From assembly GCA_964291405.2 (NCBI GenBank), contig OZ219926.1, forward strand, positions 3,584,001 through 3,648,000: a stretch of DNA of 64,000 nucleotides. Direction: 5' to 3'. Shown here one piece after another: positions 1 through 64,000 of this stretch. The position numbers and the translations under genes were made by a program. The notes under the pieces are model-generated. The model saw only the letters and a program-made list of their open reading frames with translations. It searched no databases and was not told where the DNA came from. Each line of letters opens with the position of its first letter. Position 1 is the first letter of the stretch. The stretch is from Thermodesulfobacteriota bacterium (GTDB taxonomy: Bacteria; Desulfobacterota; Binatia; Bin18).

Positions 1-134
1 CGACGGTAAGCCGCCAGGATTTTCTTTTGCTCAATAAATTGGCGCGCATGGGCCATTTCTTTTTGGATGAGTTCGGCAGCCTGATCTTCGGGAATCTGCG
101 ACCGAAGAATTTTGGTTGTGACAACATAGAGCAT
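1..134 (-). CDS. Muconolactone delta-isomerase-like small protein (N-terminal part; runs off window edge)
   Basis: ATG at 134 with AGGAGA RBS; translates MLYVVTTKILRSQIPEDQAAELIQKEMAHARQFIEQKKILAAYR, which resembles the MIase N-terminus; not in ORF track. Confidence 0.5.
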   Translation of the reverse strand, partial: MLYVVTTKILRSQIPEDQAAELIQKEMAHARQFIEQKKILAAYR

Positions 135-179
135 GGCCTGTCTCCTTTCCTGTGAAATATGAAAAACTGCTGCAGCTAT

Positions 180-1025
180 TTAGCGGAATGTCGCCATGAT
201 GTCCTGGGCAAAATGACGCAGGAGTTGGGGCTCGGTTGACGGGGAGACCGAGAAGACAATATGGGTCACACCCACGGCAAGATAGCCTTCAATCAGCTTG
301 CGCATATTGTGATCGGAGGAGAAGGTCGTCGAGATCAGGACGGACTTCTCAATCTCGTCCGGGTCTCGGTCGATATGCGAGCAGTGGTCGGCCAGAACCT
401 CGATCTTATGCCGAAAGGTCTCCGGCGTGCCGAAGCTGTTCCACATGTCCGCGTGACGCGCCACAATACCCAAAGCGACCTTTTCCCCACCGGCCCCAAC
501 CAGGATCGGCGGGTGCGGCTGCTGGATCGGTTTTGGCTCAAAGGGCGCATCGTGCAAATGGTGATGGCGCCCCGTAAAATTCGCTCGCTCCCGCGTCCAG
601 AGGTGCTTAATCAGGGTGATTGACTCGTCCAGGCTGATCAGCCGCTCCCCGGTTGTGGGAAAGGGAATATCGTAGGCCTCGTGCTCCAACGCAAACCAGC
701 CGCTGCCAATCCCGAAAATCAGCCGTCCGTTGCTAATGATGTCCACCGTTGTCGCCATCTTGGCCAGGACAGCCGGGTGGCGATAGGTATTGCCCGTCAC
801 CATGACGCCCAGGCGTACCCGCTGGGTTGCCATAGCCAGAGCCGATAAGGCGGTCCAGCCTTCCAGGCACGGGCCGGTTGGATCGGAAAAAATCGGTAGA
901 AAGTGATCGAAGACCCAGGCTGTATCAAATCCCAGACTGTCTGCTTCTTGCCACAGCCTGAGCATATCGTTCCAGTCCCCGTTTTGTTGTGGAACCTGAA
1001 TGCCGAAGCGGACTGGGTGTGACAT
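180..1025 (-). CDS. LLM class F420-dependent oxidoreductase
   Basis: DTAWVFDHF, RHPAVLAKMATTVDIISNGRLIFGIGSGW and PKPIQQPHPPILVG motifs; start moved to MSHPVRFG. Confidence 0.9.
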   Translation of the reverse strand: MSHPVRFGIQVPQQNGDWNDMLRLWQEADSLGFDTAWVFDHFLPIFSDPTGPCLEGWTALSALAMATQRVRLGVMVTGNTYRHPAVLAKMATTVDIISNGRLIFGIGSGWFALEHEAYDIPFPTTGERLISLDESITLIKHLWTRERANFTGRHHHLHDAPFEPKPIQQPHPPILVGAGGEKVALGIVARHADMWNSFGTPETFRHKIEVLADHCSHIDRDPDEIEKSVLISTTFSSDHNMRKLIEGYLAVGVTHIVFSVSPSTEPQLLRHFAQDIMATFR

Positions 1026-1038
1026 GAGGGGCCCTTTC

Positions 1039-2253
1039 TTAGAATTCCTTGAGGGCGCGGATCGTGTCTTCATCGTACATGGCTATCCCGAAGGCGGTTT
1101 TGCCGAGGAGTTCCAGGGTCTCGTCGCTGTCGAAAGGGTGGAATAGGCCAGCCCGCACATCACGATAATAGCGTTCTAAGGGCAAGCGCTTAAAATACGA
1201 AGCACCTCCCACAGCCCGCATGGCGAGGTCAACCACGCGAGCGGAGTTCTCCATGGCGACCATCCTGGCAGCCACACTTTTGCGCAGCCAGGTACGGGGC
1301 GCTTCCCGGTCGGCCTCGGTCGCGGCTTTCCACAGACCGGCCCGGGCCGCTTCCAGCAGCATGTCCATCTCGCCGACTTTGGTATAGACACTCGGCAGAT
1401 GACTCATTGGTGTGTTGAGCGGAAAACGCGGCCGGTCACGCATAAACTCTACCACAAAATTACGGGCCGCAGTGGCAATGCCGATATACACGCTGCCGAT
1501 GGTAAACGGCGCGCGCGGGAACAGATTGGTTATCCCGCCGCGAGTGACTACCGGACGCTCCAAGAAGACCGCGGATTCCGGAATAAAGGCATCTTTGAGT
1601 TCGGTACTTCTCGACTCGGTTGAGCGCATGCCCATGGTATGCCAGTCGTCTTTGATGATGAAACCCGGTGTGTCGCGCGGAATCAGAAAGGTAATAATCG
1701 TCCCGGTCTGCTTGCCGTCGTGGACACCTTCCTTCCAGGTCGCTTCTGCAAAATATCGATCGAGCGCAATAGACTGGGTGCTGAAGATCTTACGTCCGCT
1801 CACCCGCCAGCCGCCGTCCACCCGTTCTGCCGTAGTCCGCGGACGAAGAATGGAAACCGCGTTGTCCGGCTCGGAACCCGAGCCGCCGATAATGAGCCGC
1901 TCAGCGGCGATCTGACGCAGCATGGCTTCGACGGGAGCCGGACGCTCCCGCTGCCAGAGGTTGATGAGGAGGCTCATCACATTGAAATGCATATTGATGG
2001 CCAGCGCCGTCGGACCGCAGCCCTGGGCCAGCCGTTCCTGCGCTTTGATCCGTTCCAAGAGGTTGGCGCCCATGCCGCCCAACTCTTCGGGTATGGTCAG
2101 CACGCTGTAGCCGGTCTCTTTCAGCCGCTCGTAATTCTCATACGGAAAAGAGCCTTCTTCATCGTGCTGGGCCGCGCGTGTGGCAAAGTCGTCGGCTAAG
2201 GTGGCCGCGAGGTCTATGAAGCGCTGTTCCCGCTCGGTGTGGAACTGCTGCAT
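1039..2253 (-). CDS. Acyl-CoA dehydrogenase family flavoprotein
   Basis: RAAQHDEEGSFP, GWRVSGRKIF, WHTMGMRSTES, GGASYFKRLPLERYYRDVRAG; true start MQQFHT at 2253 after AGGAGG; the 27-aa extension in the track comes from the 81-bp duplication. Confidence 0.9.
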   Translation of the reverse strand: MQQFHTEREQRFIDLAATLADDFATRAAQHDEEGSFPYENYERLKETGYSVLTIPEELGGMGANLLERIKAQERLAQGCGPTALAINMHFNVMSLLINLWQRERPAPVEAMLRQIAAERLIIGGSGSEPDNAVSILRPRTTAERVDGGWRVSGRKIFSTQSIALDRYFAEATWKEGVHDGKQTGTIITFLIPRDTPGFIIKDDWHTMGMRSTESRSTELKDAFIPESAVFLERPVVTRGGITNLFPRAPFTIGSVYIGIATAARNFVVEFMRDRPRFPLNTPMSHLPSVYTKVGEMDMLLEAARAGLWKAATEADREAPRTWLRKSVAARMVAMENSARVVDLAMRAVGGASYFKRLPLERYYRDVRAGLFHPFDSDETLELLGKTAFGIAMYDEDTIRALKEF

Positions 2254-2406
2254 GCATCCCCTCCTGTGTTCCTGGTTACGATCACTATCATTCTGTATGA
2301 GATGGGGTAAGTCGGGGTGTCTGCACTGCTGCATGCATCCCCTCCTGTGTTCCTGGTTACGATCACTATCATTCTGTATGAGATGGGGTAAGTCGGGGTG
2401 TCTGCA
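2244..2406. repeat. Perfect 81-bp tandem duplication covering the ACAD start, RBS and upstream region
   Basis: 2244-2324 is repeated exactly at 2325-2405 (actgctgcatgcatcccctcctgtg...ggggtgtctgc). Confidence 0.95.
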
Positions 2407-2455
2407 TTGACAGTCCGTACGGGCATATCATACCAAGGCTCGAGTAGGAGGCAGC

Positions 2456-3182
2456 ATGTCCACATTTGTCCTGGTTCATGGCTCATGGCACGACGGCTCT
2501 GCCTGGGAGCCGGTGTGTGCTCACCTGGCGGAGAAAGGTCATCAGGCATTCAGTCCCGACCATAGCCGGCCACGGCAAAGGCGTTGATAAAAACGTCAAT
2601 CACGCCCAGTGCACGCAGTCGATTATCGACTTCATCCTTGAAAAAGACCTGCGCGACATTGTCCTGCTCGGCCATAGCTTTGGCGGGACGATTCTCTCCC
2701 AGGTTGCTCCGGCTCTTCCCGAGCGGATTCGACGGCTGATCTTTTGGAACGCGTTTGTGTGCGAGGACGGCAATAGTCTGCTGGATGAGATTCCGGAGCA
2801 CTATCGCGCTCTGTTTGCCGAGTTGGTAACGCAGTCGAGCGATTATACCGTGACCCTGCCGTTCCCGATTTGGCGCGAGGTATTTATCAACGACGCTGAC
2901 CTGGAACTGGCCCAAACGGCCTATGCCCGGCTCTCGCCCGAACCGTATCAGCCGTTTTGCGATACGCTCGACATGAAGCCGTTTCACGCCTTAGACATCC
3001 CCAAGAGTTTTCTGAACTGTACGGAAGACATTGCCCTGCCGCCCGGAGAGTGGGGCTGGCATCCGCGCATGTCAAACCGCCTGGGGCTATATCGGCTGGT
3101 GCAAATGCCGGGCAGCCATGAGGTGATTTTCACCGATCCAATTGGTCTGGCGGAAAAGATTATTGAGGCCGGACGGGATTAG
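2456..3182 (+). pseudogene. Alpha/beta hydrolase (salicylate esterase-like) with a +1 frameshift near 2555-2557
   Basis: AGGAGG-N4-ATG at 2456 gives MSTFVLVHGSWHDGSAW...GHQAFS; homology continues as PTIAGHG...GHSFGG...GSHE in another frame; length is 3n+1. Confidence 0.8.
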
Positions 3183-3236
3183 GGTCTCAGGTGGGTAGCG
3201 GTATGCAATCTCCGTGACCCCCCGAGTTTCGCTCGC

Positions 3237-3845
3237 TCAGGGAACCTTCAGAATATCCAGCATGTTCTCAATCATGTGCTGGGTCGCGCCCCAGATTTTA
3301 TAGCCCTGGTAGCGATAGGTCTGAATGGGAATAGTTGCGCCGTCGTACAGCCAGGTTTCCGCATTCAGGTTGCCGCGGTCGGCGAGAAACGTGAACGGCA
3401 CGGAGAAAATCTCTGCCACTTCCCAGGCGTTGGGTTGAAAATCGTACGGGTGGGGAATCATCCCAACATAGGGCGTGACCACATAGTTGCTGGCCATGGT
3501 GCGCAGGTCGTCCAAGGGGCCAATCGGGTGGACGTCAGACGGGCGCAAGCCTAGCTCTTCTTCGGATTCTCGCAGGGCGGTGTACAGGAGCGACCCATCC
3601 TTTTTGTCCGCTCGTCCACCCGGAAAAGAAACATCGCCTTTGTGAGTCGGGAGGTTGGATGTGCGGAGGGTAAAGAGGAGATGATACTCTCCCGCACGCT
3701 CGAAGAACGGGACCAACACCGCCGCACGTTTGGCGGTCGTATCAGCGTCAACGAACCGGGTTCGACTCTGAAGACGGGTTTCCAGGGTAGCGAGCAGGTC
3801 GGTATGCACTGCTGCCAGCCCATCACATCTGTGGTGGTGAGGCAA
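3237..3845 (-). CDS. CoA pyrophosphatase (Nudix hydrolase); start uncertain
   Basis: LLFTLRTSNLPTHKGDVSFPGG CoA motif followed by Nudix box TALRESEEELGL; IWGAT motif. Confidence 0.9.
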   Translation of the reverse strand: MPHHHRCDGLAAVHTDLLATLETRLQSRTRFVDADTTAKRAAVLVPFFERAGEYHLLFTLRTSNLPTHKGDVSFPGGRADKKDGSLLYTALRESEEELGLRPSDVHPIGPLDDLRTMASNYVVTPYVGMIPHPYDFQPNAWEVAEIFSVPFTFLADRGNLNAETWLYDGATIPIQTYRYQGYKIWGATQHMIENMLDILKVP

Positions 3846-4003
3846 GGAAGCGTATCCGGTTGGCTTGTGAGGCCCATTCTCAGTTGTTACTTCAGGACTG
3901 GTGCGAGATGGACCGGGCGCTCGAAGGAGACCGGTATGGTCCTTCTCTATAAGCAGTGTCTCAGGAATCTGAGAGGCATAACCAGGTTAAGAGGTTGAAC
4001 AAT

Positions 4004-5041
4004 ATGGAAAACCCGTCAAGCGATAAAATGCGCCTGGGCTTCTGGACGCCAGTGTATGGCAATTGGATCATCTCAAAAGACCCAGACACGATGGATGCCT
4101 CCTTTGAGTATACCAAGCGCCTGACACTGCTGGCCGAAGAGCTGGACTTTGCCACTGTGTTGCTGGCCGAGCATACGTTTAATCCGTTTGGCCCCGAGCT
4201 GAATCAGCAGGACGCTTGGACGACCAGTGCGGCCTTGGCCGCAATTACTAAGAACATTGAACTTATGCCGGCCGTGCGTCCGGCCTTTAAGCATCCGGCA
4301 ACAGTGGCCAAGATGGCCTGTAGTATTGACGAGATTAGTGGTGGCCGAGCCGCGCTTAACCTTGTGACTGGCTGGTGGCAACGTGAATGGGAGGCGATGG
4401 GATTACCACCCATGCCGCACGATGATCGCTATGTCCGATCTGAAGAATTTCTCACCATTCTCAAAGGACTGTGGACCCAGCCGCATTTTAGTTTTGAAGG
4501 ACGCTATTATCAGATCGACGATATTACCCTGACGCCGCCTCCCATTCGTAAACCACATCCGACCATTTACTTTGGTGGAGAGTCTGACGTGGCTCAGCGT
4601 TTGGCGGCAAAGCTCGCCGATGTGTATCTCATAAACGGACGTCCAGTAGATGAAACAAAGACGTTGGTCGATCAAGTTCGTGCCTCTGCGGCAGAACAGG
4701 GCCGTGAGGTACAGTTTGGTATGAGCGCGTTCGTGATCTGCCGTGACTCAACGACGGCAGCGCAAGAAGAACACGCCCGGCTGCATAGCCTACGCTATGA
4801 AGAACCGATCGCTGGCGTTGACCGTAAAGCTGTCATGACTCGGACGTACGGATACGCAGTCGGCCATATTGGTACAAACGGCGGAACAGCCGCCGGCATG
4901 GTGGGTACTCCTCAACAGATCGCCGATCAGTTCCGTGCCTTTCAAGACATTGGCGTGACCACTTTTCTCCTCCAGTTTCATCCCATGTTGGAAGAGATGG
5001 AACGCTTTGGGGAATACGTTATTCCGCGTCTCTGTGTGTAA
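4004..5041 (+). CDS. LLM flavin-dependent monooxygenase (SsuD/SfnG-like)
   Basis: LLAEH, HPATVAKMACSIDEISGGRAALNLVTGW, IYFGGES, IGTNGG..AGMVGTPQQIA. Confidence 0.85.
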   Translation: MENPSSDKMRLGFWTPVYGNWIISKDPDTMDASFEYTKRLTLLAEELDFATVLLAEHTFNPFGPELNQQDAWTTSAALAAITKNIELMPAVRPAFKHPATVAKMACSIDEISGGRAALNLVTGWWQREWEAMGLPPMPHDDRYVRSEEFLTILKGLWTQPHFSFEGRYYQIDDITLTPPPIRKPHPTIYFGGESDVAQRLAAKLADVYLINGRPVDETKTLVDQVRASAAEQGREVQFGMSAFVICRDSTTAAQEEHARLHSLRYEEPIAGVDRKAVMTRTYGYAVGHIGTNGGTAAGMVGTPQQIADQFRAFQDIGVTTFLLQFHPMLEEMERFGEYVIPRLCV

Positions 5042-5062
5042 CGGAACGCTTCCACCCCCTTT

Positions 5063-6064
5063 TTATTCGCTCGGTTCTGCTCGAATCGGTAGCGCCAGCG
5101 GACGGATTGGCGAACCGGTTGCGCCGCGCATTTTGATCGGCGCTGCGATAAAGGCGAATTCATACACTTGGTCCTTGGCCAAATCCTCCAGCCACAGCAA
5201 CTCAAGCAGACACACCCCCCGTTCGGTAAACAAGTAGACATGCACACTGTCTTTTGCCATCGGAAATTTTTCGACTCCCATATTATCCGCCCCAAGAATG
5301 ACCGCGCCGTTATCGACCAGCCAGGTGGCACTTTCTTTGGTAAGACCTGGGTCGTTATGTACGAACTTTTTGGGGTCAGGCCAGACCGTCATGCGTCCGG
5401 TGCGGATTAAAACGGCGTCGTTCTTCTGGAGACGGACGCCCTGCTTCTTCATCACTCGCTGAAGGTCTTCGACCGTAATCTCATATGAGGCAGGGAGCAT
5501 GTCCACGCCTTGCTCACCGGCCACGTCAATCAGAATCCCACGGGTAATAATGGGAGGGATGGCATCCGCTCCGGCCTTGGTCCAGCCCTTGTCGCTCAAA
5601 TAGGTCGAGGCGTCGTAGCCATTAAAAATTTTCTCGCCCCGTCCGAGATGATTCAACGCATCAATATGGGTGCCCGTATGAGCGGACAGGGTATAGGCAT
5701 CATCGTATAAGGCGAGGTTGGGCGGACCGCCGGCCGGGGCCAGTTGCTCGACCCGCATCCCGCGTGGCGTATGTGTCATCCACATATGAAACGGCGGGTC
5801 GCCCAACCCGAAGTCGGCCAGGCCGGGCATCCCCACGAAATTTGCAACGCTGAGGTCATACGTTTTGCCGCTGCTGACACGCTGTAAGACGGCCAGGGTA
5901 TTGGCCTCGGTTAATTCGTTCAGCACTCCAATCTCATCATCCGGGCCATACGGACTCTTGGCCACATCGTCGGCTTGAGCGATAGACCAGGTGAGGAAGA
6001 GGATGAACACACTCGATAAAGATCTTGCTTTAAGACAGATCCGACAGATCTTTTCTGCGCCCAT
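5063..6064 (-). CDS. Cyclase family (kynurenine formamidase-like) metal hydrolase with signal peptide
   Basis: HTGTHID metal motif, VLIRTG, GADN, ELLWLEDL, GATGSPIRP; hydrophobic N-terminus ending AQA. Confidence 0.85.
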   Translation of the reverse strand: MGAEKICRICLKARSLSSVFILFLTWSIAQADDVAKSPYGPDDEIGVLNELTEANTLAVLQRVSSGKTYDLSVANFVGMPGLADFGLGDPPFHMWMTHTPRGMRVEQLAPAGGPPNLALYDDAYTLSAHTGTHIDALNHLGRGEKIFNGYDASTYLSDKGWTKAGADAIPPIITRGILIDVAGEQGVDMLPASYEITVEDLQRVMKKQGVRLQKNDAVLIRTGRMTVWPDPKKFVHNDPGLTKESATWLVDNGAVILGADNMGVEKFPMAKDSVHVYLFTERGVCLLELLWLEDLAKDQVYEFAFIAAPIKMRGATGSPIRPLALPIRAEPSE

Positions 6065-6143
6065 TTTTGTTCTCCTTTTGCTTCATATTGATGGGTTATG
6101 AGAGCGTATGGGAGTTCGTACGCCTCTACAACCAACGTTTTCC

Positions 6144-6173
6144 TTGACACTCAATACACGACAGAGCTAGGGT
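6144..6173 (+). promoter_or_regulatory. Putative sigma70-type promoter for the Rieske-hydA operon
   Basis: TTGACA-N18-TAGGGT; a similar TTGACAC...GCTAGGGT occurs at 44700. Confidence 0.4.
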
Positions 6174-6214
6174 CCGGCTCAGGGGACACCCATCCGGATC
6201 GAAAGGAGGACATT

Positions 6215-7423
6215 ATGCCCGGTGTGATAACTGGCGATGATTTGGGGGCGGCGCGACGACCGCTGTCCCAAGCCTCGATGCTCCCGCCTGCCTGTTACAC
6301 CTCGCCTGAATTTTATGCGCAAGAAGTCGAGCGAATTTTCTTGAAAGAATGGCTCTGTATCGGACGGACAGACCAGGTAGAGAAGCCGGGAGATTTTTTT
6401 ACACTGACGCTGCTGGGCGAGCGCCTAATTGTTGTCCGAGACGAGGACAACCAGGTTCGGGTGTTATCGAACGTCTGTCGGCATCGGGCCACTCAGGTGG
6501 TGGAAGGACACGGCAACCTCCGCCGGTTTGAGTGCCCCTACCACGGCTGGACCTACTCTCTGAAAGGTGAACTCATTGGCGCGCCCGAGATGCAACGCAC
6601 TGACAACTTTGACAAAGAACAGTGTCAATTAGCCTCGCCACGGGTCGAGACCTGGGAGGGGTTTATCTTTGTCAATTTTGATCAGCAGGCTGCGCCGCTT
6701 GGACCCAAGTTGGCTCCCCTCTCCGAGCGATTACAGCACTACCATCTGAGCGAGATGCAGACTGTCAAAACGTTAGTCTATGAGGGCAACTGGAATTGGA
6801 AGATCATGGTCGAGAACTATATGGAAGCCTACCACGTTCTTGGTCTGCATAAGGGACCGCACGATGTGATGCCAGTCCATTCCGTCCTTAATGCCTCGCA
6901 TCAGGCTTACAATATTACCAACGCGGCTTATAACGGCGCGTTTGGGATCATCTGGGGAGATTTCGCAACGCCGGGGGCAACGTTTTATTCACCGGGGGTG
7001 ACGGAAGCCGAACCTGGCAAGACCGAGTGGTTACCTTCTCCTTTCCCGTTGATTGAGAGTTTGTCTACCGAAGAGCGCCTGCGCGGAGACTTTATCAATA
7101 TCTATCCAACCCATCTCTTCACCCCGTTGCCGGATGGCATGTTTTATGGACAGATCCTGCCCCAAGCCGCTGACCGCATTACGTGGAGCCTGTCCCTGTG
7201 TTTCCCGCCAGAGACTTTAGAAATGCCCGACTTTGAGCAACACCTGGCACCCGCGATCGAGGGGATCGAGTTTATCAACTCACAGGACATGTGGGCGTGC
7301 GAGTCGGTTCAGCGGGGGTTGGTATCGCGTATGGCGCAGCCTGGACGCTACTGTCACCTCGAAGAATGTATCCATCAACTGGCGCAATACGTTATGGATA
7401 AAGTCCTGGACACACGAGCCTGA
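6215..7423 (+). CDS. Rieske oxygenase alpha subunit (choline monooxygenase-like)
   Basis: CRHR...CPYH Rieske motif; [19 protein letters not shown] iron site; AGGAGG RBS before 6215. Confidence 0.92.
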
Positions 7424-7448
7424 AACAGGCGCAGGAGAAGGAGAAGAT

Positions 7449-8330
7449 ATGGCCACAAAGGACATCAAGCTTGCCTATGGAATTGACGTGGACGCGGTCG
7501 GCGGCTGGCTGGGATCGTACGGTGGCGAAGACTCGCCGGACGATATTTCGCGCGGTCTGTTTGCCGGCGAAATCGGTGTACCGCGTTTGCTCAAGCTGTT
7601 TGAGAAGTACGGCATCAAGACAAGCTGGTTTATTCCTGGTCACTCGATCGAGACGTTTCCCGAGCAGACCCACATGATTGTTGAGGCCGGACACGAGATT
7701 GGGGCACACGGCTACTCCCACGAAAATCCGATTGCCATGACACCCCAGCAAGAGGAAGACGTGCTGGTCAAAACCATCGGCCTGATCGAGGAAAAGTCGG
7801 GCAACCGTCCGTCCGGTTATGTGGCCCCGTGGTGGGAGTTCTCGAACGTGACCAACGAACTCCTGCTCAAACACGGTTTCCACTATGACCACAGTCTGAT
7901 GCATAACGACTTCCATCCCTATTATGTCCGGGTCGGCGATACCTGGACCAATATCGACTACTCCAAACCGGCGGTAGAGTGGATGAAGCCGCTCATGCGC
8001 GGTGAGGAAACCGACCTGGTCGAGATTCCGGCCAATTGGTATCTCGACGACCTGCCGCCCATGATGTTCATCAAAAAATCGCCTAATAGCCACGGCTTTG
8101 TGAATCCCCGCGACATCGAACAAATGTGGCGTGATCAGTTCGACTGGATCTACCGCGAGTACGACTATGCCGTGTTCACCATGACCATCCATCCGGACGT
8201 GAGCGGTCGCCCGCAGGTGCTGATGATGCACGAGCGCCTGATTGAATATTTCAACAGTCACGCTGGTGTGAACTGGGCCACGTTTTCGGAGATCGCAGCG
8301 GACTTCGCCCACCGGCAACCGCGTCACTAG
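7449..8330 (+). CDS. CE4 polysaccharide deacetylase, H. pylori PgdA-like
   Basis: [55 protein letters not shown]. Confidence 0.9.
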
Positions 8331-8345
8331 TGCATTGGAGGAAGT

Positions 8346-9371
8346 ATGCAGTTTGCAAAGCTTGGTAACACTGGAATAACCGTGTCGCGGCTGTGTCTCG
8401 GCTGTATGAGCTATGGCGGCGGTCCGCAGCCCGACTGGGCGATGCCGCGCGACTGGGCCCTGGGTCAGAACGACGCGCGTGAGCATTTCGTCGTGGCCCT
8501 AGAAGCCGGTGTAAACTTCTTCGATACCGCCGATGTCTACTCGATTGGCCTGAGTGAGGAGATCACCGGACACTGGCTGGGGGAGATGGCCTCACGCGAT
8601 GATATTGTCGTTGCCACCAAAGTATGGGGCAAGATGGGGCCCGGGCCAAACCGTGGCGGGCTGAGTCGTAAGCATATTATTGAGGCGTGCGAGCATTCTC
8701 TGCGTCGTCTCAAGATGGATTATATCGACCTGTATCAGATCCACCGCTGGGATTTTTCCACTCCGATTGAAGAAACCCTGGAAGCCCTGGATTACCTCGT
8801 GCGCAGCGGCAAGGTGCGCTATTTGGGCGCGAGTAGCATGGCGGCCTGGCAGTTTTCCAAGGCTCTCTATGAAGCCAAGGAACAGGGCTGGCACCGTTTC
8901 GTGACCATGCAGAACCACTACAATCTGATCTATCGTGAGGAAGAGCGGGAGATGAATCCGTTGTGTATCGACCGGGGTGTGGCGCTCATTCCGTGGAGTC
9001 CGCTGGCCCGAGGCTTCTTCGCCGGCAACCGTCAGCCCGAAGGCGGCACGGCACTGACCAAGCGTGCAGAAACCGATGCGTTTGCCCATAGGAATTATTT
9101 TCGTGAGAACGATTTCGTTGTTGCCGCGACAGTGGAAAAGGTCGCCGAACAGCGGGGTGTCACACCGACCCAGATTGCCTGTGCCTGGATACTCCAGGCG
9201 CCGGGCGTCACAGCGCCCATAATCGGAGCCACGCAGATTCATCATCTGGAAGAGCTCTTTGCCGCTGTTGATATAGAACTGAGCGATGAGGAAGTCGCGA
9301 CGCTCGAAGCGCCGTATCAGCCCCATCCCATCCTGGGGCATGAGCAGCCAAGCCCGGCCAAGATGGTGTAA
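8346..9371 (+). CDS. Aldo/keto reductase
   Basis: FFDTADVY, ATKV, IDLYQIHRWD, GKVRYLGASS, PWSPLARG. Confidence 0.92.
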   Translation: MQFAKLGNTGITVSRLCLGCMSYGGGPQPDWAMPRDWALGQNDAREHFVVALEAGVNFFDTADVYSIGLSEEITGHWLGEMASRDDIVVATKVWGKMGPGPNRGGLSRKHIIEACEHSLRRLKMDYIDLYQIHRWDFSTPIEETLEALDYLVRSGKVRYLGASSMAAWQFSKALYEAKEQGWHRFVTMQNHYNLIYREEEREMNPLCIDRGVALIPWSPLARGFFAGNRQPEGGTALTKRAETDAFAHRNYFRENDFVVAATVEKVAEQRGVTPTQIACAWILQAPGVTAPIIGATQIHHLEELFAAVDIELSDEEVATLEAPYQPHPILGHEQPSPAKMV

Positions 9372-9382
9372 GGAGGTGGCCC

Positions 9383-10315
9383 GTGCAACTTGTCGATAAA
9401 GATGTGCCCGGTCCGAAGCGTGACTTTGTCGGCTATGGCCGACGGCCGCCGCAGGTGGTCTGGCCGCATAACGCCAAGGTCGCGGTGAATCTTGTGGTGA
9501 ATTATGAAGAGGGCTCCGAGTATGCAAAACCGGCTGGCGACGAGCGCAACGAAGGGCTGGCCGAGATCAGCTATACGCTCGATAAAAAATATCGGGACCT
9601 CGCGACCGAGTCCGTCTACGAATACGGCAGCCGGGCCGGAATCTGGCGACTCATGCGCCTCTTCGACGAATATAAAATTCAGGTGACGTTTTTTGCCTGC
9701 GCGGTTGCCCTGGAGCGGAATCCCGAAGTGGGCGAGTGGATCGCCGAGAGTGGCCACGAGCCATGTTCCCACGGCTGGCGCTGGAGCGAGCACTGGCGAC
9801 TGAGTCGGGAAGAAGAGCAACAGCATATGCAGTGGGCTATCGAGTCGATTCAGAAGACGTGCGGCGAGCGCCCGCTGGGCTGGTACTGTCGTTACGGGCC
9901 GAGCGTGAACACGCGTGAGCTTATTGTCGCCGAAGGCGGCTTTGCGTATGACGCGGACGCCTATAATGACGACCTGCCGTACTTCACCCAAGTCGGAGAC
10001 ACCCGACATCTGATTGTGCCGTACTCCTTCACCTATAACGACGCGCGCTATGTCCTGCCCCAGGGCTATGGCAGCCCGGCGGATTTCTTTGAGTCGTGTA
10101 AGCGCGGCCTGGACGAGCTCCGGGCCGAGGGTGAGGCCGGCTATCCCAAGATGATGTCCATCGGACTCCACCCGCGTATCGCCGGCCAGGCCGGTCGGAC
10201 GTCGGGACTGCGCGAGTTTATCGAGTATGCGCAGGCTAAAGGTGATGTGTGGTTTACGCGGCGCATCGACATTGCGCGCTGGTGGCTCGAACATCACCAA
10301 GAGTTTCAGCGCTAA
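9383..10315 (+). CDS. puuE: PuuE-like allantoinase (CE4 fold)
   Basis: RDFVGYG...WP...VNYEEGSE, ESVYEYGSRAGIWRL, HGWRW, KMMSIGLHPRIAG; GTG start after AGGAGG. Confidence 0.8.
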   Translation: MQLVDKDVPGPKRDFVGYGRRPPQVVWPHNAKVAVNLVVNYEEGSEYAKPAGDERNEGLAEISYTLDKKYRDLATESVYEYGSRAGIWRLMRLFDEYKIQVTFFACAVALERNPEVGEWIAESGHEPCSHGWRWSEHWRLSREEEQQHMQWAIESIQKTCGERPLGWYCRYGPSVNTRELIVAEGGFAYDADAYNDDLPYFTQVGDTRHLIVPYSFTYNDARYVLPQGYGSPADFFESCKRGLDELRAEGEAGYPKMMSIGLHPRIAGQAGRTSGLREFIEYAQAKGDVWFTRRIDIARWWLEHHQEFQR

Positions 10316-10326
10316 GGAGGGATCGA

Positions 10327-10821
10327 ATGGACAACGAATGGATGGAAAAACTGGCGATCCAGGAACTCTTTGCTCGCTATGCCCACGCTATTGACGACCT
10401 CGATCCGGAAGCCTGGGTCGAATGCTTCACGCCGGACGGAGTGTTTCAGGTTGGCACGCGCGCCATGCGTGGCCAGACGGCCCTGCGTGGCTATGCCGAT
10501 GTTCATATCGAAGAAATTCGCTGTCGGCACATGATGGCCAACTTTCTCTATGAGGTAAACGGAGACGAAGCTACAGGCCAGTGCAGTATGCTGGCAACGC
10601 TGGCGACCGCTGGTGGATATAAGATATTCGCCCAGGGCCGTTATGTTGACCGCCTGGTCAAGCACGAGGGCGCATGGCGTATTGCACATAGAAAAGTCGA
10701 GACCGACCAGCTTGCTTCCAATCCTACCGGGATTACAAGCATTGCCGATCCCGACGTTGCCGCATTGGTCCAACCGTTGGTGGACGCGGCCCGAAAGCTG
10801 GGAGACCGGGTACAGGTGTAA
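10327..10821 (+). CDS. NTF2/SnoaL-like protein
   Basis: AIQELFARYAHAIDD...FTPDG...GRYVDRLVKHEGAWRI; AGGAGG RBS. Confidence 0.85.
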   Translation: MDNEWMEKLAIQELFARYAHAIDDLDPEAWVECFTPDGVFQVGTRAMRGQTALRGYADVHIEEIRCRHMMANFLYEVNGDEATGQCSMLATLATAGGYKIFAQGRYVDRLVKHEGAWRIAHRKVETDQLASNPTGITSIADPDVAALVQPLVDAARKLGDRVQV

Positions 10822-10845
10822 ACACCATCTTCAAAGGAGGGCGGT

Positions 10846-12213
10846 ATGGATCTCGTGATTCGGAACGGCACGGTTGTGACGGCGAGTGATATTGCACAGG
10901 CCGATGTGGGCATTGAAGGCGGTCAGATCAAACACATCGGTCAAGGGTTAGGACCGGCAGCAAAGGAAATTGATGCAAGTGGAAAATATCTCTTCCCCGG
11001 TGGCGTTGATGTCCACACCCATGTGGATATCGAACTTATGGGCTACCGCTCGGTTGATGATTTTTACTCCGGGAGCGTGGCTGCGGCGTGTGGCGGTGTG
11101 ACCACCATCGTCGATTATGCCTTGCCCGAACCTGGCCAGTCGATTCAGGGCAGCGTCGAAGCCTGGGAAGAGAAAGCCGGGGATAAATCCATTATCGACT
11201 ACGGCATCCACCCGGTCATCCTGGAGCCGACCCCGCAGATTATTGATGAAATGGCCGACGCAATTGCTGAAGGTCATACCAGCTTCAAGCTGTTCATGAT
11301 CGGCATGGCCCGTTTCGACGAGCTGGCGGCCGACTACCTCAAGGTTATGGCCCAGGCCGGTAAGCATGGGGCGCTTACGAATGTTCATGCCGAAGATCAA
11401 TGTTTAATCGGCTATCTGTGCGAACAAATGACGGCCGAAGGCAAGCTGGGACCCAAGCATTTCCCCGACTCGCGGCCGCGCGAGGCCGAGGGCCTGGCGG
11501 TGCAGCGCGCCATCAGTATGGCCAAATACGCCGAGGCGCCCATCTATTTGGTCCATCTATCGTGTGAGGAAGCCCTGGCTCCGATTCGTCAGGCCCGTGC
11601 CCACGGTCAGATCATCTACGGTGAAACACGGCCGCTCTATCTGCATCTCTCGCGCGAACGCTTTGAAGAGCCGGACGCCGAACGCTATGTTGGCTGGCCG
11701 CCCCTCCGTGAGGCGTCCCAGATGCAGGTCATGTGGGACGGCTTGCGCAGCGATAATCTGCAAACCGTGGCCACCGACCACTGCGGCTGGAACCTGGCTC
11801 AGAAAAAAGCGGGTAAGACCGTAGACGAATTGCTACCCGGCATGTCCAACCTCGAAACCCTGATCCCGATGCTCTACTCCGAAGGGGTCGGTCAAGGGAA
11901 ACTGTCGCTCAACCGCTTCGTCGAAGTGAGTGCTACCAACCCGGCCAAGCTATTTGGTCTCTATCCCCAGAAAGGTACGATCGCGGTGGGGTCGGACGCC
12001 GACATTATGATTTTTGATACAAAGAAAGATGTCACCATCCGTCATCGCAATATGCACTCGCGGGCCGACTATGAGCTGTATGAAGGCTTTCAGGTGACGG
12101 GCTGGCCAACGCATACCCTCTCGCGGGGGGAGGTGATTGTGGAAAACGGGACGGTGTTAGGCAACGCGGGCAGGGGGCAACTGCTGAAAAGGAAACGCTT
12201 TGCGCCGTTGTAG
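10846..12213 (+). CDS. hydA: Dihydropyrimidinase/hydantoinase
   Basis: PGGVDVHTH, SFKLFM, VHAE, LVHLS, ATDHC, NPAKLFGLYPQKGTIAVGSDAD. Confidence 0.92.
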   Translation: MDLVIRNGTVVTASDIAQADVGIEGGQIKHIGQGLGPAAKEIDASGKYLFPGGVDVHTHVDIELMGYRSVDDFYSGSVAAACGGVTTIVDYALPEPGQSIQGSVEAWEEKAGDKSIIDYGIHPVILEPTPQIIDEMADAIAEGHTSFKLFMIGMARFDELAADYLKVMAQAGKHGALTNVHAEDQCLIGYLCEQMTAEGKLGPKHFPDSRPREAEGLAVQRAISMAKYAEAPIYLVHLSCEEALAPIRQARAHGQIIYGETRPLYLHLSRERFEEPDAERYVGWPPLREASQMQVMWDGLRSDNLQTVATDHCGWNLAQKKAGKTVDELLPGMSNLETLIPMLYSEGVGQGKLSLNRFVEVSATNPAKLFGLYPQKGTIAVGSDADIMIFDTKKDVTIRHRNMHSRADYELYEGFQVTGWPTHTLSRGEVIVENGTVLGNAGRGQLLKRKRFAPL

Positions 12214-12309
12214 GAAAGGAACGCCTCGCGGATTTTGTGACTACGGTGTATGGGCGGCTCTTACAATGTAAACGGGGGCGGCGGATGGTTGCGTCTTGGC
12301 TTGCCCCGT

Positions 12310-12336
12310 CCCCCTCTCCCGACAGGGGAGAGAGGG
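12310..12336. terminator. GC-rich hairpin between convergent genes (terminator or REP-like)
   Basis: ccccctctccc-gaca-ggggagagaggg. Confidence 0.4.
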
Positions 12337-12346
12337 TAGGCAGTTA

Positions 12347-13861
12347 CTACTTTGCCACTTGGCCCTCGGCCCGACCGTTCACGCTGACCTCGGCGCCCCC
12401 CTGAGCCAAGACCGCGGCAGCGGTATCTTCCACCACCGTGCCTTTGAAAAAGTCCGGATTTGTTCCACCCAAGAACCGAATCGGATTGTCGCAGGTGAAA
12501 TCGCGAAAGTTTCCCGGCGTCATCAGTCCGTCCTCAACGAACTCATACGTTTCGGGCAGGACATGGGCCATGTTCGGAACATCGAAATGACCGATGTCGG
12601 AACCGAACAGGGCGTGCAACTGCGCGCCAAACGGATTGTTCTTGCGGTTGAACGCCAGGGTATTCATCCGATCATCCGCCTCGCAGCCGAAGTAAAAGTT
12701 CGTGGTGAACAAGTCCTTGATATCCTCGGCCTTGGTGATGCCGCAGGCCGAGTAGTCATCCAGATTTTCAATACCTCCGGTATCGACCGAACCCTTGGGC
12801 GGCATGGCGGTATCAAGGGCGGCTTCCCGCCGGCGCAGCGCCTCGACAATAGTAGAGTTGCCGTACTGCTCGGCGAGTTCACGAAACAGTGTATGGTCGA
12901 GGTTGGCCGGATCAACTGCGGCCAGGGCATCGAGATTGCGCTTTTCCCAGTGCTCGATCAGATCGACGTAGAGCTGACACGCCCAGCCGACCCCGCCTTC
13001 GAGAAAGGCAAATTTGAGCTCTGGGAAGCGTCGCGTCACGCCACCTAAGAACAGCGCCTTGCACACCGCCTCGTTGGCGGCCGCGAAATGACCAATGTGG
13101 TTATAGGTGAAATTGCTCGGCGACATGCGCATGGCAAACCCGCGTCCGCCGGAATGAAAAGACGGGGCGACTTTGAGCTCAGCGCATTTGGCCCAGACCG
13201 GGTCATAGTTATAGTCACTGTCCAGACCCAGGACGTCCCGATACGCAACGAATTTCGCCGCATCGGGGTGAACCTCAAGCGCGGCCGGAACATCGCGCCG
13301 GATCAGACTGCCTAACATGACGACCTTCAAGCCGAGCTGCTTGACCGCGTATTCCAGCTCGGCAACCGCCTCGTCCGGGGTGTGCATGGGAATCACCCCC
13401 GCGGGCGTTAGCCGATCCGCGTATTTACCAAAATACTCGGCGCTAAAGGTATTGAACGCGCGACAGGCCGCTTGACGCTGCTCTGCATCAGGAATCAGCG
13501 GCAGGCCGAGACCGGCCGTGGGATACATCACGCTGAAGTCGAAGCCAAATTCGTCAAGCCGTTCATACAAGAGTTGCGGCATGACCGCAGTGGCCCGGTC
13601 GCGCGTGTTCTTGGTCGGCAGCGCCCAGAACGCCTGCTGGCCGACCCCATTCGCCCGGCGTTCGGCCACGGACATGGCGAGCTCCTTTTGCACCAGCTTG
13701 GGGAAAAAAGAGAATCCTTCGACGGCTTTATCGCCACCGATTTTTCGCATTTCCTCTCTGACCAAGGGGCCGAATTCCAGCCAGTGTCCATCTGCGTCGA
13801 TGATCGGATGATGCAACCGGGCGCGTACCTCTGACGTTGTTGCGTGTCCGTTACTGCTCAT
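12347..13861 (-). CDS. Amidohydrolase_2 family protein
   Basis: IIDADGH, SVMYPT, YDPVWAKC...FH, FLEGGVGW, FGSDIGHFDV; start MSSNGH after GGAGG. Confidence 0.88.
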   Translation of the reverse strand: MSSNGHATTSEVRARLHHPIIDADGHWLEFGPLVREEMRKIGGDKAVEGFSFFPKLVQKELAMSVAERRANGVGQQAFWALPTKNTRDRATAVMPQLLYERLDEFGFDFSVMYPTAGLGLPLIPDAEQRQAACRAFNTFSAEYFGKYADRLTPAGVIPMHTPDEAVAELEYAVKQLGLKVVMLGSLIRRDVPAALEVHPDAAKFVAYRDVLGLDSDYNYDPVWAKCAELKVAPSFHSGGRGFAMRMSPSNFTYNHIGHFAAANEAVCKALFLGGVTRRFPELKFAFLEGGVGWACQLYVDLIEHWEKRNLDALAAVDPANLDHTLFRELAEQYGNSTIVEALRRREAALDTAMPPKGSVDTGGIENLDDYSACGITKAEDIKDLFTTNFYFGCEADDRMNTLAFNRKNNPFGAQLHALFGSDIGHFDVPNMAHVLPETYEFVEDGLMTPGNFRDFTCDNPIRFLGGTNPDFFKGTVVEDTAAAVLAQGGAEVSVNGRAEGQVAK

Positions 13862-13988
13862 TTTTCCCTCCTTAGCCGACTTTGTGCTCTCTGATAGACC
13901 GCCGGGCGGCCGTCCGGCTGGATATGAGGACAATAGAAAGTTTCTTGATGCTTTTCAATGCATAGTTTGCGCGTCTCCCTCCGACGTC

Positions 13989-15179
13989 TCAGCCACCAGA
14001 GACATACTCGTCAATTACCTTATGGGAGTGCCGGACCAGCACTTCCTCGTCGTTCAAATTGAAGTGTGTTCTGATTCCAGTCGCGAGCATGGACTGGGTG
14101 GCTTCAAGCGTGCTGCCATCCTCCAAAAGTGTGTCACGCAATACACATCTGCTGACTTCCTGGCTGAAGCGCTGTCCGGCCCGTGTTGTGGGCGGGCAGT
14201 ATAAACAGGCTTCCCAGAGGGTGCGGTTGGCCGTGAGCGGCCAGAAATGATGCGTGACATACGTCCCGGCAGAGACATCGACTGAAAAGTTGGGAAAGAT
14301 CACATTCAGATCAAACGCCCACTGCGGGCTGCGGGTCGGATTGACACCGAGCGGGAGCTGGTCTTCCGCAATACGGCCTTGGGTGACGACCGAGCCAAAG
14401 CGATAGGCAAGGGATTCGACGGGCGAGGGCTGATGGCTGGGGTTGCCATACAGAGACATCATCCGATGGCGAGGATAGAGTTTGATGGTCAAGGCGTGAC
14501 TAAACGGATTCTCCGGTCCGGAAAAGGTATCACCGATGGTTCGCCGGTGGAGGACCGGAACGTGGTAGATCTCCTGAAATGCATCCAGGGCGACTTTCCA
14601 GTTGCAGTTGACTTGAGTGGCGTACCGATAGCAGGTTGACATGTAATGAAAGGGGTAGCCCCGTAGCTGCCGGCCAAACTCGCCCAGAAATTCGTCCAGC
14701 GTTTCGCGTGGGTGCGGATCAATATGGACGAAGAGAAATCCCTCCCAGATATCGAGTGTCACCGGCGTGAGACCCAGCCTGTCTTTATCAAGATCAAAAA
14801 ATCTGTCCTCGTCCGGCACAAATCTGAGCTGTCCATCCAGACCGTAGGACCAGCCGTGGAATTTACACGTCACCATCTGGCAGGTGCCTTGAGTGTCCCA
14901 GGCAAGCTTATTACCGCGATGGGAACACATATTGTGAAAGGCGCGAATCCGGTCGTCTTTGCTCCGCACGATAAGGATGGACGTATGACAAATGGCCAGC
15001 TCTTTGACGAAATAATCGCCAACGTTGGGGACGTCCTCTACGCGTCCAATATTCAGCCACACCCGACGAAACAGGTGTCCCTGCTCCTGCTCAAAATAGG
15101 TTGACGAGACACACGGCTCGATCGGGACGGGTTGCCTGCCGAGTGCGGCAGGGGTGTGTCGCGTGTGCTGCTCCTGCAT
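13989..15179 (-). CDS. Rieske oxygenase alpha subunit
   Basis: CSHRG...CKFHGW; NWKVALDAFQEIYHVPVLH. Confidence 0.9.
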   Translation of the reverse strand: MQEQHTRHTPAALGRQPVPIEPCVSSTYFEQEQGHLFRRVWLNIGRVEDVPNVGDYFVKELAICHTSILIVRSKDDRIRAFHNMCSHRGNKLAWDTQGTCQMVTCKFHGWSYGLDGQLRFVPDEDRFFDLDKDRLGLTPVTLDIWEGFLFVHIDPHPRETLDEFLGEFGRQLRGYPFHYMSTCYRYATQVNCNWKVALDAFQEIYHVPVLHRRTIGDTFSGPENPFSHALTIKLYPRHRMMSLYGNPSHQPSPVESLAYRFGSVVTQGRIAEDQLPLGVNPTRSPQWAFDLNVIFPNFSVDVSAGTYVTHHFWPLTANRTLWEACLYCPPTTRAGQRFSQEVSRCVLRDTLLEDGSTLEATQSMLATGIRTHFNLNDEEVLVRHSHKVIDEYVSGG

Positions 15180-15278
15180 GCTTCTCCTCAATCCTCTCCT
15201 CAATTAACTCCGCACCAACTCCTGCTGACAACTCGGCTGCGTCGTTCCCTCCTTCTTCGTTACGGTCGTGCCCTGTTG

Positions 15279-16226
15279 CTAGGCTGGAACGCCGGAAGCG
15301 AGCGCATCGACTTGCACTACTTCTTCTGCCGAGAGCTTCCAGTTCGGCGCGGCTACATTCGCCTGCACCTGTGCCGGCGTCGTTGCTCCGGCTATTACCG
15401 AGGTGACGCACGGTTGGGCAGCGAGCCATGACATGGCGAGTTCAAGCAGGGTGTGGCCGCGCTGTTCGGCAAAGTCTTGCAGAACCTCAACCTTGGCAAA
15501 ATTCTCCTCAGAGGCCATACGCTGGGTGAAGGGCAGAACGGCCAGCCGCGTTCCGGGCGCAAAGTCCTCACCGCGTCGATATTTGCCGGTCAGCATGCCG
15601 CTGGCTAAAGGAAAGTAGGGCAACTGGCCGAGTCCATGCCGCTCACAGGCTGGGATCGCATCTGCCTCAACCGTACGATTCAACAGGCTCCAGTCATTCT
15701 GTGCAGTGACAAAGTGAGCAAAATTGTGCGCTGTGGATTGTTTGACCGCTGCATTCATCTGCTCAGCAGAAAAATTTGAATGTCCGATGGCACGCACTTT
15801 GCCCCGGCCGACCAGCGTGTTCAGCGTCTCAAGGGTCTCTTCAATCGGCGTGTTCGGATCAGGGTAGTGCATTTGATATAGGTCAATCCAGTCTGTTTGT
15901 AAGCGGCGCAGGCTGTCTTCGACACAGCGCCGAATATACTCGCCCGCTCCCCACCGTTCTCCCGATTTGGCTAGCTTGGCGACACCGCCGAATTTTGTGG
16001 CCAGAACGATATCCTTGCGACGCGGACCCAACACTTTACCCAGGAACTCCTCGGACTGGCCTTTACCGTACATGTCTGCGGTATCAAAGCAGGTAATGCC
16101 GACCTCCAGAGCCGTGTCGATCACGGCCCGGCTGGCTTCCAAATCAATCTTCATTCCAAAGTTGTTACACCCAAGACCGACCACACTGGCCTGGATTCCC
16201 GATGCACCAAGCGGACGTGTTTCCAT
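15279..16226 (-). CDS. Aldo/keto reductase
   Basis: GLGCNNFG, FDTADMY, IDLYQMH, PYFPLASG. Confidence 0.92.
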   Translation of the reverse strand: METRPLGASGIQASVVGLGCNNFGMKIDLEASRAVIDTALEVGITCFDTADMYGKGQSEEFLGKVLGPRRKDIVLATKFGGVAKLAKSGERWGAGEYIRRCVEDSLRRLQTDWIDLYQMHYPDPNTPIEETLETLNTLVGRGKVRAIGHSNFSAEQMNAAVKQSTAHNFAHFVTAQNDWSLLNRTVEADAIPACERHGLGQLPYFPLASGMLTGKYRRGEDFAPGTRLAVLPFTQRMASEENFAKVEVLQDFAEQRGHTLLELAMSWLAAQPCVTSVIAGATTPAQVQANVAAPNWKLSAEEVVQVDALASGVPA

Positions 16227-16259
16227 AGACGATGTCTCCTCAGAGCGGATTGGTTTTCT

Positions 16260-17834
16260 TCACACGGCAGCGGGGAACAGGCTATCCCAGTCCACCGCAC
16301 GCTGATACGCCGCCGCGACCCTGAGCAACTGGTCCTCGCGGAAATGCGGGGCGACCAGCATCAGGCCGATTGGCAGGCCGTCGACCTTGCCGCAGGGCAC
16401 GCTGAGGGCAGGATGGCCGGTCAGGTTAAACGGTCCCATATTACGGATGACCAGACCGAGGTCCAGCCCTAGTTGTCCGCCGAAAAGAGTCTGCTCAATC
16501 GCTTCCTCGTAATTCTCAGGCTGGTGATAACGCGGAGCCTTGATCGGTACTGTGGGCATGGCCAGGATATCGACCTGAGCAAAGGTCTGGTTATAGTGTT
16601 TGATAAAAGTGGGCCGGACATTATGCGCCTTGGCGTGCAGCCGTCCGTGCGTAAAGCGAGCCAGGTAGGTGCCGAGGATCAAATGGAGTTTGTAGTTCAG
16701 GGGGAGTTCGTGGCCGTGGCTGCGCTTGAAGCGGCCAAAGGTGGAGATGAATGAGCTGGGATAATAAGTCTTTGTACCAGCGCCACCCAGATTGGTATCG
16801 AACATATGCTTGCCGCCTTCAAAGTAGATAGGCAGCAGGGCCAAAGTGGCCTTGTCGTGTAGCGGAATAGACACGCGCTCAAGCTGTGCACCGGCTTGCT
16901 CCAGGGTGGTGAGCGCGCTCAAGACGGTCTGGTCAACCTCGGGTTCGCTGCCGGGAAAACCAAAGCCCTCGGATAAAATACCGATCCGGACGCCCGCGAT
17001 ATCCTGTGCCAATGCCTGGGTATAGCTCGGTAGTTGGACCGGCAGGGCAGCCTGCCGGGGATCATAGCCGTCCGCACCCGCTACGCACTCCAGGATAAGC
17101 GCGATATCTTCGACCGTTCGGGCGAGTGGACCCACGTAATCGATCGTTGGGTCCAAGCCAAACACTCCAGTATGGGAGACCAGCCCGTGTGTGGGCATCA
17201 GGCCCACAGTCCCCGACCACGCCGCAGGCAGTCGGACCGAGCCGCCTTGGTCTCCACCAAAGGCCACGTCAACGAGACCTGCGGCAACCGCCGCACCAGA
17301 CCCCGAAGAAGAGCCGCCCGTGACATGAGCCGTATTATGCGGGTTCAGTGGCCGTCCAAAGTCACCAACGCCGCTGAGCCCTGGGCCGCCAAAAGAGAAG
17401 TCTTCCATGTTCATTTTGCCCACGATGGTGGCTCCGGCGTCGAGCAGCCGTGTGACCAGCGGCGCGTCAAAGTCCGGGGTATAGCCGTCCATGAAATGAC
17501 AGCCGAGCGTGAGGGGCACACCAGCCACACTGATGTGGTCTTTCAGGCCGATGGTCTTGCCGGCGAGCAGTCCGTCTTTTGCGCCCTCGATCCGACATTT
17601 CCGAATAAAAACGTTCAGCGGGTCTTCTTCCGCCGTTGGCCGATAGCCGGGGTCCCGGTCGGTATAGCGGAGGGGTAGACGCTGCTCCTCGATTCTCAAC
17701 TCCTGAAAGGTCTCGAACGTGGCGATATGCTCAAGCAGGCGAGAATGCATGCTCTGCATCTCAGCCGGGGTGAGTTCCAAGCCGAGTTCCTGACTGTATT
17801 GGGCAAGGTCTTGGATACCGAGTCGGGGCAGCAT
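16260..17834 (-). CDS. Amidase signature family protein
   Basis: LKD, GGSSSGSG, GGDQGGSVRLPA (Lys-Ser-Ser triad). Confidence 0.92.
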   Translation of the reverse strand: MLPRLGIQDLAQYSQELGLELTPAEMQSMHSRLLEHIATFETFQELRIEEQRLPLRYTDRDPGYRPTAEEDPLNVFIRKCRIEGAKDGLLAGKTIGLKDHISVAGVPLTLGCHFMDGYTPDFDAPLVTRLLDAGATIVGKMNMEDFSFGGPGLSGVGDFGRPLNPHNTAHVTGGSSSGSGAAVAAGLVDVAFGGDQGGSVRLPAAWSGTVGLMPTHGLVSHTGVFGLDPTIDYVGPLARTVEDIALILECVAGADGYDPRQAALPVQLPSYTQALAQDIAGVRIGILSEGFGFPGSEPEVDQTVLSALTTLEQAGAQLERVSIPLHDKATLALLPIYFEGGKHMFDTNLGGAGTKTYYPSSFISTFGRFKRSHGHELPLNYKLHLILGTYLARFTHGRLHAKAHNVRPTFIKHYNQTFAQVDILAMPTVPIKAPRYHQPENYEEAIEQTLFGGQLGLDLGLVIRNMGPFNLTGHPALSVPCGKVDGLPIGLMLVAPHFREDQLLRVAAAYQRAVDWDSLFPAAV

Positions 17835-17836
17835 GA

Positions 17837-18880
17837 TTAACCCTCCTGTGCTGCAAAATGAGGCATGACCTCTTTGGCAAACAAGCGCATGGAATATTCC
17901 GCCCGGCGCGGATCAATGCCACCGATTTGCATCCACATGACCAGATGGGTCACGCCGGCTTCCTGCTGTGAGCGTGTAATCTCTTGAATCGCATCCTCGG
18001 GTGTCCCAATGATGGGCGGCGCCCCAAAGAAGTGGAGTCCCTGAGCCGTACCAAGTTCTTCGGCGGGCGGTAAGGGATCGACGCCAAAATAGCCGCCGGG
18101 GATTTGAAAATCTCCAGCCTCGTCGAGCTTTTGGGTATAGACGGCCATACGATGCCGCACGTGTGGCGCGCATTCTTCCCAGGCGCGTGCGCGCGTGTCG
18201 GACAGGTAGACCAATCGCAGCGCGGCTTTATGAAAATTCTTCGGATCATGACCGTGGCGGCGCAGACTGTCTTCGTACAGCCGCGTAGTATGGGCACTGC
18301 CCGCGCCCGCAAAGTGACAGCCGTAGCGGGCAACCCGGTCGATCGATTTTGGAGTCAGCCCGGCCACCCACAACGGAGGAGTGGTTTGCACCGGTCGGGG
18401 ACGGAGAGAAATGGGTCCAATCGTGAAATGCTTGCCGGCGTAGGTAAACTCCTCCTGGGTCCACAGACCGGTGATAATCGCCAGGCCGTCTTCCATCCGC
18501 GCCGGGCGCTGGGAGCGAGGGATGTTATAGGCCGCGTATTCGTCCACGACATAGCCCTGGCCCAGACCCAGGTCGAAACGACCGTCCGATAGGGCATCGA
18601 GCGTTGCCGCTTCTTCCGCAACCTGAAGCGGGTGGTAAAGCGGCAGGATGACGATATAGGTTCCGAGTCGAATGCGGCTGGTCTGGGTGGCCAGTGCGGC
18701 CAGCAGCGGGAACTGGGCTGGGAAGTAGTCGTCGGTGCCGTGGTGCTCTGCCGTCCAAATGTGGTCGTAGCCAAGCTCTTCGGCTAGCACCCCCTGTCTG
18801 ACCATACTCCGACAAAGTTGAGCCGATGAAACCTGCCAGGGCCGTGGGTTCTCAAACGCGAACAGCAGTCCGAAGTCCAT
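17837..18880 (-). CDS. LLM class flavin-dependent oxidoreductase
   Basis: [35 protein letters not shown]. Confidence 0.88.
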
Positions 18881-18979
18881 CTCTCCCCCCTCGTGAGACG
18901 CATTGGGAGTGGCCCGTGCGCCCAAACCTTGTCCTCCCGAAGTGGGCGTGGTTTAACCGAAGGCAGAAGGGAGGCCGCT

Positions 18980-19744
18980 ATGGCAACATTCGACGAGTAC
19001 CGCAATCAGTATAAGCATGTTCAGATGGAGCGGCGCAACGGAATTCTGCAACTCATGCTCCACACGGATGGGAAAACCCTGCACTGGGGAGAAGGCCCAC
19101 ACTCGGAGTTAGGAAAATGTTTCTACGATGTTGGCAGCGACCCGGAGAACAGAGCCGTCATTATTACCGGCACGGAGGACAAGTTCATTGCCCGCTACGC
19201 CCGGGAGGGCCAATGGGAGATCACGCCCCAGTTATGGGATCATATTTATTGGGATGCCAAAAAGCTTCTGATGAATCACCTGGACATCGAGGTGCCCATG
19301 ATTGCCGCGGTCAACGGTCCGGCTACCATTCACGCCGAGCTGGCGGTCTTGTGTGATATTGTGCTTGCCTCAGACGACGCGGTATTCCAGGATGCGCCGC
19401 ATTTTCCCAACGGGATTGTGCCGGGCGACGGGGTACATATTGTCTGGCCGCTTCTCCTGGGCGCGAACCGAGGGCGTTACTTCCTGCTCACCGGTCAGAA
19501 ACTCTCGGCTCAAGAGGCGCTGACACTCGGGGTGGTCAACGAGGTCATGCCGCGTGAAAAACTGCTTGAGCGGGCCTGGGAGTTGGCGGAGATTGTCTCC
19601 AAACAGCCGCCGTTGACCGTTCGCTACGCCCGCGTCGCGCTGACCCAGCAACTCAAGAAGCTGATGCTCGACAACCTTGGCTACGGCTTGGCGCTCGAAG
19701 GTTTAGGCGCCCAGGAATACTGGCCGGGCGGGAAGAAGAAGTAA
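18980..19744 (+). CDS. Crotonase-family 6-oxocamphor hydrolase-like beta-diketone hydrolase
   Basis: [44 protein letters not shown] closely resemble Rhodococcus CamK. Confidence 0.8.
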
Positions 19745-19785
19745 TAGAGTGGGGGAAATATTACCCTAGTGGTCTGAATCCGCTG

Positions 19786-20925
19786 ATGTACCGCTATCAG
19801 GAAACGCAACGCTACTTTGCCCAAGTAGCGGATGATATCAAGGACATTGCCGAGCAAGAGCTCCGCACGCTTGGAGCCCGAGAGACCAGTCCGACGTATC
19901 GCGGAATGTATTTCACTGCCTCACCAAAGGTGCTCTATACCATTAATTTTTACGCCCGCCTGATTACCCGCGTGCTCGCTCCGCTCACGTCGTTCAGGTG
20001 TCACTCCGACCGCTATCTGTACAAAAAGGCGCGGGAGGTCGAATGGCAGGATTTCCTCGATCCGTCACAAACCTTTGCCGTTTTTGCCACCGTGGCCAAC
20101 AGTCGGCTGCGGCACTCGAAATTTGCCGCCCTCCGCCTGAAAGATGCAGTAGTTGACTCTCTTCGAGCTGCCACTGGTGCGCGTCCGTCCATCGATACCA
20201 GAGAGCCGGATGTCTGGATTAATCTGTACATTCAGAATGATGAGGCCACGATCAGCCTGGATACGTCTGGAGGCTCGCTCCATCGCCGCGGCTATCGAAA
20301 AAAAAGCGTCCAGGCACCCCTGGTCGAGACCTTGGCCGCGGCGATTATTCACCATACTGAATGGGATGGACGCCGACCGCTGTACGATCCGTTCTGCGGC
20401 TCCGGTACCCTGCTGTGCGAGGCCTATATGTCGGCTGCACGGATGCCGGCGGGGCTGTTTCGTCAGCGATTTGGTTTTCAGTCCCTGCCCGACTTCGACA
20501 CGAGGCTCTGGCGGCAGGTGCAAGAAGACGGGCGGGCTGCGCTGCGTCCTCCTCCTCGGGGCCTCATATCCGGCAGCGATATCGACCCCGAAGCTGTTCA
20601 CGCCGCGAGGGCCAACTGCGCCGCCTTTCCCGCCGGTAGTTCCATCACGGTTGAGCAACGCGATGCCTTTCAGATTCGTCGGATCGACGACGCGGTCATT
20701 GTGTGTAATCCGCCGTATGGCATCCGCATGGGCAAACAGGACAATCTGGACGCTTTCTACGCCCGCCTGGGCGATTTCCTCAAACAGCGCTGTCAAGGCT
20801 CGACGGCTTTCATTTATTGTGGAGACCGTCAGTACCTGAAGCGGATTGGCCTCAGACCGGCGTGGAAAAAACCGCTCGTCAACGGCGGCTTGGACGGACG
20901 CCTGGCAAAGTATGAACTGTATTAA
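19786..20925 (+). CDS. rlmL: THUMP-domain class I SAM RNA methyltransferase (stand-alone RlmL-like)
   Basis: LDTSGGSLHRRGYR, APLVETLAAA, DPFCGSGT, CNPPYG, NGGL. Confidence 0.75.
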   Translation: MYRYQETQRYFAQVADDIKDIAEQELRTLGARETSPTYRGMYFTASPKVLYTINFYARLITRVLAPLTSFRCHSDRYLYKKAREVEWQDFLDPSQTFAVFATVANSRLRHSKFAALRLKDAVVDSLRAATGARPSIDTREPDVWINLYIQNDEATISLDTSGGSLHRRGYRKKSVQAPLVETLAAAIIHHTEWDGRRPLYDPFCGSGTLLCEAYMSAARMPAGLFRQRFGFQSLPDFDTRLWRQVQEDGRAALRPPPRGLISGSDIDPEAVHAARANCAAFPAGSSITVEQRDAFQIRRIDDAVIVCNPPYGIRMGKQDNLDAFYARLGDFLKQRCQGSTAFIYCGDRQYLKRIGLRPAWKKPLVNGGLDGRLAKYELY

Positions 20926-21018
20926 CTCCTCATCCGGTACGATCCCTGAGCTGATGCGTGGACGATTTCGAGTACGACATGGTAGAGTAAACGCTACTCA
21001 ACGAAGGAGGGCCCGATA

Positions 21019-22464
21019 ATGTTATCCCTGAGTGAATATGCAAAGTATGACGGCCTTGGGCTGGCTGGCTTGGTTGCGCGCAAAGAAGTCAGCGCCGAAG
21101 AACTGGTGGCGACTGCCGTCCAGGCTATTGAAAAGGTCAACCCGCAACTGAACGCCGTACTCCAGGTGCTGTCGGACCAGGCACAAACCGAGATTCGGGG
21201 AGGGCTGCCGCAAGGCCCCTTCAGCGGCGTACCGTTTCTGATCAAAGAACTGGTCCTGCACGCTAAGGGAGTCCGCCTCGATATGGGCTCACGGCTGGCT
21301 CAGGGCTATGTTGCCTCCGAGGATTCCGAGCTCATGGCGCGCTTTCGACGTGCTGGATTCGTGCTGACCGGAACAACCCAAACGCCAGAGCTGGGCTATA
21401 ACCCGACAACGGAGACTGTCCTGTTCGGGCCGGTCCACAACCCGTGGAAGGCTGGCCATAGCGCCGGCGGTTCGAGCGGTGGGTCCGGCGCGTCAGTCGC
21501 CGCCGGCATTGTCCCGGTTGCCCATGCCAACGATGGTGGCGGCTCCATTCGTATTCCGGCCTCGTGCAACGGTCTGGTTGGCCTCAAGCCCTCGCGCGAT
21601 CTGGTGCCTACCGGGCCCGACTATTCTGATCCGCTGTGTGGTCTGGCGTGTGAGTTTGTGGTCTCGCGCAGCGTCCGCGACTCCGCGACCCTGCTTGACA
21701 TCGTAGCCGGGGCCGATGCAGGTGCACCTGGCATCCCGGTCCCGCCGGCCCGTCCCTACCGCGAGGAAGTGAGTGCGCCGCCGGGGAAGCTGCGCATCGC
21801 CTGGACCACCACGCCCGCTTCGGGCGAAAAGGTTGACCCGGAATGCGAGCAAGCGGTCCATGACACCGTGCGGGTGCTGGAGGAGCTTGGCCATACGGTG
21901 TACGAAGGCCGACCGGAATATGACTGGGAGGAGTTCCTTAAAGAGATTCACGTGATTTGGGTGGCGTATAACGCCATGGCGGTTGAAGACTTGGCTACGG
22001 AAATGGGCCGTTCGCCAAGTCCGGATACGCTGGAAGCCGTGACGCTGGCCTGCTGGGAAGACGGCAAGAAATATAGTGCAGTTGATCTGCTGAAATCCCT
22101 GGACTACGGGGGTCGTCTGTCCCGTATCGTCGGTCGCTTCTTTGAAGGCCTGGATGTCTTTGTAACGCCTACTATTGCCAAGCCGCCCGCGCCGCATGGG
22201 GAAGTGAACCAGAACCGGGCCGGTATGACGGCTATGGAGTGGACCCGTCAAATCTTTTCTTATGTTCCTTTTACGCCGCTCTTTAATACGACCGGGCAGC
22301 CGGCGATTTCATTGCCCTTGCACTGGAGTGCCGACGGCCTGCCGGTCGGTGTCCAGTTTGTTGGGCAATTCGGGGACGAAGCAGGGCTGTTGCGCTTGGC
22401 CGCTCAGTTGGAAGAGGCAAAGCCGTGGGCGGACAGGCGTCCGCCGGTGCATGTAGCCGCCTAG
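21019..22464 (+). CDS. Amidase (6-aminohexanoate cyclic-dimer hydrolase-like)
   Basis: GVPFLIKE, GGSSGGSG, NDGGGSIRIPAS, N.TGQPAISLP. Confidence 0.92.
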   Translation: MLSLSEYAKYDGLGLAGLVARKEVSAEELVATAVQAIEKVNPQLNAVLQVLSDQAQTEIRGGLPQGPFSGVPFLIKELVLHAKGVRLDMGSRLAQGYVASEDSELMARFRRAGFVLTGTTQTPELGYNPTTETVLFGPVHNPWKAGHSAGGSSGGSGASVAAGIVPVAHANDGGGSIRIPASCNGLVGLKPSRDLVPTGPDYSDPLCGLACEFVVSRSVRDSATLLDIVAGADAGAPGIPVPPARPYREEVSAPPGKLRIAWTTTPASGEKVDPECEQAVHDTVRVLEELGHTVYEGRPEYDWEEFLKEIHVIWVAYNAMAVEDLATEMGRSPSPDTLEAVTLACWEDGKKYSAVDLLKSLDYGGRLSRIVGRFFEGLDVFVTPTIAKPPAPHGEVNQNRAGMTAMEWTRQIFSYVPFTPLFNTTGQPAISLPLHWSADGLPVGVQFVGQFGDEAGLLRLAAQLEEAKPWADRRPPVHVAA

Positions 22465-22524
22465 TCCCCGCGCGAGAGTGAGGCGAGGCCATAAAAGAAC
22501 CGCGCACTGGTAAGGAGTACGCGC

Positions 22525-23190
22525 ATGACCGAGACGCACCCGTCCCCCCACCTCATCCTATGGGGTGCAGGAACAACCCGCACCATCCGGCCGCACTGGG
22601 TACTGCACGAACTCGGTCTGGAGTATGAAAAACACCCGATTGGCTCACGGACGGGAGAAACTCAGACTGCCGAATTTCGTGCCCTCAACCCGCGTGGTAA
22701 GATTCCGGTGCTCCAGGATGGGGATCTGATCCTGGCCGAGAGTGCCGCGATTATCAATTATCTGGTTGAAAACTATGGGCCGGAATCCGGGCTGGTCCCC
22801 CGTCCGGGCACCCCGCAGCGGGGACTGTACGATCAGTGGTGTTTTTTCATTATGACCGAGCTTGATGCTCACACCCTATACATTCTACGGCGGCATGATG
22901 ACTTGGCACACCTGTATGGCGCGGCTCCGAATGCGGTGCAAGCCGCAAAAGAAGGTTTTGCGCGTCAGATTGCCGTTGTGACACAGACCCTCCGTTCCGG
23001 CGGGCCGTATCTATTGGGCGCAAGCTTTACCTGTGCCGATATCCTGTTGACCACCTGTTTGACCTGGGCTCGCTACTGTAAGATTCCTTTAGCCAATGCG
23101 CTGATCGACTATGCCCGGCGGCTGACGGCTCGGCCGGCCTATCGTCAGGCGGCGGCAACTAACGGTGGACCCATGGTTGGTCTCACATGA
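22525..23190 (+). CDS. Glutathione S-transferase family protein
   Basis: LNPRGKIPVLQDG, ESAAI, YLLGASFTCADI. Confidence 0.9.
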   Translation: MTETHPSPHLILWGAGTTRTIRPHWVLHELGLEYEKHPIGSRTGETQTAEFRALNPRGKIPVLQDGDLILAESAAIINYLVENYGPESGLVPRPGTPQRGLYDQWCFFIMTELDAHTLYILRRHDDLAHLYGAAPNAVQAAKEGFARQIAVVTQTLRSGGPYLLGASFTCADILLTTCLTWARYCKIPLANALIDYARRLTARPAYRQAAATNGGPMVGLT

Positions 23191-23251
23191 AAAACCCCGG
23201 TCGGCTTGCGGGCCGCCGGCTCGCATCCCTCTCACAAATGGTAGCTGCCTC

Positions 23252-23776
23252 ATGACACAACCGGTTCCGACAAAACGCCTGCTGCTTTTTCGACATGCCA
23301 AGTCTGATTGGGGCGCGGCGGCTGAGGATGACCATGCGCGCCCGCTGACAAAACGTGGGATCGCTGCGGCCCAGGCAATGGGGCGGATTCTGGCGGCTTC
23401 CGGCCAAATGCCGGACCGTGTCGTGACCTCGTCCGCGGTCCGGGCAAAAACGACGCTGGAGGTGGCTCGGGTGGCCGGCAAATGGAAGTGTCCGACCGAC
23501 ATAAGCGACGCCCTGTATGATACCGATGCGAGCGCGGTGCTGGAAGAAATACGCGCCCTCCCCAAGAGCGCGACGACGGTCCTATTCGTTGGTCATGAAC
23601 CGACCTGGTCGGAGTTGGCGAGCTTTCTGATCGGCGGGGGGAATCTCCGGTTTCCAACCGCGGCGCTGGCCCGTATCGACCTGGTTGTCCCCGGCTGGCA
23701 TGCGGTGACCTTTGGTCGGGGAGAACTCGTCTGGCTCCTCCAGCCCAAGTTTTTCACCAAGGGGAAATTTCTATGA
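23252..23776 (+). CDS. sixA: SixA-like histidine phosphatase
   Basis: RHAKSDW, DHARPLTKRG, SSAVRAKTT, VGHEP. Confidence 0.85.
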   Translation: MTQPVPTKRLLLFRHAKSDWGAAAEDDHARPLTKRGIAAAQAMGRILAASGQMPDRVVTSSAVRAKTTLEVARVAGKWKCPTDISDALYDTDASAVLEEIRALPKSATTVLFVGHEPTWSELASFLIGGGNLRFPTAALARIDLVVPGWHAVTFGRGELVWLLQPKFFTKGKFL

Positions 23777-23860
23777 GATCCGCCAAAAACGGCAAATGAG
23801 TATGTTTGACCAGAGAGGGGAGAAGGGGAGGCGAACGACACCCTAGAAGGAGGGATAAGC

Positions 23861-24325
23861 ATGATAAAAGGCATTCATCACACCGCTATTTCAACCGGGG
23901 ATATTGAACGGGCACTGCGCTTCTACAAAGACCTGCTCGGTTTTGAAGAGCTCTTTGCGTTTGAGTGGAAAGTGGGGTCGCAGTCGGTCGATCAAATTGT
24001 GGGACTCAAGGACTCTTCCTCAAAAGTCGTCATGCTCAAGGCCGGGAACGCCTGCGTGGAGCTGTTTCAGTACGCCACACCAGAGCCCAAGCCCGGCGAC
24101 CCCAATCGTCCGGTGTGTGACCACGGTATTACCCACCTGTGTCTGCAAGTGGAAGATATTGACGGCGAATACGAACGGCTCAAAGCCGCGGGCATGACGT
24201 TCCACTGCGCGCCGCAGAAAGCCGGCAGGGGGCTGCGGGCGACATACGGACGTGATCCCGACGGCAATGTTGTCGAGCTGTTGGAAGTGGAAAACTCGGA
24301 CGATAAGCTCTCGGTGGCGGCGTAG
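23861..24325 (+). CDS. VOC/glyoxalase family protein
   Basis: HHTAI, ELFQY, HLCLQV, RDPDGNVVELLE. Confidence 0.9.
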   Translation: MIKGIHHTAISTGDIERALRFYKDLLGFEELFAFEWKVGSQSVDQIVGLKDSSSKVVMLKAGNACVELFQYATPEPKPGDPNRPVCDHGITHLCLQVEDIDGEYERLKAAGMTFHCAPQKAGRGLRATYGRDPDGNVVELLEVENSDDKLSVAA

Positions 24326-24363
24326 CGAGAGCATGGAATGCCCATATTTCTCAGGAGAGGCAT

Positions 24364-25236
24364 ATGACACAGCAAACCCCCGACTCGAAAGAGCCTTACG
24401 TTGGCAAAGAGCTTGGCAGTGTCTCCTTCACTGTCACCGAAGCCGTCTTAAACGATTACTACGATGGTCTGAATCTCTCGCGTCCGCAGGCCGCTGCTGT
24501 CCCTTCCATGATTGCCAGCGGACCGGATAACGCTTATTTCGCGCAGTCGTCGTTCAGCAATCATTTTGGCCATCTCTGGATGCGCCAGGAGTGGGAATTG
24601 TTCACGCCGCTGACGTCGGGCCGGACGTATACGGCAACCGCACAGATCACGGATATTTATCCGAAGCGCAATCGCTCGGTGGTACGCTACGAGGTCGAGT
24701 TGCGCGCAGACTCCGGAGAATTGGCCTTACGCACGCGACACCACCAGAGCTATCTGCTCGACCAGCACGACGGGCAGCTCACCTTTCGCGACCCAAAGGC
24801 CAAACAGGGCGCGCGGCGCTTCGTTGTCCCGGAGGGTGAACCGTTTGGGCCGCTCGAACGCGTCATCAGTCTGGAGATGTGCGACCGGTTTTTTCACGGC
24901 GACGCCAACTACCACACTAACCGTGAGGAATCGAAAAAACTCGGTTTTGGCGATGTCGTTATCGGTGGACGGATGACCATGGCCTATGCGGCCCATATTC
25001 TCGAAGAACGCTTTGGCACTGCCTGGTGGACGAGCGGCCGGTTGGATACGAAGTTCACCAACCCGGTGTGGCCCAATGAGACCGTTATCGCCCATGGTGT
25101 CATGACTGGCCCGCTCGAAGAGGAACCGGAACGGACGGGCGCCTTCGTGTGGCTGGCAAAACCGGACGAGACCATCGTGCTGGTTGCAAACGCGAGCGTC
25201 AGGTCAATAGAGGAAGAACGCAAACGGGATAGCTGA
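24364..25236 (+). CDS. Double hot-dog MaoC-like dehydratase
   Basis: GDANYHT, GFGDVVIGGRM, KFTNPVWPNETV. Confidence 0.75.
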   Translation: MTQQTPDSKEPYVGKELGSVSFTVTEAVLNDYYDGLNLSRPQAAAVPSMIASGPDNAYFAQSSFSNHFGHLWMRQEWELFTPLTSGRTYTATAQITDIYPKRNRSVVRYEVELRADSGELALRTRHHQSYLLDQHDGQLTFRDPKAKQGARRFVVPEGEPFGPLERVISLEMCDRFFHGDANYHTNREESKKLGFGDVVIGGRMTMAYAAHILEERFGTAWWTSGRLDTKFTNPVWPNETVIAHGVMTGPLEEEPERTGAFVWLAKPDETIVLVANASVRSIEEERKRDS

Positions 25237-25241
25237 GTCTC

Positions 25242-26144
25242 ATGGCAAACCACCGCAAGTCCCCGCAATTTTTTACGCCTCCCGACAGCCCATTTCAGGT
25301 ACCGTGCGACGGAACCTTTCTGGTGAAGGACGCGCCGACCGGTCCCGGGAAGAACGCACCCGGTACTGCCGAGTGTCGCAAGCAGCTTGAGCAGTTGACT
25401 ACCCGCCTCGACGAGCGGCAGCGCGTTTTATATGCCCAGACCCAGTATGCCGTCCTGTGTATCTTCCAGGCCATGGATGCCGCGGGCAAAGACTCAACAA
25501 TCCGGGCCGTCATGCGGGGGCTGAACCCGGCCGGGTTTCAGGTCTTCTCGTTCCAGGCGCCGTCAGTAGAAGAATACGCCCACGATTTCTTGTGGCGGGC
25601 GTCGCTCCGCCTGCCTGAGCGTGGACGGATCGGCATTTTTAACCGCAGCTATTACGAAGAGGTGCTGATCGCGCGGGTCCATCCCGAATTCCTGACCCGC
25701 CAACACCTGCCTTGGCCGAAGGATCACGACAGCCTCTGGGAGTATCGCTTTGAGTCCATCCAGGACTATGAGAAGCACTTGGTTCGGAACGGCACGATAG
25801 TGCTCAAGTTCTGGCTCAACGTCTCCAAGGCAGAACAACGGCGCCGCTTCCTGGATCGTCTGAAGAAACAGGAAAAACACTGGAAGTTCTCGGAGGCCGA
25901 CACAGCCGAGCGGGCATATTGGGACACGTATATGCATGCCTACGAAGACTGTCTGAATCAGACCTCTACTCCGTGGGCTCCGTGGTATGCGATTCCTGCG
26001 GACAACAAGCCCTATATGCGTCTGGCTGTGGCCCAGGTCTTGGCGCAGACTCTTGAGCAACTGGACCTGCACTACCCGACCCTGACACCGGAACAGAAGG
26101 CCGGTCTTGCCGCTAGCCGCAGGCGTCTCAAAAAGGAAAGTTAG
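25242..26144 (+). CDS. ppk2: Polyphosphate kinase 2 family protein
   Basis: FQAMDAAGKDSTI (Walker A), FNRSYYEEVL, APWYAIPADNK. Confidence 0.92.
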   Translation: MANHRKSPQFFTPPDSPFQVPCDGTFLVKDAPTGPGKNAPGTAECRKQLEQLTTRLDERQRVLYAQTQYAVLCIFQAMDAAGKDSTIRAVMRGLNPAGFQVFSFQAPSVEEYAHDFLWRASLRLPERGRIGIFNRSYYEEVLIARVHPEFLTRQHLPWPKDHDSLWEYRFESIQDYEKHLVRNGTIVLKFWLNVSKAEQRRRFLDRLKKQEKHWKFSEADTAERAYWDTYMHAYEDCLNQTSTPWAPWYAIPADNKPYMRLAVAQVLAQTLEQLDLHYPTLTPEQKAGLAASRRRLKKES

Positions 26145-26182
26145 CGCGGATTGCGCGGTCGAATCGCCTCCGCCCTATTGCC

Positions 26183-26464
26183 CTAACTCCCTGTCTCAGA
26201 TCCCGCACCCGCGGATGTCTCGTTGGTGAGTGGAACCTCAATGCGCTGTCTTCCCAGGACCGTGAGTGAGTACGTGCGGTTGCGAGTCGTTCCTCGCGCC
26301 GTCAGAAGTCCCTCTTTGACAAGGCGACTGAGATGTTTGTTGACAGCTTGACGGGAGATCCCGAATTGGAAAGCTGTGGAACGGGCAATGTGTTGTGAAT
26401 TGGAATCAACGTGCTCCAAGATATAGCGGCGAACGAGTCGTCCCCGCTCTCGTATTCCTGCCAT
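26183..26464 (-). pseudogene. Winged-HTH fragment resembling the N-terminus of DUF4325/STAS-like ATP-binding proteins; probably truncated
   Basis: FGISRQAVNKHLSRLVKEGLL...GTTRNRTY; ends in a low-complexity tail at 93 aa. Confidence 0.55.
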
Positions 26465-26715
26465 GGTTTTTAGTGCTCTTCTTTATATCTGTTAATTTTT
26501 ATGCATACTGTTTGCATCCAAGAGACCTCTGCCTATCCGAGAGCACCTTTACCGTCAATCTTCACATTTCGCCTTATAAGCCGCTTGCTTGAGGGGCCGA
26601 GCATCTCGGCTTCCTTCCTCGATTTGGGCAACCACGGGGGCTGCCCTTAAGGAACACGGAGGCGGGCAGGGTGTCCGCGACTCCAGAGGGTAGAGGGAAC
26701 TTTCGTCGTGCGTGG

Positions 26716-28536
26716 CTATGCGTCGGCGACGCGCATGGCTGCCCGAAGGGCTGTGGTGGCCGCTTCGTCAATCGTCCTGGTTGCGATATCCACAACCACA
26801 CCATAGACGCTACGCGCCTTCTCCACAGAGATATACTCGTCCAGCGTATCGTCGAGGACCTCTTGTACGGGACGGTCGAGCGGATTACCCCAACCGCCGC
26901 CGCCGGTGGTTTCAAACCAGAAGGTGTCACCATAGGAGAGCTTGTGACCGCGCAGCAGGGGATTGAGCCAGCGATTGTCCTCGGTCAGACCGCCGACAAT
27001 GTTTTGCGTGCCATCCGCACGGAGGTGCCACAGCCGTTGGGGCGAACTCCGCTGTCCGCCGTTCACGCCTGGGGTGCCCTCGCGCGTACGGGCCGTTTCC
27101 ACGCTCATCGCGCCCTCGCAGAGGAAGCGGATTTTGAGATGGGACCCAACCCCGCCCCGATGGTGGCCGTCCCCGGCCGAGTCTTGCCGAATATCAAAAG
27201 CTTCATAGGCAATCGGGAACATCAGCTCTGCGGTCTCCGCTTCCATATTCATGCAGTTGCCCAGCGGATCCATGGTGACATTCATGCCGTCATTAAACGG
27301 GGTCCCGCCCCAGCCGCCGGCCGGCAGGTCCGAGAAGACATCGGTTTTCCCGTCCGGCTCACGCACGCCACACACAAACCAGTTGCAGTCGCCGCACGCG
27401 GAGCCGACCGCGCGGTCGGGCAGGGCGTTGGCAATCGCCTGCCAGACCGCGCTGGCAACTTTCGGGGCGGCCAGCACCGTACAGCCGATGGTCGGGGCCG
27501 GCCATTTGGGGTTCAGCCAGCAGTCGTCGGGTAAGACCACGCTGATCGGGTTGAACATGCCCTCGTTTTGCGGCGCGCTGGGTTCCAGGAAAAACTGGAG
27601 GGAGTAAAAGACCGCAGAGTGGGTATTGGCCTTGGGCGAGTTGATAGCGCCAAGACACTGGGGGTCGGAGCCGGTCAGGTCTACGGTGATATCCGAGTCT
27701 TTGACCGTCAGGGTCACTTTGACTTTGACAGGATCATCGCTCTGGCCGTCGGTATCGGCATAATCCTCGCCGGTATATACCCCGTCCGGGATACTCTCGA
27801 TTTTCTTGCGGACAATCCGCTCGGTATAGGCAATCAGCTCGGCCATGGCGGCCTTGATCGTCTCCAGACCGTACCGCTCGGCCGCGGACTGCATTTCTTC
27901 TTCTGCGGCTTTAAGACAGCCGACATGGGCCTGGAGGTCACCCTGGATAAAATGCGGGGTGCGCGTATTGGCCAGCAGAATCTTGAGGATTTCCGGCTTG
28001 ACCTCATTGTTTTCAAAGGCTTTGATGGGCGGCAGGCGAAGCCCCTCTTCCGCGATATGCGTGCCCCACGACTGGCCGCCCGGCGCCCCGCCACCAAAGT
28101 CCATCCAATGACCCCGGCTGACCGCAAAGCCCAGCAGCTCCGTGTCTTTGTAAAAAATCGGCTTAATCCAGGAGATGTCGTTAATATGGGTGCCGCCCCG
28201 GTACGGGTCGTTGACCACATAGATGTCGCCGTCCTTCATATTCTCGATGCCGAACTCGTCCCGCACGGCATGGGCCGAAAACTTCATGGCCGCCAGATGG
28301 ACGGGAACATTGGCGGCTTGGCTCAACAGCCGCATCTCCGGGTCATAAATGGCGTTTGAGAAATCAACCATATCGGACAGAATCGGCGAGAACGACGCTC
28401 GTTGGAGCACCGCGGTCATCCGATCGCAGGTATACTCAAACAGATTCCGCAAGACCTCAAAGGTAATATGATCGAGTCCTGTCCGGTTTTTAATGCTGTC
28501 GCCCGTTTTTTCGAGTGCGCTGGATTGCATGACCAT
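26716..28536 (-). CDS. Hydantoinase B/oxoprolinase family subunit
   Basis: SFSPIL..DFS, PVHL, NDPYRGGTHIND, HWMDFGG, TGGGGGWGNP. Confidence 0.92.
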   Translation of the reverse strand: MVMQSSALEKTGDSIKNRTGLDHITFEVLRNLFEYTCDRMTAVLQRASFSPILSDMVDFSNAIYDPEMRLLSQAANVPVHLAAMKFSAHAVRDEFGIENMKDGDIYVVNDPYRGGTHINDISWIKPIFYKDTELLGFAVSRGHWMDFGGGAPGGQSWGTHIAEEGLRLPPIKAFENNEVKPEILKILLANTRTPHFIQGDLQAHVGCLKAAEEEMQSAAERYGLETIKAAMAELIAYTERIVRKKIESIPDGVYTGEDYADTDGQSDDPVKVKVTLTVKDSDITVDLTGSDPQCLGAINSPKANTHSAVFYSLQFFLEPSAPQNEGMFNPISVVLPDDCWLNPKWPAPTIGCTVLAAPKVASAVWQAIANALPDRAVGSACGDCNWFVCGVREPDGKTDVFSDLPAGGWGGTPFNDGMNVTMDPLGNCMNMEAETAELMFPIAYEAFDIRQDSAGDGHHRGGVGSHLKIRFLCEGAMSVETARTREGTPGVNGGQRSSPQRLWHLRADGTQNIVGGLTEDNRWLNPLLRGHKLSYGDTFWFETTGGGGWGNPLDRPVQEVLDDTLDEYISVEKARSVYGVVVDIATRTIDEAATTALRAAMRVADA

Positions 28537-28568
28537 CCTCCTGCAAATGGAACACTGATTCTGCCCGA

Positions 28569-30626
28569 CTATCGTCCTACCTGTATAATAAGATTACCCT
28601 GGGTATCAATAGTTGCCTGCGCGCCGGGCGGCAGCACGGCCACCGAATCCAGATATTCCAGAATCGCCGGTCCCCGAAGCTCTGCGCCGGGCTGGAGAAT
28701 TTGGCCGTTGTAAATCGGACAGTCGATCCATTCTCCAGAGAAATACACCGAGCGAGCGCTTTTCATGGCCACGACATTTTCTGCGGCGACACTTTTATAG
28801 GGAGGCAGGGCTGCGGTTGGCGCTGTCGCTGCGAGACTCAGAGAAACAAACGCCGGGTCGAAGATATCCGAACTGACCCCATGCTCCTGCTTGTGTACGG
28901 CGTGAAAGGTATCGGCAATGGTGACAAGGGCATCCTTGGTGAGCGCGCCGCCCGGAATGGGGGTTTCAATTTCATATGTCTGGCCCACATAGCGCATCTG
29001 GGCGGTGCGGTTGATGAGCACATTTCCCGCTGAGACATTATCGCGAGCGAGCAGAGTACGGGCCGTCCGTTCGAGTTCGGCATACACGCTATTCAGTCGG
29101 TCCAGGTCAACCTCCCCAATCGGGGCGTACATGAATTGCTCGACGTCCTGGCGGACATCCATGACGGTTGCTCCAAAGGCCGAGGCCACCCCGGCGGCCG
29201 CCGGGACGATGACTTTCGGAATATTCATGGCCCGGGCAACAAAGCAGGCGTGCATGGGCCCGGCTCCACCAAAACTGGTCAGCACAAAATCGCGCGGGTC
29301 ACGGCCTCTATTAATAATGACCCTTTTGACGGCCTGGGCCATAATCTCACAGCTGATCTGGATCATGGCGTCCGCGGTCTCGACCGTCGACAGGCCCAGT
29401 TGCTCAGCAACGGTACTCACCGCCTGTTCAGCCGCCTGCCGGTCCAGATTGATTTTTCCCCCCAGGGTCGGCTCCAGACGGCCGAGCAGCAGGTTGGCGT
29501 CCGTGATCGTCGGCTCGGTCCCCCCGTTGCCATAACAGGCCGGTCCTGGTTGCGAACCGGCGCTGCGCGGCCCCACCCGGAGCGAGCCGCCGCCATCCAC
29601 CCAGCCGATCGAGCCACCGCCGGCACCCACGCTGTGGATGTCGAGCATGGGCAGGATGATCGGCAGCTCAAATTCGAGTTCATACTCGCGGGTGACGAGT
29701 CCCTTGCCATCTTCGACTATCGAGGCGTCAAAACTCGTGCCGCCCATGTCCGCGCAAATAATACTGGGCTCGTGTATGGCATCGGCCAGATAGCCGGCAT
29801 AGGCCACCCCACCGGCCGGTCCGGACTCCAGCAGCTCTTCCGGATGTTCCTTGGCCAGATCGACACCCATCACGCCGCCGCTGCTTTTGAGAATCAACAG
29901 GGAGCCGTCAAAGCCTTGTTGGGTGAGGCGTTCCAGCAGATGATCGAAATAGGCTCCCATCACCGGCTTGAGCGCGGCGCTCACCGCAGTGGTGACAAAG
30001 CGACCGTGCTCGCGGAACAGGGGTCGCGTCTCGCCCGACAGCATAATATGCGCGTCAGGAATGTGTTCGAGCAGGATGTCGCGCATCTGCCGCTCATGAT
30101 CGGCGTTGACATAGGAATTGATGAAACACACCGCAATGGAGCGGATTCCCTCCGCCTTGATTGTTTCGGCCACCTGCTGCGCGGCCGCGGTATCGAGTGG
30201 GCGTTCTTCTTTCCCCTTGACGTTAATGCGTTGCGGGACCGTGTAGCGATAGCGACGCCGAATGAGCGGTTTGGGTTTGACCTGATAGGGGTCGTACAGG
30301 TCTTTCCGATGCTGACGGCCGATTTCAATAGTATCGCGAAAGCCCTGGGTGGTGACCAGGGCCGGGGCCGGGTAGGAGCGCTCGATCAGGGCATTGGTTG
30401 CGGTGGTCGTGCCATGGACCAGGCAGGAGATCTGGTCAAACGGAATACCCGATTGCTCGACCGCTTCAAGAGAATCCCGGGCGGCCTTTTTGACGGCCTC
30501 AATGACACCAACGGAGCGGTCCCAGGGGGTGGTCAGAACCTTGGCCGTGACGCGCTCACCGGTCGTTTCCTCCCAGCCAAACAGGTCGGTAAATGTTCCG
30601 CCAACATCGACGCCTACCCGCCACAT
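28569..30626 (-). CDS. Hydantoinase A/oxoprolinase family subunit
   Basis: GVDVGGTFTD, HGTTTATNALIE, SGPAGG, DMGGTSFD, GAGGGS, FGGAGPMH; start MWRVG after AAGGAG. Confidence 0.92.
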   Translation of the reverse strand: MWRVGVDVGGTFTDLFGWEETTGERVTAKVLTTPWDRSVGVIEAVKKAARDSLEAVEQSGIPFDQISCLVHGTTTATNALIERSYPAPALVTTQGFRDTIEIGRQHRKDLYDPYQVKPKPLIRRRYRYTVPQRINVKGKEERPLDTAAAQQVAETIKAEGIRSIAVCFINSYVNADHERQMRDILLEHIPDAHIMLSGETRPLFREHGRFVTTAVSAALKPVMGAYFDHLLERLTQQGFDGSLLILKSSGGVMGVDLAKEHPEELLESGPAGGVAYAGYLADAIHEPSIICADMGGTSFDASIVEDGKGLVTREYELEFELPIILPMLDIHSVGAGGGSIGWVDGGGSLRVGPRSAGSQPGPACYGNGGTEPTITDANLLLGRLEPTLGGKINLDRQAAEQAVSTVAEQLGLSTVETADAMIQISCEIMAQAVKRVIINRGRDPRDFVLTSFGGAGPMHACFVARAMNIPKVIVPAAAGVASAFGATVMDVRQDVEQFMYAPIGEVDLDRLNSVYAELERTARTLLARDNVSAGNVLINRTAQMRYVGQTYEIETPIPGGALTKDALVTIADTFHAVHKQEHGVSSDIFDPAFVSLSLAATAPTAALPPYKSVAAENVVAMKSARSVYFSGEWIDCPIYNGQILQPGAELRGPAILEYLDSVAVLPPGAQATIDTQGNLIIQVGR

Positions 30627-30679
30627 ATGCTGACATACTCCTTTCGGTGATTCCTTCGCCCTTGCTCCGTGCGCCATGG

Positions 30680-30892
30680 TCAGGCGAGCATCAAGCGTTC
30701 ACCCTTGGGCTGCGGTACAGGATCTCCGTATTCCCGCGCCGTATCAATCCATAATTGTATGGCTTCCTTGATGTGTTGGAGCGCGGCTTCCTGACTGTCG
30801 CCATGTGCCATACATCCCGGCAGTTCAGGCACTTCGGCAACGAACACCTGATCCTCGTTACTCCAGTAGAGAATGATCTCAAACTTATGCAT
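30680..30892 (-). CDS. hicB: HicB family antitoxin
   Basis: FVAEVPELPGCMAHG...EAIQLWI...PVPQP; ATGA coupling with hicA. Confidence 0.9.
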   Translation of the reverse strand: MHKFEIILYWSNEDQVFVAEVPELPGCMAHGDSQEAALQHIKEAIQLWIDTAREYGDPVPQPKGERLMLA

Positions 30893-31146
30893 CAGTCGCC
30901 CTCTCCCAGGTGATATCTCAGGATCAAGCGGCGGATTTGCCGGACCTGATACGGCTTTGCATGGCCGCCGTCCCGTTGCAAGTTGGGTTTCTCCATGAGT
31001 CCCTGCTTTCGGTAGATATAATGACTGCCGCGTATGCGCTCGTCAAATCCCATCGCTTTCAACAGGGCGCGTAGCTCATCGAATCGGATATGAGCATCCG
31101 ACCGGCCGCTGAGAATCTTCTGAAGAAGCTGCCCGTGTCTACTCAT
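30892..31146 (-). CDS. hicA: HicA family toxin
   Basis: RIRGSH, NLQ...AKPYQVRQ. Confidence 0.85.
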   Translation of the reverse strand: MSRHGQLLQKILSGRSDAHIRFDELRALLKAMGFDERIRGSHYIYRKQGLMEKPNLQRDGGHAKPYQVRQIRRLILRYHLGEGD

Positions 31147-31176
31147 GCCAAGCACCGCCTCAAACGTAGTAGTGGG

Positions 31177-31207
31177 GTAGGTCGGATTAGCGAAACGTAA
31201 TCCGACA
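31177..31207 (+). repeat. GTAG-type REP element
   Basis: GTAG-GTCGGATTA-GCGAAACG-TAATCCGAC-A: GTAG tetranucleotide plus hairpin. Confidence 0.75.
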
Positions 31208-31212
31208 TGGGG

Positions 31213-32118
31213 CTAAACGTCCTCGGCAAAGTAATTTTCGTCCATCTTTTTGATCTCATAGGTAGATTCGGTGACTACGCCGACGCCGTGCTGGATCATC
31301 AATTTTACCAACTCTTGTCCGTCAATCAGCCGAATGAACTTGCCGCTCGCTGAAATCGTCTGGGCGGTTTGTTCGGCGGTGTTGCTAAAGGTTGAGGTGG
31401 TAATGAGGACGCCTTTCGCGGCCCCTTCGGGGTCGAGGCTGCCGGAGAAGTTGCGGACCACTGGCTCGCCGACTTGATTAGACCAACATTTAGCTTGAAT
31501 ATAGACTTTCTCCAAGCCGAGCGGGTCCTGATCTATGATGCCGTCTATGCCTCCGTCGCCGCTACCCCCGACTACCTGACCCTCCCCGTAGCCCATTTCC
31601 TCCAGCAAGTTGACTACTAATTGCTCGAATTGGTCCGGCGCCAATTCCTTAATTTTTCCCAGCAACTCCTCTTCGAGGTTGGTCCGTAGTTGCTGGTAGA
31701 CCTGCTTCATCAGTTCCTTCTTGGGCGCGGCATTGGTGTCATGGTCAATGCCGGTATCCGCCGTTTCGGTTGCGTTGTCATTGGCTTGTTGAGACGCTAC
31801 ATGGAGCTGACGCAGATCAGCCGAGGTTATCTTGCCTTTATGTATATTGAGAAAATTCCGGCCCTGTTGAGTAATATACCAAGGGCCGCGTGGCGGATTA
31901 TGCATTAAGCCGGCTGTTTTCAAAGACCACAACGACCAGTCAGTCCGTTTTTTTATTAGTCGTGTCCCAGATGGAATCTTTTCTTGTCGCTCCTCATCCG
32001 AGAGATTGAACCAGTCGCTTACCAAGTCGGCTACGCGCTCTGGTTCCAAACTCTCGTCGACTGAGGAGGCAATTTCCAGAATTGGTCTATGCAGTTCAGC
32101 TTGCGTAGGTATAGCCAT
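31213..32118 (-). CDS. mrr: Mrr type IV restriction endonuclease
   Basis: Mrr_N winged helix (MAIPTQ...); FEQLVV.LL..MGYG, DGGIDG..DQDPLGL...YIQAK, LIDG..L. Confidence 0.92.
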   Translation of the reverse strand: MAIPTQAELHRPILEIASSVDESLEPERVADLVSDWFNLSDEERQEKIPSGTRLIKKRTDWSLWSLKTAGLMHNPPRGPWYITQQGRNFLNIHKGKITSADLRQLHVASQQANDNATETADTGIDHDTNAAPKKELMKQVYQQLRTNLEEELLGKIKELAPDQFEQLVVNLLEEMGYGEGQVVGGSGDGGIDGIIDQDPLGLEKVYIQAKCWSNQVGEPVVRNFSGSLDPEGAAKGVLITTSTFSNTAEQTAQTISASGKFIRLIDGQELVKLMIQHGVGVVTESTYEIKKMDENYFAEDV

Positions 32119-32167
32119 TATTTTGTGTTCCTTATCTACTTGTCTTGTCACAACGGAGGGAACGATC

Positions 32168-33064
32168 TTATCCCAGCGCGTCTTCCATCTTGGCCTTGAA
32201 ATCGCGCATGACCTGACAGACGGCCTCGGGCTTGGGCGCGGCGCAGGTGACGTGCAGTCCATGCAGACCCGCGTCGCGGTAGGCACGAATTTCGGCCACG
32301 GTGATGCCGGGGTCAACCATTGAGGTGATTTCCAACTCGGCATAATCCCGTCCGCCCGCTTCCATAAGCTGGCGCAGTTCATCAAAACGGTGCTGAATAT
32401 CACTCAGGGGCAGCGGGCCGATATGCCAACCCTGACCGAATTTAACCACCCGCTTCAGCGCCGGAGTGGACTCGCCCCCGACCCAGATGGGCGGGTGCGG
32501 TTTTTGGGTTGGCTTGGGAGCAAAATGCAGGTCGCGGTTGATCTGGACAAACCTGCCATCGAAACGGGGCGTTTCGTTCGTCCAGACCTCTTTCATGACG
32601 GCAATATATTCCCGTGTACGGGGTGCCCGCTCTTTATACGGCACACCGAGCAACTCGAACTCATCCGCCATCCAGCCCACGCCGGCCCCAAAGATCACCC
32701 GTCCGCCCGACGCCACATCAAGCGAGGCCACGACCCGTGCCATCTCCAAGGGATGACGATAGGGAACAATCGTTACGCTGGTTCCCAACCTGACCGTTTT
32801 GGTGACGGGAATGAGCAGGGCCAGGACGGTGAAGGCGTCCATCCATTCCATTGAGGTAAACACCGAATAGGGGTCCTGGCCGCGCGCCTGGGCCGCGTCA
32901 ACATAGGGATAGATCGAGTCGATCTTTTTCGGAATAGTAATATGGTCGCCGGTCACAATGCTGTCATAACCGAGTTCTTCCGCAGTCTCGCCGATTTTGC
33001 GTGCGCCATCGACCTCGCGCAACGCGGCCCCACCACCCACGTGCAGTCCGCAATACATTGCCAT
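32168..33064 (-). CDS. LLM class F420-dependent oxidoreductase
   Basis: DHI..P, PYRHPL..A..VASLD..SGGR.IFGAGVGW, PKP.QKPHPPIWVGG. Confidence 0.88.
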   Translation of the reverse strand: MAMYCGLHVGGGAALREVDGARKIGETAEELGYDSIVTGDHITIPKKIDSIYPYVDAAQARGQDPYSVFTSMEWMDAFTVLALLIPVTKTVRLGTSVTIVPYRHPLEMARVVASLDVASGGRVIFGAGVGWMADEFELLGVPYKERAPRTREYIAVMKEVWTNETPRFDGRFVQINRDLHFAPKPTQKPHPPIWVGGESTPALKRVVKFGQGWHIGPLPLSDIQHRFDELRQLMEAGGRDYAELEITSMVDPGITVAEIRAYRDAGLHGLHVTCAAPKPEAVCQVMRDFKAKMEDALG

Positions 33065-33094
33065 AGAAAATTCCTCCTGTTGTGTCGGACGCGG

Positions 33095-33856
33095 CTACTG
33101 CGCCACAATCCCACCATCAACGGCCATGGCGTGGCCGGTGACGAACGAGGCCGCGTCGGAGCACAGCCAGACTGCGGTTTCGGCAATTTCTTCCGGCTGA
33201 CCCATACGGCCGATGGGCTCGCCGGCTTCAATCTTCTCGAACATTCTGGGCCGGCGTTCTTTGAGTCGGCCGACCATGGACGTATCAATAATACCCGGAC
33301 AGACGGCATTCACCCGGATACCGGATTTGGCATATTCCAGGGCTGCGGTTTTGGTCAGACCGACCACTCCGTGCTTGCTGGCCACATAGGCCGGCATCCG
33401 CGGCGCCCCAAGCAGCCCGGCGGCTGAGGACGTGTTGACGATAGCCCCGCCGCCGTTTTTGAGCATCTGCGGAATCTCGTACTTCATGCACAGCCATACT
33501 CCGGTCAGATTAATCGCAATCACCGGGGCCCAGTCCGCCTCGGTATAATCCGCGGTTGAGGCCAGTGCACCCTCAATGCCGGCGTTGTTATAGGCGCAGT
33601 CCAGGCGGCCGTAGGTCTCGACCACCGCGCTCACCATGGCCTCGACTTCCGCGGCCTTGGACATATCGGCCTTAATACAAAACGCTTCGCCACCGGCGTC
33701 CTGAATCATCTTCACGGTTTCCTCGGCTCCGGCCACATTGACATCGGCCACTGCGACCTTGGCGCCTTCGCGGGCAAATATCTGGGCCGCGGCCCGCCCG
33801 ATACCCGAGCTGGCCCCGGTGACCAGGGCGACTTTGTCTTGCATCAAATCTGTCAT
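33095..33856 (-). CDS. Short-chain dehydrogenase/reductase (paralog 1)
   Basis: [17 protein letters not shown]. Confidence 0.95.
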   Translation of the reverse strand: MTDLMQDKVALVTGASSGIGRAAAQIFAREGAKVAVADVNVAGAEETVKMIQDAGGEAFCIKADMSKAAEVEAMVSAVVETYGRLDCAYNNAGIEGALASTADYTEADWAPVIAINLTGVWLCMKYEIPQMLKNGGGAIVNTSSAAGLLGAPRMPAYVASKHGVVGLTKTAALEYAKSGIRVNAVCPGIIDTSMVGRLKERRPRMFEKIEAGEPIGRMGQPEEIAETAVWLCSDAASFVTGHAMAVDGGIVAQ

Positions 33857-33972
33857 TCTTTTTCCTCCTTATTTTCAGAACGAAATGTATCATGTCCCGA
33901 TGTTATCGAGCCGTTTATGCCTCTGGCTCACCCGACCTACTGACTATCCGAGCGCTAGTGGGAAGGACTGTT

Positions 33973-34182
33973 TCAATCTGAAGAGAAGAGAGGTTCCATC
34001 GAGACCTCAACGTCCTTTTTTTGTACGACCTTGGACGCATCGAGGATTTCAATCTCCAGTGGTCTTCCTTTTGCGGACAGGTGAACAATGATCCCTTCAC
34101 CAACATCCTTGGAGTCTGTAGGTATTCCTTTGCGGAATTGGATAATCATGACATCTGCATCAGGAGAATATGCGATCTTCAT
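33973..34182 (-). CDS. DUF2283 putative antitoxin
   Basis: MKIAYSPDADVMII...G.P.EIEILDAS; overlaps the toxin stop. Confidence 0.8.
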   Translation of the reverse strand: MKIAYSPDADVMIIQFRKGIPTDSKDVGEGIIVHLSAKGRPLEIEILDASKVVQKKDVEVSMEPLFSSD

Positions 34183-34507
34183 AGGTCCCTCGTCCTTGAA
34201 AGTAGCGTTCCGATACAGGATTGTACACAGTGACAACAACCGGCATGTCTGCTTCGTATTCGTAAATGACTCGCAAAACGTGCCCTCTCGTTCGACGATG
34301 AGCAATAAAACGTCCCCGATGTCCACGGAGAACTTCTTCTGGATAAAGAAGTGTTCGTAAGGTCGCCTGGACCGTGAGTCGCCATTTGTTTATCCGCCCT
34401 AGAACATGAAAGGTCAGCAAGAGTGAGGCAGATTTCTTCTTTGCTTGTACTTCATAAAGCTTCCCTCGCGGATGATCATGCACTGCAATGATTATAATTT
34501 CGTGCAC
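34160..34507 (-). CDS. DUF4258 (RelE/BrnT-like) putative toxin; start uncertain (GTG 34507)
   Basis: LTFHVLGRI, LRVIYE, VVVTVY. Confidence 0.7.
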   Translation of the reverse strand: MHEIIIIAVHDHPRGKLYEVQAKKKSASLLLTFHVLGRINKWRLTVQATLRTLLYPEEVLRGHRGRFIAHRRTRGHVLRVIYEYEADMPVVVTVYNPVSERYFQGRGTYEDRIFS

Positions 34508-34532
34508 AGTGTTTCCATCGCGAAAGCCGTCT

Positions 34533-35294
34533 TTATTGCGCAACCATGCCGCCATCGACGGACATGGCGTGACCGGTGATGAACGAGGCCGCGTCCGAGC
34601 ACAGCCATACCACCGATTCGGCGATTTCCTGGGGGATGCCCATGCGACCGACCGGTTCAAAAGAGGCCATCTTTGCGGCCCGGTGGGGACGGTGACCGGT
34701 CAGCCGGCCCATCATGGGCGTATCAATTGCGCCGGGGCAGACGGCATTCACCCGGATGCCGGATTTGGCGTATTCCAGGGCCGCGGTTTTAGTCAGGCCG
34801 AGCACGCCATGCTTGCTGGCCACATAGGCCGAGCCCCGGCGGAAACCGAGCAGTCCGGCGGCTGAAGACGTATTGACGATCGCGCCCCCGCCCTGGGTGA
34901 GCATCGGCGGAACCTCATACTTCATGCACAACCACACGCCAGTCAGATTGATCGCAATCACTTGGTCCCAATCCGCTTCCGTATAGTCGGTTGTCATCAT
35001 CGAGCTGCCCTCAACCCCCGCGTTGTTATGGGCCGCGTCCAGCCGTCCGTAGGTCTCGACCGTCTTGGCAACGAGGGCTTCGACCTGCGCGGCCTGCGAC
35101 ACATCCGCGCTGACAAAGAGCGCCTCACCGCCAGCCTCCCGTATGAGGCGGACCGTCTCTTCCCCACCTTCAATCACAACGTCGGACACCACGACCTTGG
35201 CCCCTTCCCGGGCGAAGGTCAGCGCGGTCGCGCGGCCAATACCCGAACTGGCTCCAGTAACAAGGGCGACTTTGCCCTGCATCAAGTCTGCCAT
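34533..35294 (-). CDS. Short-chain dehydrogenase/reductase (paralog 2)
   Basis: [17 protein letters not shown]; highly similar to 33095-33856. Confidence 0.95.
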
Positions 35295-35468
35295 GTCTAT
35301 GCTCCCTTCATTCCTCTTCTTAACGTACGCTGAGCCGTTCTGTAGAGCCCTCTACGAGTCGATTGAGAGCGTCCTCGTGCTCTCTATGAAACGGAAGATC
35401 ATACCTGAGCGCGAGCGAGCCAGGTTTCAGAACCGCGGGCCGTCGAATCGTTAGGACTGCCTCCGGTG

Positions 35469-36158
35469 TCAGCGCCGTTGCCCCCAGGTATCCCAATGCG
35501 TGCACTCCCGGCCGGGGACACGTTTTGCGGGTTTGAACTCCACCCCCTTGGTGTAGGCGACTGGCAGGAACGCCACTTGGGTCAGATGATCGGGAATGCC
35601 CAGGATTTCGGTTATCTCCCGCTCGAAGGGCACATGAATGGTGGTCAGCACCGAGCCAAGGCCACGAGCCCGCAACGCCAGGAGAAAGGACCATGTTGCG
35701 GGTAGAATCGAAGCGAACAGCGAGGTCTGAGACGCTAGTCCCGCATTTTCCATTCGGCCTTCGATACACGGGAGGACAAAGACCGGAACCTCGTGGATGT
35801 GCTCGCGCAAGTACACCGAAGATTCGAACAGACGATCGAGCTGGGCGGAGCGGATGTCGTTGCGGGGACGCTGCAGAACGCTGGCCAGATATTGATCCGG
35901 AACAGCCTTCCCCAGGTTATAATCATCAACCGCTCGTCTATAGATATCGGCCAGTGCTGCACGTTTGGTCGGATCGGTCACTACAACGAAATGCCACGTC
36001 TGGCCCAGAAGACCAGTCGGAGCCTGGACGGCGATCGCTATGCATTCCTCAATCACTTCAGGTTCTACCGGCCGGGTGAAGTCAAGGCGCTTACGCACCG
36101 CCCGCGTGGTTGTAAGAATGTAATCTATGCTGGCCATGTCCATGCTTGCGAAGTCCAT
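35469..36158 (-). CDS. Nitroreductase family protein
   Basis: TTTRAVRKRLD..RPV, QAPTG, WSFLLALRARGLGS. Confidence 0.9.
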   Translation of the reverse strand: MDFASMDMASIDYILTTTRAVRKRLDFTRPVEPEVIEECIAIAVQAPTGLLGQTWHFVVVTDPTKRAALADIYRRAVDDYNLGKAVPDQYLASVLQRPRNDIRSAQLDRLFESSVYLREHIHEVPVFVLPCIEGRMENAGLASQTSLFASILPATWSFLLALRARGLGSVLTTIHVPFEREITEILGIPDHLTQVAFLPVAYTKGVEFKPAKRVPGRECTHWDTWGQRR

Positions 36159-36228
36159 TGCTCCCTCCCATTCATGGTGCCTGTCCTGCCGCGCTCCGTA
36201 GTCGCCCACTATCGCTTCTTGGGACGCT

Positions 36229-36678
36229 TTAGCCCTGCGCCAGCCGTCTCCGTGCCACGAGCCCGTAGACGAGTACGGAGCTGGCTATCAGGCATAGGAT
36301 CGTCACTGCCAGGAAGAGGAGATTGACAAAATTGTTCTTCCATCCCAGCTCGAGAGCAAACTGAATACCCCGGACGTTCCAAAAGGGCTGCAGAAATTCC
36401 CCAAGTACATTGAGATAGCCCTGGAGAATAATGAAGTTCACCGTGCGGACCTTCCATCGCTCTGACAGCGTTGCGAACTCGGTGAGATAGGCAAAGAGGA
36501 TGACGATGAATCCGTTCAGTAAACCCTGAATGTGGGCACCCACGAGTTCTCTGGCGTCGTAACCCGACACAAAGCCTGCCGCAACAAAGAATGCAAACAG
36601 GCCGATCAGAAAGCCGATAAGGAGCAATATCCCGGCATGTAAAGCCGCACCGCTCACGGGGGTTTCCGCCGTATTCAT
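36229..36678 (-). CDS. Four-TM membrane protein, styrene oxide isomerase (StyC)-like
   Basis: AH..G.LNG..VI, G..NV and RGI.F align with StyC AHSGPALNG, GWSNV and RGLTF. Confidence 0.55.
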   Translation of the reverse strand: MNTAETPVSGAALHAGILLLIGFLIGLFAFFVAAGFVSGYDARELVGAHIQGLLNGFIVILFAYLTEFATLSERWKVRTVNFIILQGYLNVLGEFLQPFWNVRGIQFALELGWKNNFVNLLFLAVTILCLIASSVLVYGLVARRRLAQG

Positions 36679-36877
36679 ATGGCTCTCTCCTTTAGTCGAG
36701 AACTCATACGGGAGTATACGCAGCTTTAATTCCAGAAGTCAAAGAACAATGGCGGAGAGGGCCGTGTCCCCGTATGTATCTTCCTCCGCTCCTTCCAGAG
36801 GCAAGGAAGTAGACATTACCGACTCTACTCGTCTCAGCCGACACCTGCTAAGACCACATGCAAGGAGGGAGACACTC

Positions 36878-37834
36878 ATGCCGAAATGGAATTATACCAA
36901 AGGGCTCCACGATCTGGGGAATGGCCTGTTTGCCTATCTCCTGCCCGACGGTTCGTGGGGCTGGAGTAACGCCGGGCTGGTGGTGGATGGAGATCAGTCT
37001 CTGCTGGTTGATACGCTCTTTGACCTTGCTCTCACGCGGGAGATGCTGGTTGCCATGCAAGACGCGACCGGTGCGGCACAGTCGATCAACACGCTGGTGA
37101 ATACCCATGCCAACGGTGACCACTGGTTCGGCAATCAACTCGTGCACGGCGCGCAAATCATTGCCTCCAAGGCGTGCGCGCAAGAGATGGAAGAACTCCC
37201 GCCCAGCCGTCTCGCCGATATGATGACAGCCGCTCCCAATATGGGTGAGCTGGGCGAATATCTCACCAGGATTCTCGGCTCATTCCGCTTCGACGATATT
37301 ATCCCCACCCATCCCTCGCGTACGTTTGAGAAACGTCTCGATCTCAAGGTGGGAGACAAAGACGTCCAACTCATTGAGGTCGGCCCTGCCCATACCCTGG
37401 GTGATGTCCTGGTCTATGTGCCCGACGAGCGGACGATTTTCACCGGAGACATTCTTTTTATTGACGGGACGCCACTGATGTGGAACGGCCCGATCGCCAA
37501 CTGGATCAAGGCGTGTGAGCTGATGCTTGCCCTTGACGTTGAAACCGTGGTGCCGGGGCATGGGCCGATCACCGACAAGCGCGGCGTCGAGTCGGTCAGG
37601 GGATATCTGCAATATATTGAAAAGGAAACCCGCGAGCGCTTCGACGCCGGCCTGTCTGCAATCGAGGCGGCCAATGATATCGCGCTGCACGATTACGCCG
37701 CGTGGGGGGATGCCGAGCGCATTGTCGTGAACGTCAACACGCTCTATCGCGAGTTCAGCGGCGAAACCGCGGCCCCGAGTTTTGCCGACCTGTTCGGAGG
37801 CATGGCCACTTGGGCGAAGGGGCGGCAGCATTAG
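36878..37834 (+). CDS. MBL-fold metallo-hydrolase (cyclase-like)
   Basis: THANGDHWFGN, AHT.GD, TGD, VPGHG. Confidence 0.9.
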   Translation: MPKWNYTKGLHDLGNGLFAYLLPDGSWGWSNAGLVVDGDQSLLVDTLFDLALTREMLVAMQDATGAAQSINTLVNTHANGDHWFGNQLVHGAQIIASKACAQEMEELPPSRLADMMTAAPNMGELGEYLTRILGSFRFDDIIPTHPSRTFEKRLDLKVGDKDVQLIEVGPAHTLGDVLVYVPDERTIFTGDILFIDGTPLMWNGPIANWIKACELMLALDVETVVPGHGPITDKRGVESVRGYLQYIEKETRERFDAGLSAIEAANDIALHDYAAWGDAERIVVNVNTLYREFSGETAAPSFADLFGGMATWAKGRQH

Positions 37835-37972
37835 GAGCCCTTTATCAGCGAGGCCAAGACCCTGCGGGCGGCGGCGTCAAGGTCCCCCGTACGAGGGTAG
37901 TGTCTCCCTTTGAAATTGGTACTCCTCTGCGTTCGTCACACTATTCCTTCCTGTCCGAGCGCCTGTGGTAAT

Positions 37973-38072
37973 AGTCGAGTCTCGCTCCCGTCTTGAGAGC
38001 CCCAGGCGGGAGTCAGGGGACGATTTTCCTCCCAAACTGGTAGGGGCAGACGCCAGCAGTTGTGTCTAGATG
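37973..38072 (+). promoter_or_regulatory. Conserved upstream element with hairpin, copy A (before Cache gene 1)
   Basis: Homologous to 40214-40323; stem GCTCCCGTCT/AGGCGGGAGT. Confidence 0.5.
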
Positions 38073-38160
38073 TCCGGGAGCCCTCCTCTCGGCGTCCGTA
38101 CCCTACATGGACCACGCCGGGAGCCCCACTGGCCCTTTCTGCAGGACTGACCGCCGTCAG

Positions 38161-38202
38161 TTCCTTGTAAGATTATGAGGTTTCCTTATAAGATTATGAG
38201 GT
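38161..38202. promoter_or_regulatory. 21-bp tandem direct repeat (putative operator)
   Basis: ttccttGtaagattatgaggt / ttccttAtaagattatgaggt. Confidence 0.55.
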
Positions 38203-38412
38203 CAATGCCTCTGCCCCTGCCTTACTTTAGCTGTAAACGAAGGCTCTCGGATGAGAGGGAAGGGCATACCGAACGCGGAGGAGAAAGAAATTCAAACTGA
38301 GACACTACCGTCGCCAGGGGATTCTTTACATACGAGCCAAACTCATTATATATACGTTCAGACTGTATGCATGTCCAGGATGCATTTCACGTCTGGAAGG
38401 AAGGAGCTTCAC

Positions 38413-40110
38413 ATGGCCGCAGGAATAGACATTCAGTGGGAACGGAAAAACGGGGCTTTGGTTGCCGCGACATCGCTGATTCTTGTGAGCGGCCTGCTCG
38501 TGCTGGCCGGCATCTTTTCCAATGTACGCCCGGCCTTCGCGCAGACGCAAATCGAATGTCCACTGCCCGCCGGCGTGACTCCGCCCGCGGACCCACGTGT
38601 GACGGCGAAACAGGTGGAAGACGGCCGCGCTACCCTGATGGACTTCGCACTGGCCGTGAGAGAGCGGTCCAGAGAGCATTCCCAGCAGGCCACGACCGTG
38701 GAACAAGGTCAATCCACGACCGTGGAACAAGGTCAATATATCGGATGTATCATCAGGCAGGAGGGCAGTCCCTGGCGTTCCGGTTCCACGTACATCGTAA
38801 CCCTGACGACCGACGGCAGGGTGTACATTCACGCCAAGGACATGGCATTGTCGGGCAGGCTGCTCAACCCCTTGATTTACGCAGAGATCCTTTCCGCGCT
38901 GGGCGTCTCCCCAACCGATCTCGCTAACCTGGCTTCTCCCGATCCTGGCACCGCCGGCCCCGCTCTCCAGGCCGTCCTTGCCGCATTGTCGCAAGAACCG
39001 GATGGCGCTTTCGATGCGACTGCCTCTATACCCGGCGCCTCCGGCCATGCCGCCGTCTATGTCTCGTCCGAATTAGGGGCCGCTCCGATCGTGCTGCTCG
39101 CCGGATTCGATCTCAATGAGTCTCATTTGGTCTCCATTGACGATGAAACAATCGATTACGGTGATCCGGCCGTCACCGCCAGGGACGTGGTGGACCGTGA
39201 GACCTTGAAGGCCTTTGTCACGCAAGCGGGGGAGTTCTTTCTTGAAATCATGAGTACCGGCAATGTAGCGGCGGCCTCGAAAGCCCGGATCGCCTTTCGG
39301 GATCCGAACGGGCCGTGGAGACATGGGTCCGTGTACATTGCCGTGTTGCAACCTGCCACCAATCTCATCCTGTTTCACGGAGCGTTTCCGGATCGGTTCG
39401 AGCTTCGACAAGCAGGGATTTCCCGCGACGCCGTGACCGGAGAGCTCATCGTGGATCAGCTCACCGCCGCGGCGAATAGCGGCCCGGAAGGCGGTTTCTG
39501 GGAGTATCACTTCGACGATCCCGCCGACGATAGCGATAGCGCCGACATCCCCAAGGTGGGTTACGCCCGCGTGTTCTCCGGTCAACTCCCGGGGCCGGGC
39601 GGAACCACGATCCCCACCGACTTCATCATCAATTCGGGATTTTATGTGAGCCCAGCGGGCACAGGGGATCTGGTGGGGGTGCTGGAGAATCCGGGGCCGG
39701 ACTCGTTTCAGAGTGGGGTGAGCGCGCTGTGGGGCTGGGTATGCGACGCCGCGATGGTGGAGATCGAGATCGAGACCGCGCAGGGGGAGGTCGAGCCGTA
39801 CAGGGCGATGTATGGCATGGAGCGGTTGGATACGCAGGCTATCTGTGGAGACACGAATAATGGGTTTGTGTTGTTATTCAACTGGAACCGGTTGGGCGCG
39901 GGTGACCACATGGTCACCGCCTTGGTCGACGGGCTCGAACTGGGCCGGGCGATGGTGCGGGTGACGACCGTAGGCGAGGGGGATCAGGAGGAGTTTCTGC
40001 GCGGGGCGATGGGCGAATGTGTGGCGGAGGACTTCCCGCAGCTGGGGCAGAGTGCCTTATTGGAGTGGCAGCAGAATAGCCAAAACTTCGTCATTACGGA
40101 TGTTCAGTAG
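38413..40110 (+). CDS. Secreted Cache-like domain protein with conserved C-terminal module (copy 1)
   Basis: Signal peptide ending AFA; DPNGPWRHGSVY..FHG..GGFWEY.F..P..KVGYAR Cache motif; AAGGAG RBS. Confidence 0.8.
   Translation: MAAGIDIQWERKNGALVAATSLILVSGLLVLAGIFSNVRPAFAQTQIECPLPAGVTPPADPRVTAKQVEDGRATLMDFALAVRERSREHSQQATTVEQGQSTTVEQGQYIGCIIRQEGSPWRSGSTYIVTLTTDGRVYIHAKDMALSGRLLNPLIYAEILSALGVSPTDLANLASPDPGTAGPALQAVLAALSQEPDGAFDATASIPGASGHAAVYVSSELGAAPIVLLAGFDLNESHLVSIDDETIDYGDPAVTARDVVDRETLKAFVTQAGEFFLEIMSTGNVAAASKARIAFRDPNGPWRHGSVYIAVLQPATNLILFHGAFPDRFELRQAGISRDAVTGELIVDQLTAAANSGPEGGFWEYHFDDPADDSDSADIPKVGYARVFSGQLPGPGGTTIPTDFIINSGFYVSPAGTGDLVGVLENPGPDSFQSGVSALWGWVCDAAMVEIEIETAQGEVEPYRAMYGMERLDTQAICGDTNNGFVLLFNWNRLGAGDHMVTALVDGLELGRAMVRVTTVGEGDQEEFLRGAMGECVAEDFPQLGQSALLEWQQNSQNFVITDVQ
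38690..38737. repeat. In-frame 24-bp tandem duplication (TTVEQGQ x2)
   Basis: ccacgaccgtggaacaaggtcaat occurs twice. Confidence 0.9.
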
Positions 40111-40215
40111 GGGCGCCACATGCATTGCCCCTCCTTATTATTCTGAAACAGCGGCCTCGCCTGGTCGGCGCGACTGTGTCCGTTCAAGACCACGGCCGAG
40201 AGCCTGCGGTCACAG
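39620..40215 (+). repeat. 596-bp direct repeat, copy 1 (identical to 41486-42081; 39629-40098 matches 43268-43737 with 1 mismatch)
   Basis: Direct comparison by eye; offsets 1866 and 3639. Confidence 0.92.
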
Positions 40216-40323
40216 TCGAGACTCGTTCCTGTCTTGAGAACCCAGGGCGGGAGCAAGATAGGAGCAGTGACGATTTTCCTCACCAATTAGTAGTGACAAC
40301 CAGCCGACAATTATGTATAGATG
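40214..40323 (+). promoter_or_regulatory. Conserved upstream element with hairpin, copy B (before Cache gene 2)
   Basis: Stem GTTCCTGTCTT/AGGGCGGGAGC with loop GAGAACCC; shares gacgattttcctc with copy A. Confidence 0.5.
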
Positions 40324-40383
40324 CCGAACGGCCCTTCGTGCCCGTGGGAGTGTCACGTACGGGAGCCGAGAGAGGACCTGAAG

Positions 40384-41976
40384 ATGCAAACTGGAACCTT
40401 GCCTACCCCGATATCGCTGATTCTTGCGAGCGGCCTGCTCGTGCTGGCCGGTGTCTTTTCCGATGCACGCCCGGCCTTTGCGCAGGCGCAACTCGAATGT
40501 CCACTGCCCGCCGGCTTGACTCCGCCTGCGCCTCCACCTGTGACGGCGCAACAGGTGGAAGACGGCAGCGCTACCCTGATGGACTTCGCGCTGGCCGTAA
40601 GAGATCAGTTTGGCCATGGAACAACAACGACGCCGCAACGGACGTTATATGTTGGATGTCTTATCAGACAGGAGGGGAGTGTTTACCGTTCCGGCTCCAC
40701 CTACCTTATCCAACTGAGGCGCGACGGCAGGGTGTTCGTTCACGCGAAGGACATGTCATTGTCGGGCCGGCAACTCAGACCCGTAATTTATGGAGCGATC
40801 CTTCAGGCATTGGGAATCGACCCGGCCGTCCGGACCGACCCTGCTGCGGCCCTGGCCGCCTTCACTGATGCCACCACCGGGGATGGCGGCTCGTTCGACG
40901 TACCCGGTATCCCCGGCGCTTCCGGCCATGCCGCCGTCTATGTCTCGGCCAAATTCGGGAGTCCGGTCGTGCTCCTCGCGGGATTCGATCTCAATGAATC
41001 TCACCTGATTGAAGAAGAAATCGTTCACCTCGACCCGGCCGTTACGGCCAGGGATGTCGTGGACCGAGAAACCTTGAAGGCCTTCGTCACGCAAGCAGGG
41101 GAGTACATTCTCGCACTCGCACAGGAGCAGAATGGCGATATTTTGAAAGCAAAGAACGCCCTGCGGGATCCGAACGGGCCCTGGAGACACGGGCCCGTGT
41201 ACCTCAGCATCTTGAATCCTGCCACCAATCTCATCCTGTTTCACGGCGGGTTTCCGGACCGGCTCGAGCTGCGACGCGGAGGGATTTCCCGCGACATCGC
41301 GACCGGAGAACTCGTCGTGGATCAGCTCATCCGCGCGGCGGAAAGTGGCCCGGAAGGCGGCTTCTGGGAATATTACTTCGACAACCCCGCCGACGATGCC
41401 GACAGCGCCGACGTCCCCAAGGTGGGTTACGCCCGCGTGTTCTCCGGTTCATTCCGGAGAAGAGACGGAACCGAATTCCCAATTAACTTCATCATCAATT
41501 CGGGATTTTATGTGAGCCCAGCGGGCACAGGGGATCTGGTGGGGGTGCTGGAGAATCCGGGGCCGGACTCGTTTCAGAGTGGGGTGAGCGCGCTGTGGGG
41601 CTGGGTATGCGACGCCGCGATGGTGGAGATCGAGATCGAGACCGCGCAGGGGGAGGTCGAGCCGTACAGGGCGATGTATGGCATGGAGCGGTTGGATACG
41701 CAGGCTATCTGTGGAGACACGAATAATGGGTTTGTGTTGTTATTCAACTGGAACCGGTTGGGCGCGGGTGACCACATGGTCACCGCCTTGGTCGACGGGC
41801 TCGAACTGGGCCGGGCGATGGTGCGGGTGACGACCGTAGGCGAGGGGGATCAGGAGGAGTTTCTGCGCGGGGCGATGGGCGAATGTGTGGCGGAGGACTT
41901 CCCGCAGCTGGGGCAGAGTGCCTTATTGGAGTGGCAGCAGAATAGCCAAAACTTCGTCATTACGGATGTTCAGTAG
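40384..41976 (+). CDS. Secreted Cache-like domain protein with conserved C-terminal module (copy 2)
   Basis: MQTGTLPTPISLILASGLLVLAG...AFA; same architecture as copy 1. Confidence 0.8.
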   Translation: MQTGTLPTPISLILASGLLVLAGVFSDARPAFAQAQLECPLPAGLTPPAPPPVTAQQVEDGSATLMDFALAVRDQFGHGTTTTPQRTLYVGCLIRQEGSVYRSGSTYLIQLRRDGRVFVHAKDMSLSGRQLRPVIYGAILQALGIDPAVRTDPAAALAAFTDATTGDGGSFDVPGIPGASGHAAVYVSAKFGSPVVLLAGFDLNESHLIEEEIVHLDPAVTARDVVDRETLKAFVTQAGEYILALAQEQNGDILKAKNALRDPNGPWRHGPVYLSILNPATNLILFHGGFPDRLELRRGGISRDIATGELVVDQLIRAAESGPEGGFWEYYFDNPADDADSADVPKVGYARVFSGSFRRRDGTEFPINFIINSGFYVSPAGTGDLVGVLENPGPDSFQSGVSALWGWVCDAAMVEIEIETAQGEVEPYRAMYGMERLDTQAICGDTNNGFVLLFNWNRLGAGDHMVTALVDGLELGRAMVRVTTVGEGDQEEFLRGAMGECVAEDFPQLGQSALLEWQQNSQNFVITDVQ

Positions 41977-42081
41977 GGGCGCCACATGCATTGCCCCTCC
42001 TTATTATTCTGAAACAGCGGCCTCGCCTGGTCGGCGCGACTGTGTCCGTTCAAGACCACGGCCGAGAGCCTGCGGTCACAG
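41486..42081 (+). repeat. 596-bp direct repeat, copy 2
   Basis: Identical to 39620-40215. Confidence 0.92.
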
Positions 42082-42144
42082 ATGCCGAACGGCCATTCGC
42101 GCCCGTGTGAGTGTCACGTACGGGAGCCGAGAGAGGACCCGAAG

Positions 42145-43749
42145 ATGCAAACTGGAACCTTGCCTACCCCGATATCGCTGATTCTTGCGAGCGGCCTGCT
42201 CGTGCTGGCCGGCGTCTTTTCCGATGCACGCCCGGCCTTTGCGCAGGCGCAACTCGAATGTCCACTGCCTGCCGGGGTGACTCCGCCTGCGCCTCCACCT
42301 GTGACGGCGCAACAGGTGGAAGACGGCAGCGGCAGCCTGATGGACTTCGCACTGGCCGTGAGAGACATCTTTGTGAACGAGTCGCAGCAGGGCATTCCGA
42401 CCCTCAAGCAGTTAGCCTACGTTGGATGTCTTTTCAGGCAGGAGGGGGGTCCGTGGCGTTCCGGTTCCACCTACGTCGTGAGACTGGCGCCCAGCGACAG
42501 GGTGTTCATTCACGCGAAGGACATGGCATTGTCCGGCAGGCAAATCAACCCCGTGATTTATGAAGCGATCCTGCACGCATTGGGAATTGATCCGGCCGAC
42601 CTGACCAGCCCGGCGGCGGCCAGGACCGCCTTCGCTGCTGCCGCCACCAGGAATGGCGGTGAATTCAACGTCCCTGATATCCCGGGTGCCTCCGGCTATG
42701 CCATCGGCTTTCTCTCGGGCATCTCGGGGACACCTGTCGTGATGCTTGTCGGATTTGATCTTGACTCGTCTCACTTGTCCGCAGAGGAAATTGAGCATAT
42801 CGAACCGGCCGTTACGGCCAGGGATGTGGTGGATCGGGCAACCTTGAAGGCCTTCGTCACGGCAGCGGGGGAATACTTCGTCGGACTCCTTTCGTCCGGC
42901 GATCTGACCGCGGTCTCGCAAGCCAGGTTCATCCTGCGTGATCCGAACGGACCGTGGAGACATGGGTCCGTCTACGTCGCCATCATGGAACGTGTCAGCA
43001 GGATCATCACGCTTCACGGAGGGTTCCCGGATCGGTTCGAGTTTCGACGCGGAGGGATTGCCACCGACATCGCGACCGGAGAACTCGTCGTGGAGCAGCT
43101 CATCCGCGCGGCGGAAAGTGGCCCGGACGGCGGCTTCTGGGAGTATTACTTCGACAATCCCGCCGACGATGCCGACAGCGCCGACGTCCCCAAGGTGGGT
43201 TACGCCCGCGTGTTCACCGCTCACATCCCGAGGCCGGACGGCAGCATCATCTCGATCGACTACATCGTCAATTCGGGATTTTATGTGAGCCCAGCGGGCA
43301 CAGGGGATCTGGTGGGGGTGCTGGAGAATCCGGGGCCGGACTCGTTTCAGAGTGGGGTGAGCGCGCTGTGGGGCTGGGTATGCGACGCCGCGATGGTGGA
43401 GATCGAGATCGAGACCGCGCAGGGGGAGGTCGAGCCGTACAGGGCGATGTATGGCATGGAGCGGTTGGATACGCAGGATATCTGTGGAGACACGAATAAT
43501 GGGTTTGTGTTGTTATTCAACTGGAACCGGTTGGGCGCGGGTGACCACATGGTCACCGCCTTGGTCGACGGGCTCGAACTGGGCCGGGCGATGGTGCGGG
43601 TGACGACCGTAGGCGAGGGGGATCAGGAGGAGTTTCTGCGCGGGGCGATGGGCGAATGTGTGGCGGAGGACTTCCCGCAGCTGGGGCAGAGTGCCTTATT
43701 GGAGTGGCAGCAGAATAGCCAAAACTTCGTCATTACGAACGTGGAGTGA
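42145..43749 (+). CDS. Secreted Cache-like domain protein with conserved C-terminal module (copy 3)
   Basis: Same architecture; leader nearly identical to copy 2. Confidence 0.8.
   Translation: MQTGTLPTPISLILASGLLVLAGVFSDARPAFAQAQLECPLPAGVTPPAPPPVTAQQVEDGSGSLMDFALAVRDIFVNESQQGIPTLKQLAYVGCLFRQEGGPWRSGSTYVVRLAPSDRVFIHAKDMALSGRQINPVIYEAILHALGIDPADLTSPAAARTAFAAAATRNGGEFNVPDIPGASGYAIGFLSGISGTPVVMLVGFDLDSSHLSAEEIEHIEPAVTARDVVDRATLKAFVTAAGEYFVGLLSSGDLTAVSQARFILRDPNGPWRHGSVYVAIMERVSRIITLHGGFPDRFEFRRGGIATDIATGELVVEQLIRAAESGPDGGFWEYYFDNPADDADSADVPKVGYARVFTAHIPRPDGSIISIDYIVNSGFYVSPAGTGDLVGVLENPGPDSFQSGVSALWGWVCDAAMVEIEIETAQGEVEPYRAMYGMERLDTQDICGDTNNGFVLLFNWNRLGAGDHMVTALVDGLELGRAMVRVTTVGEGDQEEFLRGAMGECVAEDFPQLGQSALLEWQQNSQNFVITNVE
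43268..43737 (+). repeat. 470-bp constant module, copy 3
   Basis: One mismatch to 39629-40098 (QAI to QDI). Confidence 0.9.
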
Positions 43750-43854
43750 GTGAACAGCGGGGCTTTTTGCGGGCACGAAGCCCACCCACTCCCAGACAGG
43801 AGGCTGATAGTTCCACCGATCCGCCGAGAGCCAAAACCTGTCAGTTTCCCAGGG

Positions 43855-44613
43855 TTACGCCGCGACCGCTCCGCCATCCACGGCCATGGCGTGGCCGGTG
43901 ACAAACGAGGCTGCGTCCGAGCACAACCACACCACGGCCTCGGCGATTTCTTCCGGCTGCCCGGTACGACCAATGGGTTCCGCGGCAATCATTTTATCGA
44001 GGACATCCGGTCGGTTGCCTGAGACTCGATCAACCATGGCTGTCTTGATAACCCCTGGACAGACCGCGTTGATCCGAATACCGGATTTGGCGTATTCAAG
44101 CGCCGCGGTTTTCGTCAGCCCAACCACACCGTGCTTGCTGGCCACATAGGCAGCCATGCGCTTCACGCCGATGAGGCCCGCACCGGAGGCCGTGTTGACA
44201 ATGGCTCCAACCCCTTGCTGGAGCATGTGCGGGATCTCATACTTCATGCACAGCCAGACACCGGTCAGATTAATCTGAATGACCGGGGCCCAGTCCTCTT
44301 CGGCCTGCTCGGCCGTCCTTTTGAGTACACCCTCGATGCCGGCGTTATTATGGGCGTAGTCGAGCCTGCCGTAGGTCTCGACGGTTTTTTCGACCATGGC
44401 CGCTACGGAGGCGGCCTCGCCCATATCGGCCTCAATGAAACACGCTCCCCCACCGGCCCCTGCGATGAGGGATACCGTTTCTTGTCCGCCGACGATATTG
44501 AGATCGGCAACCGCGACTTTGGCGCCGTCACGGGCGAAGGCCAGGGCGGTTGCCCGGCCAATGCCCGAACTACCTCCGGTAACGAGGGCGACTTTACCTG
44601 TCATATCTGTCAT
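43855..44613 (-). CDS. Short-chain dehydrogenase/reductase (paralog 3)
   Basis: TGGSSGIG, NNAG, YVASK; similar to paralogs 1 and 2. Confidence 0.95.
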   Translation of the reverse strand: MTDMTGKVALVTGGSSGIGRATALAFARDGAKVAVADLNIVGGQETVSLIAGAGGGACFIEADMGEAASVAAMVEKTVETYGRLDYAHNNAGIEGVLKRTAEQAEEDWAPVIQINLTGVWLCMKYEIPHMLQQGVGAIVNTASGAGLIGVKRMAAYVASKHGVVGLTKTAALEYAKSGIRINAVCPGVIKTAMVDRVSGNRPDVLDKMIAAEPIGRTGQPEEIAEAVVWLCSDAASFVTGHAMAVDGGAVAA

Positions 44614-44643
44614 GCCGTGCGCTCCTTAATTTTTGCTGGCGAG

Positions 44644-44727
44644 ATTATCCTGCGAAACGACAGGCGTGTCAAAGCGTCCCGTGGAAGGACGGGCGCAGCT
44701 TGACACGGCTTTCGGTTACGCTAGGGT
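44644..44727. promoter_or_regulatory. Divergent sigma70-type promoters
   Basis: Minus strand TTGACA(44672-44667)-N17-GATAAT; plus strand TTGACA(44700)-N16-TAGGGT. Confidence 0.45.
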
Positions 44728-44773
44728 GCGGCTGAAGTTGACGCAGCGTCGTGTGTGAAAAAGGAGGGGAACA

Positions 44774-45958
44774 ATGGGCAAGAGTCATCGCCTCATTGAT
44801 AGTGACTCCCATATCCTGGAGCCGCCGGATCTGTTTGAAAAATATCTCGAACCCAAGTTTCGCTCACACATGCCGCAGGCGTGGGTTGACTATCAGGGCG
44901 ACCCGCTCGGCTTTGGCATTTCCGTGACTGTTCCATCGGCCCACGACAAAGAATACGTCATGCCCTTTGGGAGTGATCCCGTCCGAGAGGGCCGGCCCGC
45001 TTTTGGTGATGCCGGTACCCGTATCGTTCTGCCGGAGCATGACGAAGCCTATGCGAGCTTTGCGCGTGAGGGTTTCCCGCCCGAGCACTACGACCTGGCC
45101 CTGGAGCGGGCGGGCATTGATTATATGGTCCTGTATCCGACGGCTGGCCTGTACATGACGGCGGTGCCGGAACTCGAAACGGACACTGCGGCGGCCTATC
45201 GCCGAGCGTATAATAACTGGCTGCATGACTTTTGTTCCGCGGCCGGCAAGCGAGTGGTCGGGGTCGCTTCGGTGGACTTGCGAGACCCCTTTGAGGCGGC
45301 AAAAGAGGCCCGCCGTTGTGTCAAAGAGTTCGACTTCAAGGCGGTGCACATCAACCCGACCCCGGTCGGAAAACATCGTTTATACGACGAATTTTACGAT
45401 CCGCTGTGGACCGCCCTGGAAGACCTCGATGTCCCGCTGGGCATCCATGTCGCCGCCGGCAACGCCGCGGACGAGATGCTGTATTACTACTTGCCCGAAC
45501 TCCGTGTTGCGCAAGGCACGGTGGCGTTCACCATTGGCAATATGCTGGCCAGCACGGCGCTGATTATGGGAGGCGTATTGGAGCGTCATCCCAGGCTGCG
45601 GGTGGTCCATCTTGAGTCAGGCGCGGGCTGGGTGGCCTTTTGGCTGGACCGTCTCGGGGCCGGCGTCCAGGGCGGCTTTCGAGGGCTGGCCATTGACGGG
45701 CTGAGCATGGCACCGCTCGATTACTTCCAGCGCCAGTGCTATATCGCCGCCGACCAGGATGACCCCGGTATCGTCCAGGTGATCGCCACTCTGGGCGACG
45801 ACAATATCGTTACCGCCACTGATTTCGGCCATCCCGAAGGCCGCCTGTATGCGCGGGCGACCGAGGAGTTGCTCGGTCTGCCCGATGTCTCAGACGAGAG
45901 CAAGCACAAGATCATGTGGGATAACGCGCTCAAACTGTATCCGATTCAGCCGGAGTAG
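44774..45958 (+). CDS. Amidohydrolase_2 family protein
   Basis: IDSDSHILEP, LYPT, GIH, LESGAGW, TDFGHPE. Confidence 0.9.
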   Translation: MGKSHRLIDSDSHILEPPDLFEKYLEPKFRSHMPQAWVDYQGDPLGFGISVTVPSAHDKEYVMPFGSDPVREGRPAFGDAGTRIVLPEHDEAYASFAREGFPPEHYDLALERAGIDYMVLYPTAGLYMTAVPELETDTAAAYRRAYNNWLHDFCSAAGKRVVGVASVDLRDPFEAAKEARRCVKEFDFKAVHINPTPVGKHRLYDEFYDPLWTALEDLDVPLGIHVAAGNAADEMLYYYLPELRVAQGTVAFTIGNMLASTALIMGGVLERHPRLRVVHLESGAGWVAFWLDRLGAGVQGGFRGLAIDGLSMAPLDYFQRQCYIAADQDDPGIVQVIATLGDDNIVTATDFGHPEGRLYARATEELLGLPDVSDESKHKIMWDNALKLYPIQPE

Positions 45959-45973
45959 GGAGGGAGGAGCACA

Positions 45974-46321
45974 GTGGGACTCTATCGCCTGTACACCGGG
46001 GACGACGGCCAGTCGCATTTCGAAGACCAGAGCCTGGCCTCGCATCCAGGCCTGACCGAGCCGCAGGCCACGTCACATATCTCTTTTGTCGAAGTACCGG
46101 TCGGGACCTTTATGGACTGGCATCCTGCGCCGCGCCGGCAGTACGTGATTATTCTCTCCGGTCAACTGGAAATCGGCTTAGGCGACGGCACCACCCGGCG
46201 CTTCGGTCCCGGCGATGCCCGCCTGGTTGAAGACACGACCGGTCAGGGTCATACCACTCGAGTGGTGAGTGACGAGCCGGTGGTGATGGGTATCATTCCG
46301 TTGGCCTCCTTGGCCGAGTAA
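45974..46321 (+). CDS. Cupin domain protein
   Basis: DWHPAPRRQYVIILSG, EDTTGQGH; GTG start after GGAGG. Confidence 0.85.
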   Translation: MGLYRLYTGDDGQSHFEDQSLASHPGLTEPQATSHISFVEVPVGTFMDWHPAPRRQYVIILSGQLEIGLGDGTTRRFGPGDARLVEDTTGQGHTTRVVSDEPVVMGIIPLASLAE

Positions 46322-46337
46322 ATGGTTTGATTTGACC

Positions 46338-46365
46338 GCAGGGGTCATTCATGAATGACCCCTAC
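46338..46365. repeat. Palindromic REP-like element between convergent genes
   Basis: Perfect palindrome AGGGGTCATTCATGAATGACCCCT; GTAG end on the minus strand. Confidence 0.7.
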
Positions 46366-46386
46366 CGATAGTTGAGACGGGTGAAA

Positions 46387-46920
46387 TCAGGAGCCCGCTC
46401 GCCCCGTCACTTTTTCAACCATCTGACCGAACACGGCCTCGGCCCGTCCGTGGACCTCTTCCGGTGTGAGCGGTTGGATGGGATGCTCCACCAGGATGAC
46501 CTTGAAGTCCGGCATGCCGAGCGCCCTGGCCTGCGCAAGGGCGGCATTGGAAAACTCGGTCGTGGCAAACACCGCAGAGGGGATACCGGCTTTTTCAAAA
46601 AAGATGCCGTCGTGCACACTGCACGTTGTACACGACCCTCAATCGGCCAGGGCTTCTATCAGAAAATCGCACTTTTGGGCCAGTTCCTGACGAATGTCCT
46701 CCGGTGCCGGACGGGCGAACGTGGGCTTCATGCGCCGGATGACTGCGCGCGGCTGAAAGTGCGCGGTCAACATTGCTTCCACGCGGTCCAGGAAAAAATT
46801 GCCCTTGGCCTTGCTGATGTCGAGCAGGCCAACAGTCTTGTCGCGCAAGTCCGGTAAACGGGCCGCGAGCGCCGCGGCGGCCTGCTTCGGGGCTGCGGTC
46901 GGGTCATAGAGTTTTGACAT
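46387..46920 (-). CDS. UGSC-family selenoprotein (Sec at TGA 46641-46639), 177 aa
   Basis: ORFs 46639-46920 and 46387-46617 are in one frame and join as ALAD-U-GSCTTCSVHD; hairpin directly 3' of the UGA. Confidence 0.88.
46609..46636 (-). promoter_or_regulatory. Candidate bacterial SECIS hairpin
   Basis: mRNA UGA-GG-GUCGUGUAC-AACGUGCAGU-GUGCACGAC; 9-bp stem with one G.U pair. Confidence 0.6.
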
Positions 46921-46942
46921 GTGGTTCTCCTCTTGAGGGCGT

Positions 46943-48001
46943 TTATGTCTCTATAGGTACGGTCACCAGATCACTCCGCCCGGCGCCGCCCCCCCAGCCG
47001 CACATATGCACGGAAAAGCGTCCGGCCGTCCCGCCGGCCACGACAATAATAATGCCGTCCGGCGAGGACACTTTCGGGATCAGGCTGAAGTCGTCTGCGG
47101 CGTTTAGCCAGCCGGGCAGGTTGGCTCGGTTCACGCCTTCACTGCCGTCCGGTCCGGGGAGGAGTTCGTGCAACGGCCGCCGGACGTTCTCGTACAAATA
47201 TCGCTTGACGTCCTGTTTGTTCATGCCGTCCGCGGCAATGCTGTTGGCGTGTTCGGGACCCAGCACGACAATATAGTTGCCGGCCAGATAGGTCTTATCG
47301 CTCCAGCCGACGGCCATGCTGGCCCCGAGGGTGTCCAGAATGCCACGTGCCGTACGGCTGCCGTGGTTGCTCACACACTGCGGAGCGTCGCAGCAATAGA
47401 CGCTGATAGTGCTCTGCTCCGGCTCGTAGCCGTGCTCAACGTGGAGGGGGTCCCACGGGTTCTGTTCTTCGTACTCGCCTATGCAATAGGTGTACTTGCC
47501 GGGATGGCCCATGGTTGATTTATCGATCTCGCCCGGATGCGCCCCGCCGATATTAATCATGATCAGGCGCAGCGCCCGACCGATGGTCGCATTGGCCCGC
47601 CAGCCCGAACCAAACACGCCGGCCGCACAGTTCATATCAAGCTGCTGGCGGATTGGGCCGTTGACGATAAACAGCGGCGTGGCCGTGTGGGTGGTGCCCT
47701 GCACACCGTGCAGATTGGCCCGTTCGTCGCACATGGCCCGCACGCCAGCAATCACGACCGGCAGGAATGCCGGCTTGCAGCCGGCCATGACCGCATTCAC
47801 GGCGATCTTCTCGACCGAGGCTTCACCAAAATTGGGCGGCACGAGTGCAACCATTTCGTCCGCGGCCTGTGAGGTGGCGGCCAGCATGAGTTGCATGCGT
47901 TCTTCCGTTGGAGGGACAACGGGCAGCCCGTCGGTAACGCCCTGCTCGAAGTAGTATTCGATGGCGTCGAGTTCCGCGTCCAGGGGCGTGTCGTGTGACA
48001 T
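46943..48001 (-). CDS. Uncharacterised UGSC-associated protein (TDGLPVVPPT motif)
   Basis: TDGLPVVPPT, EKIAVNAVMAGC.P, RANATIGRALRL; directly upstream of the selenoprotein. Confidence 0.8.
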   Translation of the reverse strand: MSHDTPLDAELDAIEYYFEQGVTDGLPVVPPTEERMQLMLAATSQAADEMVALVPPNFGEASVEKIAVNAVMAGCKPAFLPVVIAGVRAMCDERANLHGVQGTTHTATPLFIVNGPIRQQLDMNCAAGVFGSGWRANATIGRALRLIMINIGGAHPGEIDKSTMGHPGKYTYCIGEYEEQNPWDPLHVEHGYEPEQSTISVYCCDAPQCVSNHGSRTARGILDTLGASMAVGWSDKTYLAGNYIVVLGPEHANSIAADGMNKQDVKRYLYENVRRPLHELLPGPDGSEGVNRANLPGWLNAADDFSLIPKVSSPDGIIIVVAGGTAGRFSVHMCGWGGGAGRSDLVTVPIET

Positions 48002-48102
48002 GGTGCTCTGTTATTTCTCTTGGGCTTTCCGTCCGAATCAGCTATACCCCAACCAGGTGGCTGATTCAAACAGCACACGCTCAGCAAACAAGGAGACGGA
48101 GC

Positions 48103-49161
48103 ATGGCCAGCGTATTCAACGACTACTACTCGCACGAGAACCACGGCCCGTTTGAGCTGTTCGATCTCGGCAATTTTTCCCTGGAAGAAGGCGGAACCCT
48201 GCACGACGGCAAGCTCGCCTATACCACCCAGGGAACGCTGAGCGCCCAAAAGGACAATGCCATCCTCATGCCGACCTGGTACTCGGGAACCAGCAAGATC
48301 ATGGCTGACGTCCATGTGGGCAAAGGCCGGGCCATCGACCCGGACAAATACTTCGTCATTATCGCCAACCAACTCGGCAACGGTCTGTCAAGTTCGCCGT
48401 CCAATACGCCCGCTCCGTTCAATATGGCGCGTTTCCCGCACATTCGGATCGGCGACGATGTCCGCGCCCAGCATAAGCTGCTGACCGAACAGTTTGGTAT
48501 TGAACGCCTGGAACTGGTGTGTGGCGGCTCCATGGGTGCCCAACAGACCTATGAGTGGGCGGTGCGCTATCCTGACATGGTAAAGCGCGCGGCCCCGCTG
48601 GCCGGCACGGCCAAGAATACACCGCACGACTTTCTGTACGTTGAGACCCTAAACGAGGCCATCACCTCGGACCCGGCCTGGAATAACGGCTGGTATACCG
48701 ACCCGCACGCGGTCCAGGTCGGACTGCGTCGCCAGGCCCGCCTGTGGTCAGTGATGGGCTTCTGTACCGAGCTGTTCAAGCAGGAACCCTGGCGGGAGTT
48801 GGGCTTCTCTTCCACCGAAGACTTTGTGGTCGGTTTTGTTGAAAACTATTTTCTGCCCATGGACCCGAATAACCTGCTGTGCATGGCCTGGAAATGGCAG
48901 CGGGGAGATGTCAGCCGGCATACCGGTGGCGATCTCAAACAGGCGCTTGAGCGGATTCGGGCAAAAGTGTTTGTCATGCCGATTGACGAAGACATGTTTT
49001 TCCCGCCGCGTGACTGTGAGGCCGAACAGCAACTCATTCCGAACAGCGAATTCCGGGTGCTTCATAGCATCTACGGCCACCTCGGGCTGTTTGGCATCGA
49101 GCCGGACTATCTGAAACAGATCGACCGGCACCTGAGCGAGCTGCTGACGATACCGGTCTAA
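48103..49161 (+). CDS. Alpha/beta hydrolase, homoserine O-acetyltransferase-like
   Basis: GNGLSSSPSN, GGSMGAQQ, D..FP, GH triad; AGGAG RBS. Confidence 0.88.
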   Translation: MASVFNDYYSHENHGPFELFDLGNFSLEEGGTLHDGKLAYTTQGTLSAQKDNAILMPTWYSGTSKIMADVHVGKGRAIDPDKYFVIIANQLGNGLSSSPSNTPAPFNMARFPHIRIGDDVRAQHKLLTEQFGIERLELVCGGSMGAQQTYEWAVRYPDMVKRAAPLAGTAKNTPHDFLYVETLNEAITSDPAWNNGWYTDPHAVQVGLRRQARLWSVMGFCTELFKQEPWRELGFSSTEDFVVGFVENYFLPMDPNNLLCMAWKWQRGDVSRHTGGDLKQALERIRAKVFVMPIDEDMFFPPRDCEAEQQLIPNSEFRVLHSIYGHLGLFGIEPDYLKQIDRHLSELLTIPV

Positions 49162-49201
49162 CAAATTGCGATACGTACCCCTGGAGATTGACGAGGAAAC
49201 C

Positions 49202-49420
49202 ATGACTGAGTTTGAAACAGCAACGATTGCTTTGCAACACGCTTCACTCCAGGCCATGTATGTCCAGGCTGGGATAGCTGGACTGGTGGGCTTGATCCAA
49301 TGCGGCTTGATTGCCTGGGGCTTGCGGTTAATACGCCAGAGCGCACGCAATCGTGACCAGCAGCATGAGGCAAACATGCTGGCCTTGCGGACGCTAATCG
49401 AGCGGACGGCCCAGCGGTGA
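49202..49420 (+). CDS. Small single-TM hypothetical protein
   Basis: GAGGA RBS; hydrophobic AGIAGLVGLIQCGLIAWGL followed by a helical tail. Confidence 0.6.
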   Translation: MTEFETATIALQHASLQAMYVQAGIAGLVGLIQCGLIAWGLRLIRQSARNRDQQHEANMLALRTLIERTAQR

Positions 49421-49451
49421 CGAAAACCAGGGTGGCGGTTCTAGTGACCGT

Positions 49452-50903
49452 TTATTTCTCCATACCTAGAAATGTCTTGACTCGCTCTGTACACCGCGTG
49501 GTGTCGAAATCCCGATGCAGACTGGCCGTAATCATGCTGGGGTCGCCGGCGTAGAACATTTCGTACAGCTCGTGCCGGGAGCCAAAATCAGAGCCAACCA
49601 GGTCCCAGGCCAGCTTAAAGAGCCGAACCTTGTCCCGGGCCGGGATGCGGGCGCCGCGATAGTATTTTTCCAGGTCCGGGCCGGTCGGCCCGTCAAAGGC
49701 CGAGAATGTCGCCGGAAGCTGCATCAGCCCGCCCGCGCCAATCCGACGTATCATGGCCATCAAGCGCGGGTAGATACGCGGCCCCCAGACCCGTCCGACC
49801 TGGAGGGGTTCCAGAGCCGGATAGATAGCCCCGTTGGACGGGTCAATTTCGGCCTCGTGTTCCGCCGCCAGCAGGATGGATTTGATGATTTCCACGTAGC
49901 TGGCCGCTTCACCCAGGGTTTCCTGGACAACAGGTTTGTCCTGAACCCCGATGGCTTCAGCCATGAGGCTGAGCGTGCCGTAGACAAACTCGAGCTTGGA
50001 CAGCAGCCGCGTATTGGTCTGGTGGGCTGTCCATTCTCGAATGCGGGTACCGGCATACATCCGGCCGACCAAGTTGACATCTTTGTGCAAAAAAACGCGC
50101 TGCCAGGGGACAACCACATCATCAAAAACCGCGACCGCATCCATCTCGTCAAACCGGGCGCTCAGCGGATGATCTTCGACCGCACCCGGTCGGGTAAAGG
50201 ACTCCCGACACAGAATCTTCAGCCCCGGCGAGGCAACCGGGATAATAAAGACCATGGCATAGGCTGACTCCGCCGCGGTCAGGGTTGGCGGAAAGGGCCA
50301 GGCCAGAATCTCATCGGCGAACGGCGCGGCCGTAGCTATCATTTTCGCGCCTCGAATCACCAGCCCCTTGGCCGTCTCGTCTACAATCCCGAGACACTGA
50401 TAGGGATCGTCCTGCTCGGCCCGGTTCTTGGAGCGGTCCACCTGCGGATCAATCAGGGTATGGGTGAGAAACAGGTCGTTCTCGCGGCAGTGTTCATAAT
50501 AGTCCAGGACGCGTTCCCTGCACTCCGGACTCTGCCGAGCAAAATAGTCGGCCTTGGCCGCCCAGGCAGTGACCATGGCATTGAGAAAGTCCGCACTGCG
50601 GCCCATCATGCCGCAGGTTGCGTCCGCCCAGACCTTGCTCATGGTCCGCCGCCGCACGAGATCGTCCCGCGTGCGCGGGATCAGAAACGACAGACCGACC
50701 GGATCGCCGCTTGTCGGCGAGGGGTAGCACAGCGTGTCCCGATAGGCCGGGTCGTACTGCATGTCGTATAAACGCGCAACGCTCTCGACCGCGGCTCGAA
50801 AGGCCGGATGGGTGGTGACATCTTCGACGCGTTCGTTGCCCAGCCAGACCTCACGCTGATCCCGCAGTCCCGCGATAAACTCTGCTCCTGTGCGTGCACC
50901 CAT
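49452..50903 (-). CDS. hpaB: 4-hydroxyphenylacetate 3-monooxygenase oxygenase component
   Basis: MGARTGAEFI..LRD.REVW, GMMGRS.DF, FDEMDA, GSRHELYE.FYAGDP. Confidence 0.88.
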   Translation of the reverse strand: MGARTGAEFIAGLRDQREVWLGNERVEDVTTHPAFRAAVESVARLYDMQYDPAYRDTLCYPSPTSGDPVGLSFLIPRTRDDLVRRRTMSKVWADATCGMMGRSADFLNAMVTAWAAKADYFARQSPECRERVLDYYEHCRENDLFLTHTLIDPQVDRSKNRAEQDDPYQCLGIVDETAKGLVIRGAKMIATAAPFADEILAWPFPPTLTAAESAYAMVFIIPVASPGLKILCRESFTRPGAVEDHPLSARFDEMDAVAVFDDVVVPWQRVFLHKDVNLVGRMYAGTRIREWTAHQTNTRLLSKLEFVYGTLSLMAEAIGVQDKPVVQETLGEAASYVEIIKSILLAAEHEAEIDPSNGAIYPALEPLQVGRVWGPRIYPRLMAMIRRIGAGGLMQLPATFSAFDGPTGPDLEKYYRGARIPARDKVRLFKLAWDLVGSDFGSRHELYEMFYAGDPSMITASLHRDFDTTRCTERVKTFLGMEK

Positions 50904-50929
50904 AATCGCTATCCTTTGTTCCCGATCCT

Positions 50930-51433
50930 CTATAGATCAGTCCGGGCTCGTCGGACAAGACGCGCTATTTCTTTCGCGCTCACCCGGTCAACTCGACTCT
51001 GATTCGGAACAGCAGCCTGAAGCCTGCGCCGAAAGGTGTCCAGCCTGGGTTGACGCGAAAAGAAATACAGGTGAGCCGGACACGTACAGTCGGACGCGCC
51101 AAAGCCGGGAAGGGGAATCGATGCACCCGGCATGCGCGCAAAAATATCAGCCCAGGCATGTTCCCGGCGAACGGAATCGTAGGAATACCAGGCGTGTCGA
51201 AGCGTGGCTGCCCGGCGAAGATAATCAATATGCCAATGCGGACGGGTCGCCAGCCGAGAATGATGACCGACCCGCGCCCGCACGCCTCCCGGTCCCAGGG
51301 CACTGCCAACGTAGACGTAGCAGCCCGGCTCAACGGCGAGTTGGCCCAGCCGCCCAACCTGGACGGTCTGTCGCCGGTCCGCTTGCAACATGAGGGCATA
51401 GGTGCCGGGGTGCGCATCCATTTTCAGGGCCAT
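50930..51433 (-). CDS. DUF123 / GIY-YIG nuclease family protein
   Basis: GTY, YVYVGSA.GPGG, HWHIDYL, GFGASDC.C..HL. Confidence 0.88.
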   Translation of the reverse strand: MALKMDAHPGTYALMLQADRRQTVQVGRLGQLAVEPGCYVYVGSALGPGGVRARVGHHSRLATRPHWHIDYLRRAATLRHAWYSYDSVRREHAWADIFARMPGASIPLPGFGASDCTCPAHLYFFSRQPRLDTFRRRLQAAVPNQSRVDRVSAKEIARLVRRARTDL

Positions 51434-51469
51434 CTTTATTAGTCCTCACAGGTCTCTATACTACAAGGG

Positions 51470-53011
51470 ATGCGCAGGGACATGTCTCATAACAGAGCAG
51501 AGCCGGGCATGAGTGCGCGGACCCGCCATACCCTGCCAGGGAGCACGACCCAGGACCAGCTCCTCGGTCAGTTGCAAAGGCGGTTTCCCGTTGAGCTCAC
51601 CTCTCTGGGAACCCAGGCGCGGCATTATTTCGATACCTTTGATTGGCGTCTGTTTCGGCGTGGGCTGGCATTGTGTCAGGCGCGCGATACGGTTGCGCTC
51701 TGGTCGCTGGACAGCCGTCCGGTGAGTGAACGCACGTCCTGCTCGGCGCTCCCGCCCTATGTCAGTAAGTGGGTGGAGAGTCCCCTCAAAGCACAACTCC
51801 TGCCGCTGGTCTCAATCCGTGCGCTTATGGAGCGAGGGGTCGTGCACGCCGCATATTTTACGGTGGCTGAGCAGGCGGCTCCTTATCGACCGGTGGCGCA
51901 CGTTGTCTTTGAAGAAGGCGCCGCCAAAGACTACGGACGAATCGTCCCGCTTCCGGCCCAGATCGAGGTTGCAACCTATGCCGGGTCGGCCGTGGCCGGT
52001 GAACTGCGAACGTGGCTGGACTCCTTGGGTCTGACAGCGGTTTCCCCGAGCGGTCCTGCGGCAACCCTGTACACCGTCCAGCAGGTCAGGGCGTATTCCG
52101 CAAAACTCGCCTTCACATTCGAGCCCGACATGCGGGCTGAGCACGCGGTGCGTACAATTCTGGCCTTTCTGCTCGACATCGTCAGACAGAACCGGCCGGG
52201 TATCCTCCACGATATCGATACCGAGTTTTTACACGACTTCCGGGTCGCCGTCCGGCGCGCCCGATCCCTACTCGGCCAACTGCCCAAGGTGCTTCCGGTT
52301 CGCTTGACCAACCGCCTGCGCAAGGACCTGTCCTTTTTGGGTAGCCTGACCAACCACCTGCGCGACCTGGACGTGTTACTGCTCCACCAAGCCGACTATC
52401 TGGCCGCCGTACCGCCAGACCTGCGACCGGATATGGAGCCGCTTTTTCGCGCCGTTCAGCATGAACGCTACGCCACCCATCACCGGCTGGTGGAGGCGCT
52501 GAACACCCCGCAGTCTGAGGCCATTCTCCAGCGCTGGGAAAGTGCGACAACAGAGACGAAAGCCAGGGGGCCGCAGGCAGAACATAAGGTGGCCAAGCTG
52601 GTCCGAAAGGCTATCCGCAGGCAGTGTCAGCGGATGCTCACCGCCACACCGCCCGACACTCTCAGGGACAGCGCCCCCGAGCAACTGCATAGACTGCGCA
52701 TCGCCTGTAAGAAGCTGCGTTATATGTTCGAGTTTTTTGCCAGCGCGTTTTCCCAGGAGTTGACGGCTGAACCGGTCCGGCGTCTGCGCGTTCTCCAGGA
52801 TGTACTCGGTCAGCTCAACGACCTCGATGTCCAGCGGCAGATGCTGCAAAACCTCGCCCGCGCAGTGCCGGGCCCGTCCGGCCAGAGGCACCGCACCGAT
52901 ACCGCAGTTCACCTCCTGACGCAGACCTTTGAAACACAGCAGGAGCAACTGCGCACGCAAGTCCATACGACCTTTACGGACTTTATCGCCGAGGTCGCCC
53001 CGTGGTCATAA
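51470..53011 (+). CDS. CHAD domain (polyphosphate-binding) protein; start uncertain
   Basis: LHDFRVAVRRARS, RDLDV, LHRLRIACKKLRY, QDVLG..ND. Confidence 0.88.
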   Translation: MRRDMSHNRAEPGMSARTRHTLPGSTTQDQLLGQLQRRFPVELTSLGTQARHYFDTFDWRLFRRGLALCQARDTVALWSLDSRPVSERTSCSALPPYVSKWVESPLKAQLLPLVSIRALMERGVVHAAYFTVAEQAAPYRPVAHVVFEEGAAKDYGRIVPLPAQIEVATYAGSAVAGELRTWLDSLGLTAVSPSGPAATLYTVQQVRAYSAKLAFTFEPDMRAEHAVRTILAFLLDIVRQNRPGILHDIDTEFLHDFRVAVRRARSLLGQLPKVLPVRLTNRLRKDLSFLGSLTNHLRDLDVLLLHQADYLAAVPPDLRPDMEPLFRAVQHERYATHHRLVEALNTPQSEAILQRWESATTETKARGPQAEHKVAKLVRKAIRRQCQRMLTATPPDTLRDSAPEQLHRLRIACKKLRYMFEFFASAFSQELTAEPVRRLRVLQDVLGQLNDLDVQRQMLQNLARAVPGPSGQRHRTDTAVHLLTQTFETQQEQLRTQVHTTFTDFIAEVAPWS

Positions 53012-53043
53012 AACGGGGTGGTCAGGAAGACGGTTCACGAACC

Positions 53044-53751
53044 TTACACGCCCGATTGTGGCGGGCTGGCGTAGGGGACTTTCCACACCCCTGGACCGTA
53101 TAAGAGGGCGAGCCCGCGATGCAGCTTGTTGTCGCGTGACGGGTGCAAGGGAAAACGTTCCTGGAGAAAACGGCTGATCCGTCCCAGCTCATCCTGCGTG
53201 CCGGTCTCCAACTCGACTTCGACTTCATAAAACGTGGCAAAGGTGTGCTCCGGTGCTTTCGGGTCACGATACCGTGCCGTATCAAGCGCTATCTCTGCCA
53301 GTGCCTCTGCTTGTGGTTCAGCGCTCCGCTTGATGGCCAGGCGTTGGCGCTCTACCTCGGAAATCAGAATCGGGGCCAGCGTCTGGCCGATAGCAGCGGC
53401 GGGTAAACCGTCGGCCAATTCTTCTGGCGGGACGAAGGGAAAGGTCGGAGCACTGGGCAATACCACCGTCCGTTCCGGGCGAGCATGAATAGCTCCTTTG
53501 ACTTGCCCCTGTCCCTTGGTCGAAGCTTCCCAGCCATCGTCCCCTATGCGTCGAAGACGCAGGGCCAGCGCATGCCGGGCGATGAGGAAGTCGGCCGTAT
53601 CCAGATACGTCGTCTGCAACTGGAGAGTCGGGCGGCGCTCAAAACGAAAGGAGCCGAACTGGGAGCAGGCCGCGATCTGATCGAAGACCGTCACGTCCTC
53701 GGTGAGGAGTTTGACTTCAACTTCCTGAAGGACGGCGCTCGGGGTTGTCAT
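53044..53751 (-). CDS. CYTH domain triphosphatase
   Basis: EVEVKL, YLDT, LRLRR, EIALD, EVEVEL, K..RG. Confidence 0.88.
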   Translation of the reverse strand: MTTPSAVLQEVEVKLLTEDVTVFDQIAACSQFGSFRFERRPTLQLQTTYLDTADFLIARHALALRLRRIGDDGWEASTKGQGQVKGAIHARPERTVVLPSAPTFPFVPPEELADGLPAAAIGQTLAPILISEVERQRLAIKRSAEPQAEALAEIALDTARYRDPKAPEHTFATFYEVEVELETGTQDELGRISRFLQERFPLHPSRDNKLHRGLALLYGPGVWKVPYASPPQSGV

Positions 53752-53935
53752 CGCTCTGTAAGTCCTTTCTCCGGCGTGGGGCTACGTGCCGTCTGACGGA
53801 GGGGAAGAATTGTCAGCTTTCTCCGGCCCATGTGTCAAGTCCTCCGTAGGAGTAAGAACCTTGACCCTGCCCGCATGAACAGGATAGGGATACGGCACGT
53901 CAAAAAACTCGGAACCATACAGGGAGGGGAAAGAG

Positions 53936-55618
53936 ATGTCCTACGATCTGCTGATTAAGAATGGCACGGTGGTTGACGGGAGCGGCGCGCCGCCGGTCCA
54001 GGCCGATATTGCGGTTGCAGAGGGAAAGATCGCTGAAATTGGAAAAATCAGCGACGGCGCAAAAAAGATCATTGACGCGTCCGACCTGACGGTCTCCCCC
54101 GGCTTTATCGACCACCACACCCACTATGATGCCCAGATCTGTTGGGACCCGGTCATCTCTCCGTCGTCCTGGCACGGCGTGACCAGCGTCATCATGGGCA
54201 ACTGCGGCGTGGGCCTGGCTCCATGCAAACCCGATGTGCGCGAAATCGCGGCCTGGGATCTCGTCAATGTCGAGGCCATTCCTTTTGATGTGTTGTCACA
54301 GGGCGTGACCTGGGATTGGGAAACCTTCCCCGAATACATGGACGCTGCGGCTAAACGAGGCTCGGGGATCAACCTCGGGTTCATGGCTCCGCTGACCCCG
54401 TTTCGTCATTACGTGATGGGTGAAGAATCCATGGAGCGGGCCGCCACGCCAGAGGAAACAACCCGGATCGCCGCCCTCCTGCGAGAGGCCATGCAGGCCG
54501 GGGCGTTTGGCTTCTCAACCACCAACGGCCCGCAGCATATCGGCTATCAGGGCCGGCCGCTCGCCTGCCGCCTGGCCAGCTTTGACGAACTGGCCGCCTA
54601 CGCCGGCGTCCTCAAAGACCTTGGCCGGGGCTCGATTGAGCTCGCCCTGAACGACCAACCGGGTGTGGTCACGGAAAGCGACTATGCCTTGCTCGACCAT
54701 TTGGGCACCGAAAGCAATCGTCCGGTGACCTGGCTGGCCATGCTGTCCCGAGACGACCAGCCCGATGTCTGCATGGAGACGCTCCGCCAGACCGAGTCCC
54801 TGATTCAGCGCGGGATCGTCCCGCAGGTTACCTGCCGGCCACTCAGTGTGCAGGTCAACCTGCGCAACCCGTTTATTTTTGCCAATCTGGAGTGCTGGAA
54901 CCCGGCCTTTAACAAATCGGAAGAGGAGCAGAGCGCGCTCTACCGTGACCCCGACTTCCGTCAGGCCTGGCGCAAAACCTTTGAGCAGCCCAGGGTCTTT
55001 CCTGGGAAGTGGGACCGGGTTGATATTCAGGAAGTCAGCAATCCGGCGCTCAAACAGTACGAAGGCAAAACGGTTGACGAGGTGGCCCGCGAGCGGGGGA
55101 AAGACGGGCTGGACACTTTCCTCGACCTGGCCATTGAGGACAATCTGAATATCCAGTACGTCATGGCTCTGTTTAACGCAGACGAAAATCGTGTGGCCGA
55201 ACTCATTACCCATCCCAACACGATGATCGGCCTGTCGGACGGCGGCGCCCATGTGGATATGCTATGCGACGCCGGCTACTGTACCTATCTGCTCGGCACC
55301 TGGGTGCGTGAAAAGCAGCTCATGCCGATTGAGCGGGCGGTCCAACGCATCACCTCCGAACCGGCCCGATTCTTTGGCGTGCCCAATCGGGGTGTGCTGG
55401 CTGAAGGCATGGCCGCTGATATCGCCATTTTCGATGCCGCTACGATCGGCTCGCCCAGGCGGCCCGAGATGCGCCACGACCTGCCCGGCGGCGGCCGGCG
55501 TCTGGTCGTCCCCGCTCAAGGGGTGATGCACACGGTTGTGAATGGTGAGGTCTTATACCAAGACCAGCAGCACACCGGCGACCTGCCCGGCCAAGTGCTG
55601 CGGGCCGGAGCCGCCTAG
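53936..55618 (+). CDS. N-acyl-D-amino-acid deacylase family amidohydrolase
   Basis: PGFIDHHTHYD, GNCGVG, SDGGAH. Confidence 0.9.
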   Translation: MSYDLLIKNGTVVDGSGAPPVQADIAVAEGKIAEIGKISDGAKKIIDASDLTVSPGFIDHHTHYDAQICWDPVISPSSWHGVTSVIMGNCGVGLAPCKPDVREIAAWDLVNVEAIPFDVLSQGVTWDWETFPEYMDAAAKRGSGINLGFMAPLTPFRHYVMGEESMERAATPEETTRIAALLREAMQAGAFGFSTTNGPQHIGYQGRPLACRLASFDELAAYAGVLKDLGRGSIELALNDQPGVVTESDYALLDHLGTESNRPVTWLAMLSRDDQPDVCMETLRQTESLIQRGIVPQVTCRPLSVQVNLRNPFIFANLECWNPAFNKSEEEQSALYRDPDFRQAWRKTFEQPRVFPGKWDRVDIQEVSNPALKQYEGKTVDEVARERGKDGLDTFLDLAIEDNLNIQYVMALFNADENRVAELITHPNTMIGLSDGGAHVDMLCDAGYCTYLLGTWVREKQLMPIERAVQRITSEPARFFGVPNRGVLAEGMAADIAIFDAATIGSPRRPEMRHDLPGGGRRLVVPAQGVMHTVVNGEVLYQDQQHTGDLPGQVLRAGAA

Positions 55619-55668
55619 TCCGCTTTTTCTCCAGCCACGCGCCCCTCCCCGGAGGGGCGCTAAAATAT

Positions 55669-55708
55669 CCCCTCTCGGGAGGGGTGCCGCGAAGCGACGG
55701 GGTGGGTT
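55669..55708 (+). repeat. REP-like GC-rich element, inverted partner of 61471-61510
   Basis: cccctctcgggaggggtgccgcgaagcgacggggtgggtt. Confidence 0.7.
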
Positions 55709-55776
55709 TCCCCTTCTGCTCGATATAGACACTCCCGCTCATCCAAAACCGAACCCACAATAACAACCCCACGGAC

Positions 55777-58542
55777 ATGGCCAGAGCCAACCAGACCCCG
55801 GAACAAGCTGCTCGCGAAAATATTGACAGCTTGCTCACCCAGGCCGGCTGGGCGGTCCAGGACAAAAATCGTATCGATCCCAAGGCGAGTCTCGGCCTTG
55901 CCATACGTGAATATCAGACCGATGCCGGGCCGGCCGACTACGTTCTCTGCATCGACAGGAAACCCGTCGGCGTGGTCGAGGCCAAGCCGGAACACTGGGG
56001 CCAGAAGATCACGACGGTCGAGGAGCAATCGGGACGTTACGCGTCCGCAAAACTCAAGTGGGCGAGCGACAGCACATCCTTACCCTTTGTGTACGAAAGC
56101 ACCGGCGTACTCACCCGTTTCACCGACGGACGCGACCCGAGACCGCGCTCCCGCGAGGTGTTCAGTTTTCCCCGGCCGGAGACCATGCAGGACTGGTACA
56201 CCCGGTCGGCCACGCTCCGCGCACGGCTCCGGGCGCTGCCGAGTTTAGACCCTACCGGCTTGAGAGCGTGCCAGGTCAACGCCATCGAGCAGCTCGAAGC
56301 CTCCTTCCAAGCTGACCGCCCGCGCGCCCTGATTCAAATGGCGACCGGCTCGGGCAAGACCTATACCGCCATCACCTCGATCTACCGGCTGCTCAAACAC
56401 GCGGACGCCAAACGTGTCCTCTTTCTGGTGGACACCAGGAACCTGGGCGAACAGGCCGAGCAGGAATTCATGGCCTACGTGCCCGGCGACGACAACCGCA
56501 AGTTCACCGAGCTGTACAACGTCCAGCGTCTCAAATCATCCTTTGTCGCCAAGGACAGTCAGGTCTGCATCAGCACCATCCAGCGTATGTACTCGCTGCT
56601 GAAGGACCAGGACATGGACGAAGCCGCCGAAGAGATCAACCCGGCGGAGATGGTCCAGCCCAAACGACCCATGCCGGTCGTTTATAACCCCAAGATTCCG
56701 CCCGAGTTCTTTGACTTCATCATCATCGACGAGTGTCACCGCTCGATTTACAACCTGTGGCGTCAGGTCCTGGAATACTTCGACGCCTATCTCATCGGTC
56801 TGACCGCCACACCCGACAACCGCACCTATGGTTTCTTCAAAACGAACGTCGTCAGCGAATACGACCACGAGCAGGCCGTCGCCGACGGCGTCAATGTCGG
56901 TAACGAAGTCTATGTCATCGACACGGAAAGAACCAAGCACGGCGGGCAACTCAAGGCCGAACAGCAGGTCGAAAAACGCGAGCGCCTGACACGCCGCAAG
57001 CGCTGGGAGATTCAGGACGAGGACCTCGCCTATACCGCCCGGGAACTCGACCACGCCATCGTCATCCCCGACCAGATTCGCACCATCGTCCGCACCTTTC
57101 GCGACAAGCTGCCGGAGATATTTCCCGGCCGCACCGAAGTGCCCAAGACGCTGGTTTTTGCCAAGACCGACAGCCACGCCGACGACATTATCCAGACTGT
57201 GCGTGAGGAATTCGCCCAAGGCAACGAGTTCTGTAAGAAGGTCACCTACAAAACCGAGGAAGACCCGAAATCCGTCCTGGCCCAGTTCCGCAACGACTAC
57301 CACCCGCGTATCGCCGTGACCGTGGACATGATCGCCACCGGCACAGACGTCAAGCCGCTCGAATGCCTGCTCTTCATGCGTGATGTCAAAAGCCGCAACT
57401 ATTTCGAGCAGATGAAGGGCCGTGGCACCCGCACCCTCGACCATGACGATCTTAAGAAAGTCTCGCCCTCCGCGGCCAGCGGCAAGACCCACTATGTGAT
57501 CGTGGACGCCGTCGGCGTCACACAATCACTCAAGACCGCCAGCCAGCCGCTCATCACCAAACCCTCCGTGCCGCTCAAGGACCTCGCCATGGGCGTGATG
57601 ATGGGCGCACATGACGAGGACACGGTCAGTTCCCTTGCAGGCCGTCTCGCCCGGCTCAACCAACAACTTGACCTCCCTGAGCAGGAACGTATCCGCGAAA
57701 AGGCCGGCGGCATCGCCCTCACCGACATCGTCGGTAATCTGCTGCACGCCATCGACCCGGACCAGGTCGAAGCCAAGGCCCGCGAGACCGAGTCCGTACC
57801 CGACGGTGCCGAACCCTCACCGGCCGCCCGCGAACAGGCCCAGGAGCAGTTGGTCCGTGACGCTACCGGTGTGTTCAACGGCGAGCTGATTGAACTGCTC
57901 GACTCGATTCGCCGCAACAAGGAGCAGACCATCGACCATGACAGCCTGGACCGAGTGTTGCGCGCCGAGTGGGAGGGTGACGCGCACGAGAACGCCGAAG
58001 CCCTGGCGCAGGATTTCCGGCACTATCTGGAAGCCAACCGCGATGAAATCGAAGCCCTGACCATTTTTTACGCCCAGCCACACCGCCGCCGTGAGTTGAC
58101 CTACGCCATGATCCGCGAGGTGTCCGACAGACTCAAGAACGACCGGCCCCGCCTTTCCCCTTTGCGCGTCTGGCAGGCGTATACCCTGCTCGACGAATAC
58201 AAGGGACAGCAGCCTGCCACTGAACTGACCGCGCTCGTGGCCTTGATCCGCCGCGTCTGCGGCATTGACGCGACAATCTCACCCTATTCGGAAACCGTGC
58301 GCCGCAATTTTCAGCAGTGGATCATGACGCACCACAGCGGCAGCGGAGAGAAGTTCAACGAGGAGCAGATGGACTGGCTGCGCATGATTCGTGACCACAT
58401 CATCACCTCGTTTCATCTGGACCGCGACGATCTGGACATGGCTCCATTCGATGGCAAGGGCGGCATGGGGCAGATGTACAAGCTCTTCGGTGACCGGATG
58501 GATGATGTGATTGATGAGTTGAATGAGGCGCTAGCCGCATGA
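55777..58542 (+). CDS. hsdR: Type I restriction enzyme R subunit (EcoEI-like C-terminus)
   Basis: ADY...EAK nuclease motif, MATGSGKT, DECH, TAT, QMKGRGTR. Confidence 0.95.
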   Translation: MARANQTPEQAARENIDSLLTQAGWAVQDKNRIDPKASLGLAIREYQTDAGPADYVLCIDRKPVGVVEAKPEHWGQKITTVEEQSGRYASAKLKWASDSTSLPFVYESTGVLTRFTDGRDPRPRSREVFSFPRPETMQDWYTRSATLRARLRALPSLDPTGLRACQVNAIEQLEASFQADRPRALIQMATGSGKTYTAITSIYRLLKHADAKRVLFLVDTRNLGEQAEQEFMAYVPGDDNRKFTELYNVQRLKSSFVAKDSQVCISTIQRMYSLLKDQDMDEAAEEINPAEMVQPKRPMPVVYNPKIPPEFFDFIIIDECHRSIYNLWRQVLEYFDAYLIGLTATPDNRTYGFFKTNVVSEYDHEQAVADGVNVGNEVYVIDTERTKHGGQLKAEQQVEKRERLTRRKRWEIQDEDLAYTARELDHAIVIPDQIRTIVRTFRDKLPEIFPGRTEVPKTLVFAKTDSHADDIIQTVREEFAQGNEFCKKVTYKTEEDPKSVLAQFRNDYHPRIAVTVDMIATGTDVKPLECLLFMRDVKSRNYFEQMKGRGTRTLDHDDLKKVSPSAASGKTHYVIVDAVGVTQSLKTASQPLITKPSVPLKDLAMGVMMGAHDEDTVSSLAGRLARLNQQLDLPEQERIREKAGGIALTDIVGNLLHAIDPDQVEAKARETESVPDGAEPSPAAREQAQEQLVRDATGVFNGELIELLDSIRRNKEQTIDHDSLDRVLRAEWEGDAHENAEALAQDFRHYLEANRDEIEALTIFYAQPHRRRELTYAMIREVSDRLKNDRPRLSPLRVWQAYTLLDEYKGQQPATELTALVALIRRVCGIDATISPYSETVRRNFQQWIMTHHSGSGEKFNEEQMDWLRMIRDHIITSFHLDRDDLDMAPFDGKGGMGQMYKLFGDRMDDVIDELNEALAA

Positions 58543-58597
58543 AGGAAGAAGGGAGAAGGAAAAAGGATGAAGTTGTGGACCTTCGGATTCGGACGAA
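58444..58597 (+). repeat. hsdR 3' end plus purine-rich leader, copy A (diverged direct repeat of 59773-59939)
   Basis: PFDGKGG.GQM.KLFGDRMDDVIDELN plus MKEEGRRKK leader occur twice. Confidence 0.92.
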
Positions 58598-58946
58598 GGA
58601 GTTTGCACTGCGGATCATTCGCCTTTACTCAGGTCTTCCCAAGCGGACCGAGGCTCAAGTAATAGGCGGGCAAATTATTCGTTCTGGAACGTCTGTAGGA
58701 GCAAATTACCGGGAGGCATATCGCGCGCGGAGCAAAGCGGAGTTCATCGCAAAGGCTGGCGACTGTTTGAAGGAGATTGAGGAAACCGGTTATTGGCTTG
58801 AGCTGCTTGTCGATTCAGGAATTGTTTCCGAGGATCGACTTGAGAACTTGAGAAACGAATGTGGTGAATTAACTGCGATATTCGTCACTTCCATTCGGAA
58901 TGCGAAGAGCAATGAAGAAAGGCAAAAGGGAGAAGGAAAAAAGTAG
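58539..58946 (+). CDS. Four-helix-bundle protein (23S rRNA IVP / bAvd-like)
   Basis: RT..FALRII.L...LP, QIIRSGTSVGANYREA.RARS..EF..K, E.EET.YWLELL. Confidence 0.92.
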   Translation: MKEEGRRKKDEVVDLRIRTKEFALRIIRLYSGLPKRTEAQVIGGQIIRSGTSVGANYREAYRARSKAEFIAKAGDCLKEIEETGYWLELLVDSGIVSEDRLENLRNECGELTAIFVTSIRNAKSNEERQKGEGKK

Positions 58947-58960
58947 AAGGAGAAAGGATC

Positions 58961-59028
58961 ATACGGGCGCCAGACTGCGCGTTGATTTTGACCGGCATTT
59001 CTTCCTTCTGCCTTCCTCCTTCTTCCTT
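58961..59028 (+). repeat. Diverged copy of an internal hsdS segment (60296-60362)
   Basis: cgcgttgattttgacc..atttcttccttctgccttcctcctt.ttcctt is shared, with one indel. Confidence 0.9.
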
Positions 59029-59062
59029 AGATCGCATAGAGACAGGTGGCCGGTCTCAGTGC

Positions 59063-59404
59063 TCACGGAGTTGCAGCTTGGGCGTCCCCCGTCTCTCTTC
59101 CCTCCGTGCCGAGCGCCTGCACGACCGAATCCGGATCGTGGTCTATCACGGTCAGCAGTACACGGGCGGCCCGGTCTGGAACCCGGCGGCCCTGTTCCCA
59201 GTCCTGCACGGCACGTACATCAAGGCCAAAACGGTCGGCGAATTTCTGCCGGCTCAGCTTCAGACGTTTGCGAAGCGCGACGATCCGCCCAGCGCTGGGG
59301 TCGTCCACGATCCGGCAGGAAAGTGCTGTCTCACCGCGCACATGGGCAAGCACCTCGCCCAGGGCTGTTTCAATCTCTTGGCCGATGTTGGTGCGTTCCT
59401 TCAT
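59063..59404 (-). CDS. HigA-like XRE-HTH antitoxin
   Basis: LRKRLKLSRQKFA..FGL....QDWEQGRR.PD..AR.LL. Confidence 0.85.
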   Translation of the reverse strand: MKERTNIGQEIETALGEVLAHVRGETALSCRIVDDPSAGRIVALRKRLKLSRQKFADRFGLDVRAVQDWEQGRRVPDRAARVLLTVIDHDPDSVVQALGTEGRETGDAQAATP

Positions 59405-59730
59405 TTTTCTCGCCTCTCTTTTCTGATCGCCGCCACCAGCTTGGACAACGCCTTGACGTCCGCCGCCGTCAGATCGTCGCGGTCCGCCTTCGCATAGGCC
59501 GTCAGCATATAGATGGCTTCGGGGCCAGGGTAGAAGTAGATTACGCGAAGGCCACCCCGCTTGCCACGACCGGAACCGGCCCAGCGCAACTTGCGGATGC
59601 CGCCCGTCCCCCGGATAACGGGTGCCGTATCGGGAGTGGACATGATCGTCGCTTCCATTTCCCTCCGGGCTTCTGGCGAAAGCAGCTTACGAATGGCGCG
59701 TTCATAGGTGCGGGTAAAGTACAGGTGCAT
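59401..59730 (-). CDS. RelE/HigB family toxin
   Basis: I.GTGGIRKLRW...GRGKRGG.RVIYF, AYAK....DL. Confidence 0.9.
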   Translation of the reverse strand: MHLYFTRTYERAIRKLLSPEARREMEATIMSTPDTAPVIRGTGGIRKLRWAGSGRGKRGGLRVIYFYPGPEAIYMLTAYAKADRDDLTAADVKALSKLVAAIRKERREK

Positions 59731-59737
59731 TGGCTCT

Positions 59738-59764
59738 CAATTATGCGGCAATGCCGCATAATTG
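59738..59764. promoter_or_regulatory. Perfect inverted repeat, putative TA operator
   Basis: CAATTATGCGGCA-A-TGCCGCATAATTG just upstream of the toxin ATG. Confidence 0.7.
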
Positions 59765-59772
59765 GCAAGATG

Positions 59773-59939
59773 CCGTTCGATGGCAAGGGCGGCAAGGGGC
59801 AGATGGATAAGCTCTTCGGCGACCGGATGGATGATGTGATTGATGAGTTGAATGGGGTGTTGGCGGTGTGAAGGAAAAACATGAAGGAAGAAGGGAGAAG
59901 GAAAAAGGCGGAAGTGGCGGAGCTTCGGACTCGGACGAA
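59773..59939 (+). repeat. hsdR 3' end plus leader, copy B
   Basis: Diverged copy of 58444-58597 with a 13-nt insert. Confidence 0.9.
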
Positions 59940-61488
59940 CGTGGCGCATGAAGCGATACCGATCAGAGAAGTACTCATCCCGAGAAATGAGAAGGTCACG
60001 CCTGCCGACTATCCTGAGTTGCCTTATATTGGTCTTGACGACATTGAAGCTCATTCCATGCGTTTGCTCGGTTCAAAACCCGCTGCAAGCATGAAAAGTT
60101 CTGCCAAACGTTTCTATCCTGGCGATGTGCTTTACTCGCGGCTCCGTCCATATCTGAACAAAGTCTGGCTGTCGGACCGCAACGGTATTTGCTCATCCGA
60201 GTTCATCGTGATGCCCGGCAATCAGCTCGTGGACCCCGGCTTTCTCGCACTCAGGCTCAACGCGATAGATTTCGTTTCATTCGCAAACAGCTTGAATGCG
60301 GGCGATAGACCACGCGTTGATTTTGACCAAATTTCTTCCTTCTGCCTTCCTCCTTTTTCCTTGTCGCAACAGCACCGCATCGTCACCAAGATTGAGGAAC
60401 TATTTTCCGAACTGGACAAAGGCATCGAAAGCCTGAAAACCGCTCAGGCGCAACTCAAGGTCTATCGCCAGGCCGTGCTCAAGCATGCCCTCGAAGGCAA
60501 GCTCACGGCGCAGTGGCGCGAAGAGAGCAGAGACAAGCTTGAGAAACCCGAGCGACTGCTCGCCCGTATCAAGAAGGAGCGGGCGGTGCGCTACGAGCGG
60601 CAACTCAAGGAGTGGGAGGTTGCTGTCAAGGAGTGGGAGGGAAGCGGAAAATCTGGAAGAAAGCCTCCCAAGCCGCAAAAACCGAAAAATCCATTGCCTA
60701 TCGCGGTTAGTCAGGTAGATAACCCTTTCTGGACTCGCCTTTTCTTGGATGAACTCGCGGCCGAGGCCGTGCTCGGTAAAATGCTGGACAAGGAAAAGAA
60801 TACAGGTACGCCTAGGTACTATCTCGGCAATATCAACCTTCGCTGGGGGAAGTTCGACCTCGAAAACTTAAAGACGATGAAAGTGGAGGAAAGCGAAATC
60901 GAGCGCTACCGCTTAGAAAAGGGAGACCTCGTTGTCTGTGAAGGCGGCGAGCCCGGACGATGTGCAGTATGGGAAGGACAGGAGTCTACCATGCTGATTC
61001 AAAAAGCTCTTCATCGCGTACGTTTCACGGAGAGCTATAGTCCATACTTCGCATATTACTTCATGACTTACGCTGCTAGTTCAGGACTGCTCTCACCAAA
61101 TTTCACAGGGAGTACTATCAAGCATCTTACAGGCAAAGGACTGGGGAGTGTGTTGTTCCCACTTTGCACCTTGGCAGAGCAAAATCAGATCGTGCACTTC
61201 TTGGATAGAGCCTTTAATATATGTGATGAATTAGGTTGCCAAATCGAACGCGAAATCCGACGGTCTAATTCTCTCCGTCAGTCAGTTCTCAGTAAAGCCT
61301 TCTCCGGTCAACTCGTCCCGCAGGACCCGCACGACGAACCGGCCTCGGTTCTTCTGGACCGAATCAGGGCCGAAAGAGAGAAGGCGGTGAAGAACAACCA
61401 CACCAAGAAAACAAAGAAGAGAAAGACGACTGCACGAATACCGCTCCCATCGTCTCCAAAGTCTGGAGATAACCCACCCCGCCACTAA
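59881..61488 (+). CDS. hsdS: Type I restriction enzyme S subunit
   Basis: GDVLYSRLRPYLNK (TRD1), QHRIV.KIEELFSELD, LRQSVL.KAFSG.LV.QDP.DEPAS.LL.RI. Confidence 0.93.
   Translation: MKEEGRRKKAEVAELRTRTNVAHEAIPIREVLIPRNEKVTPADYPELPYIGLDDIEAHSMRLLGSKPAASMKSSAKRFYPGDVLYSRLRPYLNKVWLSDRNGICSSEFIVMPGNQLVDPGFLALRLNAIDFVSFANSLNAGDRPRVDFDQISSFCLPPFSLSQQHRIVTKIEELFSELDKGIESLKTAQAQLKVYRQAVLKHALEGKLTAQWREESRDKLEKPERLLARIKKERAVRYERQLKEWEVAVKEWEGSGKSGRKPPKPQKPKNPLPIAVSQVDNPFWTRLFLDELAAEAVLGKMLDKEKNTGTPRYYLGNINLRWGKFDLENLKTMKVEESEIERYRLEKGDLVVCEGGEPGRCAVWEGQESTMLIQKALHRVRFTESYSPYFAYYFMTYAASSGLLSPNFTGSTIKHLTGKGLGSVLFPLCTLAEQNQIVHFLDRAFNICDELGCQIEREIRRSNSLRQSVLSKAFSGQLVPQDPHDEPASVLLDRIRAEREKAVKNNHTKKTKKRKTTARIPLPSSPKSGDNPPRH
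61434..61468 (+). repeat. Degenerate duplicate of the hsdM 5' end (ATG changed to ACG)
   Basis: aCgaataccgctcccatcgtctccaaagtctggag versus hsdM atgactacgcagcctattgtctctaaagtctggag (PIVSKVW). Confidence 0.85.
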
Positions 61489-61510
61489 CGCGGCACCCCT
61501 CCAGGGAGGG
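61471..61510 (-). repeat. REP-like element, inverted partner of 55669-55708
   Basis: aacccaccccg...cgcggcacccctcc...ggg. Confidence 0.7.
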
Positions 61511-61540
61511 AACTACTCCCCTAACTTGATAAAGGACATA

Positions 61541-62155
61541 CTATATTATTCTGAGGTGGGAGGAAGGGATTGGATTCTCAAATTCATATAGCTTAGGGAC
61601 AGCTCTTAAATCCCCAAGAAGAAACCATGTTTGTCCAGTTGGAGGGCGAGCACCGAAAAGCCATATCTCTGCTACTGGAGTCTCTTCCGCTATCTGGGAA
61701 TACAAGGAAGGAATAATAGGTCCGTCTCGGTGGCCGTAAATAGCAACGGTCAATCCGGGAGAGTCGGGATATTGGTTAAGTTTGTTTATGATGTGATACA
61801 GGGTCTCTTTAGAATTCTTCTCGATAGAAGGAAGTTCCTTTAGCTGAACGGGTCTAAACTGGCGTGTTTTTGTCCCGTTCCAGGAAAGCACACAATCATA
61901 ATCGTCCTTCTCGTGTAGCCTTACCCCTACAGGTCTGTTGAGTATGCATTCTTGTACAGCTAAAGCGAATGCAGCAGCCATCCACCACTCTTTTACTTTC
62001 TTATGGTCTTTTTGAATAAGACCGTCCCAACTTAAGTTTTTTTCCTTTGCTTGGCGATAAAAATCCGCGAGTATTGATTCCGGTTGGTAATACTTTAAGG
62101 AACCCCATTGTCGTAACTGCATTTTTGTGGGACCTTCCCAATTCTTTCTGTTCAT
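61541..62155 (-). CDS. AT-rich hypothetical protein, possible PD-(D/E)XK-like nuclease
   Basis: 204-aa ORF with AGAGG RBS; DYD...VQLKE motif; composition differs from the backbone. Confidence 0.55.
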   Translation of the reverse strand: MNRKNWEGPTKMQLRQWGSLKYYQPESILADFYRQAKEKNLSWDGLIQKDHKKVKEWWMAAAFALAVQECILNRPVGVRLHEKDDYDCVLSWNGTKTRQFRPVQLKELPSIEKNSKETLYHIINKLNQYPDSPGLTVAIYGHRDGPIIPSLYSQIAEETPVAEIWLFGARPPTGQTWFLLGDLRAVPKLYEFENPIPSSHLRII

Positions 62156-62526
62156 GGAGTCCTCTTGCCTCTACGCTAGCAGAGTATCAAGCTGCGCCAG
62201 CTCGTCTGTGTATCGCTGAATATCCTGTAGGGTAGTGACAATATCCTTATGTTTGGGCGTCTCCGGCAACACTGCGTTCCGTCTTTTCACACTTCAAGAG
62301 CATATCAGCCCGTATGCGGTCCTGTTCCTCTGTTCCCATACTAACCTCTCCTTCTCATCGCTCTCTTCCATTTTTCTTCGTAGAGACAACCCCCTCCCTA
62401 CATTTGGGCGTGCCATACTTTTTCATTTGCTGTATAACTAAAAAATATAACAATTTGTTCTCCTTCCGCCCTGGACTATCCCTCTTTTTCCGGTACACTG
62501 TAAAAGGTGGAAGAAGGAGGCCAGCC

Positions 62527-62670
62527 ATGATGTCGCTCCTTGAACTTGCCGAACGGTTCCCAGACGAACAAGCAGCCCGGGACTGGTTTGAACGACTACG
62601 CTGGGAGGGGCAGCGCCGGTGCGGGTATTGCCAGTCAGCCCGTACCACAGCCGTGCCCATCGGTCCATGA
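62527..62670 (+). mobile_element. IS1595-family transposase remnant (N-terminal Zn ribbon)
   Basis: AGGAGG RBS; SLLEL..RFPDE.AAR.WFE..RW....C..C.S, then premature stop. Confidence 0.8.
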
Positions 62671-62801
62671 GAATCTATGCTGTGGCATACAGGAACTGAG
62701 AGGCGGTGCCCATGATAAACATCACCGTATCCGTTGACGCCGACCCCCATCGGTCCGTTCGTATTCGGACGACGGTGCTGCCCCGCTCTGGAAAACGTGC
62801 A

Positions 62802-62958
62802 TGGATGGCTCAATAAGTTATTGATTTTGCTTAGGGTTATTTTTGAAGAACGTCTATTTTCTCGAAAATGGTTCGATAAGTTATTGATTTTCCTGACTTT
62901 TGGCCTGAGACCCCCCCCTATGCATCACAAAATGGTCTGATAAGTCCTTGATTTTCCT
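62802..62958. repeat. Three degenerate 30-bp repeats at 63-64 bp period, each with an IHF consensus
   Basis: ATGGnnnATAAGTnnTTGATTTTnCT at 62802, 62865 and 62929; matches YAANNNNTTGATW. Confidence 0.7.
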
Positions 62959-63032
62959 TTGTATCATACAGTAGAACTATGTTTTAATATAAAACTCGAA
63001 TAGTCCTGTACACCGGCCCAGAGGCTGCTGGC

Positions 63033-63242
63033 ATGGTGTCAACCGGCGGAGGAACGGCGCGGGCAGCGTTGCGCCGTGTGTCCACGGCCTCGCTGATTCG
63101 CCAGGCGGTCAGCGAATTTCAGATACGGGAACAGCGCGGCTCGATTGCGTCGTTTCAAGAGGTGCTCAAGCAGACGGCGGGCATCTGGCAGGCCGGGGAC
63201 GGGCTTGAGTACCAGGAGCGTATGCGCCAGGAATGGCTTTAG
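63033..63242 (+). pseudogene. CopG/RHH (VapB-like) antitoxin remnant with no adjacent toxin
   Basis: S.ASLIRQAV..F, AGIW..GDGLEYQERMR.EW. Confidence 0.6.
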
Positions 63243-63278
63243 AGGGCAACCCTCCAAGGAGGGGGTCAAGAGGGGAGT

Positions 63279-64000
63279 ATGACTACGCAGCCTATTGTCT
63301 CTAAAGTCTGGAGCTTCTGCACCACCCTGCGCGATGACGGGGTGAGCTATGGCGACTACCTGGAACAGCTCACCTATCTGATCTTTCTCAAGATGGCCGA
63401 CGAGTACGCCACACCGCCCTACAACCGCAATGTCGGCATCCCTGCCGAATACGACTGGCAGAGCCTGAAGTCGAAAAAAGGCGCGGAGCTTGAAAGCCAC
63501 TACGTCACCCTGCTTCGCGAGCTTGGCACCAGGAAAGGTATGCTGGGCCAGATTTTTACCAAGGCCCAGAACAAGATTCAGGACCCGGCCAAGCTGTTCC
63601 GCCTCATCGACATGGTGAACGACACCGAATGGGTGAGCATGGGTGCCGACGTGAAAGGGGATATTTACGAAGGGCTGCTTGAAAAGAACGCCGAAGACAC
63701 CAAGTCAGGCGCGGGCCAATATTTCACGCCGCGCGCCCTTATCCGCACCATAGTCGAATGCGTCCGGCCCGAACCGGGTAATCTCATCGCCGACCCGGCC
63801 TGCGGGACGGGCGGCTTCTTTCTGGCCGCCTATGACTTCATTATCAACTCGGGCAATTTCAACCCCGATAAGGAGCAGAAGGCGTTCCTCAAGCACAAGG
63901 CGTTTCACGGCAACGAGATCGTCGCCAACACGCGCCGGTTGTGCCTGATGAATATGTTCTTGCACAACATTGGTGAGATCGACGGCGACGCGCCTATTTC
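63279..64000 (+). CDS. hsdM: Type I restriction enzyme M subunit (runs off window edge)
   Basis: KVWSFCTTLRDDGVSYGDYLEQLTYLIFLKM, GAGQYFTPR, DPACGTGGF; not in ORF track. Confidence 0.95.
   Translation, partial: MTTQPIVSKVWSFCTTLRDDGVSYGDYLEQLTYLIFLKMADEYATPPYNRNVGIPAEYDWQSLKSKKGAELESHYVTLLRELGTRKGMLGQIFTKAQNKIQDPAKLFRLIDMVNDTEWVSMGADVKGDIYEGLLEKNAEDTKSGAGQYFTPRALIRTIVECVRPEPGNLIADPACGTGGFFLAAYDFIINSGNFNPDKEQKAFLKHKAFHGNEIVANTRRLCLMNMFLHNIGEIDGDAPI

Follow-up and report, generated by a model that had tools for sequence, protein, structure and literature searches.

Three co-oriented genes of a Candidatus Binatia genome encode proteins with strongly diverged Cache-type heads and nearly identical C-terminal tails. 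The heads are old paralogues in one chromosomal slot; gene conversion has recently overwritten the tails together with 105 nt downstream of them, as well as the leaders in copies 2 and 3. The genes lie in a window (the whole stretch of DNA analysed here) of 64,000 nucleotides. The explanation we favour, with a rough probability of 0.55 for the whole of it, is that the heads would capture small carboxylate-bearing molecules outside the cytoplasm without signalling; that the tail would hold its passenger at the Binatia cell surface in place of a barrel, a type IX secretion system (T9SS) domain or a lipobox, by non-covalent anchoring in the manner of SLH repeats; and that the heads are old paralogues placed in one slot, their ends overwritten recently.

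The starts of the three genes were chosen as the in-frame ATGs that fit the homologues (Table 1). All three products share one build, a putative Sec-type signal peptide followed by a Pro-rich linker, two Cache_2-type modules, presumably PAS-like, and a tail of 144 a.a., which is the arrangement described in an earlier, sequence-only reading of this DNA. The signal peptide and its A-x-A cleavage site before Q were called by eye and by hydrophobicity scan: each protein has one N-terminal hydrophobic segment, then A-F-A and Q, and this region is kept in relatives, so that an extracytoplasmic location is predicted. No second hydrophobic segment at the level of the signal peptide was found by the scan in any of the three proteins; copy 3 has a single borderline 19-a.a. 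window at residue 187 (Kyte-Doolittle 1.74), which belongs to a conserved stretch of the family consensus (..VLLAGFDL..) and which we read as a beta-strand. The Pfam search of the three proteins gave no HAMP, kinase, MCP or other domain, only sub-threshold dCache_2 matches. Also not found in them are a lipobox (their signal peptides have no Cys), the autotransporter barrel PF03797 and the heme motif CXXCH, and neither these proteins nor the tail has any NCBIfam match, the T9SS domain (TIGR04183/PF18962) included. As far as can be judged from sequence, the proteins are thus exported and have no signalling output, in agreement with the sequence-only reading.

Table 1. Positions of the genes, protein modules and identity tracts in the window
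Feature	Position	Strand	Details or basis
Copy 1 gene	38413..40110	+	head subfamily A, 565 aa; head 93% nt identity to L011, syntenic slot
Copy 1 signal peptide	38413..38541	+	aa 1-43, A-F-A then Q; hydrophobicity scan and motif reading
Copy 1 N-terminal Cache-like module	38599..39165	+	
Copy 1 tandem duplication	38690..38737	+	24 bp, in frame (8 aa)
Copy 1 C-terminal Cache_2-type module	39166..39645	+	
Copy 1 conversion tract	39620..40215	+	596 bp identical to 41486-42081 (copy 2)
Copy 1 tail	39676..40107	+	144 aa, three conserved Cys
Copy 2 5' leader tract	40319..40604	+	upstream region, signal peptide, linker; sequence comparison
Copy 2 gene	40384..41976	+	head subfamily B, 530 aa; head 93% nt identity to L001
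Copy 2 signal peptide	40384..40482	+	aa 1-33; hydrophobicity scan and motif reading
Copy 2 N-terminal Cache-like module	40540..41034	+	aa 53-217; hhalign vs C-terminal module
Copy 2 C-terminal Cache_2-type module	41035..41511	+	aa 218-376; profile match to 4k08_A
Copy 2 tail	41542..41973	+	
Copy 3 gene	42145..43749	+	head subfamily C, 534 aa; head 95.5% nt identity to L005
Copy 3 signal peptide	42145..42243	+	aa 1-33; hydrophobicity scan and motif reading
Copy 3 N-terminal Cache-like module	42301..42804	+	
Copy 3 C-terminal Cache_2-type module	42805..43284	+	
Copy 3 conversion tract	43268..43737	+	470 nt, one mismatch (43478) to copies 1 and 2
Copy 3 tail	43315..43746	+	

The two modules of the head are homologous, as had been supposed (hhalign probability 92.4%, E 5e-7 over 125 columns, N-terminal against C-terminal). 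A profile of 35 C-terminal modules matches the PDB chain 4k08_A with E 2e-5 (profile positions 33-181, chain residues 12-145), spanning the whole domain, and by this profile similarity the C-terminal module is of the Cache_2 type. The window proteins themselves stay under the Pfam dCache_2 cut-off of 26.5 bits (10.5, 16.3 and 11.1 bits); among related heads, three heads at L031 (61.8 bits) and L064 (27.0 bits) exceed it and others score 19-26 bits, and the relatives L052 and L067 have extra modules that can be aligned with those of the window and reach 95-112 bits against sCache_2/dCache_2. The 4K08 report (PMC3831638) names Tyr94, His107, Tyr147 and Lys160 among the contacts of the bound acetate, and the equivalent residues are Tyr, His, Tyr and Lys in all 35 C-terminal modules (Y273, H287, Y330 and K346 in copy 2), which further backs the Cache assignment; in the hhalign alignment the N-terminal module keeps the first Tyr and the His, not the second Tyr and the Lys. 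One pocket-lining position varies, with Ser or Ala in the window and Tyr in most relatives (at the position of 4K08 Trp96 the 35 modules have Tyr in 20, Phe in five, Ala in four, Ile in three, and Ser, Gly and Val in one each). Because the Tyr/His/Tyr/Lys set is kept while one pocket position varies, we infer that the heads putatively bind small carboxylate-bearing molecules outside the cytoplasm, and the ligand probably differs for each head subfamily.

Among the closest known proteins are the sCache_2/dCache_2 sensors (PF17200, PF08269; e.g. the sensor domain of chemoreceptor Adeh_3718, PDB 4K08), with which the window proteins share the profile match, the invariant pocket residues and a predicted extracytoplasmic location. 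They differ from these in having no transmembrane helix, kinase, MCP or GGDEF domain, in carrying two modules in tandem, in scoring under the family cut-offs, and in having Ser/Ala and Phe in place of the two Trp that sandwich the acetate in 4K08. According to a preprint (bioRxiv 10.64898/2026.02.01.703092), over 90% of Cache domains come fused to a signalling module, and stand-alone ones are highly unusual. The stand-alone sCache_heme/DUF3365/Tll0287 proteins are likewise exported with no fused output module; unlike them, the window proteins have no CXXCH motif, and have two modules, a modular tail and, in other phyla, surface-targeting partners.

The distribution of differences between the three copies is far from even. 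The 596-bp tract shared by copies 1 and 2 begins within the Cache module, in its last conserved strand, and comprises 491 nt to the end of the stop codon and the 105 nt beyond, while copy 3 diverges 11 nt ahead of its own stop; the lengths of the two tracts and the single mismatch had been given exactly in the sequence-only reading. By comparison, the heads are 74-78% identical in DNA and about 56-66% in protein, the strong divergence that had been reported for them. In 10000 permutations of the differences of each pair over their alignment, no identical stretch exceeded 72-73 nt, against observed runs of 596 and 259 nt, which none of the shuffles reached. A 100-nt sliding comparison makes the mosaic visible directly, also at the 5' end: the leader of copy 2 is 95% identical to that of copy 3 (42080-42365) and 72% to that of copy 1, and leader types are mixed across head clades.

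Trees of the two parts conflict. The three tails of the window group together (SH-aLRT 99), as do the three of contig CBDEWE010000003.1 (99); the heads, in contrast, pair by orthologue. In AU tests, whose clades were chosen with the trees already known, a single clade of the three window heads is rejected (p 0.00011), and so is a grouping of the copy 3 tail with the tail of its head orthologue (p 4e-39). Synonymous divergence (dS) from the orthologues is 0.08-0.17 for heads and 0.34-0.49 for tails; among the window paralogues it is 0.40-0.49 for heads and 0-0.02 for tails. The heads of close relatives are 99.4% and 98.8% identical to those of copies 2 and 3, but their tails are identical at only 135 of 144 positions. 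The earlier suggestion that gene conversion homogenised the tails is thus upheld by the tree conflict, the AU tests, dS and the sliding comparison, and the tails evolve in concert by gene conversion also in a genome from an independent assembly. That gene conversion makes part of a multigene family evolve in concert is a general phenomenon, and this case resembles the textbook examples in its sharp-bordered identity tracts, which include synonymous and non-coding sites, and in that one segment clusters by genome while the remainder of the gene follows orthology; it differs in that conversion affects only the leader and the tail, the end modules of a gene with three modules, and in acting also between dispersed copies.

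Identity of this degree could in principle be produced by assembly or polishing, the real copies differing as they do in related genomes. The window most likely comes from a metagenome-assembled genome, and paralogue tails within nine other genomes are 76-95.5% identical, so that the perfect identity in the window is unusual. Yet the copies keep differences of their own (the one mismatch, and the last 11 nt and stop codon of copy 3), the tract borders are sharp and lie within conserved sequence, and the 596-bp repeat recurs at 1.9 kb spacing inside one contiguous 64-kb stretch. Moreover, tails group by genome in the independently assembled sister genome too, where the genes are megabases apart. 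We consider such an artefact the least probable of the alternatives weighed here.

The heads were not generated as variants within the array, as had been thought, but belong to three old subfamilies, the orthologues of which are dispersed in the sister genome at 65 kb, 198 kb and 2.49 Mb. In related genomes the syntenic slot holds one to three genes with differing head types. The orthologue of the copy 2 head, L001, sits elsewhere in the sister genome.

The same head is found in at least eight other phyla (at least nine in all; phylum labels are those given by the MAG submitters), where its partner is the barrel of a type Va autotransporter, the sorting domain of T9SS type A cargo or a lipobox. 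The Autotransporter family PF03797 is over its cut-off in nine out of 18 relatives scanned (FlgD_ig in six out of 18); TIGR04183 is over its cut-off in eight out of 20 proteins scanned, these being all eight that have an extension of ∼210-224 a.a. or of 524 a.a.; and a lipobox-like Cys is found in all extension-less heads of Chloroflexota (10 out of 10) and Spirochaetota (two out of two). Of 33 Binatia heads, 32 carry the tail; the exception, L068, has an autotransporter extension. The head has moved among phyla, each lineage fitting its own surface-targeting device. Three Gemmatimonadota heads (L063, L065 and L067) and one from Latescibacterota (L054) have neither extension nor lipobox; untethered forms of the head thus occur. 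Papers describe Binatota and the other phyla concerned as typical sponge symbionts; the records of the window and its relatives themselves carry no habitat.

The autotransporter and T9SS fusions in other phyla mark the head as a passenger destined for the cell surface, and they suggest a surface localisation of the heads. One could instead see the window proteins as ligand binders of the periplasm that dock, like solute-binding proteins, on a receptor or transporter in the membrane: their cleavage site is of the signal-peptidase I type, they have no barrel, and stand-alone Cache proteins are known from the above preprint. We regard this as very improbable, given that the autotransporter and T9SS forms put the same head beyond the outer membrane, and that no receptor, kinase or transporter gene recurs beside the head in 24 loci (23 non-Binatia loci and the tail-less Binatia locus L068, with 94 flanking ORFs in all) or in the window.

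The tail could be assigned to no named domain: no match was found in NCBIfam, 47 tail sequences gave only chance matches to Pfam at E<=10, no curated Pfam or NCBIfam model of a module known for surface anchoring or binding (such as SLH, LysM or carbohydrate-binding modules) was matched, and the tail profile hit only OspA in the PDB, with E>=0.16. Comparison with the T9SS-type and autotransporter extensions gave hhalign probabilities of 0.1% and 0.4%. That the tail is another Cache module was ruled out (hhalign probability 10%).

A search for the tail on unrelated passengers, which had been proposed earlier, found it in 2193 protein cluster representatives (E<=1e-3) with many types of exported passengers. 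Recognised domains are present in 27 out of 40 scanned proteins (LRR in seven, cadherin-type in six, SRCR in four and fn3 in nine, besides CARDB, and as enzymes S8 and reprolysin-type peptidases and FGE-sulfatase), and none of the 40 has a known anchor domain. The tail has no match in 39 non-Binatia loci, and Binatia loci hold 13 tail ORFs that are not Cache proteins. The description of the tail as C-terminal holds for 124 out of 149 top-scoring proteins, in which it ends <=12 a.a. from the C-terminus; in the remaining 25, however, it is N-terminal (17 proteins, directly after the signal peptide) or internal (eight proteins), and in 144 out of 149 it is a tandem pair.

Since the tail in Binatia occupies the place of the surface-targeting devices of other phyla, we infer, by an argument from position only, that it may be a surface-anchoring module keeping its passenger at the cell surface. 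A second reading of this position, that the tail serves a dedicated Binatia secretion or sorting system as its recognition signal and is removed or modified after export, would fit its standing where the same head elsewhere has the T9SS type A sorting domain, its closeness to the C-terminus in most proteins and its many unrelated cargo types. We consider it quite improbable, in view of the N-terminal, internal and doubled tails, a length about twice that of the T9SS model (72 positions) and flanks, in the 24 loci named above, with no conserved sorting-enzyme neighbour. Compared with autotransporters and T9SS type A cargo (PF03797, TIGR04183), the modules of which are fused to the same head elsewhere, the window proteins have neither module; like the T9SS domain the tail tags many unrelated cargo proteins, yet it has no profile similarity to these extensions, is usually doubled and is sometimes N-terminal.

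SLH domains are repeated modules for non-covalent anchoring at the cell surface. The tail shares with them a tandem modular arrangement, placement at either end and many unrelated exported passengers within one lineage; its doubling and its presence at either protein end would therefore favour SLH-like non-covalent anchoring over a cleaved secretion signal. It has no sequence similarity to SLH domains (no Pfam match), and we do not claim membership.

An adhesion or lectin-like module, binding host or matrix rather than the bacterium's own surface, would fit the three conserved Cys, the tandem pairs and the occurrence at either terminus, as in binding modules, and the passengers are mostly adhesion-type and eukaryote-like. 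Other phyla, however, tie the same head to the producer's own envelope, enzymes carry the tail as well, and the tail matches no lectin or carbohydrate-binding family of Pfam; we think this reading unlikely, if deserving of attention, and prefer the tail as a surface anchor.

A wider version of the anchor explanation, put forward tentatively and with less confidence, is that the tail may be an undescribed anchor that defines the surface proteome of sponge-type Binatia and co-evolves with an envelope partner, which would explain why tail copies are kept alike within a genome, and that the heads may be horizontally traded, niche-specific, non-signalling carboxylate binders of the surface, refitted in each phylum. 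If so, the tail would tag thousands of adhesin-like and enzymatic passengers, each recipient phylum would refit the tandem-Cache head with its own export device, and the heads would be Cache proteins displayed on the surface that bind ligands there without signalling.

A minor feature sets copy 1 apart from its orthologue L011, which does not have it: the tandem duplication listed in Table 1, which falls where the first Cache-like module is variable in sequence.

The relatives of the array genes (copies 1–3) combine one conserved head, which has two putative Cache_2-type modules, with surface devices that differ among phyla. We found at least 1496 whole-protein relatives in a word-indexed database (7999 candidates were scored), the best 120 of which are 59–97% identical. 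A one-genome-per-species search gave 314 stretches encoding a relative; 72 loci were kept (handles starting with L), 33 of them from Candidatus Binatia MAGs. In the non-Binatia loci the head alone matches (query residues about 1–380, 51–66% identity). These come from Gemmatimonadota, Caldilineaceae, Latescibacterota, Alpha- and Gammaproteobacteria, Nitrospirales, Spirochaetia, Vicinamibacteria and Terriglobia, and several of the records are chromosome-scale.

All ORFs in the loci were searched with head and tail HMMs and the protein ends were tabulated: architecture tracks phylum. Among the 33 full-length Binatia heads, 32 have the 144-aa C-terminal tail, and only L068 differs, with an extension of ∼469 aa; no tail was found in the 39 non-Binatia loci. 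Pseudomonadota carry a ∼466–472-aa extension on 11 out of 12 heads, and extensions of 470–500 aa or more are found on one Nitrospirota, three Acidobacteriota and some Gemmatimonadota heads. A shorter extension is found in Latescibacterota (216–224 aa, 12 out of 14 heads) and on two Gemmatimonadota heads (209 aa). The Chloroflexota (10/10) and Spirochaetota (2/2) heads have no extension and show a lipobox-like Cys after the hydrophobic core (in Spirochaetota, a canonical L-A-G-C). Among 18 relatives searched against Pfam, the autotransporter beta-domain is above cut-off in nine and FlgD_ig is found in six; TIGR04183 (T9SS type A sorting domain) is above cut-off in eight out of 20 scanned proteins (31–43 bits versus 23), and these are all eight with the shorter extension type in that set. 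The barrel, the T9SS domain and the lipobox, attached to the same head in different lineages, suggest that the head is a passenger sent to the surface by each lineage's own route, and that the tail in Binatia occupies the place taken elsewhere by the barrel, the T9SS domain or the lipid anchor. The tail would accordingly be a surface-holding module, the sole basis being the position of other phyla's devices on the same head. Such lineage-specific swapping of anchors on a conserved passenger offers a general comparative route to new anchoring or sorting domains.

Heads are also multiplied. Three Gemmatimonadota loci (L031–L033) encode two or three complete two-Cache heads per polypeptide; the L031 protein, the one scanned, ends in an autotransporter barrel, and the other two share its 675-aa extension. 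Tandem arrays of three to six head genes are found in Latescibacterota (L047, L050 and L062). In one Gemmatimonadota MAG (L067), four tandem genes with Cache_2-like modules adjoin the head gene; the only one of their proteins scanned has two sCache_2 modules (Pfam, 94–95 bits) and a T9SS type A sorting domain, and therefore exported Cache proteins appear to be a wider class in these genomes. A frame break or a stop interrupts five members of the family, which are pseudogenes or else reflect sequencing errors.

Cache domains are known almost solely as input parts of membrane receptors. Export of the three window proteins, proposed in the sequence-only reading, appears largely right: each N-terminus has a single hydrophobic segment that ends in A-F-A and is followed by Gln. 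Next come the Pro-rich linker with a conserved Cys, the two repeats and the tail, with five Cys per protein (two in the head and three in the tail). Pfam gives solely sub-threshold dCache_2 matches for the window proteins (10.5–16.3 bits versus a cut-off of 26.5), an NCBIfam scan of them gave no match, and a whole-protein profile had no match in PDB at E ≤ 10. The two repeats are mutually homologous (hhalign probability 92.4%, E 5e-7, 125 columns). A profile of 35 C-terminal modules from several phyla, including modules of relatives that score 95–112 bits on sCache_2/dCache_2, matches the whole domain of 4k08_A, a solved sCache_2 sensor domain with bound acetate, at E 2e-5. According to the part of PMC3831638 that describes this structure, acetate is contacted by Tyr94, Trp96, His107, Tyr147, Trp149 and Lys160. 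In our alignment, the equivalents of Tyr94, His107, Tyr147 and Lys160 are Y, H, Y and K in all 35 C-terminal modules; the Trp149 position is mostly Phe, and the Trp96 position is variable (Y20 F5 A4 I3 S1 G1 V1), being Ala, Ser and Ala in copies 1, 2 and 3. The first module retains just the first Tyr and the His of this set, as read from the repeat–repeat hhalign alignment. Given the repeat homology, the 4k08_A match and the Y/H/Y/K set, the Cache assignment of the heads, as earlier proposed, holds at the sequence level and was largely right; since the Y/H/Y/K set is kept as in acetate-bound 4k08_A, the second module can reasonably be inferred to bind a carboxylate-type ligand. We file the heads as Cache_2-type domains in what appears to be an unusual, non-signalling surface-cargo setting.

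A tree of 93 heads mixes the phyla: the starred branches require the Binatota label to change at least five times, and all ten Caldilineaceae heads sit in a single clade surrounded by Binatia heads (SH-aLRT 96–100). The signal peptide and linker are conserved even across phyla, and the flanking genes are unrelated between phyla. No neighbour common to the loci (receptor, transporter or sorting enzyme) was found among 94 flanking ORFs in 24 loci; a few of these ORFs are integrases or a transposase. A tblastn search with head and tail gave no match on 72,556 plasmids or 50,697 phage records. One lipoprotein-form head (L061, a Spirochaetia MAG) lies between hydantoinase A and hydantoinase B genes, and genes for hydantoinase B and A also lie in the window, 8 kb 5' of the array, which may be a coincidence.

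Here the putative Cache fold serves as cargo for three surface-export routes and for a fourth module that has no name, and at least nine phyla have exchanged it. This points to ligand capture or recognition at the cell surface, a function of value in one shared habitat. These phyla are the ones described as typical of sponge microbiomes in passages of PMC9999580 and PMC8163846: the former documents Binatota as sponge symbionts, and the latter describes lateral transfer, between sponge symbionts, of genes for attachment and of eukaryote-like genes and gives, for typical sponge MAGs, the same phylum set as that of the head-bearing ones. The word 'cache' has 0 occurrences in PMC8163846; a passage of PMC7848895 reports Cache domains as enriched in sponge archaea. 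A sponge link of the head-bearing records, which carry no habitat, is plausible. In a literature search that covered articles without their supplements, we found no published description of the head family or the tail, and no report of a Cache domain as an autotransporter passenger. The finding is of high interest for symbiont biology. Host recognition, feeding on the host and hiding from it by sponge symbionts are an open question.

The tail belongs to a large family nameless in Pfam and NCBIfam: among 1.84 billion cluster representatives (clusters at 50% identity), 2193 match at E ≤ 1e-3, 1803 at E ≤ 1e-10 and 603 at E ≤ 1e-30. It had no match in Pfam, NCBIfam or PDB sequences (the nearest PDB sequence, OspA, at E 0.16, was judged chance). 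By hhalign, the probability is just 10% against the Cache module, and the tail is thus no third Cache module; the values are 0.1% against the T9SS-type extension and 0.4% against the autotransporter extension (the T9 set included one autotransporter form, L064, and its score against the autotransporter set is meaningless). The tail had been proposed to be promiscuous, which is largely right: among 40 proteins scanned out of 150 tail-bearing proteins listed, 27 have known domains and 13 have none, the passengers including LRR (seven), cadherin-type (six), SRCR (four), fn3 (nine), CARDB (three), peptidases (three) and FGE-sulfatase (two). Precomputed Pfam lists for 120 longer tail-bearing proteins give the same picture. 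None of the 40 has its tail region covered by a Pfam family, or has an autotransporter, T9SS or SLH domain. Thirteen more tail-bearing ORFs without a head were found in the flanks of Binatia loci. Two Binatia MAGs give examples: in L017, a pair of Cache genes precedes two further genes that bear tails (91.6% identical to each other), and in L014 both ORFs that flank a Cache gene (2239 and 2533 aa) have a tail pair.

Two tandem tail copies are found in 144 of the 149 top-scoring tail proteins, a ranking that favours multi-copy forms. In this sample the last copy is ≤12 aa from the C-terminus in 124 proteins, and the pair is right after the signal peptide in 17 and internal in eight. Within a pair, the first copy can be told from the second as a separate subtype, and tails that occur singly on Cache proteins score slightly closer to the terminal subtype (21/21). 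The doubling and the occasional N-terminal position favour a binding anchor over a cleaved signal; we treat the tail as an unnamed domain family with a probable anchor function. A sizeable share of the Binatia exported proteome would gain an annotation once the family is named and its partner found.

DNA comparison bore out the three-gene array and the identity figures of the sequence-only reading, with the same coordinates and mismatch count (see the table). Copy 3 departs from the tract shared by copies 1 and 2 11 nt 5' of its own stop codon, which is TGA and not TAG. When the differences of each pair were shuffled along the alignment (10000 shuffles), the longest identical run was 72–73 nt, versus 596 and 259 nt observed. 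Identity among the heads is 74–78% for DNA and about 56–66% for protein. Promoter- or terminator-like sites in 37800–44000 show no excess over shuffles, with none between the array genes; the Rfam search gave no match, no tRNA was found, and the shared 105-nt 3' flank folds no better than shuffles (z −1.31). Reverse transcriptase and recombinase domains, expected of a local diversifying element, are absent from the 47 window ORFs scanned.

Coordinates of the features in the window and in homologous loci, with the occupants of the slot (the chromosomal site of the array) in related genomes
Sequence	Feature	Coordinates	Strand	Remark
Window	Copy 1 ORF	38413-40110	+	ATG to end of stop; start agrees with homologues
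Window	Copy 2 ORF	40384-41976	+	ATG to end of stop; start agrees with homologues
Window	Copy 3 ORF	42145-43749	+	ATG to end of stop; start agrees with homologues
Window	Tract, copies 1/2	39620-40215, 41486-42081		No difference; 491 nt to stop-codon end plus 105 nt past stop
Window	Tract, copy 3	43268-43737		470 nt, single mismatch at 43478
Window	Shorter 5' tract, copies 2/3	40319-40604, 42080-42365		95%
Window	SDR paralogues	33095-33856, 34533-35294, 43855-44613	−	70-75% nt identity
Window	Stretch missing from L011	37896-38290		∼395 nt
Window	21-bp tandem repeat	38161-38202		5' of copy 1
Window	Imperfect 89-nt inverted repeat	37876-37964, 38241-38329		
Window	Hydantoinase B and A genes	26716-30677		
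Window	81-bp tandem duplication	2244-2406		2.0 copies, 100% match
Window	Acyl-CoA-dehydrogenase-like gene	1039-2334	−	
Window	Type I restriction-modification locus	55777-64000		
Window	∼590-bp units	58444-59036, 59773-60368		
Window	Three 30-nt direct repeats	62802-62958		Spacing 63-64 nt; 5' of hsdM
L011, L034, L015	Slot occupant			One copy-1-type gene
L029, L004	Slot occupant			One copy-2-type gene
L030	Slot occupant			One gene, fourth type
L003	Slot occupants			Two genes
L031	Multi-head polypeptide	7584-13340		
L032	Multi-head polypeptide	7905-13337		
L033	Multi-head polypeptide	7830-12194		
L067	Four tandem genes	1584-6691		Scanned protein: 1584-3293
L061	Hydantoinase and head genes	3023-12345		
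L017	Cache and other tail-bearing genes	7914-17595		
L014	Cache gene and flanking ORFs	929-17581		
L003	Split member	7773-9602		
L016	Split member	7935-9878		
L021	Split member	6318-8915		
L047	Split members	7860-9773, 12389-14370		

The heads of copies 1–3 belong to three deep subfamilies in the head tree. Their nearest relatives (L011, L001 and L005; 93–95.5% nt identity in the head) are scattered over a single sister-MAG contig, at 198 kb, 65 kb and 2.49 Mb, respectively. The suggestion that head diversity arose in the array has to be corrected on these grounds. The tail tree unites the three tails of the window (SH-aLRT 99) and, in a separate clade, the three of the sister genome (99). For groups chosen after seeing the trees, AU tests reject a clade of the three window heads with the head data (p-AU 0.00011) and, with the tail data, a grouping of the copy-3 tail and that of its head orthologue (p-AU 4e-39). 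Recent tandem duplication with later divergence of the heads is ruled out by the head tree and the AU test. Between the window genes and their orthologues, dS is 0.08–0.17 for heads and 0.34–0.49 for tails, whereas between the window paralogues it is 0.40–0.49 for heads and 0–0.02 for tails (omega 0.23–0.58 for heads, 0.13–0.19 for tails). The tail-tree clades, the AU tests and this dS contrast indicate that the earlier proposal of gene conversion of the tail was largely right.

Other assemblies have heads 99.4% and 98.8% identical to those of copies 2 and 3, with tails sharing just 135 of 144 residues. In a 100-nt sliding comparison the core is orthologous, and the leader (5' upstream segment, signal peptide and linker) and tail are genome-specific; the three leader types are mixed among head clades. 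Dispersed paralogues in the sister genome are 92–99% alike over the first 300 nt of the tail. Elsewhere, tails of same-genome paralogues are 76–95.5% identical (41 pairs, mean 0.847), the between-genome tail mean being 0.809 and the head average 0.746. The genome-specific ends around an orthologous core, with leader types mixed, suggest that the gene is a mosaic of three modules, of which the two at the ends recombine. It is a clean natural example of concerted evolution limited to segments of a gene.

The window flanks at 29–37.9 kb and 43.8–51.6 kb are 84–96% identical to the seven loci whose slot occupants are listed in the table, and a metallo-beta-lactamase-fold gene and an SDR gene border the slot. 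On the outside of the array, the sequences 5' of copy 1 and 3' of copy 3 belong to the slot itself; ∼88 nt of the post-stop segment that is shared are also found behind family members at other places, and a decayed upstream element of the copy-2 type is found 5' of copy 1. The varied occupants, the slot's own outer flanks and the recurring flank elements thus argue for assembly of the array from old paralogues, and not for recent duplication.

The array is bracketed by three minus-strand short-chain dehydrogenase (SDR) paralogues that are also present in syntenic loci of related Binatia. The stretch 5' of copy 1 that is missing from the syntenic locus L011 includes a 21-bp tandem repeat and is spanned by the imperfect inverted repeat; its first part is a decayed version of the upstream element that precedes copy 2 as well as genes in L012 and L013. 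Positions 1–55000 are rich in catabolic enzymes (four luciferase-like monooxygenases, two amidases, two Rieske ring-hydroxylating oxygenases, two aldo-keto reductases, several amidohydrolases and an HpaB-type hydroxylase); none of them forms an obvious operon with the array. The exact 81-bp tandem duplication overlaps the 5' end and the upstream region of the acyl-CoA-dehydrogenase-like gene. In the restriction-modification locus, which also has three 30-nt direct repeats, a ∼590-bp unit is found twice, once after hsdR and once before an hsdS-like gene; the ends of the two units are shared (82–97% identical), their middles differ, and each has purine-rich and pyrimidine-rich inverted arms.

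Follow-up and report, generated by a model that had tools for sequence, protein, structure and literature searches.

The window, i.e. the whole stretch of 64,000 nt analyzed here, probably holds a restriction-modification operon of type IB, from a family that has spread horizontally, with two diverged copies of one module that do not amount to a working specificity switch. Taken by itself, the doubled unit is a recombination fossil of an ordinary kind within a defence locus; its flanks are conserved complementary 7-base arrays, which accompany a four-helix-bundle (4HB) gene and one DNA-recognition domain (TRD) across many bacterial phyla. One of these arrays (Y), a stretch of about 30 nt inside the specificity gene, is near letter-perfect across distant bacteria, with the neighbouring synonymous sites scrambled, and is the reverse complement of the repeat array (R) that starts the upstream 4HB gene or hsdS. 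The 4HB family (TIGR02436/PF05635), which is uncharacterised and related to DGR Avd and to rRNA intervening-sequence ORFs, thereby gains a concrete and testable setting. The heptamer arms may work at the RNA level, as a stem controlling translation or processing, or at the DNA level, as sites through which genes enter and leave; in the latter case, the gene riding on them here would be a DNA-recognition domain.

Operon organization and gene content

The doubled unit sits within an hsdR-hsdS-hsdM operon of type IB on the plus strand. The hsdR gene (55777..58542) is intact and matches PF08463 (EcoEI_R_C, 1.1e-40), ResIII, Helicase_C and HSDR_N, i.e. it combines the EcoEI_R_C C-terminal domain with a helicase core, as in type IB; its scores against the EcoAI-family and PRK11448 equivalogs are below the cut-offs (203.9 vs 550 bits and 384 vs 729, respectively). 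The predicted protein is related to the EcoAI/EcoEI-like family, but belongs to a diverged subfamily. The hsdS gene (59881..61488) is intact and encodes two TRDs; Pfam Methylase_S covers TRD2, and TRD1 (59937-60330) was assigned via relatives, in which the central region between the TRDs is kept. The hsdM gene (63279..64000; PF02384, N6_Mtase, and PF12161, HsdM_N) is cut off by the end of the window.

Two overlapping genes (4 nt) on the minus strand, at 59063-59730, are predicted to form a HigBA-type toxin-antitoxin pair, with the higB-like toxin gene first (59401..59730; RelE fold, PF06296, 35.1 vs a cut-off of 27), followed by the higA-like antitoxin gene (59063..59404; HTH_3/HTH_31 with an MqsA-type C-terminus). 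A palindrome of 23 nt (59740-59762) lies upstream of the higB-like gene. The joint between hsdR and hsdS hosts HigBA, VapBC and 4HB genes in this genus.

The 4HB gene (58539..58946, plus strand) is intact and the sole copy in the genome. It matches TIGR02436 (98.7 vs 24 bits; profile positions 4-108 of 109) and PF05635 (75.7 vs 33.8), and its dN/dS of 0.03-0.08 against close relatives indicates purifying selection.

The doubled unit and its flanks

An earlier note had described a unit of hsdR 3' end, leader, variable part X and ISSFCLPP segment as occurring twice, with a HigBA pair between the copies. The repeats and coordinates confirm this arrangement, and its parts were identified as proposed: the left flank is the 3' end of the EcoEI_R_C-bearing hsdR, X is the 4HB gene (58539-58946) in unit A and TRD1 of hsdS in unit B, and the toxin-first RelE-fold/HTH pair lies between the units.

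The left flanks (58444-58597 and 59773-59939, plus strand) are 88-90% identical. Copy A begins with the last ~100 nt of hsdR (58444-58541), and copy B with an hsdR 3'-end relic (59773..59871) that ends in LNGVLAV*, is closest to the allele of another species (G006), and is followed by 13 extra nt. In copy B, an R array and then about 25 nt of 4HB 5' coding sequence extend to 59939; comparison with the relative G015 shows the 4HB leader joined in frame to TRD1 at the N-terminus of HsdS, through a GAA microhomology (59937-59939). The right flanks (58961-59028 and 60296-60362) consist of blocks of 85% and 97% identity with a 1-nt indel between them; in copy A, all of TRD1 is deleted except the 35 nt next to the array (58961..58996, plus strand; GARLRVDFD). 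The frame from the ATG at 58912 reads MKKGKREKEKSRRRKDHTGARLRVDFD, as had been noted, until a 1-nt insertion takes it out of hsdS. Overall, the flanks have diverged by 10-12%; the longest stretches without a mismatch measure 34, 29 and 25 nt. The 25-nt purine leader occurs at three sites in the window (at most 3 mismatches) vs none in 100 shuffles.

Complementary heptamer arrays

At the nucleotide level, the MKEEGRRKK leader and ISSFCLPP flank consist of heptamers repeated in tandem, and the two arrays are complementary: AAGG recurs in the leader and CCTT in the flank, four times each, at a spacing of 7 nt; all arrays are given here on the plus strand. R array 1, the 5' arm (58542..58569; AAGG at 58542, 58549, 58556 and 58563), is translated as the 4HB gene's MKEEGRRKK leader, and the start ATG of that gene overlaps the stop codon of hsdR. 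R array 2 (58919..58960), a direct array of six heptamers, one of them degenerate, is translated as the 4HB tail; its counterpart is the array ahead of the hsdS start at two other loci (L112 and L115). The Y array of copy A (58997..59028; CCTT at 59004, 59011, 59018 and 59025) is no longer coding. In copy B, the R array (59884..59911; AAGG at 59884, 59891, 59898 and 59905) lies just downstream of the hsdS ATG (59881), and the Y array (60331..60362; CCTT at 60338, 60345, 60352 and 60359) encodes ISSFCLPPFSL at the boundary of TRD1 and the central region.

Computed R:Y duplexes range from -35.7 to -38.2 kcal/mol and were matched by 1-3 of 300 composition-preserving shuffles; the Y array of copy A pairs with R1 at -37.3 kcal/mol (1 of 300 shuffles as strong) and with R2 at -35.7. 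The Y-array pattern occurs genome-wide only at 58999-59028 and 60333-60362, and the R pattern at only three sites in the window; the end of TRD2 reads FPLCTLAEQNQIV, without an array. The only inverted repeats found were the R/Y arrays and REP-like elements.

Such arms are a regular feature of 4HB genes. Complementary flanking arrays were found at 29 of 30 sampled 4HB loci of the phylum, each beating all 30 shuffles, and are visible by eye at the other 26 4HB loci of the genus; the locus in the window, with complementary short-repeat arrays on both sides of the ORF, is likewise a repeat-armed 4HB cassette. It is unusual in its extra direct array between the arms, and in that TRD1 lies between the arms in copy B, as in G015. 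Type I genes adjoin none of 30 randomly sampled 4HB genes; conversely, a 4HB gene is directly upstream at 16 of 36 loci of this TRD family, in several phyla.

Relatives and origin of the doubling

The undoubled form of the locus is present in the same genus. In G015 (90-91% identical), the order is hsdR, R array, 4HB gene, hsdS TRD1 and Y array, with neither HigBA nor duplication at the locus, and HsdS starts with MNVEHEAILIG. The doubled architecture is found in decay in four relatives: G010 retains half of the 4HB gene, 33 nt of Y and HigA/HigB fragments; G005 and G041 retain 80 nt of the 4HB gene; and in G023 hsdR is internally deleted, hsdS is absent, and the 4HB gene is missing exactly between two purine arrays. 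The junction of R2 with the 35-nt relic, GGATCAT(A/G)CGGGCG, is common to the window and G023, and the HigB/relic junction is common to the window, G023 and G002:C3.

The basic module comprises the hsdR 3' end, R, the 4HB gene, hsdS TRD1, Y and the hsdS central region; R and Y probably represent the complementary arms typical of the cassettes of this 4HB subfamily, and the Y array inside hsdS encodes the ISSF.LPPFSL junction peptide. Two diverged copies of this module appear to have been joined around the HigBA pair. Copy A has hsdR and the 4HB gene and has lost TRD1 save 35 nt and the Y array; ahead of hsdS, copy B has only ~100 nt of hsdR and, of the 4HB gene, 58 nt, its 4HB body having been lost by in-frame deletion at the GAA microhomology, so that hsdS is translated from the 4HB start codon and leader. 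Through this complementary decay, one intact gene of each kind is left.

The order of events can be reconstructed in several ways. A tandem duplication of hsdR3'-R-4HB-TRD1-Y in one lineage, without an imported allele, followed by insertion of HigBA at the duplication joint and by reciprocal deletions, would require the fewest DNA sources and agrees with the alike TRD1 type and arrays of both copies; since the architecture is common to several species, it would also be old enough for a divergence of 10-12%. We consider this origin unlikely, however, as the hsdR relic of unit B is nearer to the G006 allele (92.6%) than to the resident hsdR (88.3%), the array variant of unit B groups with alleles of other species and, with its 13-nt insert, recurs in G041, and blocks of HigBA plus relic are found at ectopic sites in G002 and G015, which indicates that the block moves. 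We favour the import of a second allele, most probably through a recombination event with hsdS or hsdM as its anchor.

Evidence bearing on a specificity switch

The earlier note had interpreted the paired flanks as a working recombinase-free switch or exchange route: recombination between the left flanks would shed the 4HB and HigBA block, otherwise held in place by the HigBA pair, and recombination between the right flanks would remove TRD1, yielding a half-size HsdS with a new palindromic specificity. The equivalent slots and the deletion geometry of this proposal stand: the flanks are repeated in direct orientation and include identical stretches of 34, 29 and 25 nt, so the predicted deletions are possible, and the ATG at 58912 would be in frame after a crossover upstream of the 1-nt indel. 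The 4HB gene is missing in G023 exactly between R arrays, and other species are known to lose TRDs by recombination between short repeats on either side (PMC3077401).

A working switch in this strain is nevertheless highly improbable. No flank-to-flank joint was found in the two assemblies that hold the stretch at 100% (contigs drop minor variants, and rare recombinants may exist), the depth is flat (X2 33-40x, from 57800 to 61400), and the joints that were seen trace to roughly 90%-identical relatives. The comparison of relatives returned the same architecture in decay (G010, G005, G041 and G023), and the right-flank product is absent from all 11 in-situ loci of the genus. With no junction, flat depth and relatives in decay, an active switch is not supported. 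Furthermore, the flanks are diverged and not homogenised, the hsdR relic of unit B resembles another species' allele more than its own hsdR, the indel precedes the best 25-nt run, so that a crossover there would yield a product out of frame, and the deletions are irreversible, hence not a switch. As for the HigBA pair, a putative role in holding the block in place may fairly be assumed. An invertible hsdS shufflon was also considered and rejected; the ORFs and families at 52-64 kb include no recombinase gene, silent hsdS' copies or inverted TRD segments.

Conservation and spread of the Y array

Codon comparisons show nucleotide-level constraint on the Y array within hsdS: 16 of 117 Y-array codons differ synonymously, vs 110 of 189 codons just upstream. 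At 24 of the 36 TRD-family loci, at least 25 of the 30 nt are identical to the array of the window, and all 30 are at eight loci, although the identity of the TRDs is only ~70% and synonymous sites of the 4HB gene are saturated (pS 0.76-0.95). The carriers are MAGs labelled as seven phyla. The observation that the 4HB gene and TRD1 occupy equivalent slots between two common elements holds beyond the window, with R and Y arrays around the 4HB gene alone (L146), around TRD1 alone (e.g. L113, L119, L127 and L132), or around both (G015, L105-107, L112 and L115).

It might be argued that the arrays are a non-functional combination of a Shine-Dalgarno-rich leader with Ser/Phe/Leu/Pro-rich HsdS codons, and their complementarity a low-complexity coincidence. 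Array-less relatives keep the I(G/S)(P/S)F.LPPF peptide via other codons; in some genomes, lone arrays of purine or pyrimidine heptamers are frequent close to gene starts; and the covariation test of cognate vs non-cognate R/Y pairs is weak (156 of 5000 permutations as low). The coincidence is already disfavoured, and we regard it as very unlikely, given four CCTT at exact 7-nt spacing within a coding frame, duplexes stronger than 297-299 of 300 shuffles, the strong deficit of synonymous change, T-ending codons used in the array even in GC-rich carriers, and a 25-nt run identical to the 3' arm of a bona fide cassette outside any R-M locus (L146).

Proposed role of the arms

For arrays with a function, this would be either pairing in mRNA or that of a portable recombination flank. 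In the first case, as suggested by energy and complementarity only, the R and Y arrays may pair in the mRNA: Y includes CCUCC, the anti-Shine-Dalgarno motif of 16S rRNA, and complements both the AUG and the Shine-Dalgarno-like repeats of R, and pairing would throttle translation of the 4HB gene and hsdS, or alternatively create an RNase III site, by analogy to 4HB-bearing rRNA intervening sequences. At one locus (L111), Y is present without a clear R array nearby, and 10 of the 24 array-bearing loci have no 4HB gene within 700 nt. The peptide encoded by Y also looks native to HsdS, being kept in array-less relatives, and Y may accordingly be hsdS sequence tuned at synonymous sites and not an imported arm.

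In the second case, R and Y would form a portable border, and [R-(4HB)-TRD1-Y] would pass as a block from one phylum's type I systems to another's and between two hsdS frameworks; one recognition domain occurs in combination with two different hsdS frameworks, the array lying at the joint. A 4HB cassette would then have captured an hsdS TRD, or fused its 3' arm into one, and the 30-nt arrays, which hardly vary, would be used as flanks for recombination or as putative sites of the 4HB protein. This reading is rather doubtful at present; if true, type I specificity would be exchanged by a new, cassette-like route, and the long-unexplained 23S-IVS protein family would gain a first functional context.

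Comparison with known systems

Accessory genes are known from other type I R-M loci, e.g. PrrC in EcoprrI, the rlo genes of Campylobacter, and toxin-antitoxin modules. The locus resembles these in that unrelated small genes, including a toxin-antitoxin pair, are lodged between hsd genes; unlike such lodgers, the 4HB gene is not occasional, given its frequency (16 of 36) directly upstream at the TRD-family loci. Phase-variable hsdS shufflons (e.g. pneumococcal and mycoplasma) rely on inverted hsdS' copies and a site-specific recombinase. Both there and here, type I specificity would be varied by rearranging TRD-coding segments, but the region at 52-64 kb lacks each of the shufflon components named above.

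Recombinase-free gain and loss of TRDs at flanking repeats is already known as domain movement (DoMo) in Helicobacter pylori, Streptococcus pyogenes and Mycoplasma agalactiae, and is essentially the mechanism of the earlier note; DoMo TRDs are bounded by short conserved repeats of 14-53 bp, and their movement explains substitution, loss (single-TRD genes) and duplication without a dedicated recombinase (PMC3077401). In DoMo, direct repeats come in pairs, x and y, around each of the two TRDs of a gene (x-TRD1-y-x-TRD2-y), whereas here only TRD1 is bracketed, and the two bracketing elements are reverse complements of each other. A DoMo-type hsdS was rejected, the Y pattern being confined to its two sites genome-wide and the TRD2 end being array-free; direct duplication exists here only because the whole module is present twice.

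A parallel in architecture is the intervening sequence (IVS) in Coxiella burnetii 23S rRNA, in which a PF05635/4HB ORF (S23p) lies in a loop between complementary ends; these pair into a stem of 28 bp that RNase III cleaves. The IVS is viewed as a selfish element gained by horizontal transfer, and ORF-bearing intervening sequences also occur in the 23S rRNA of Leptospira and Salmonella (PMC4990558). The element in the window shares with the IVS a PF05635/4HB ORF between complementary terminal sequences. It differs in its position in a protein-coding operon and in its arms, which consist of heptamers in tandem: the 5' arm serves as a translated leader, and the 3' arm, ~430-800 nt distant, falls within hsdS and codes for part of HsdS.

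Organization of the type I locus

The type I restriction-modification (R-M) operon in the window comprises hsdR (55777-58542, plus strand), which carries an EcoEI_R_C domain, hsdS (59881-61488, plus strand) and hsdM (from 63279, plus strand). A gene of the four-helix-bundle (4HB) family TIGR02436/PF05635 (58539-58946, plus strand) follows hsdR, and a HigBA-like pair lies between it and hsdS, with the toxin gene first, as in HigBA (RelE-fold toxin, 59401-59730; HTH antitoxin as the second gene, 59063-59404; both minus strand). A 323-aa reading frame at 58900-59871, which crosses HigBA in antisense, was taken as spurious.

The doubling of the flanks proposed in the earlier note was borne out: the left flank occurs at 58444-58597 and 59773-59939 (88-90% identity, with 13 additional nt in the second copy), the right flank at 58961-59028 and 60296-60362 (differing by a 1-nt indel), and the purine leader repeat three times in the window, against none in 100 shuffles. 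The unit with the hsdR 3' end and the 4HB gene (58444-59028) is referred to as copy A, and the unit with an hsdR relic and the start of hsdS (59773-60362) as copy B.

A 1.5-kb insert (61.5-63.0 kb), unrelated and without counterpart in relatives, separates hsdS from hsdM; on its minus strand it holds a 204-aa ORF without family match (61541-62155), and at 62314-62670 a fragment that has a zinc ribbon of IS1595 type. A 30-nt unit is present in three direct copies at 62802-62958 (63-64-nt spacing, 80-100% identical), 5' of a small ORF located before hsdM. Furthermore, a REP-like palindromic element of about 40 nt forms an inverted pair around the hsdR-hsdS block (61471-61510 and 55670-55708; 22 nt, 91% complementary), and many copies of it are dispersed in genomes both of this genus and of a related order.

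Heptamer arrays and four-helix-bundle cassettes

The flanks belong to a conserved pair of heptamer arrays that are complementary to each other and linked to one 4HB subfamily and one family of target-recognition domains (TRD). The purine array (R, 5' arm) shows AAGG at 58542, 58549, 58556 and 58563 and again at 59884, 59891, 59898 and 59905, and a third purine array is found at 58919-58960; the pyrimidine array (Y, 3' arm) shows CCTT at 59004, 59011, 59018 and 59025 and at 60338, 60345, 60352 and 60359, the spacing being a constant 7 nt in all four series. The R and Y arrays are mutually complementary, with duplex energies of -37.3, -35.7 and -38.2 kcal/mol, which were matched by 1, 2 and 3 of 300 composition-preserving shuffles, respectively.

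The 4HB family is present in 88 of 151 phylum genomes. Complementarity between the upstream and downstream flanks exceeded that of all 30 shuffles in 29 of the 30 best phylum 4HB loci, the exception (L044) having direct arrays; gene positions were taken from the phylum-wide family search instead of a blastp search with the 4HB of the window, which missed the family in 28 of the 30 loci. The arms are visible by eye at the other 26 4HB copies in the genus, with a heptamer or octamer particular to each lineage. The cassettes are promiscuous in their genomic setting, and the 4HB gene is under strong purifying selection (dN/dS = 0.03-0.08). A general association of 4HB genes with type I R-M was rejected, as type I neighbours were found in none of 30 sampled 4HB loci (99 ORFs scanned); full-text literature searches returned nothing on heptamer-armed 4HB genes or on 4HB genes within type I loci.

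Two further loci were observed. One (L144; G075:C10, about 1455-1530) is an 'empty' hairpin of a purine and a pyrimidine array without cargo, resembling the hairpin of the third purine array, 35 nt and Y at 58919-59028 in the window and that of the relative G023. The other (L099 / L060; G012:C1, 4150355-4152590) belongs to a different R-M locus of the genus: a 4HB gene of the same subfamily, flanked by GATTGTG/CACAATC arms, is situated some 1.5 kb upstream of a TRD1 homologue that is distantly related (35% identical).

The pyrimidine array within hsdS

Genome and metagenome collections yielded 15 and 22 loci with close relatives of the first TRD of hsdS (TRD1), and 36 of these loci have the GDRPR motif. 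They are labelled Binatota, Tectimicrobiota, Acidobacteriota, Nitrospirota, Pseudomonadota, Verrucomicrobiota, Lentisphaerota and Planctomycetota, with array-bearing loci in the first seven of these, by title or label. The Y array is at least 25/30 identical to that of the window in 24 of 36 loci, and 30/30 in eight, one variable codon being left out. A 4HB gene lies directly upstream in 16 of the 36 TRD1-family loci, i.e. in 14 of 24 array-bearing and 2 of 12 array-less loci (p = 0.03), and Y is also found without 4HB; in two loci (L115, L112) the full order hsdR-R1-4HB-R2-hsdS(TRD1-Y) is retained even at about 70% identity.

The array encodes the ISSFCLPP stretch of HsdS and could be regarded as purely native hsdS sequence, and the peptide is indeed native-like: array-less relatives keep this junction peptide with other codons (e.g. 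IGPFQLPPFSA). The nucleotides, however, are arm-like, for which reason this explanation was rejected. Besides their conservation, codons for the same amino acid differed synonymously in 16 of 117 cases within Y, against 110 of 189 in the 14 codons preceding it (Fisher p = 2e-15; 14 loci, which are not independent), and at synonymous sites the 4HB genes of distant array loci have reached saturation (pS 0.76-0.95). In addition, in a canonical cassette that carries this 4HB subfamily outside any R-M context (L146), the 3' arm has 25 consecutive nt that are identical to the Y arrays of L112 and L115. At the nucleotide level the Y tract thus has the behaviour of a cassette arm, and at the same time it codes for a native-like HsdS junction.

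TRD1 and array on two hsdS frameworks

The central region of HsdS was compared in 28 loci, two of which were truncated in this region; the 26 classified loci comprise 14 of IEELFSELD type (58-83% identical to the window) and 12 of IEKQFTRLE type (25-48%). TRD1 identity is 59-93% in the former group and 65-75% in the latter, and arrays are present in 8/14 and 9/12 loci, respectively. In two loci (L113, L119) DNA homology to the window stops at the end of Y, and on the TRD1 tree the array label requires six changes, at least two of them forced by supported branches. The comparison shows that TRDs have been shuffled, the array being at the joint.

Searches with the array pattern in the phylum of the window and in that of L115 revealed no arrays around another TRD family, and a general cassette-exchange system is therefore not demonstrated. 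The pattern was detected in 5 of 401 genomes of the window's phylum, its own included, the other four (G427, G075, G198, G078) having a canonical cassette, an empty hairpin or solo arrays; it was detected in 6 of 151 genomes of L115's phylum, where nine loci from five of these genomes were inspected and none was in hsdS or beside a 4HB gene. In two genomes of about 2.2 Mb in the latter phylum (G512, G548; e.g. L162, L172), (CCTTCCT)n arrays number in the dozens; they are found on both strands and lie mostly between genes, adjoining hairpins. A control with the reversed pattern was also high in both, so these arrays represent a genome-wide repeat family.

Related loci and origin of the doubled unit

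The hsdR-hsdS locus is syntenic across the genus. One relative (G015) has the simple order hsdR-R-4HB-hsdS(TRD1-Y) at 90-91% identity, without HigBA and without duplication, and its hsdS begins (MNVEHEAILIG) right at the 4HB stop. In G021, G017 and G006 hsdS directly abuts hsdR, with TRD1 of other types, and in G002 (C2) an insert is followed by a short hsdR-3' relic and a TRD1 of another type. G041 and G005 retain R and 80 nt of 4HB, followed by a VapB relic, a REP hairpin and a short relic of hsdR. G010 retains half a 4HB gene and 33 nt of Y, together with fragments of HigA/HigB, a relic of hsdR and a different TRD1. In G023, which has no hsdS, an internally deleted hsdR precedes R, 35 nt, Y, HigBA and an incomplete relic. 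In G001 the gap holds a VapBC pair and hsdR-3' relics. The hsdR/hsdS joint is a hotspot for insertion of toxin-antitoxin pairs. The G001 pair (L018, about 6810-7780; AbrB-type antitoxin and PIN toxin) fills the hsdR/hsdS gap ahead of the relics, and remnants of its VapB are those seen in G041 and G005.

The leader of hsdS in the window and the next approximately 25 nt are the beginning (5' end) of a 4HB gene. Copy B is a G015-like module whose 4HB body was lost by an in-frame deletion at a GAA microhomology (59937-59939), and copy A is likewise such a module, with a TRD1 deletion that extends from the second R array up to the final 35 nt. The copy A junction, GGATCAT(A/G)CGGGCG, is common to the window and G023, which additionally lacks the 4HB gene exactly between the two R arrays.

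In-situ duplication is a possible origin of the doubled unit. The hsdR relic of copy B, however, is 92.6% identical to G006 and 88.3% to the window's own hsdR, and copy B has the 13-nt insert and the array variant of G041, hence it is not a fresh copy of resident sequence; blocks of HigBA and hsdR relic also occur at ectopic sites in G002 and G015. We propose that two alleles of one module would have been joined around HigBA and then have undergone complementary decay. In every relative compared, the end of hsdR, or a relic of it, either adjoins the start of hsdS directly or overlaps it, and translational coupling may be the reason for survival of the relics.

The hsdR-4HB-hsdS block (57800-60650) shares 77-90% DNA identity between the genus and four loci (L105, L107, L108, L109) from MAGs labelled Entotheonellaceae, Nitrospirales, Pseudomonadota and Acidobacteriota, with TRD1 protein 83-93% identical to the genus. 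The pattern points to a recent transfer of the whole operon across phyla.

Specificity switching

The earlier note had proposed the repeated flanks as a possible recombinase-free switch or exchange route for type I specificity, stabilised by the toxin-antitoxin pair. A working switch did not find support: the contigs of two assemblies of sequencing runs (X1, X2), near-complete over the stretch and matching it at 100%, contain no flank-to-flank joint, and X2 depth is 33-40x throughout both units and HigBA. Joints from 58916 to 59937 and from 59864 to 60370/60375 were observed at low depth in contigs of about 90% identity, and belong to co-occurring relatives with the G015-like form or other TRD1 alleles. 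The longest exact flank-to-flank runs are 34, 29 and 25 nt, and the last lies downstream of the frameshifting indel, so that crossover there would yield no in-frame half-HsdS. As to alternative arrangements in relatives, the right-flank (TRD1-loss) product was present in 0 of 11 in-situ loci of the genus. The doubled unit is best read as a fossil of recombination and not as a switch. The mechanism proposed in the note has been described before, under the name of domain movement at flanking repeats (PMC3077401).

Possible function of the arrays

In three loci (L112, L114, L115) the variable Y codon is ATC, and the cognate R array reads AAGGATGAAGG, including the hsdS start codon; Y is thus complementary to Shine-Dalgarno repeats plus AUG. 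Covariation of cognate versus non-cognate R/Y pairs in 13 loci was weakly positive (156 of 5000 permutations as low) and is not used as proof. The arrays might serve as portable recombination flanks or as 4HB binding sites; the most likely of the readings, if still a tentative one, is long-range mRNA pairing that would gate translation or processing. Among known systems, the ORF-bearing rRNA intervening sequence comes closest in design; its terminal stem is cut by RNase III (PMC4990558).
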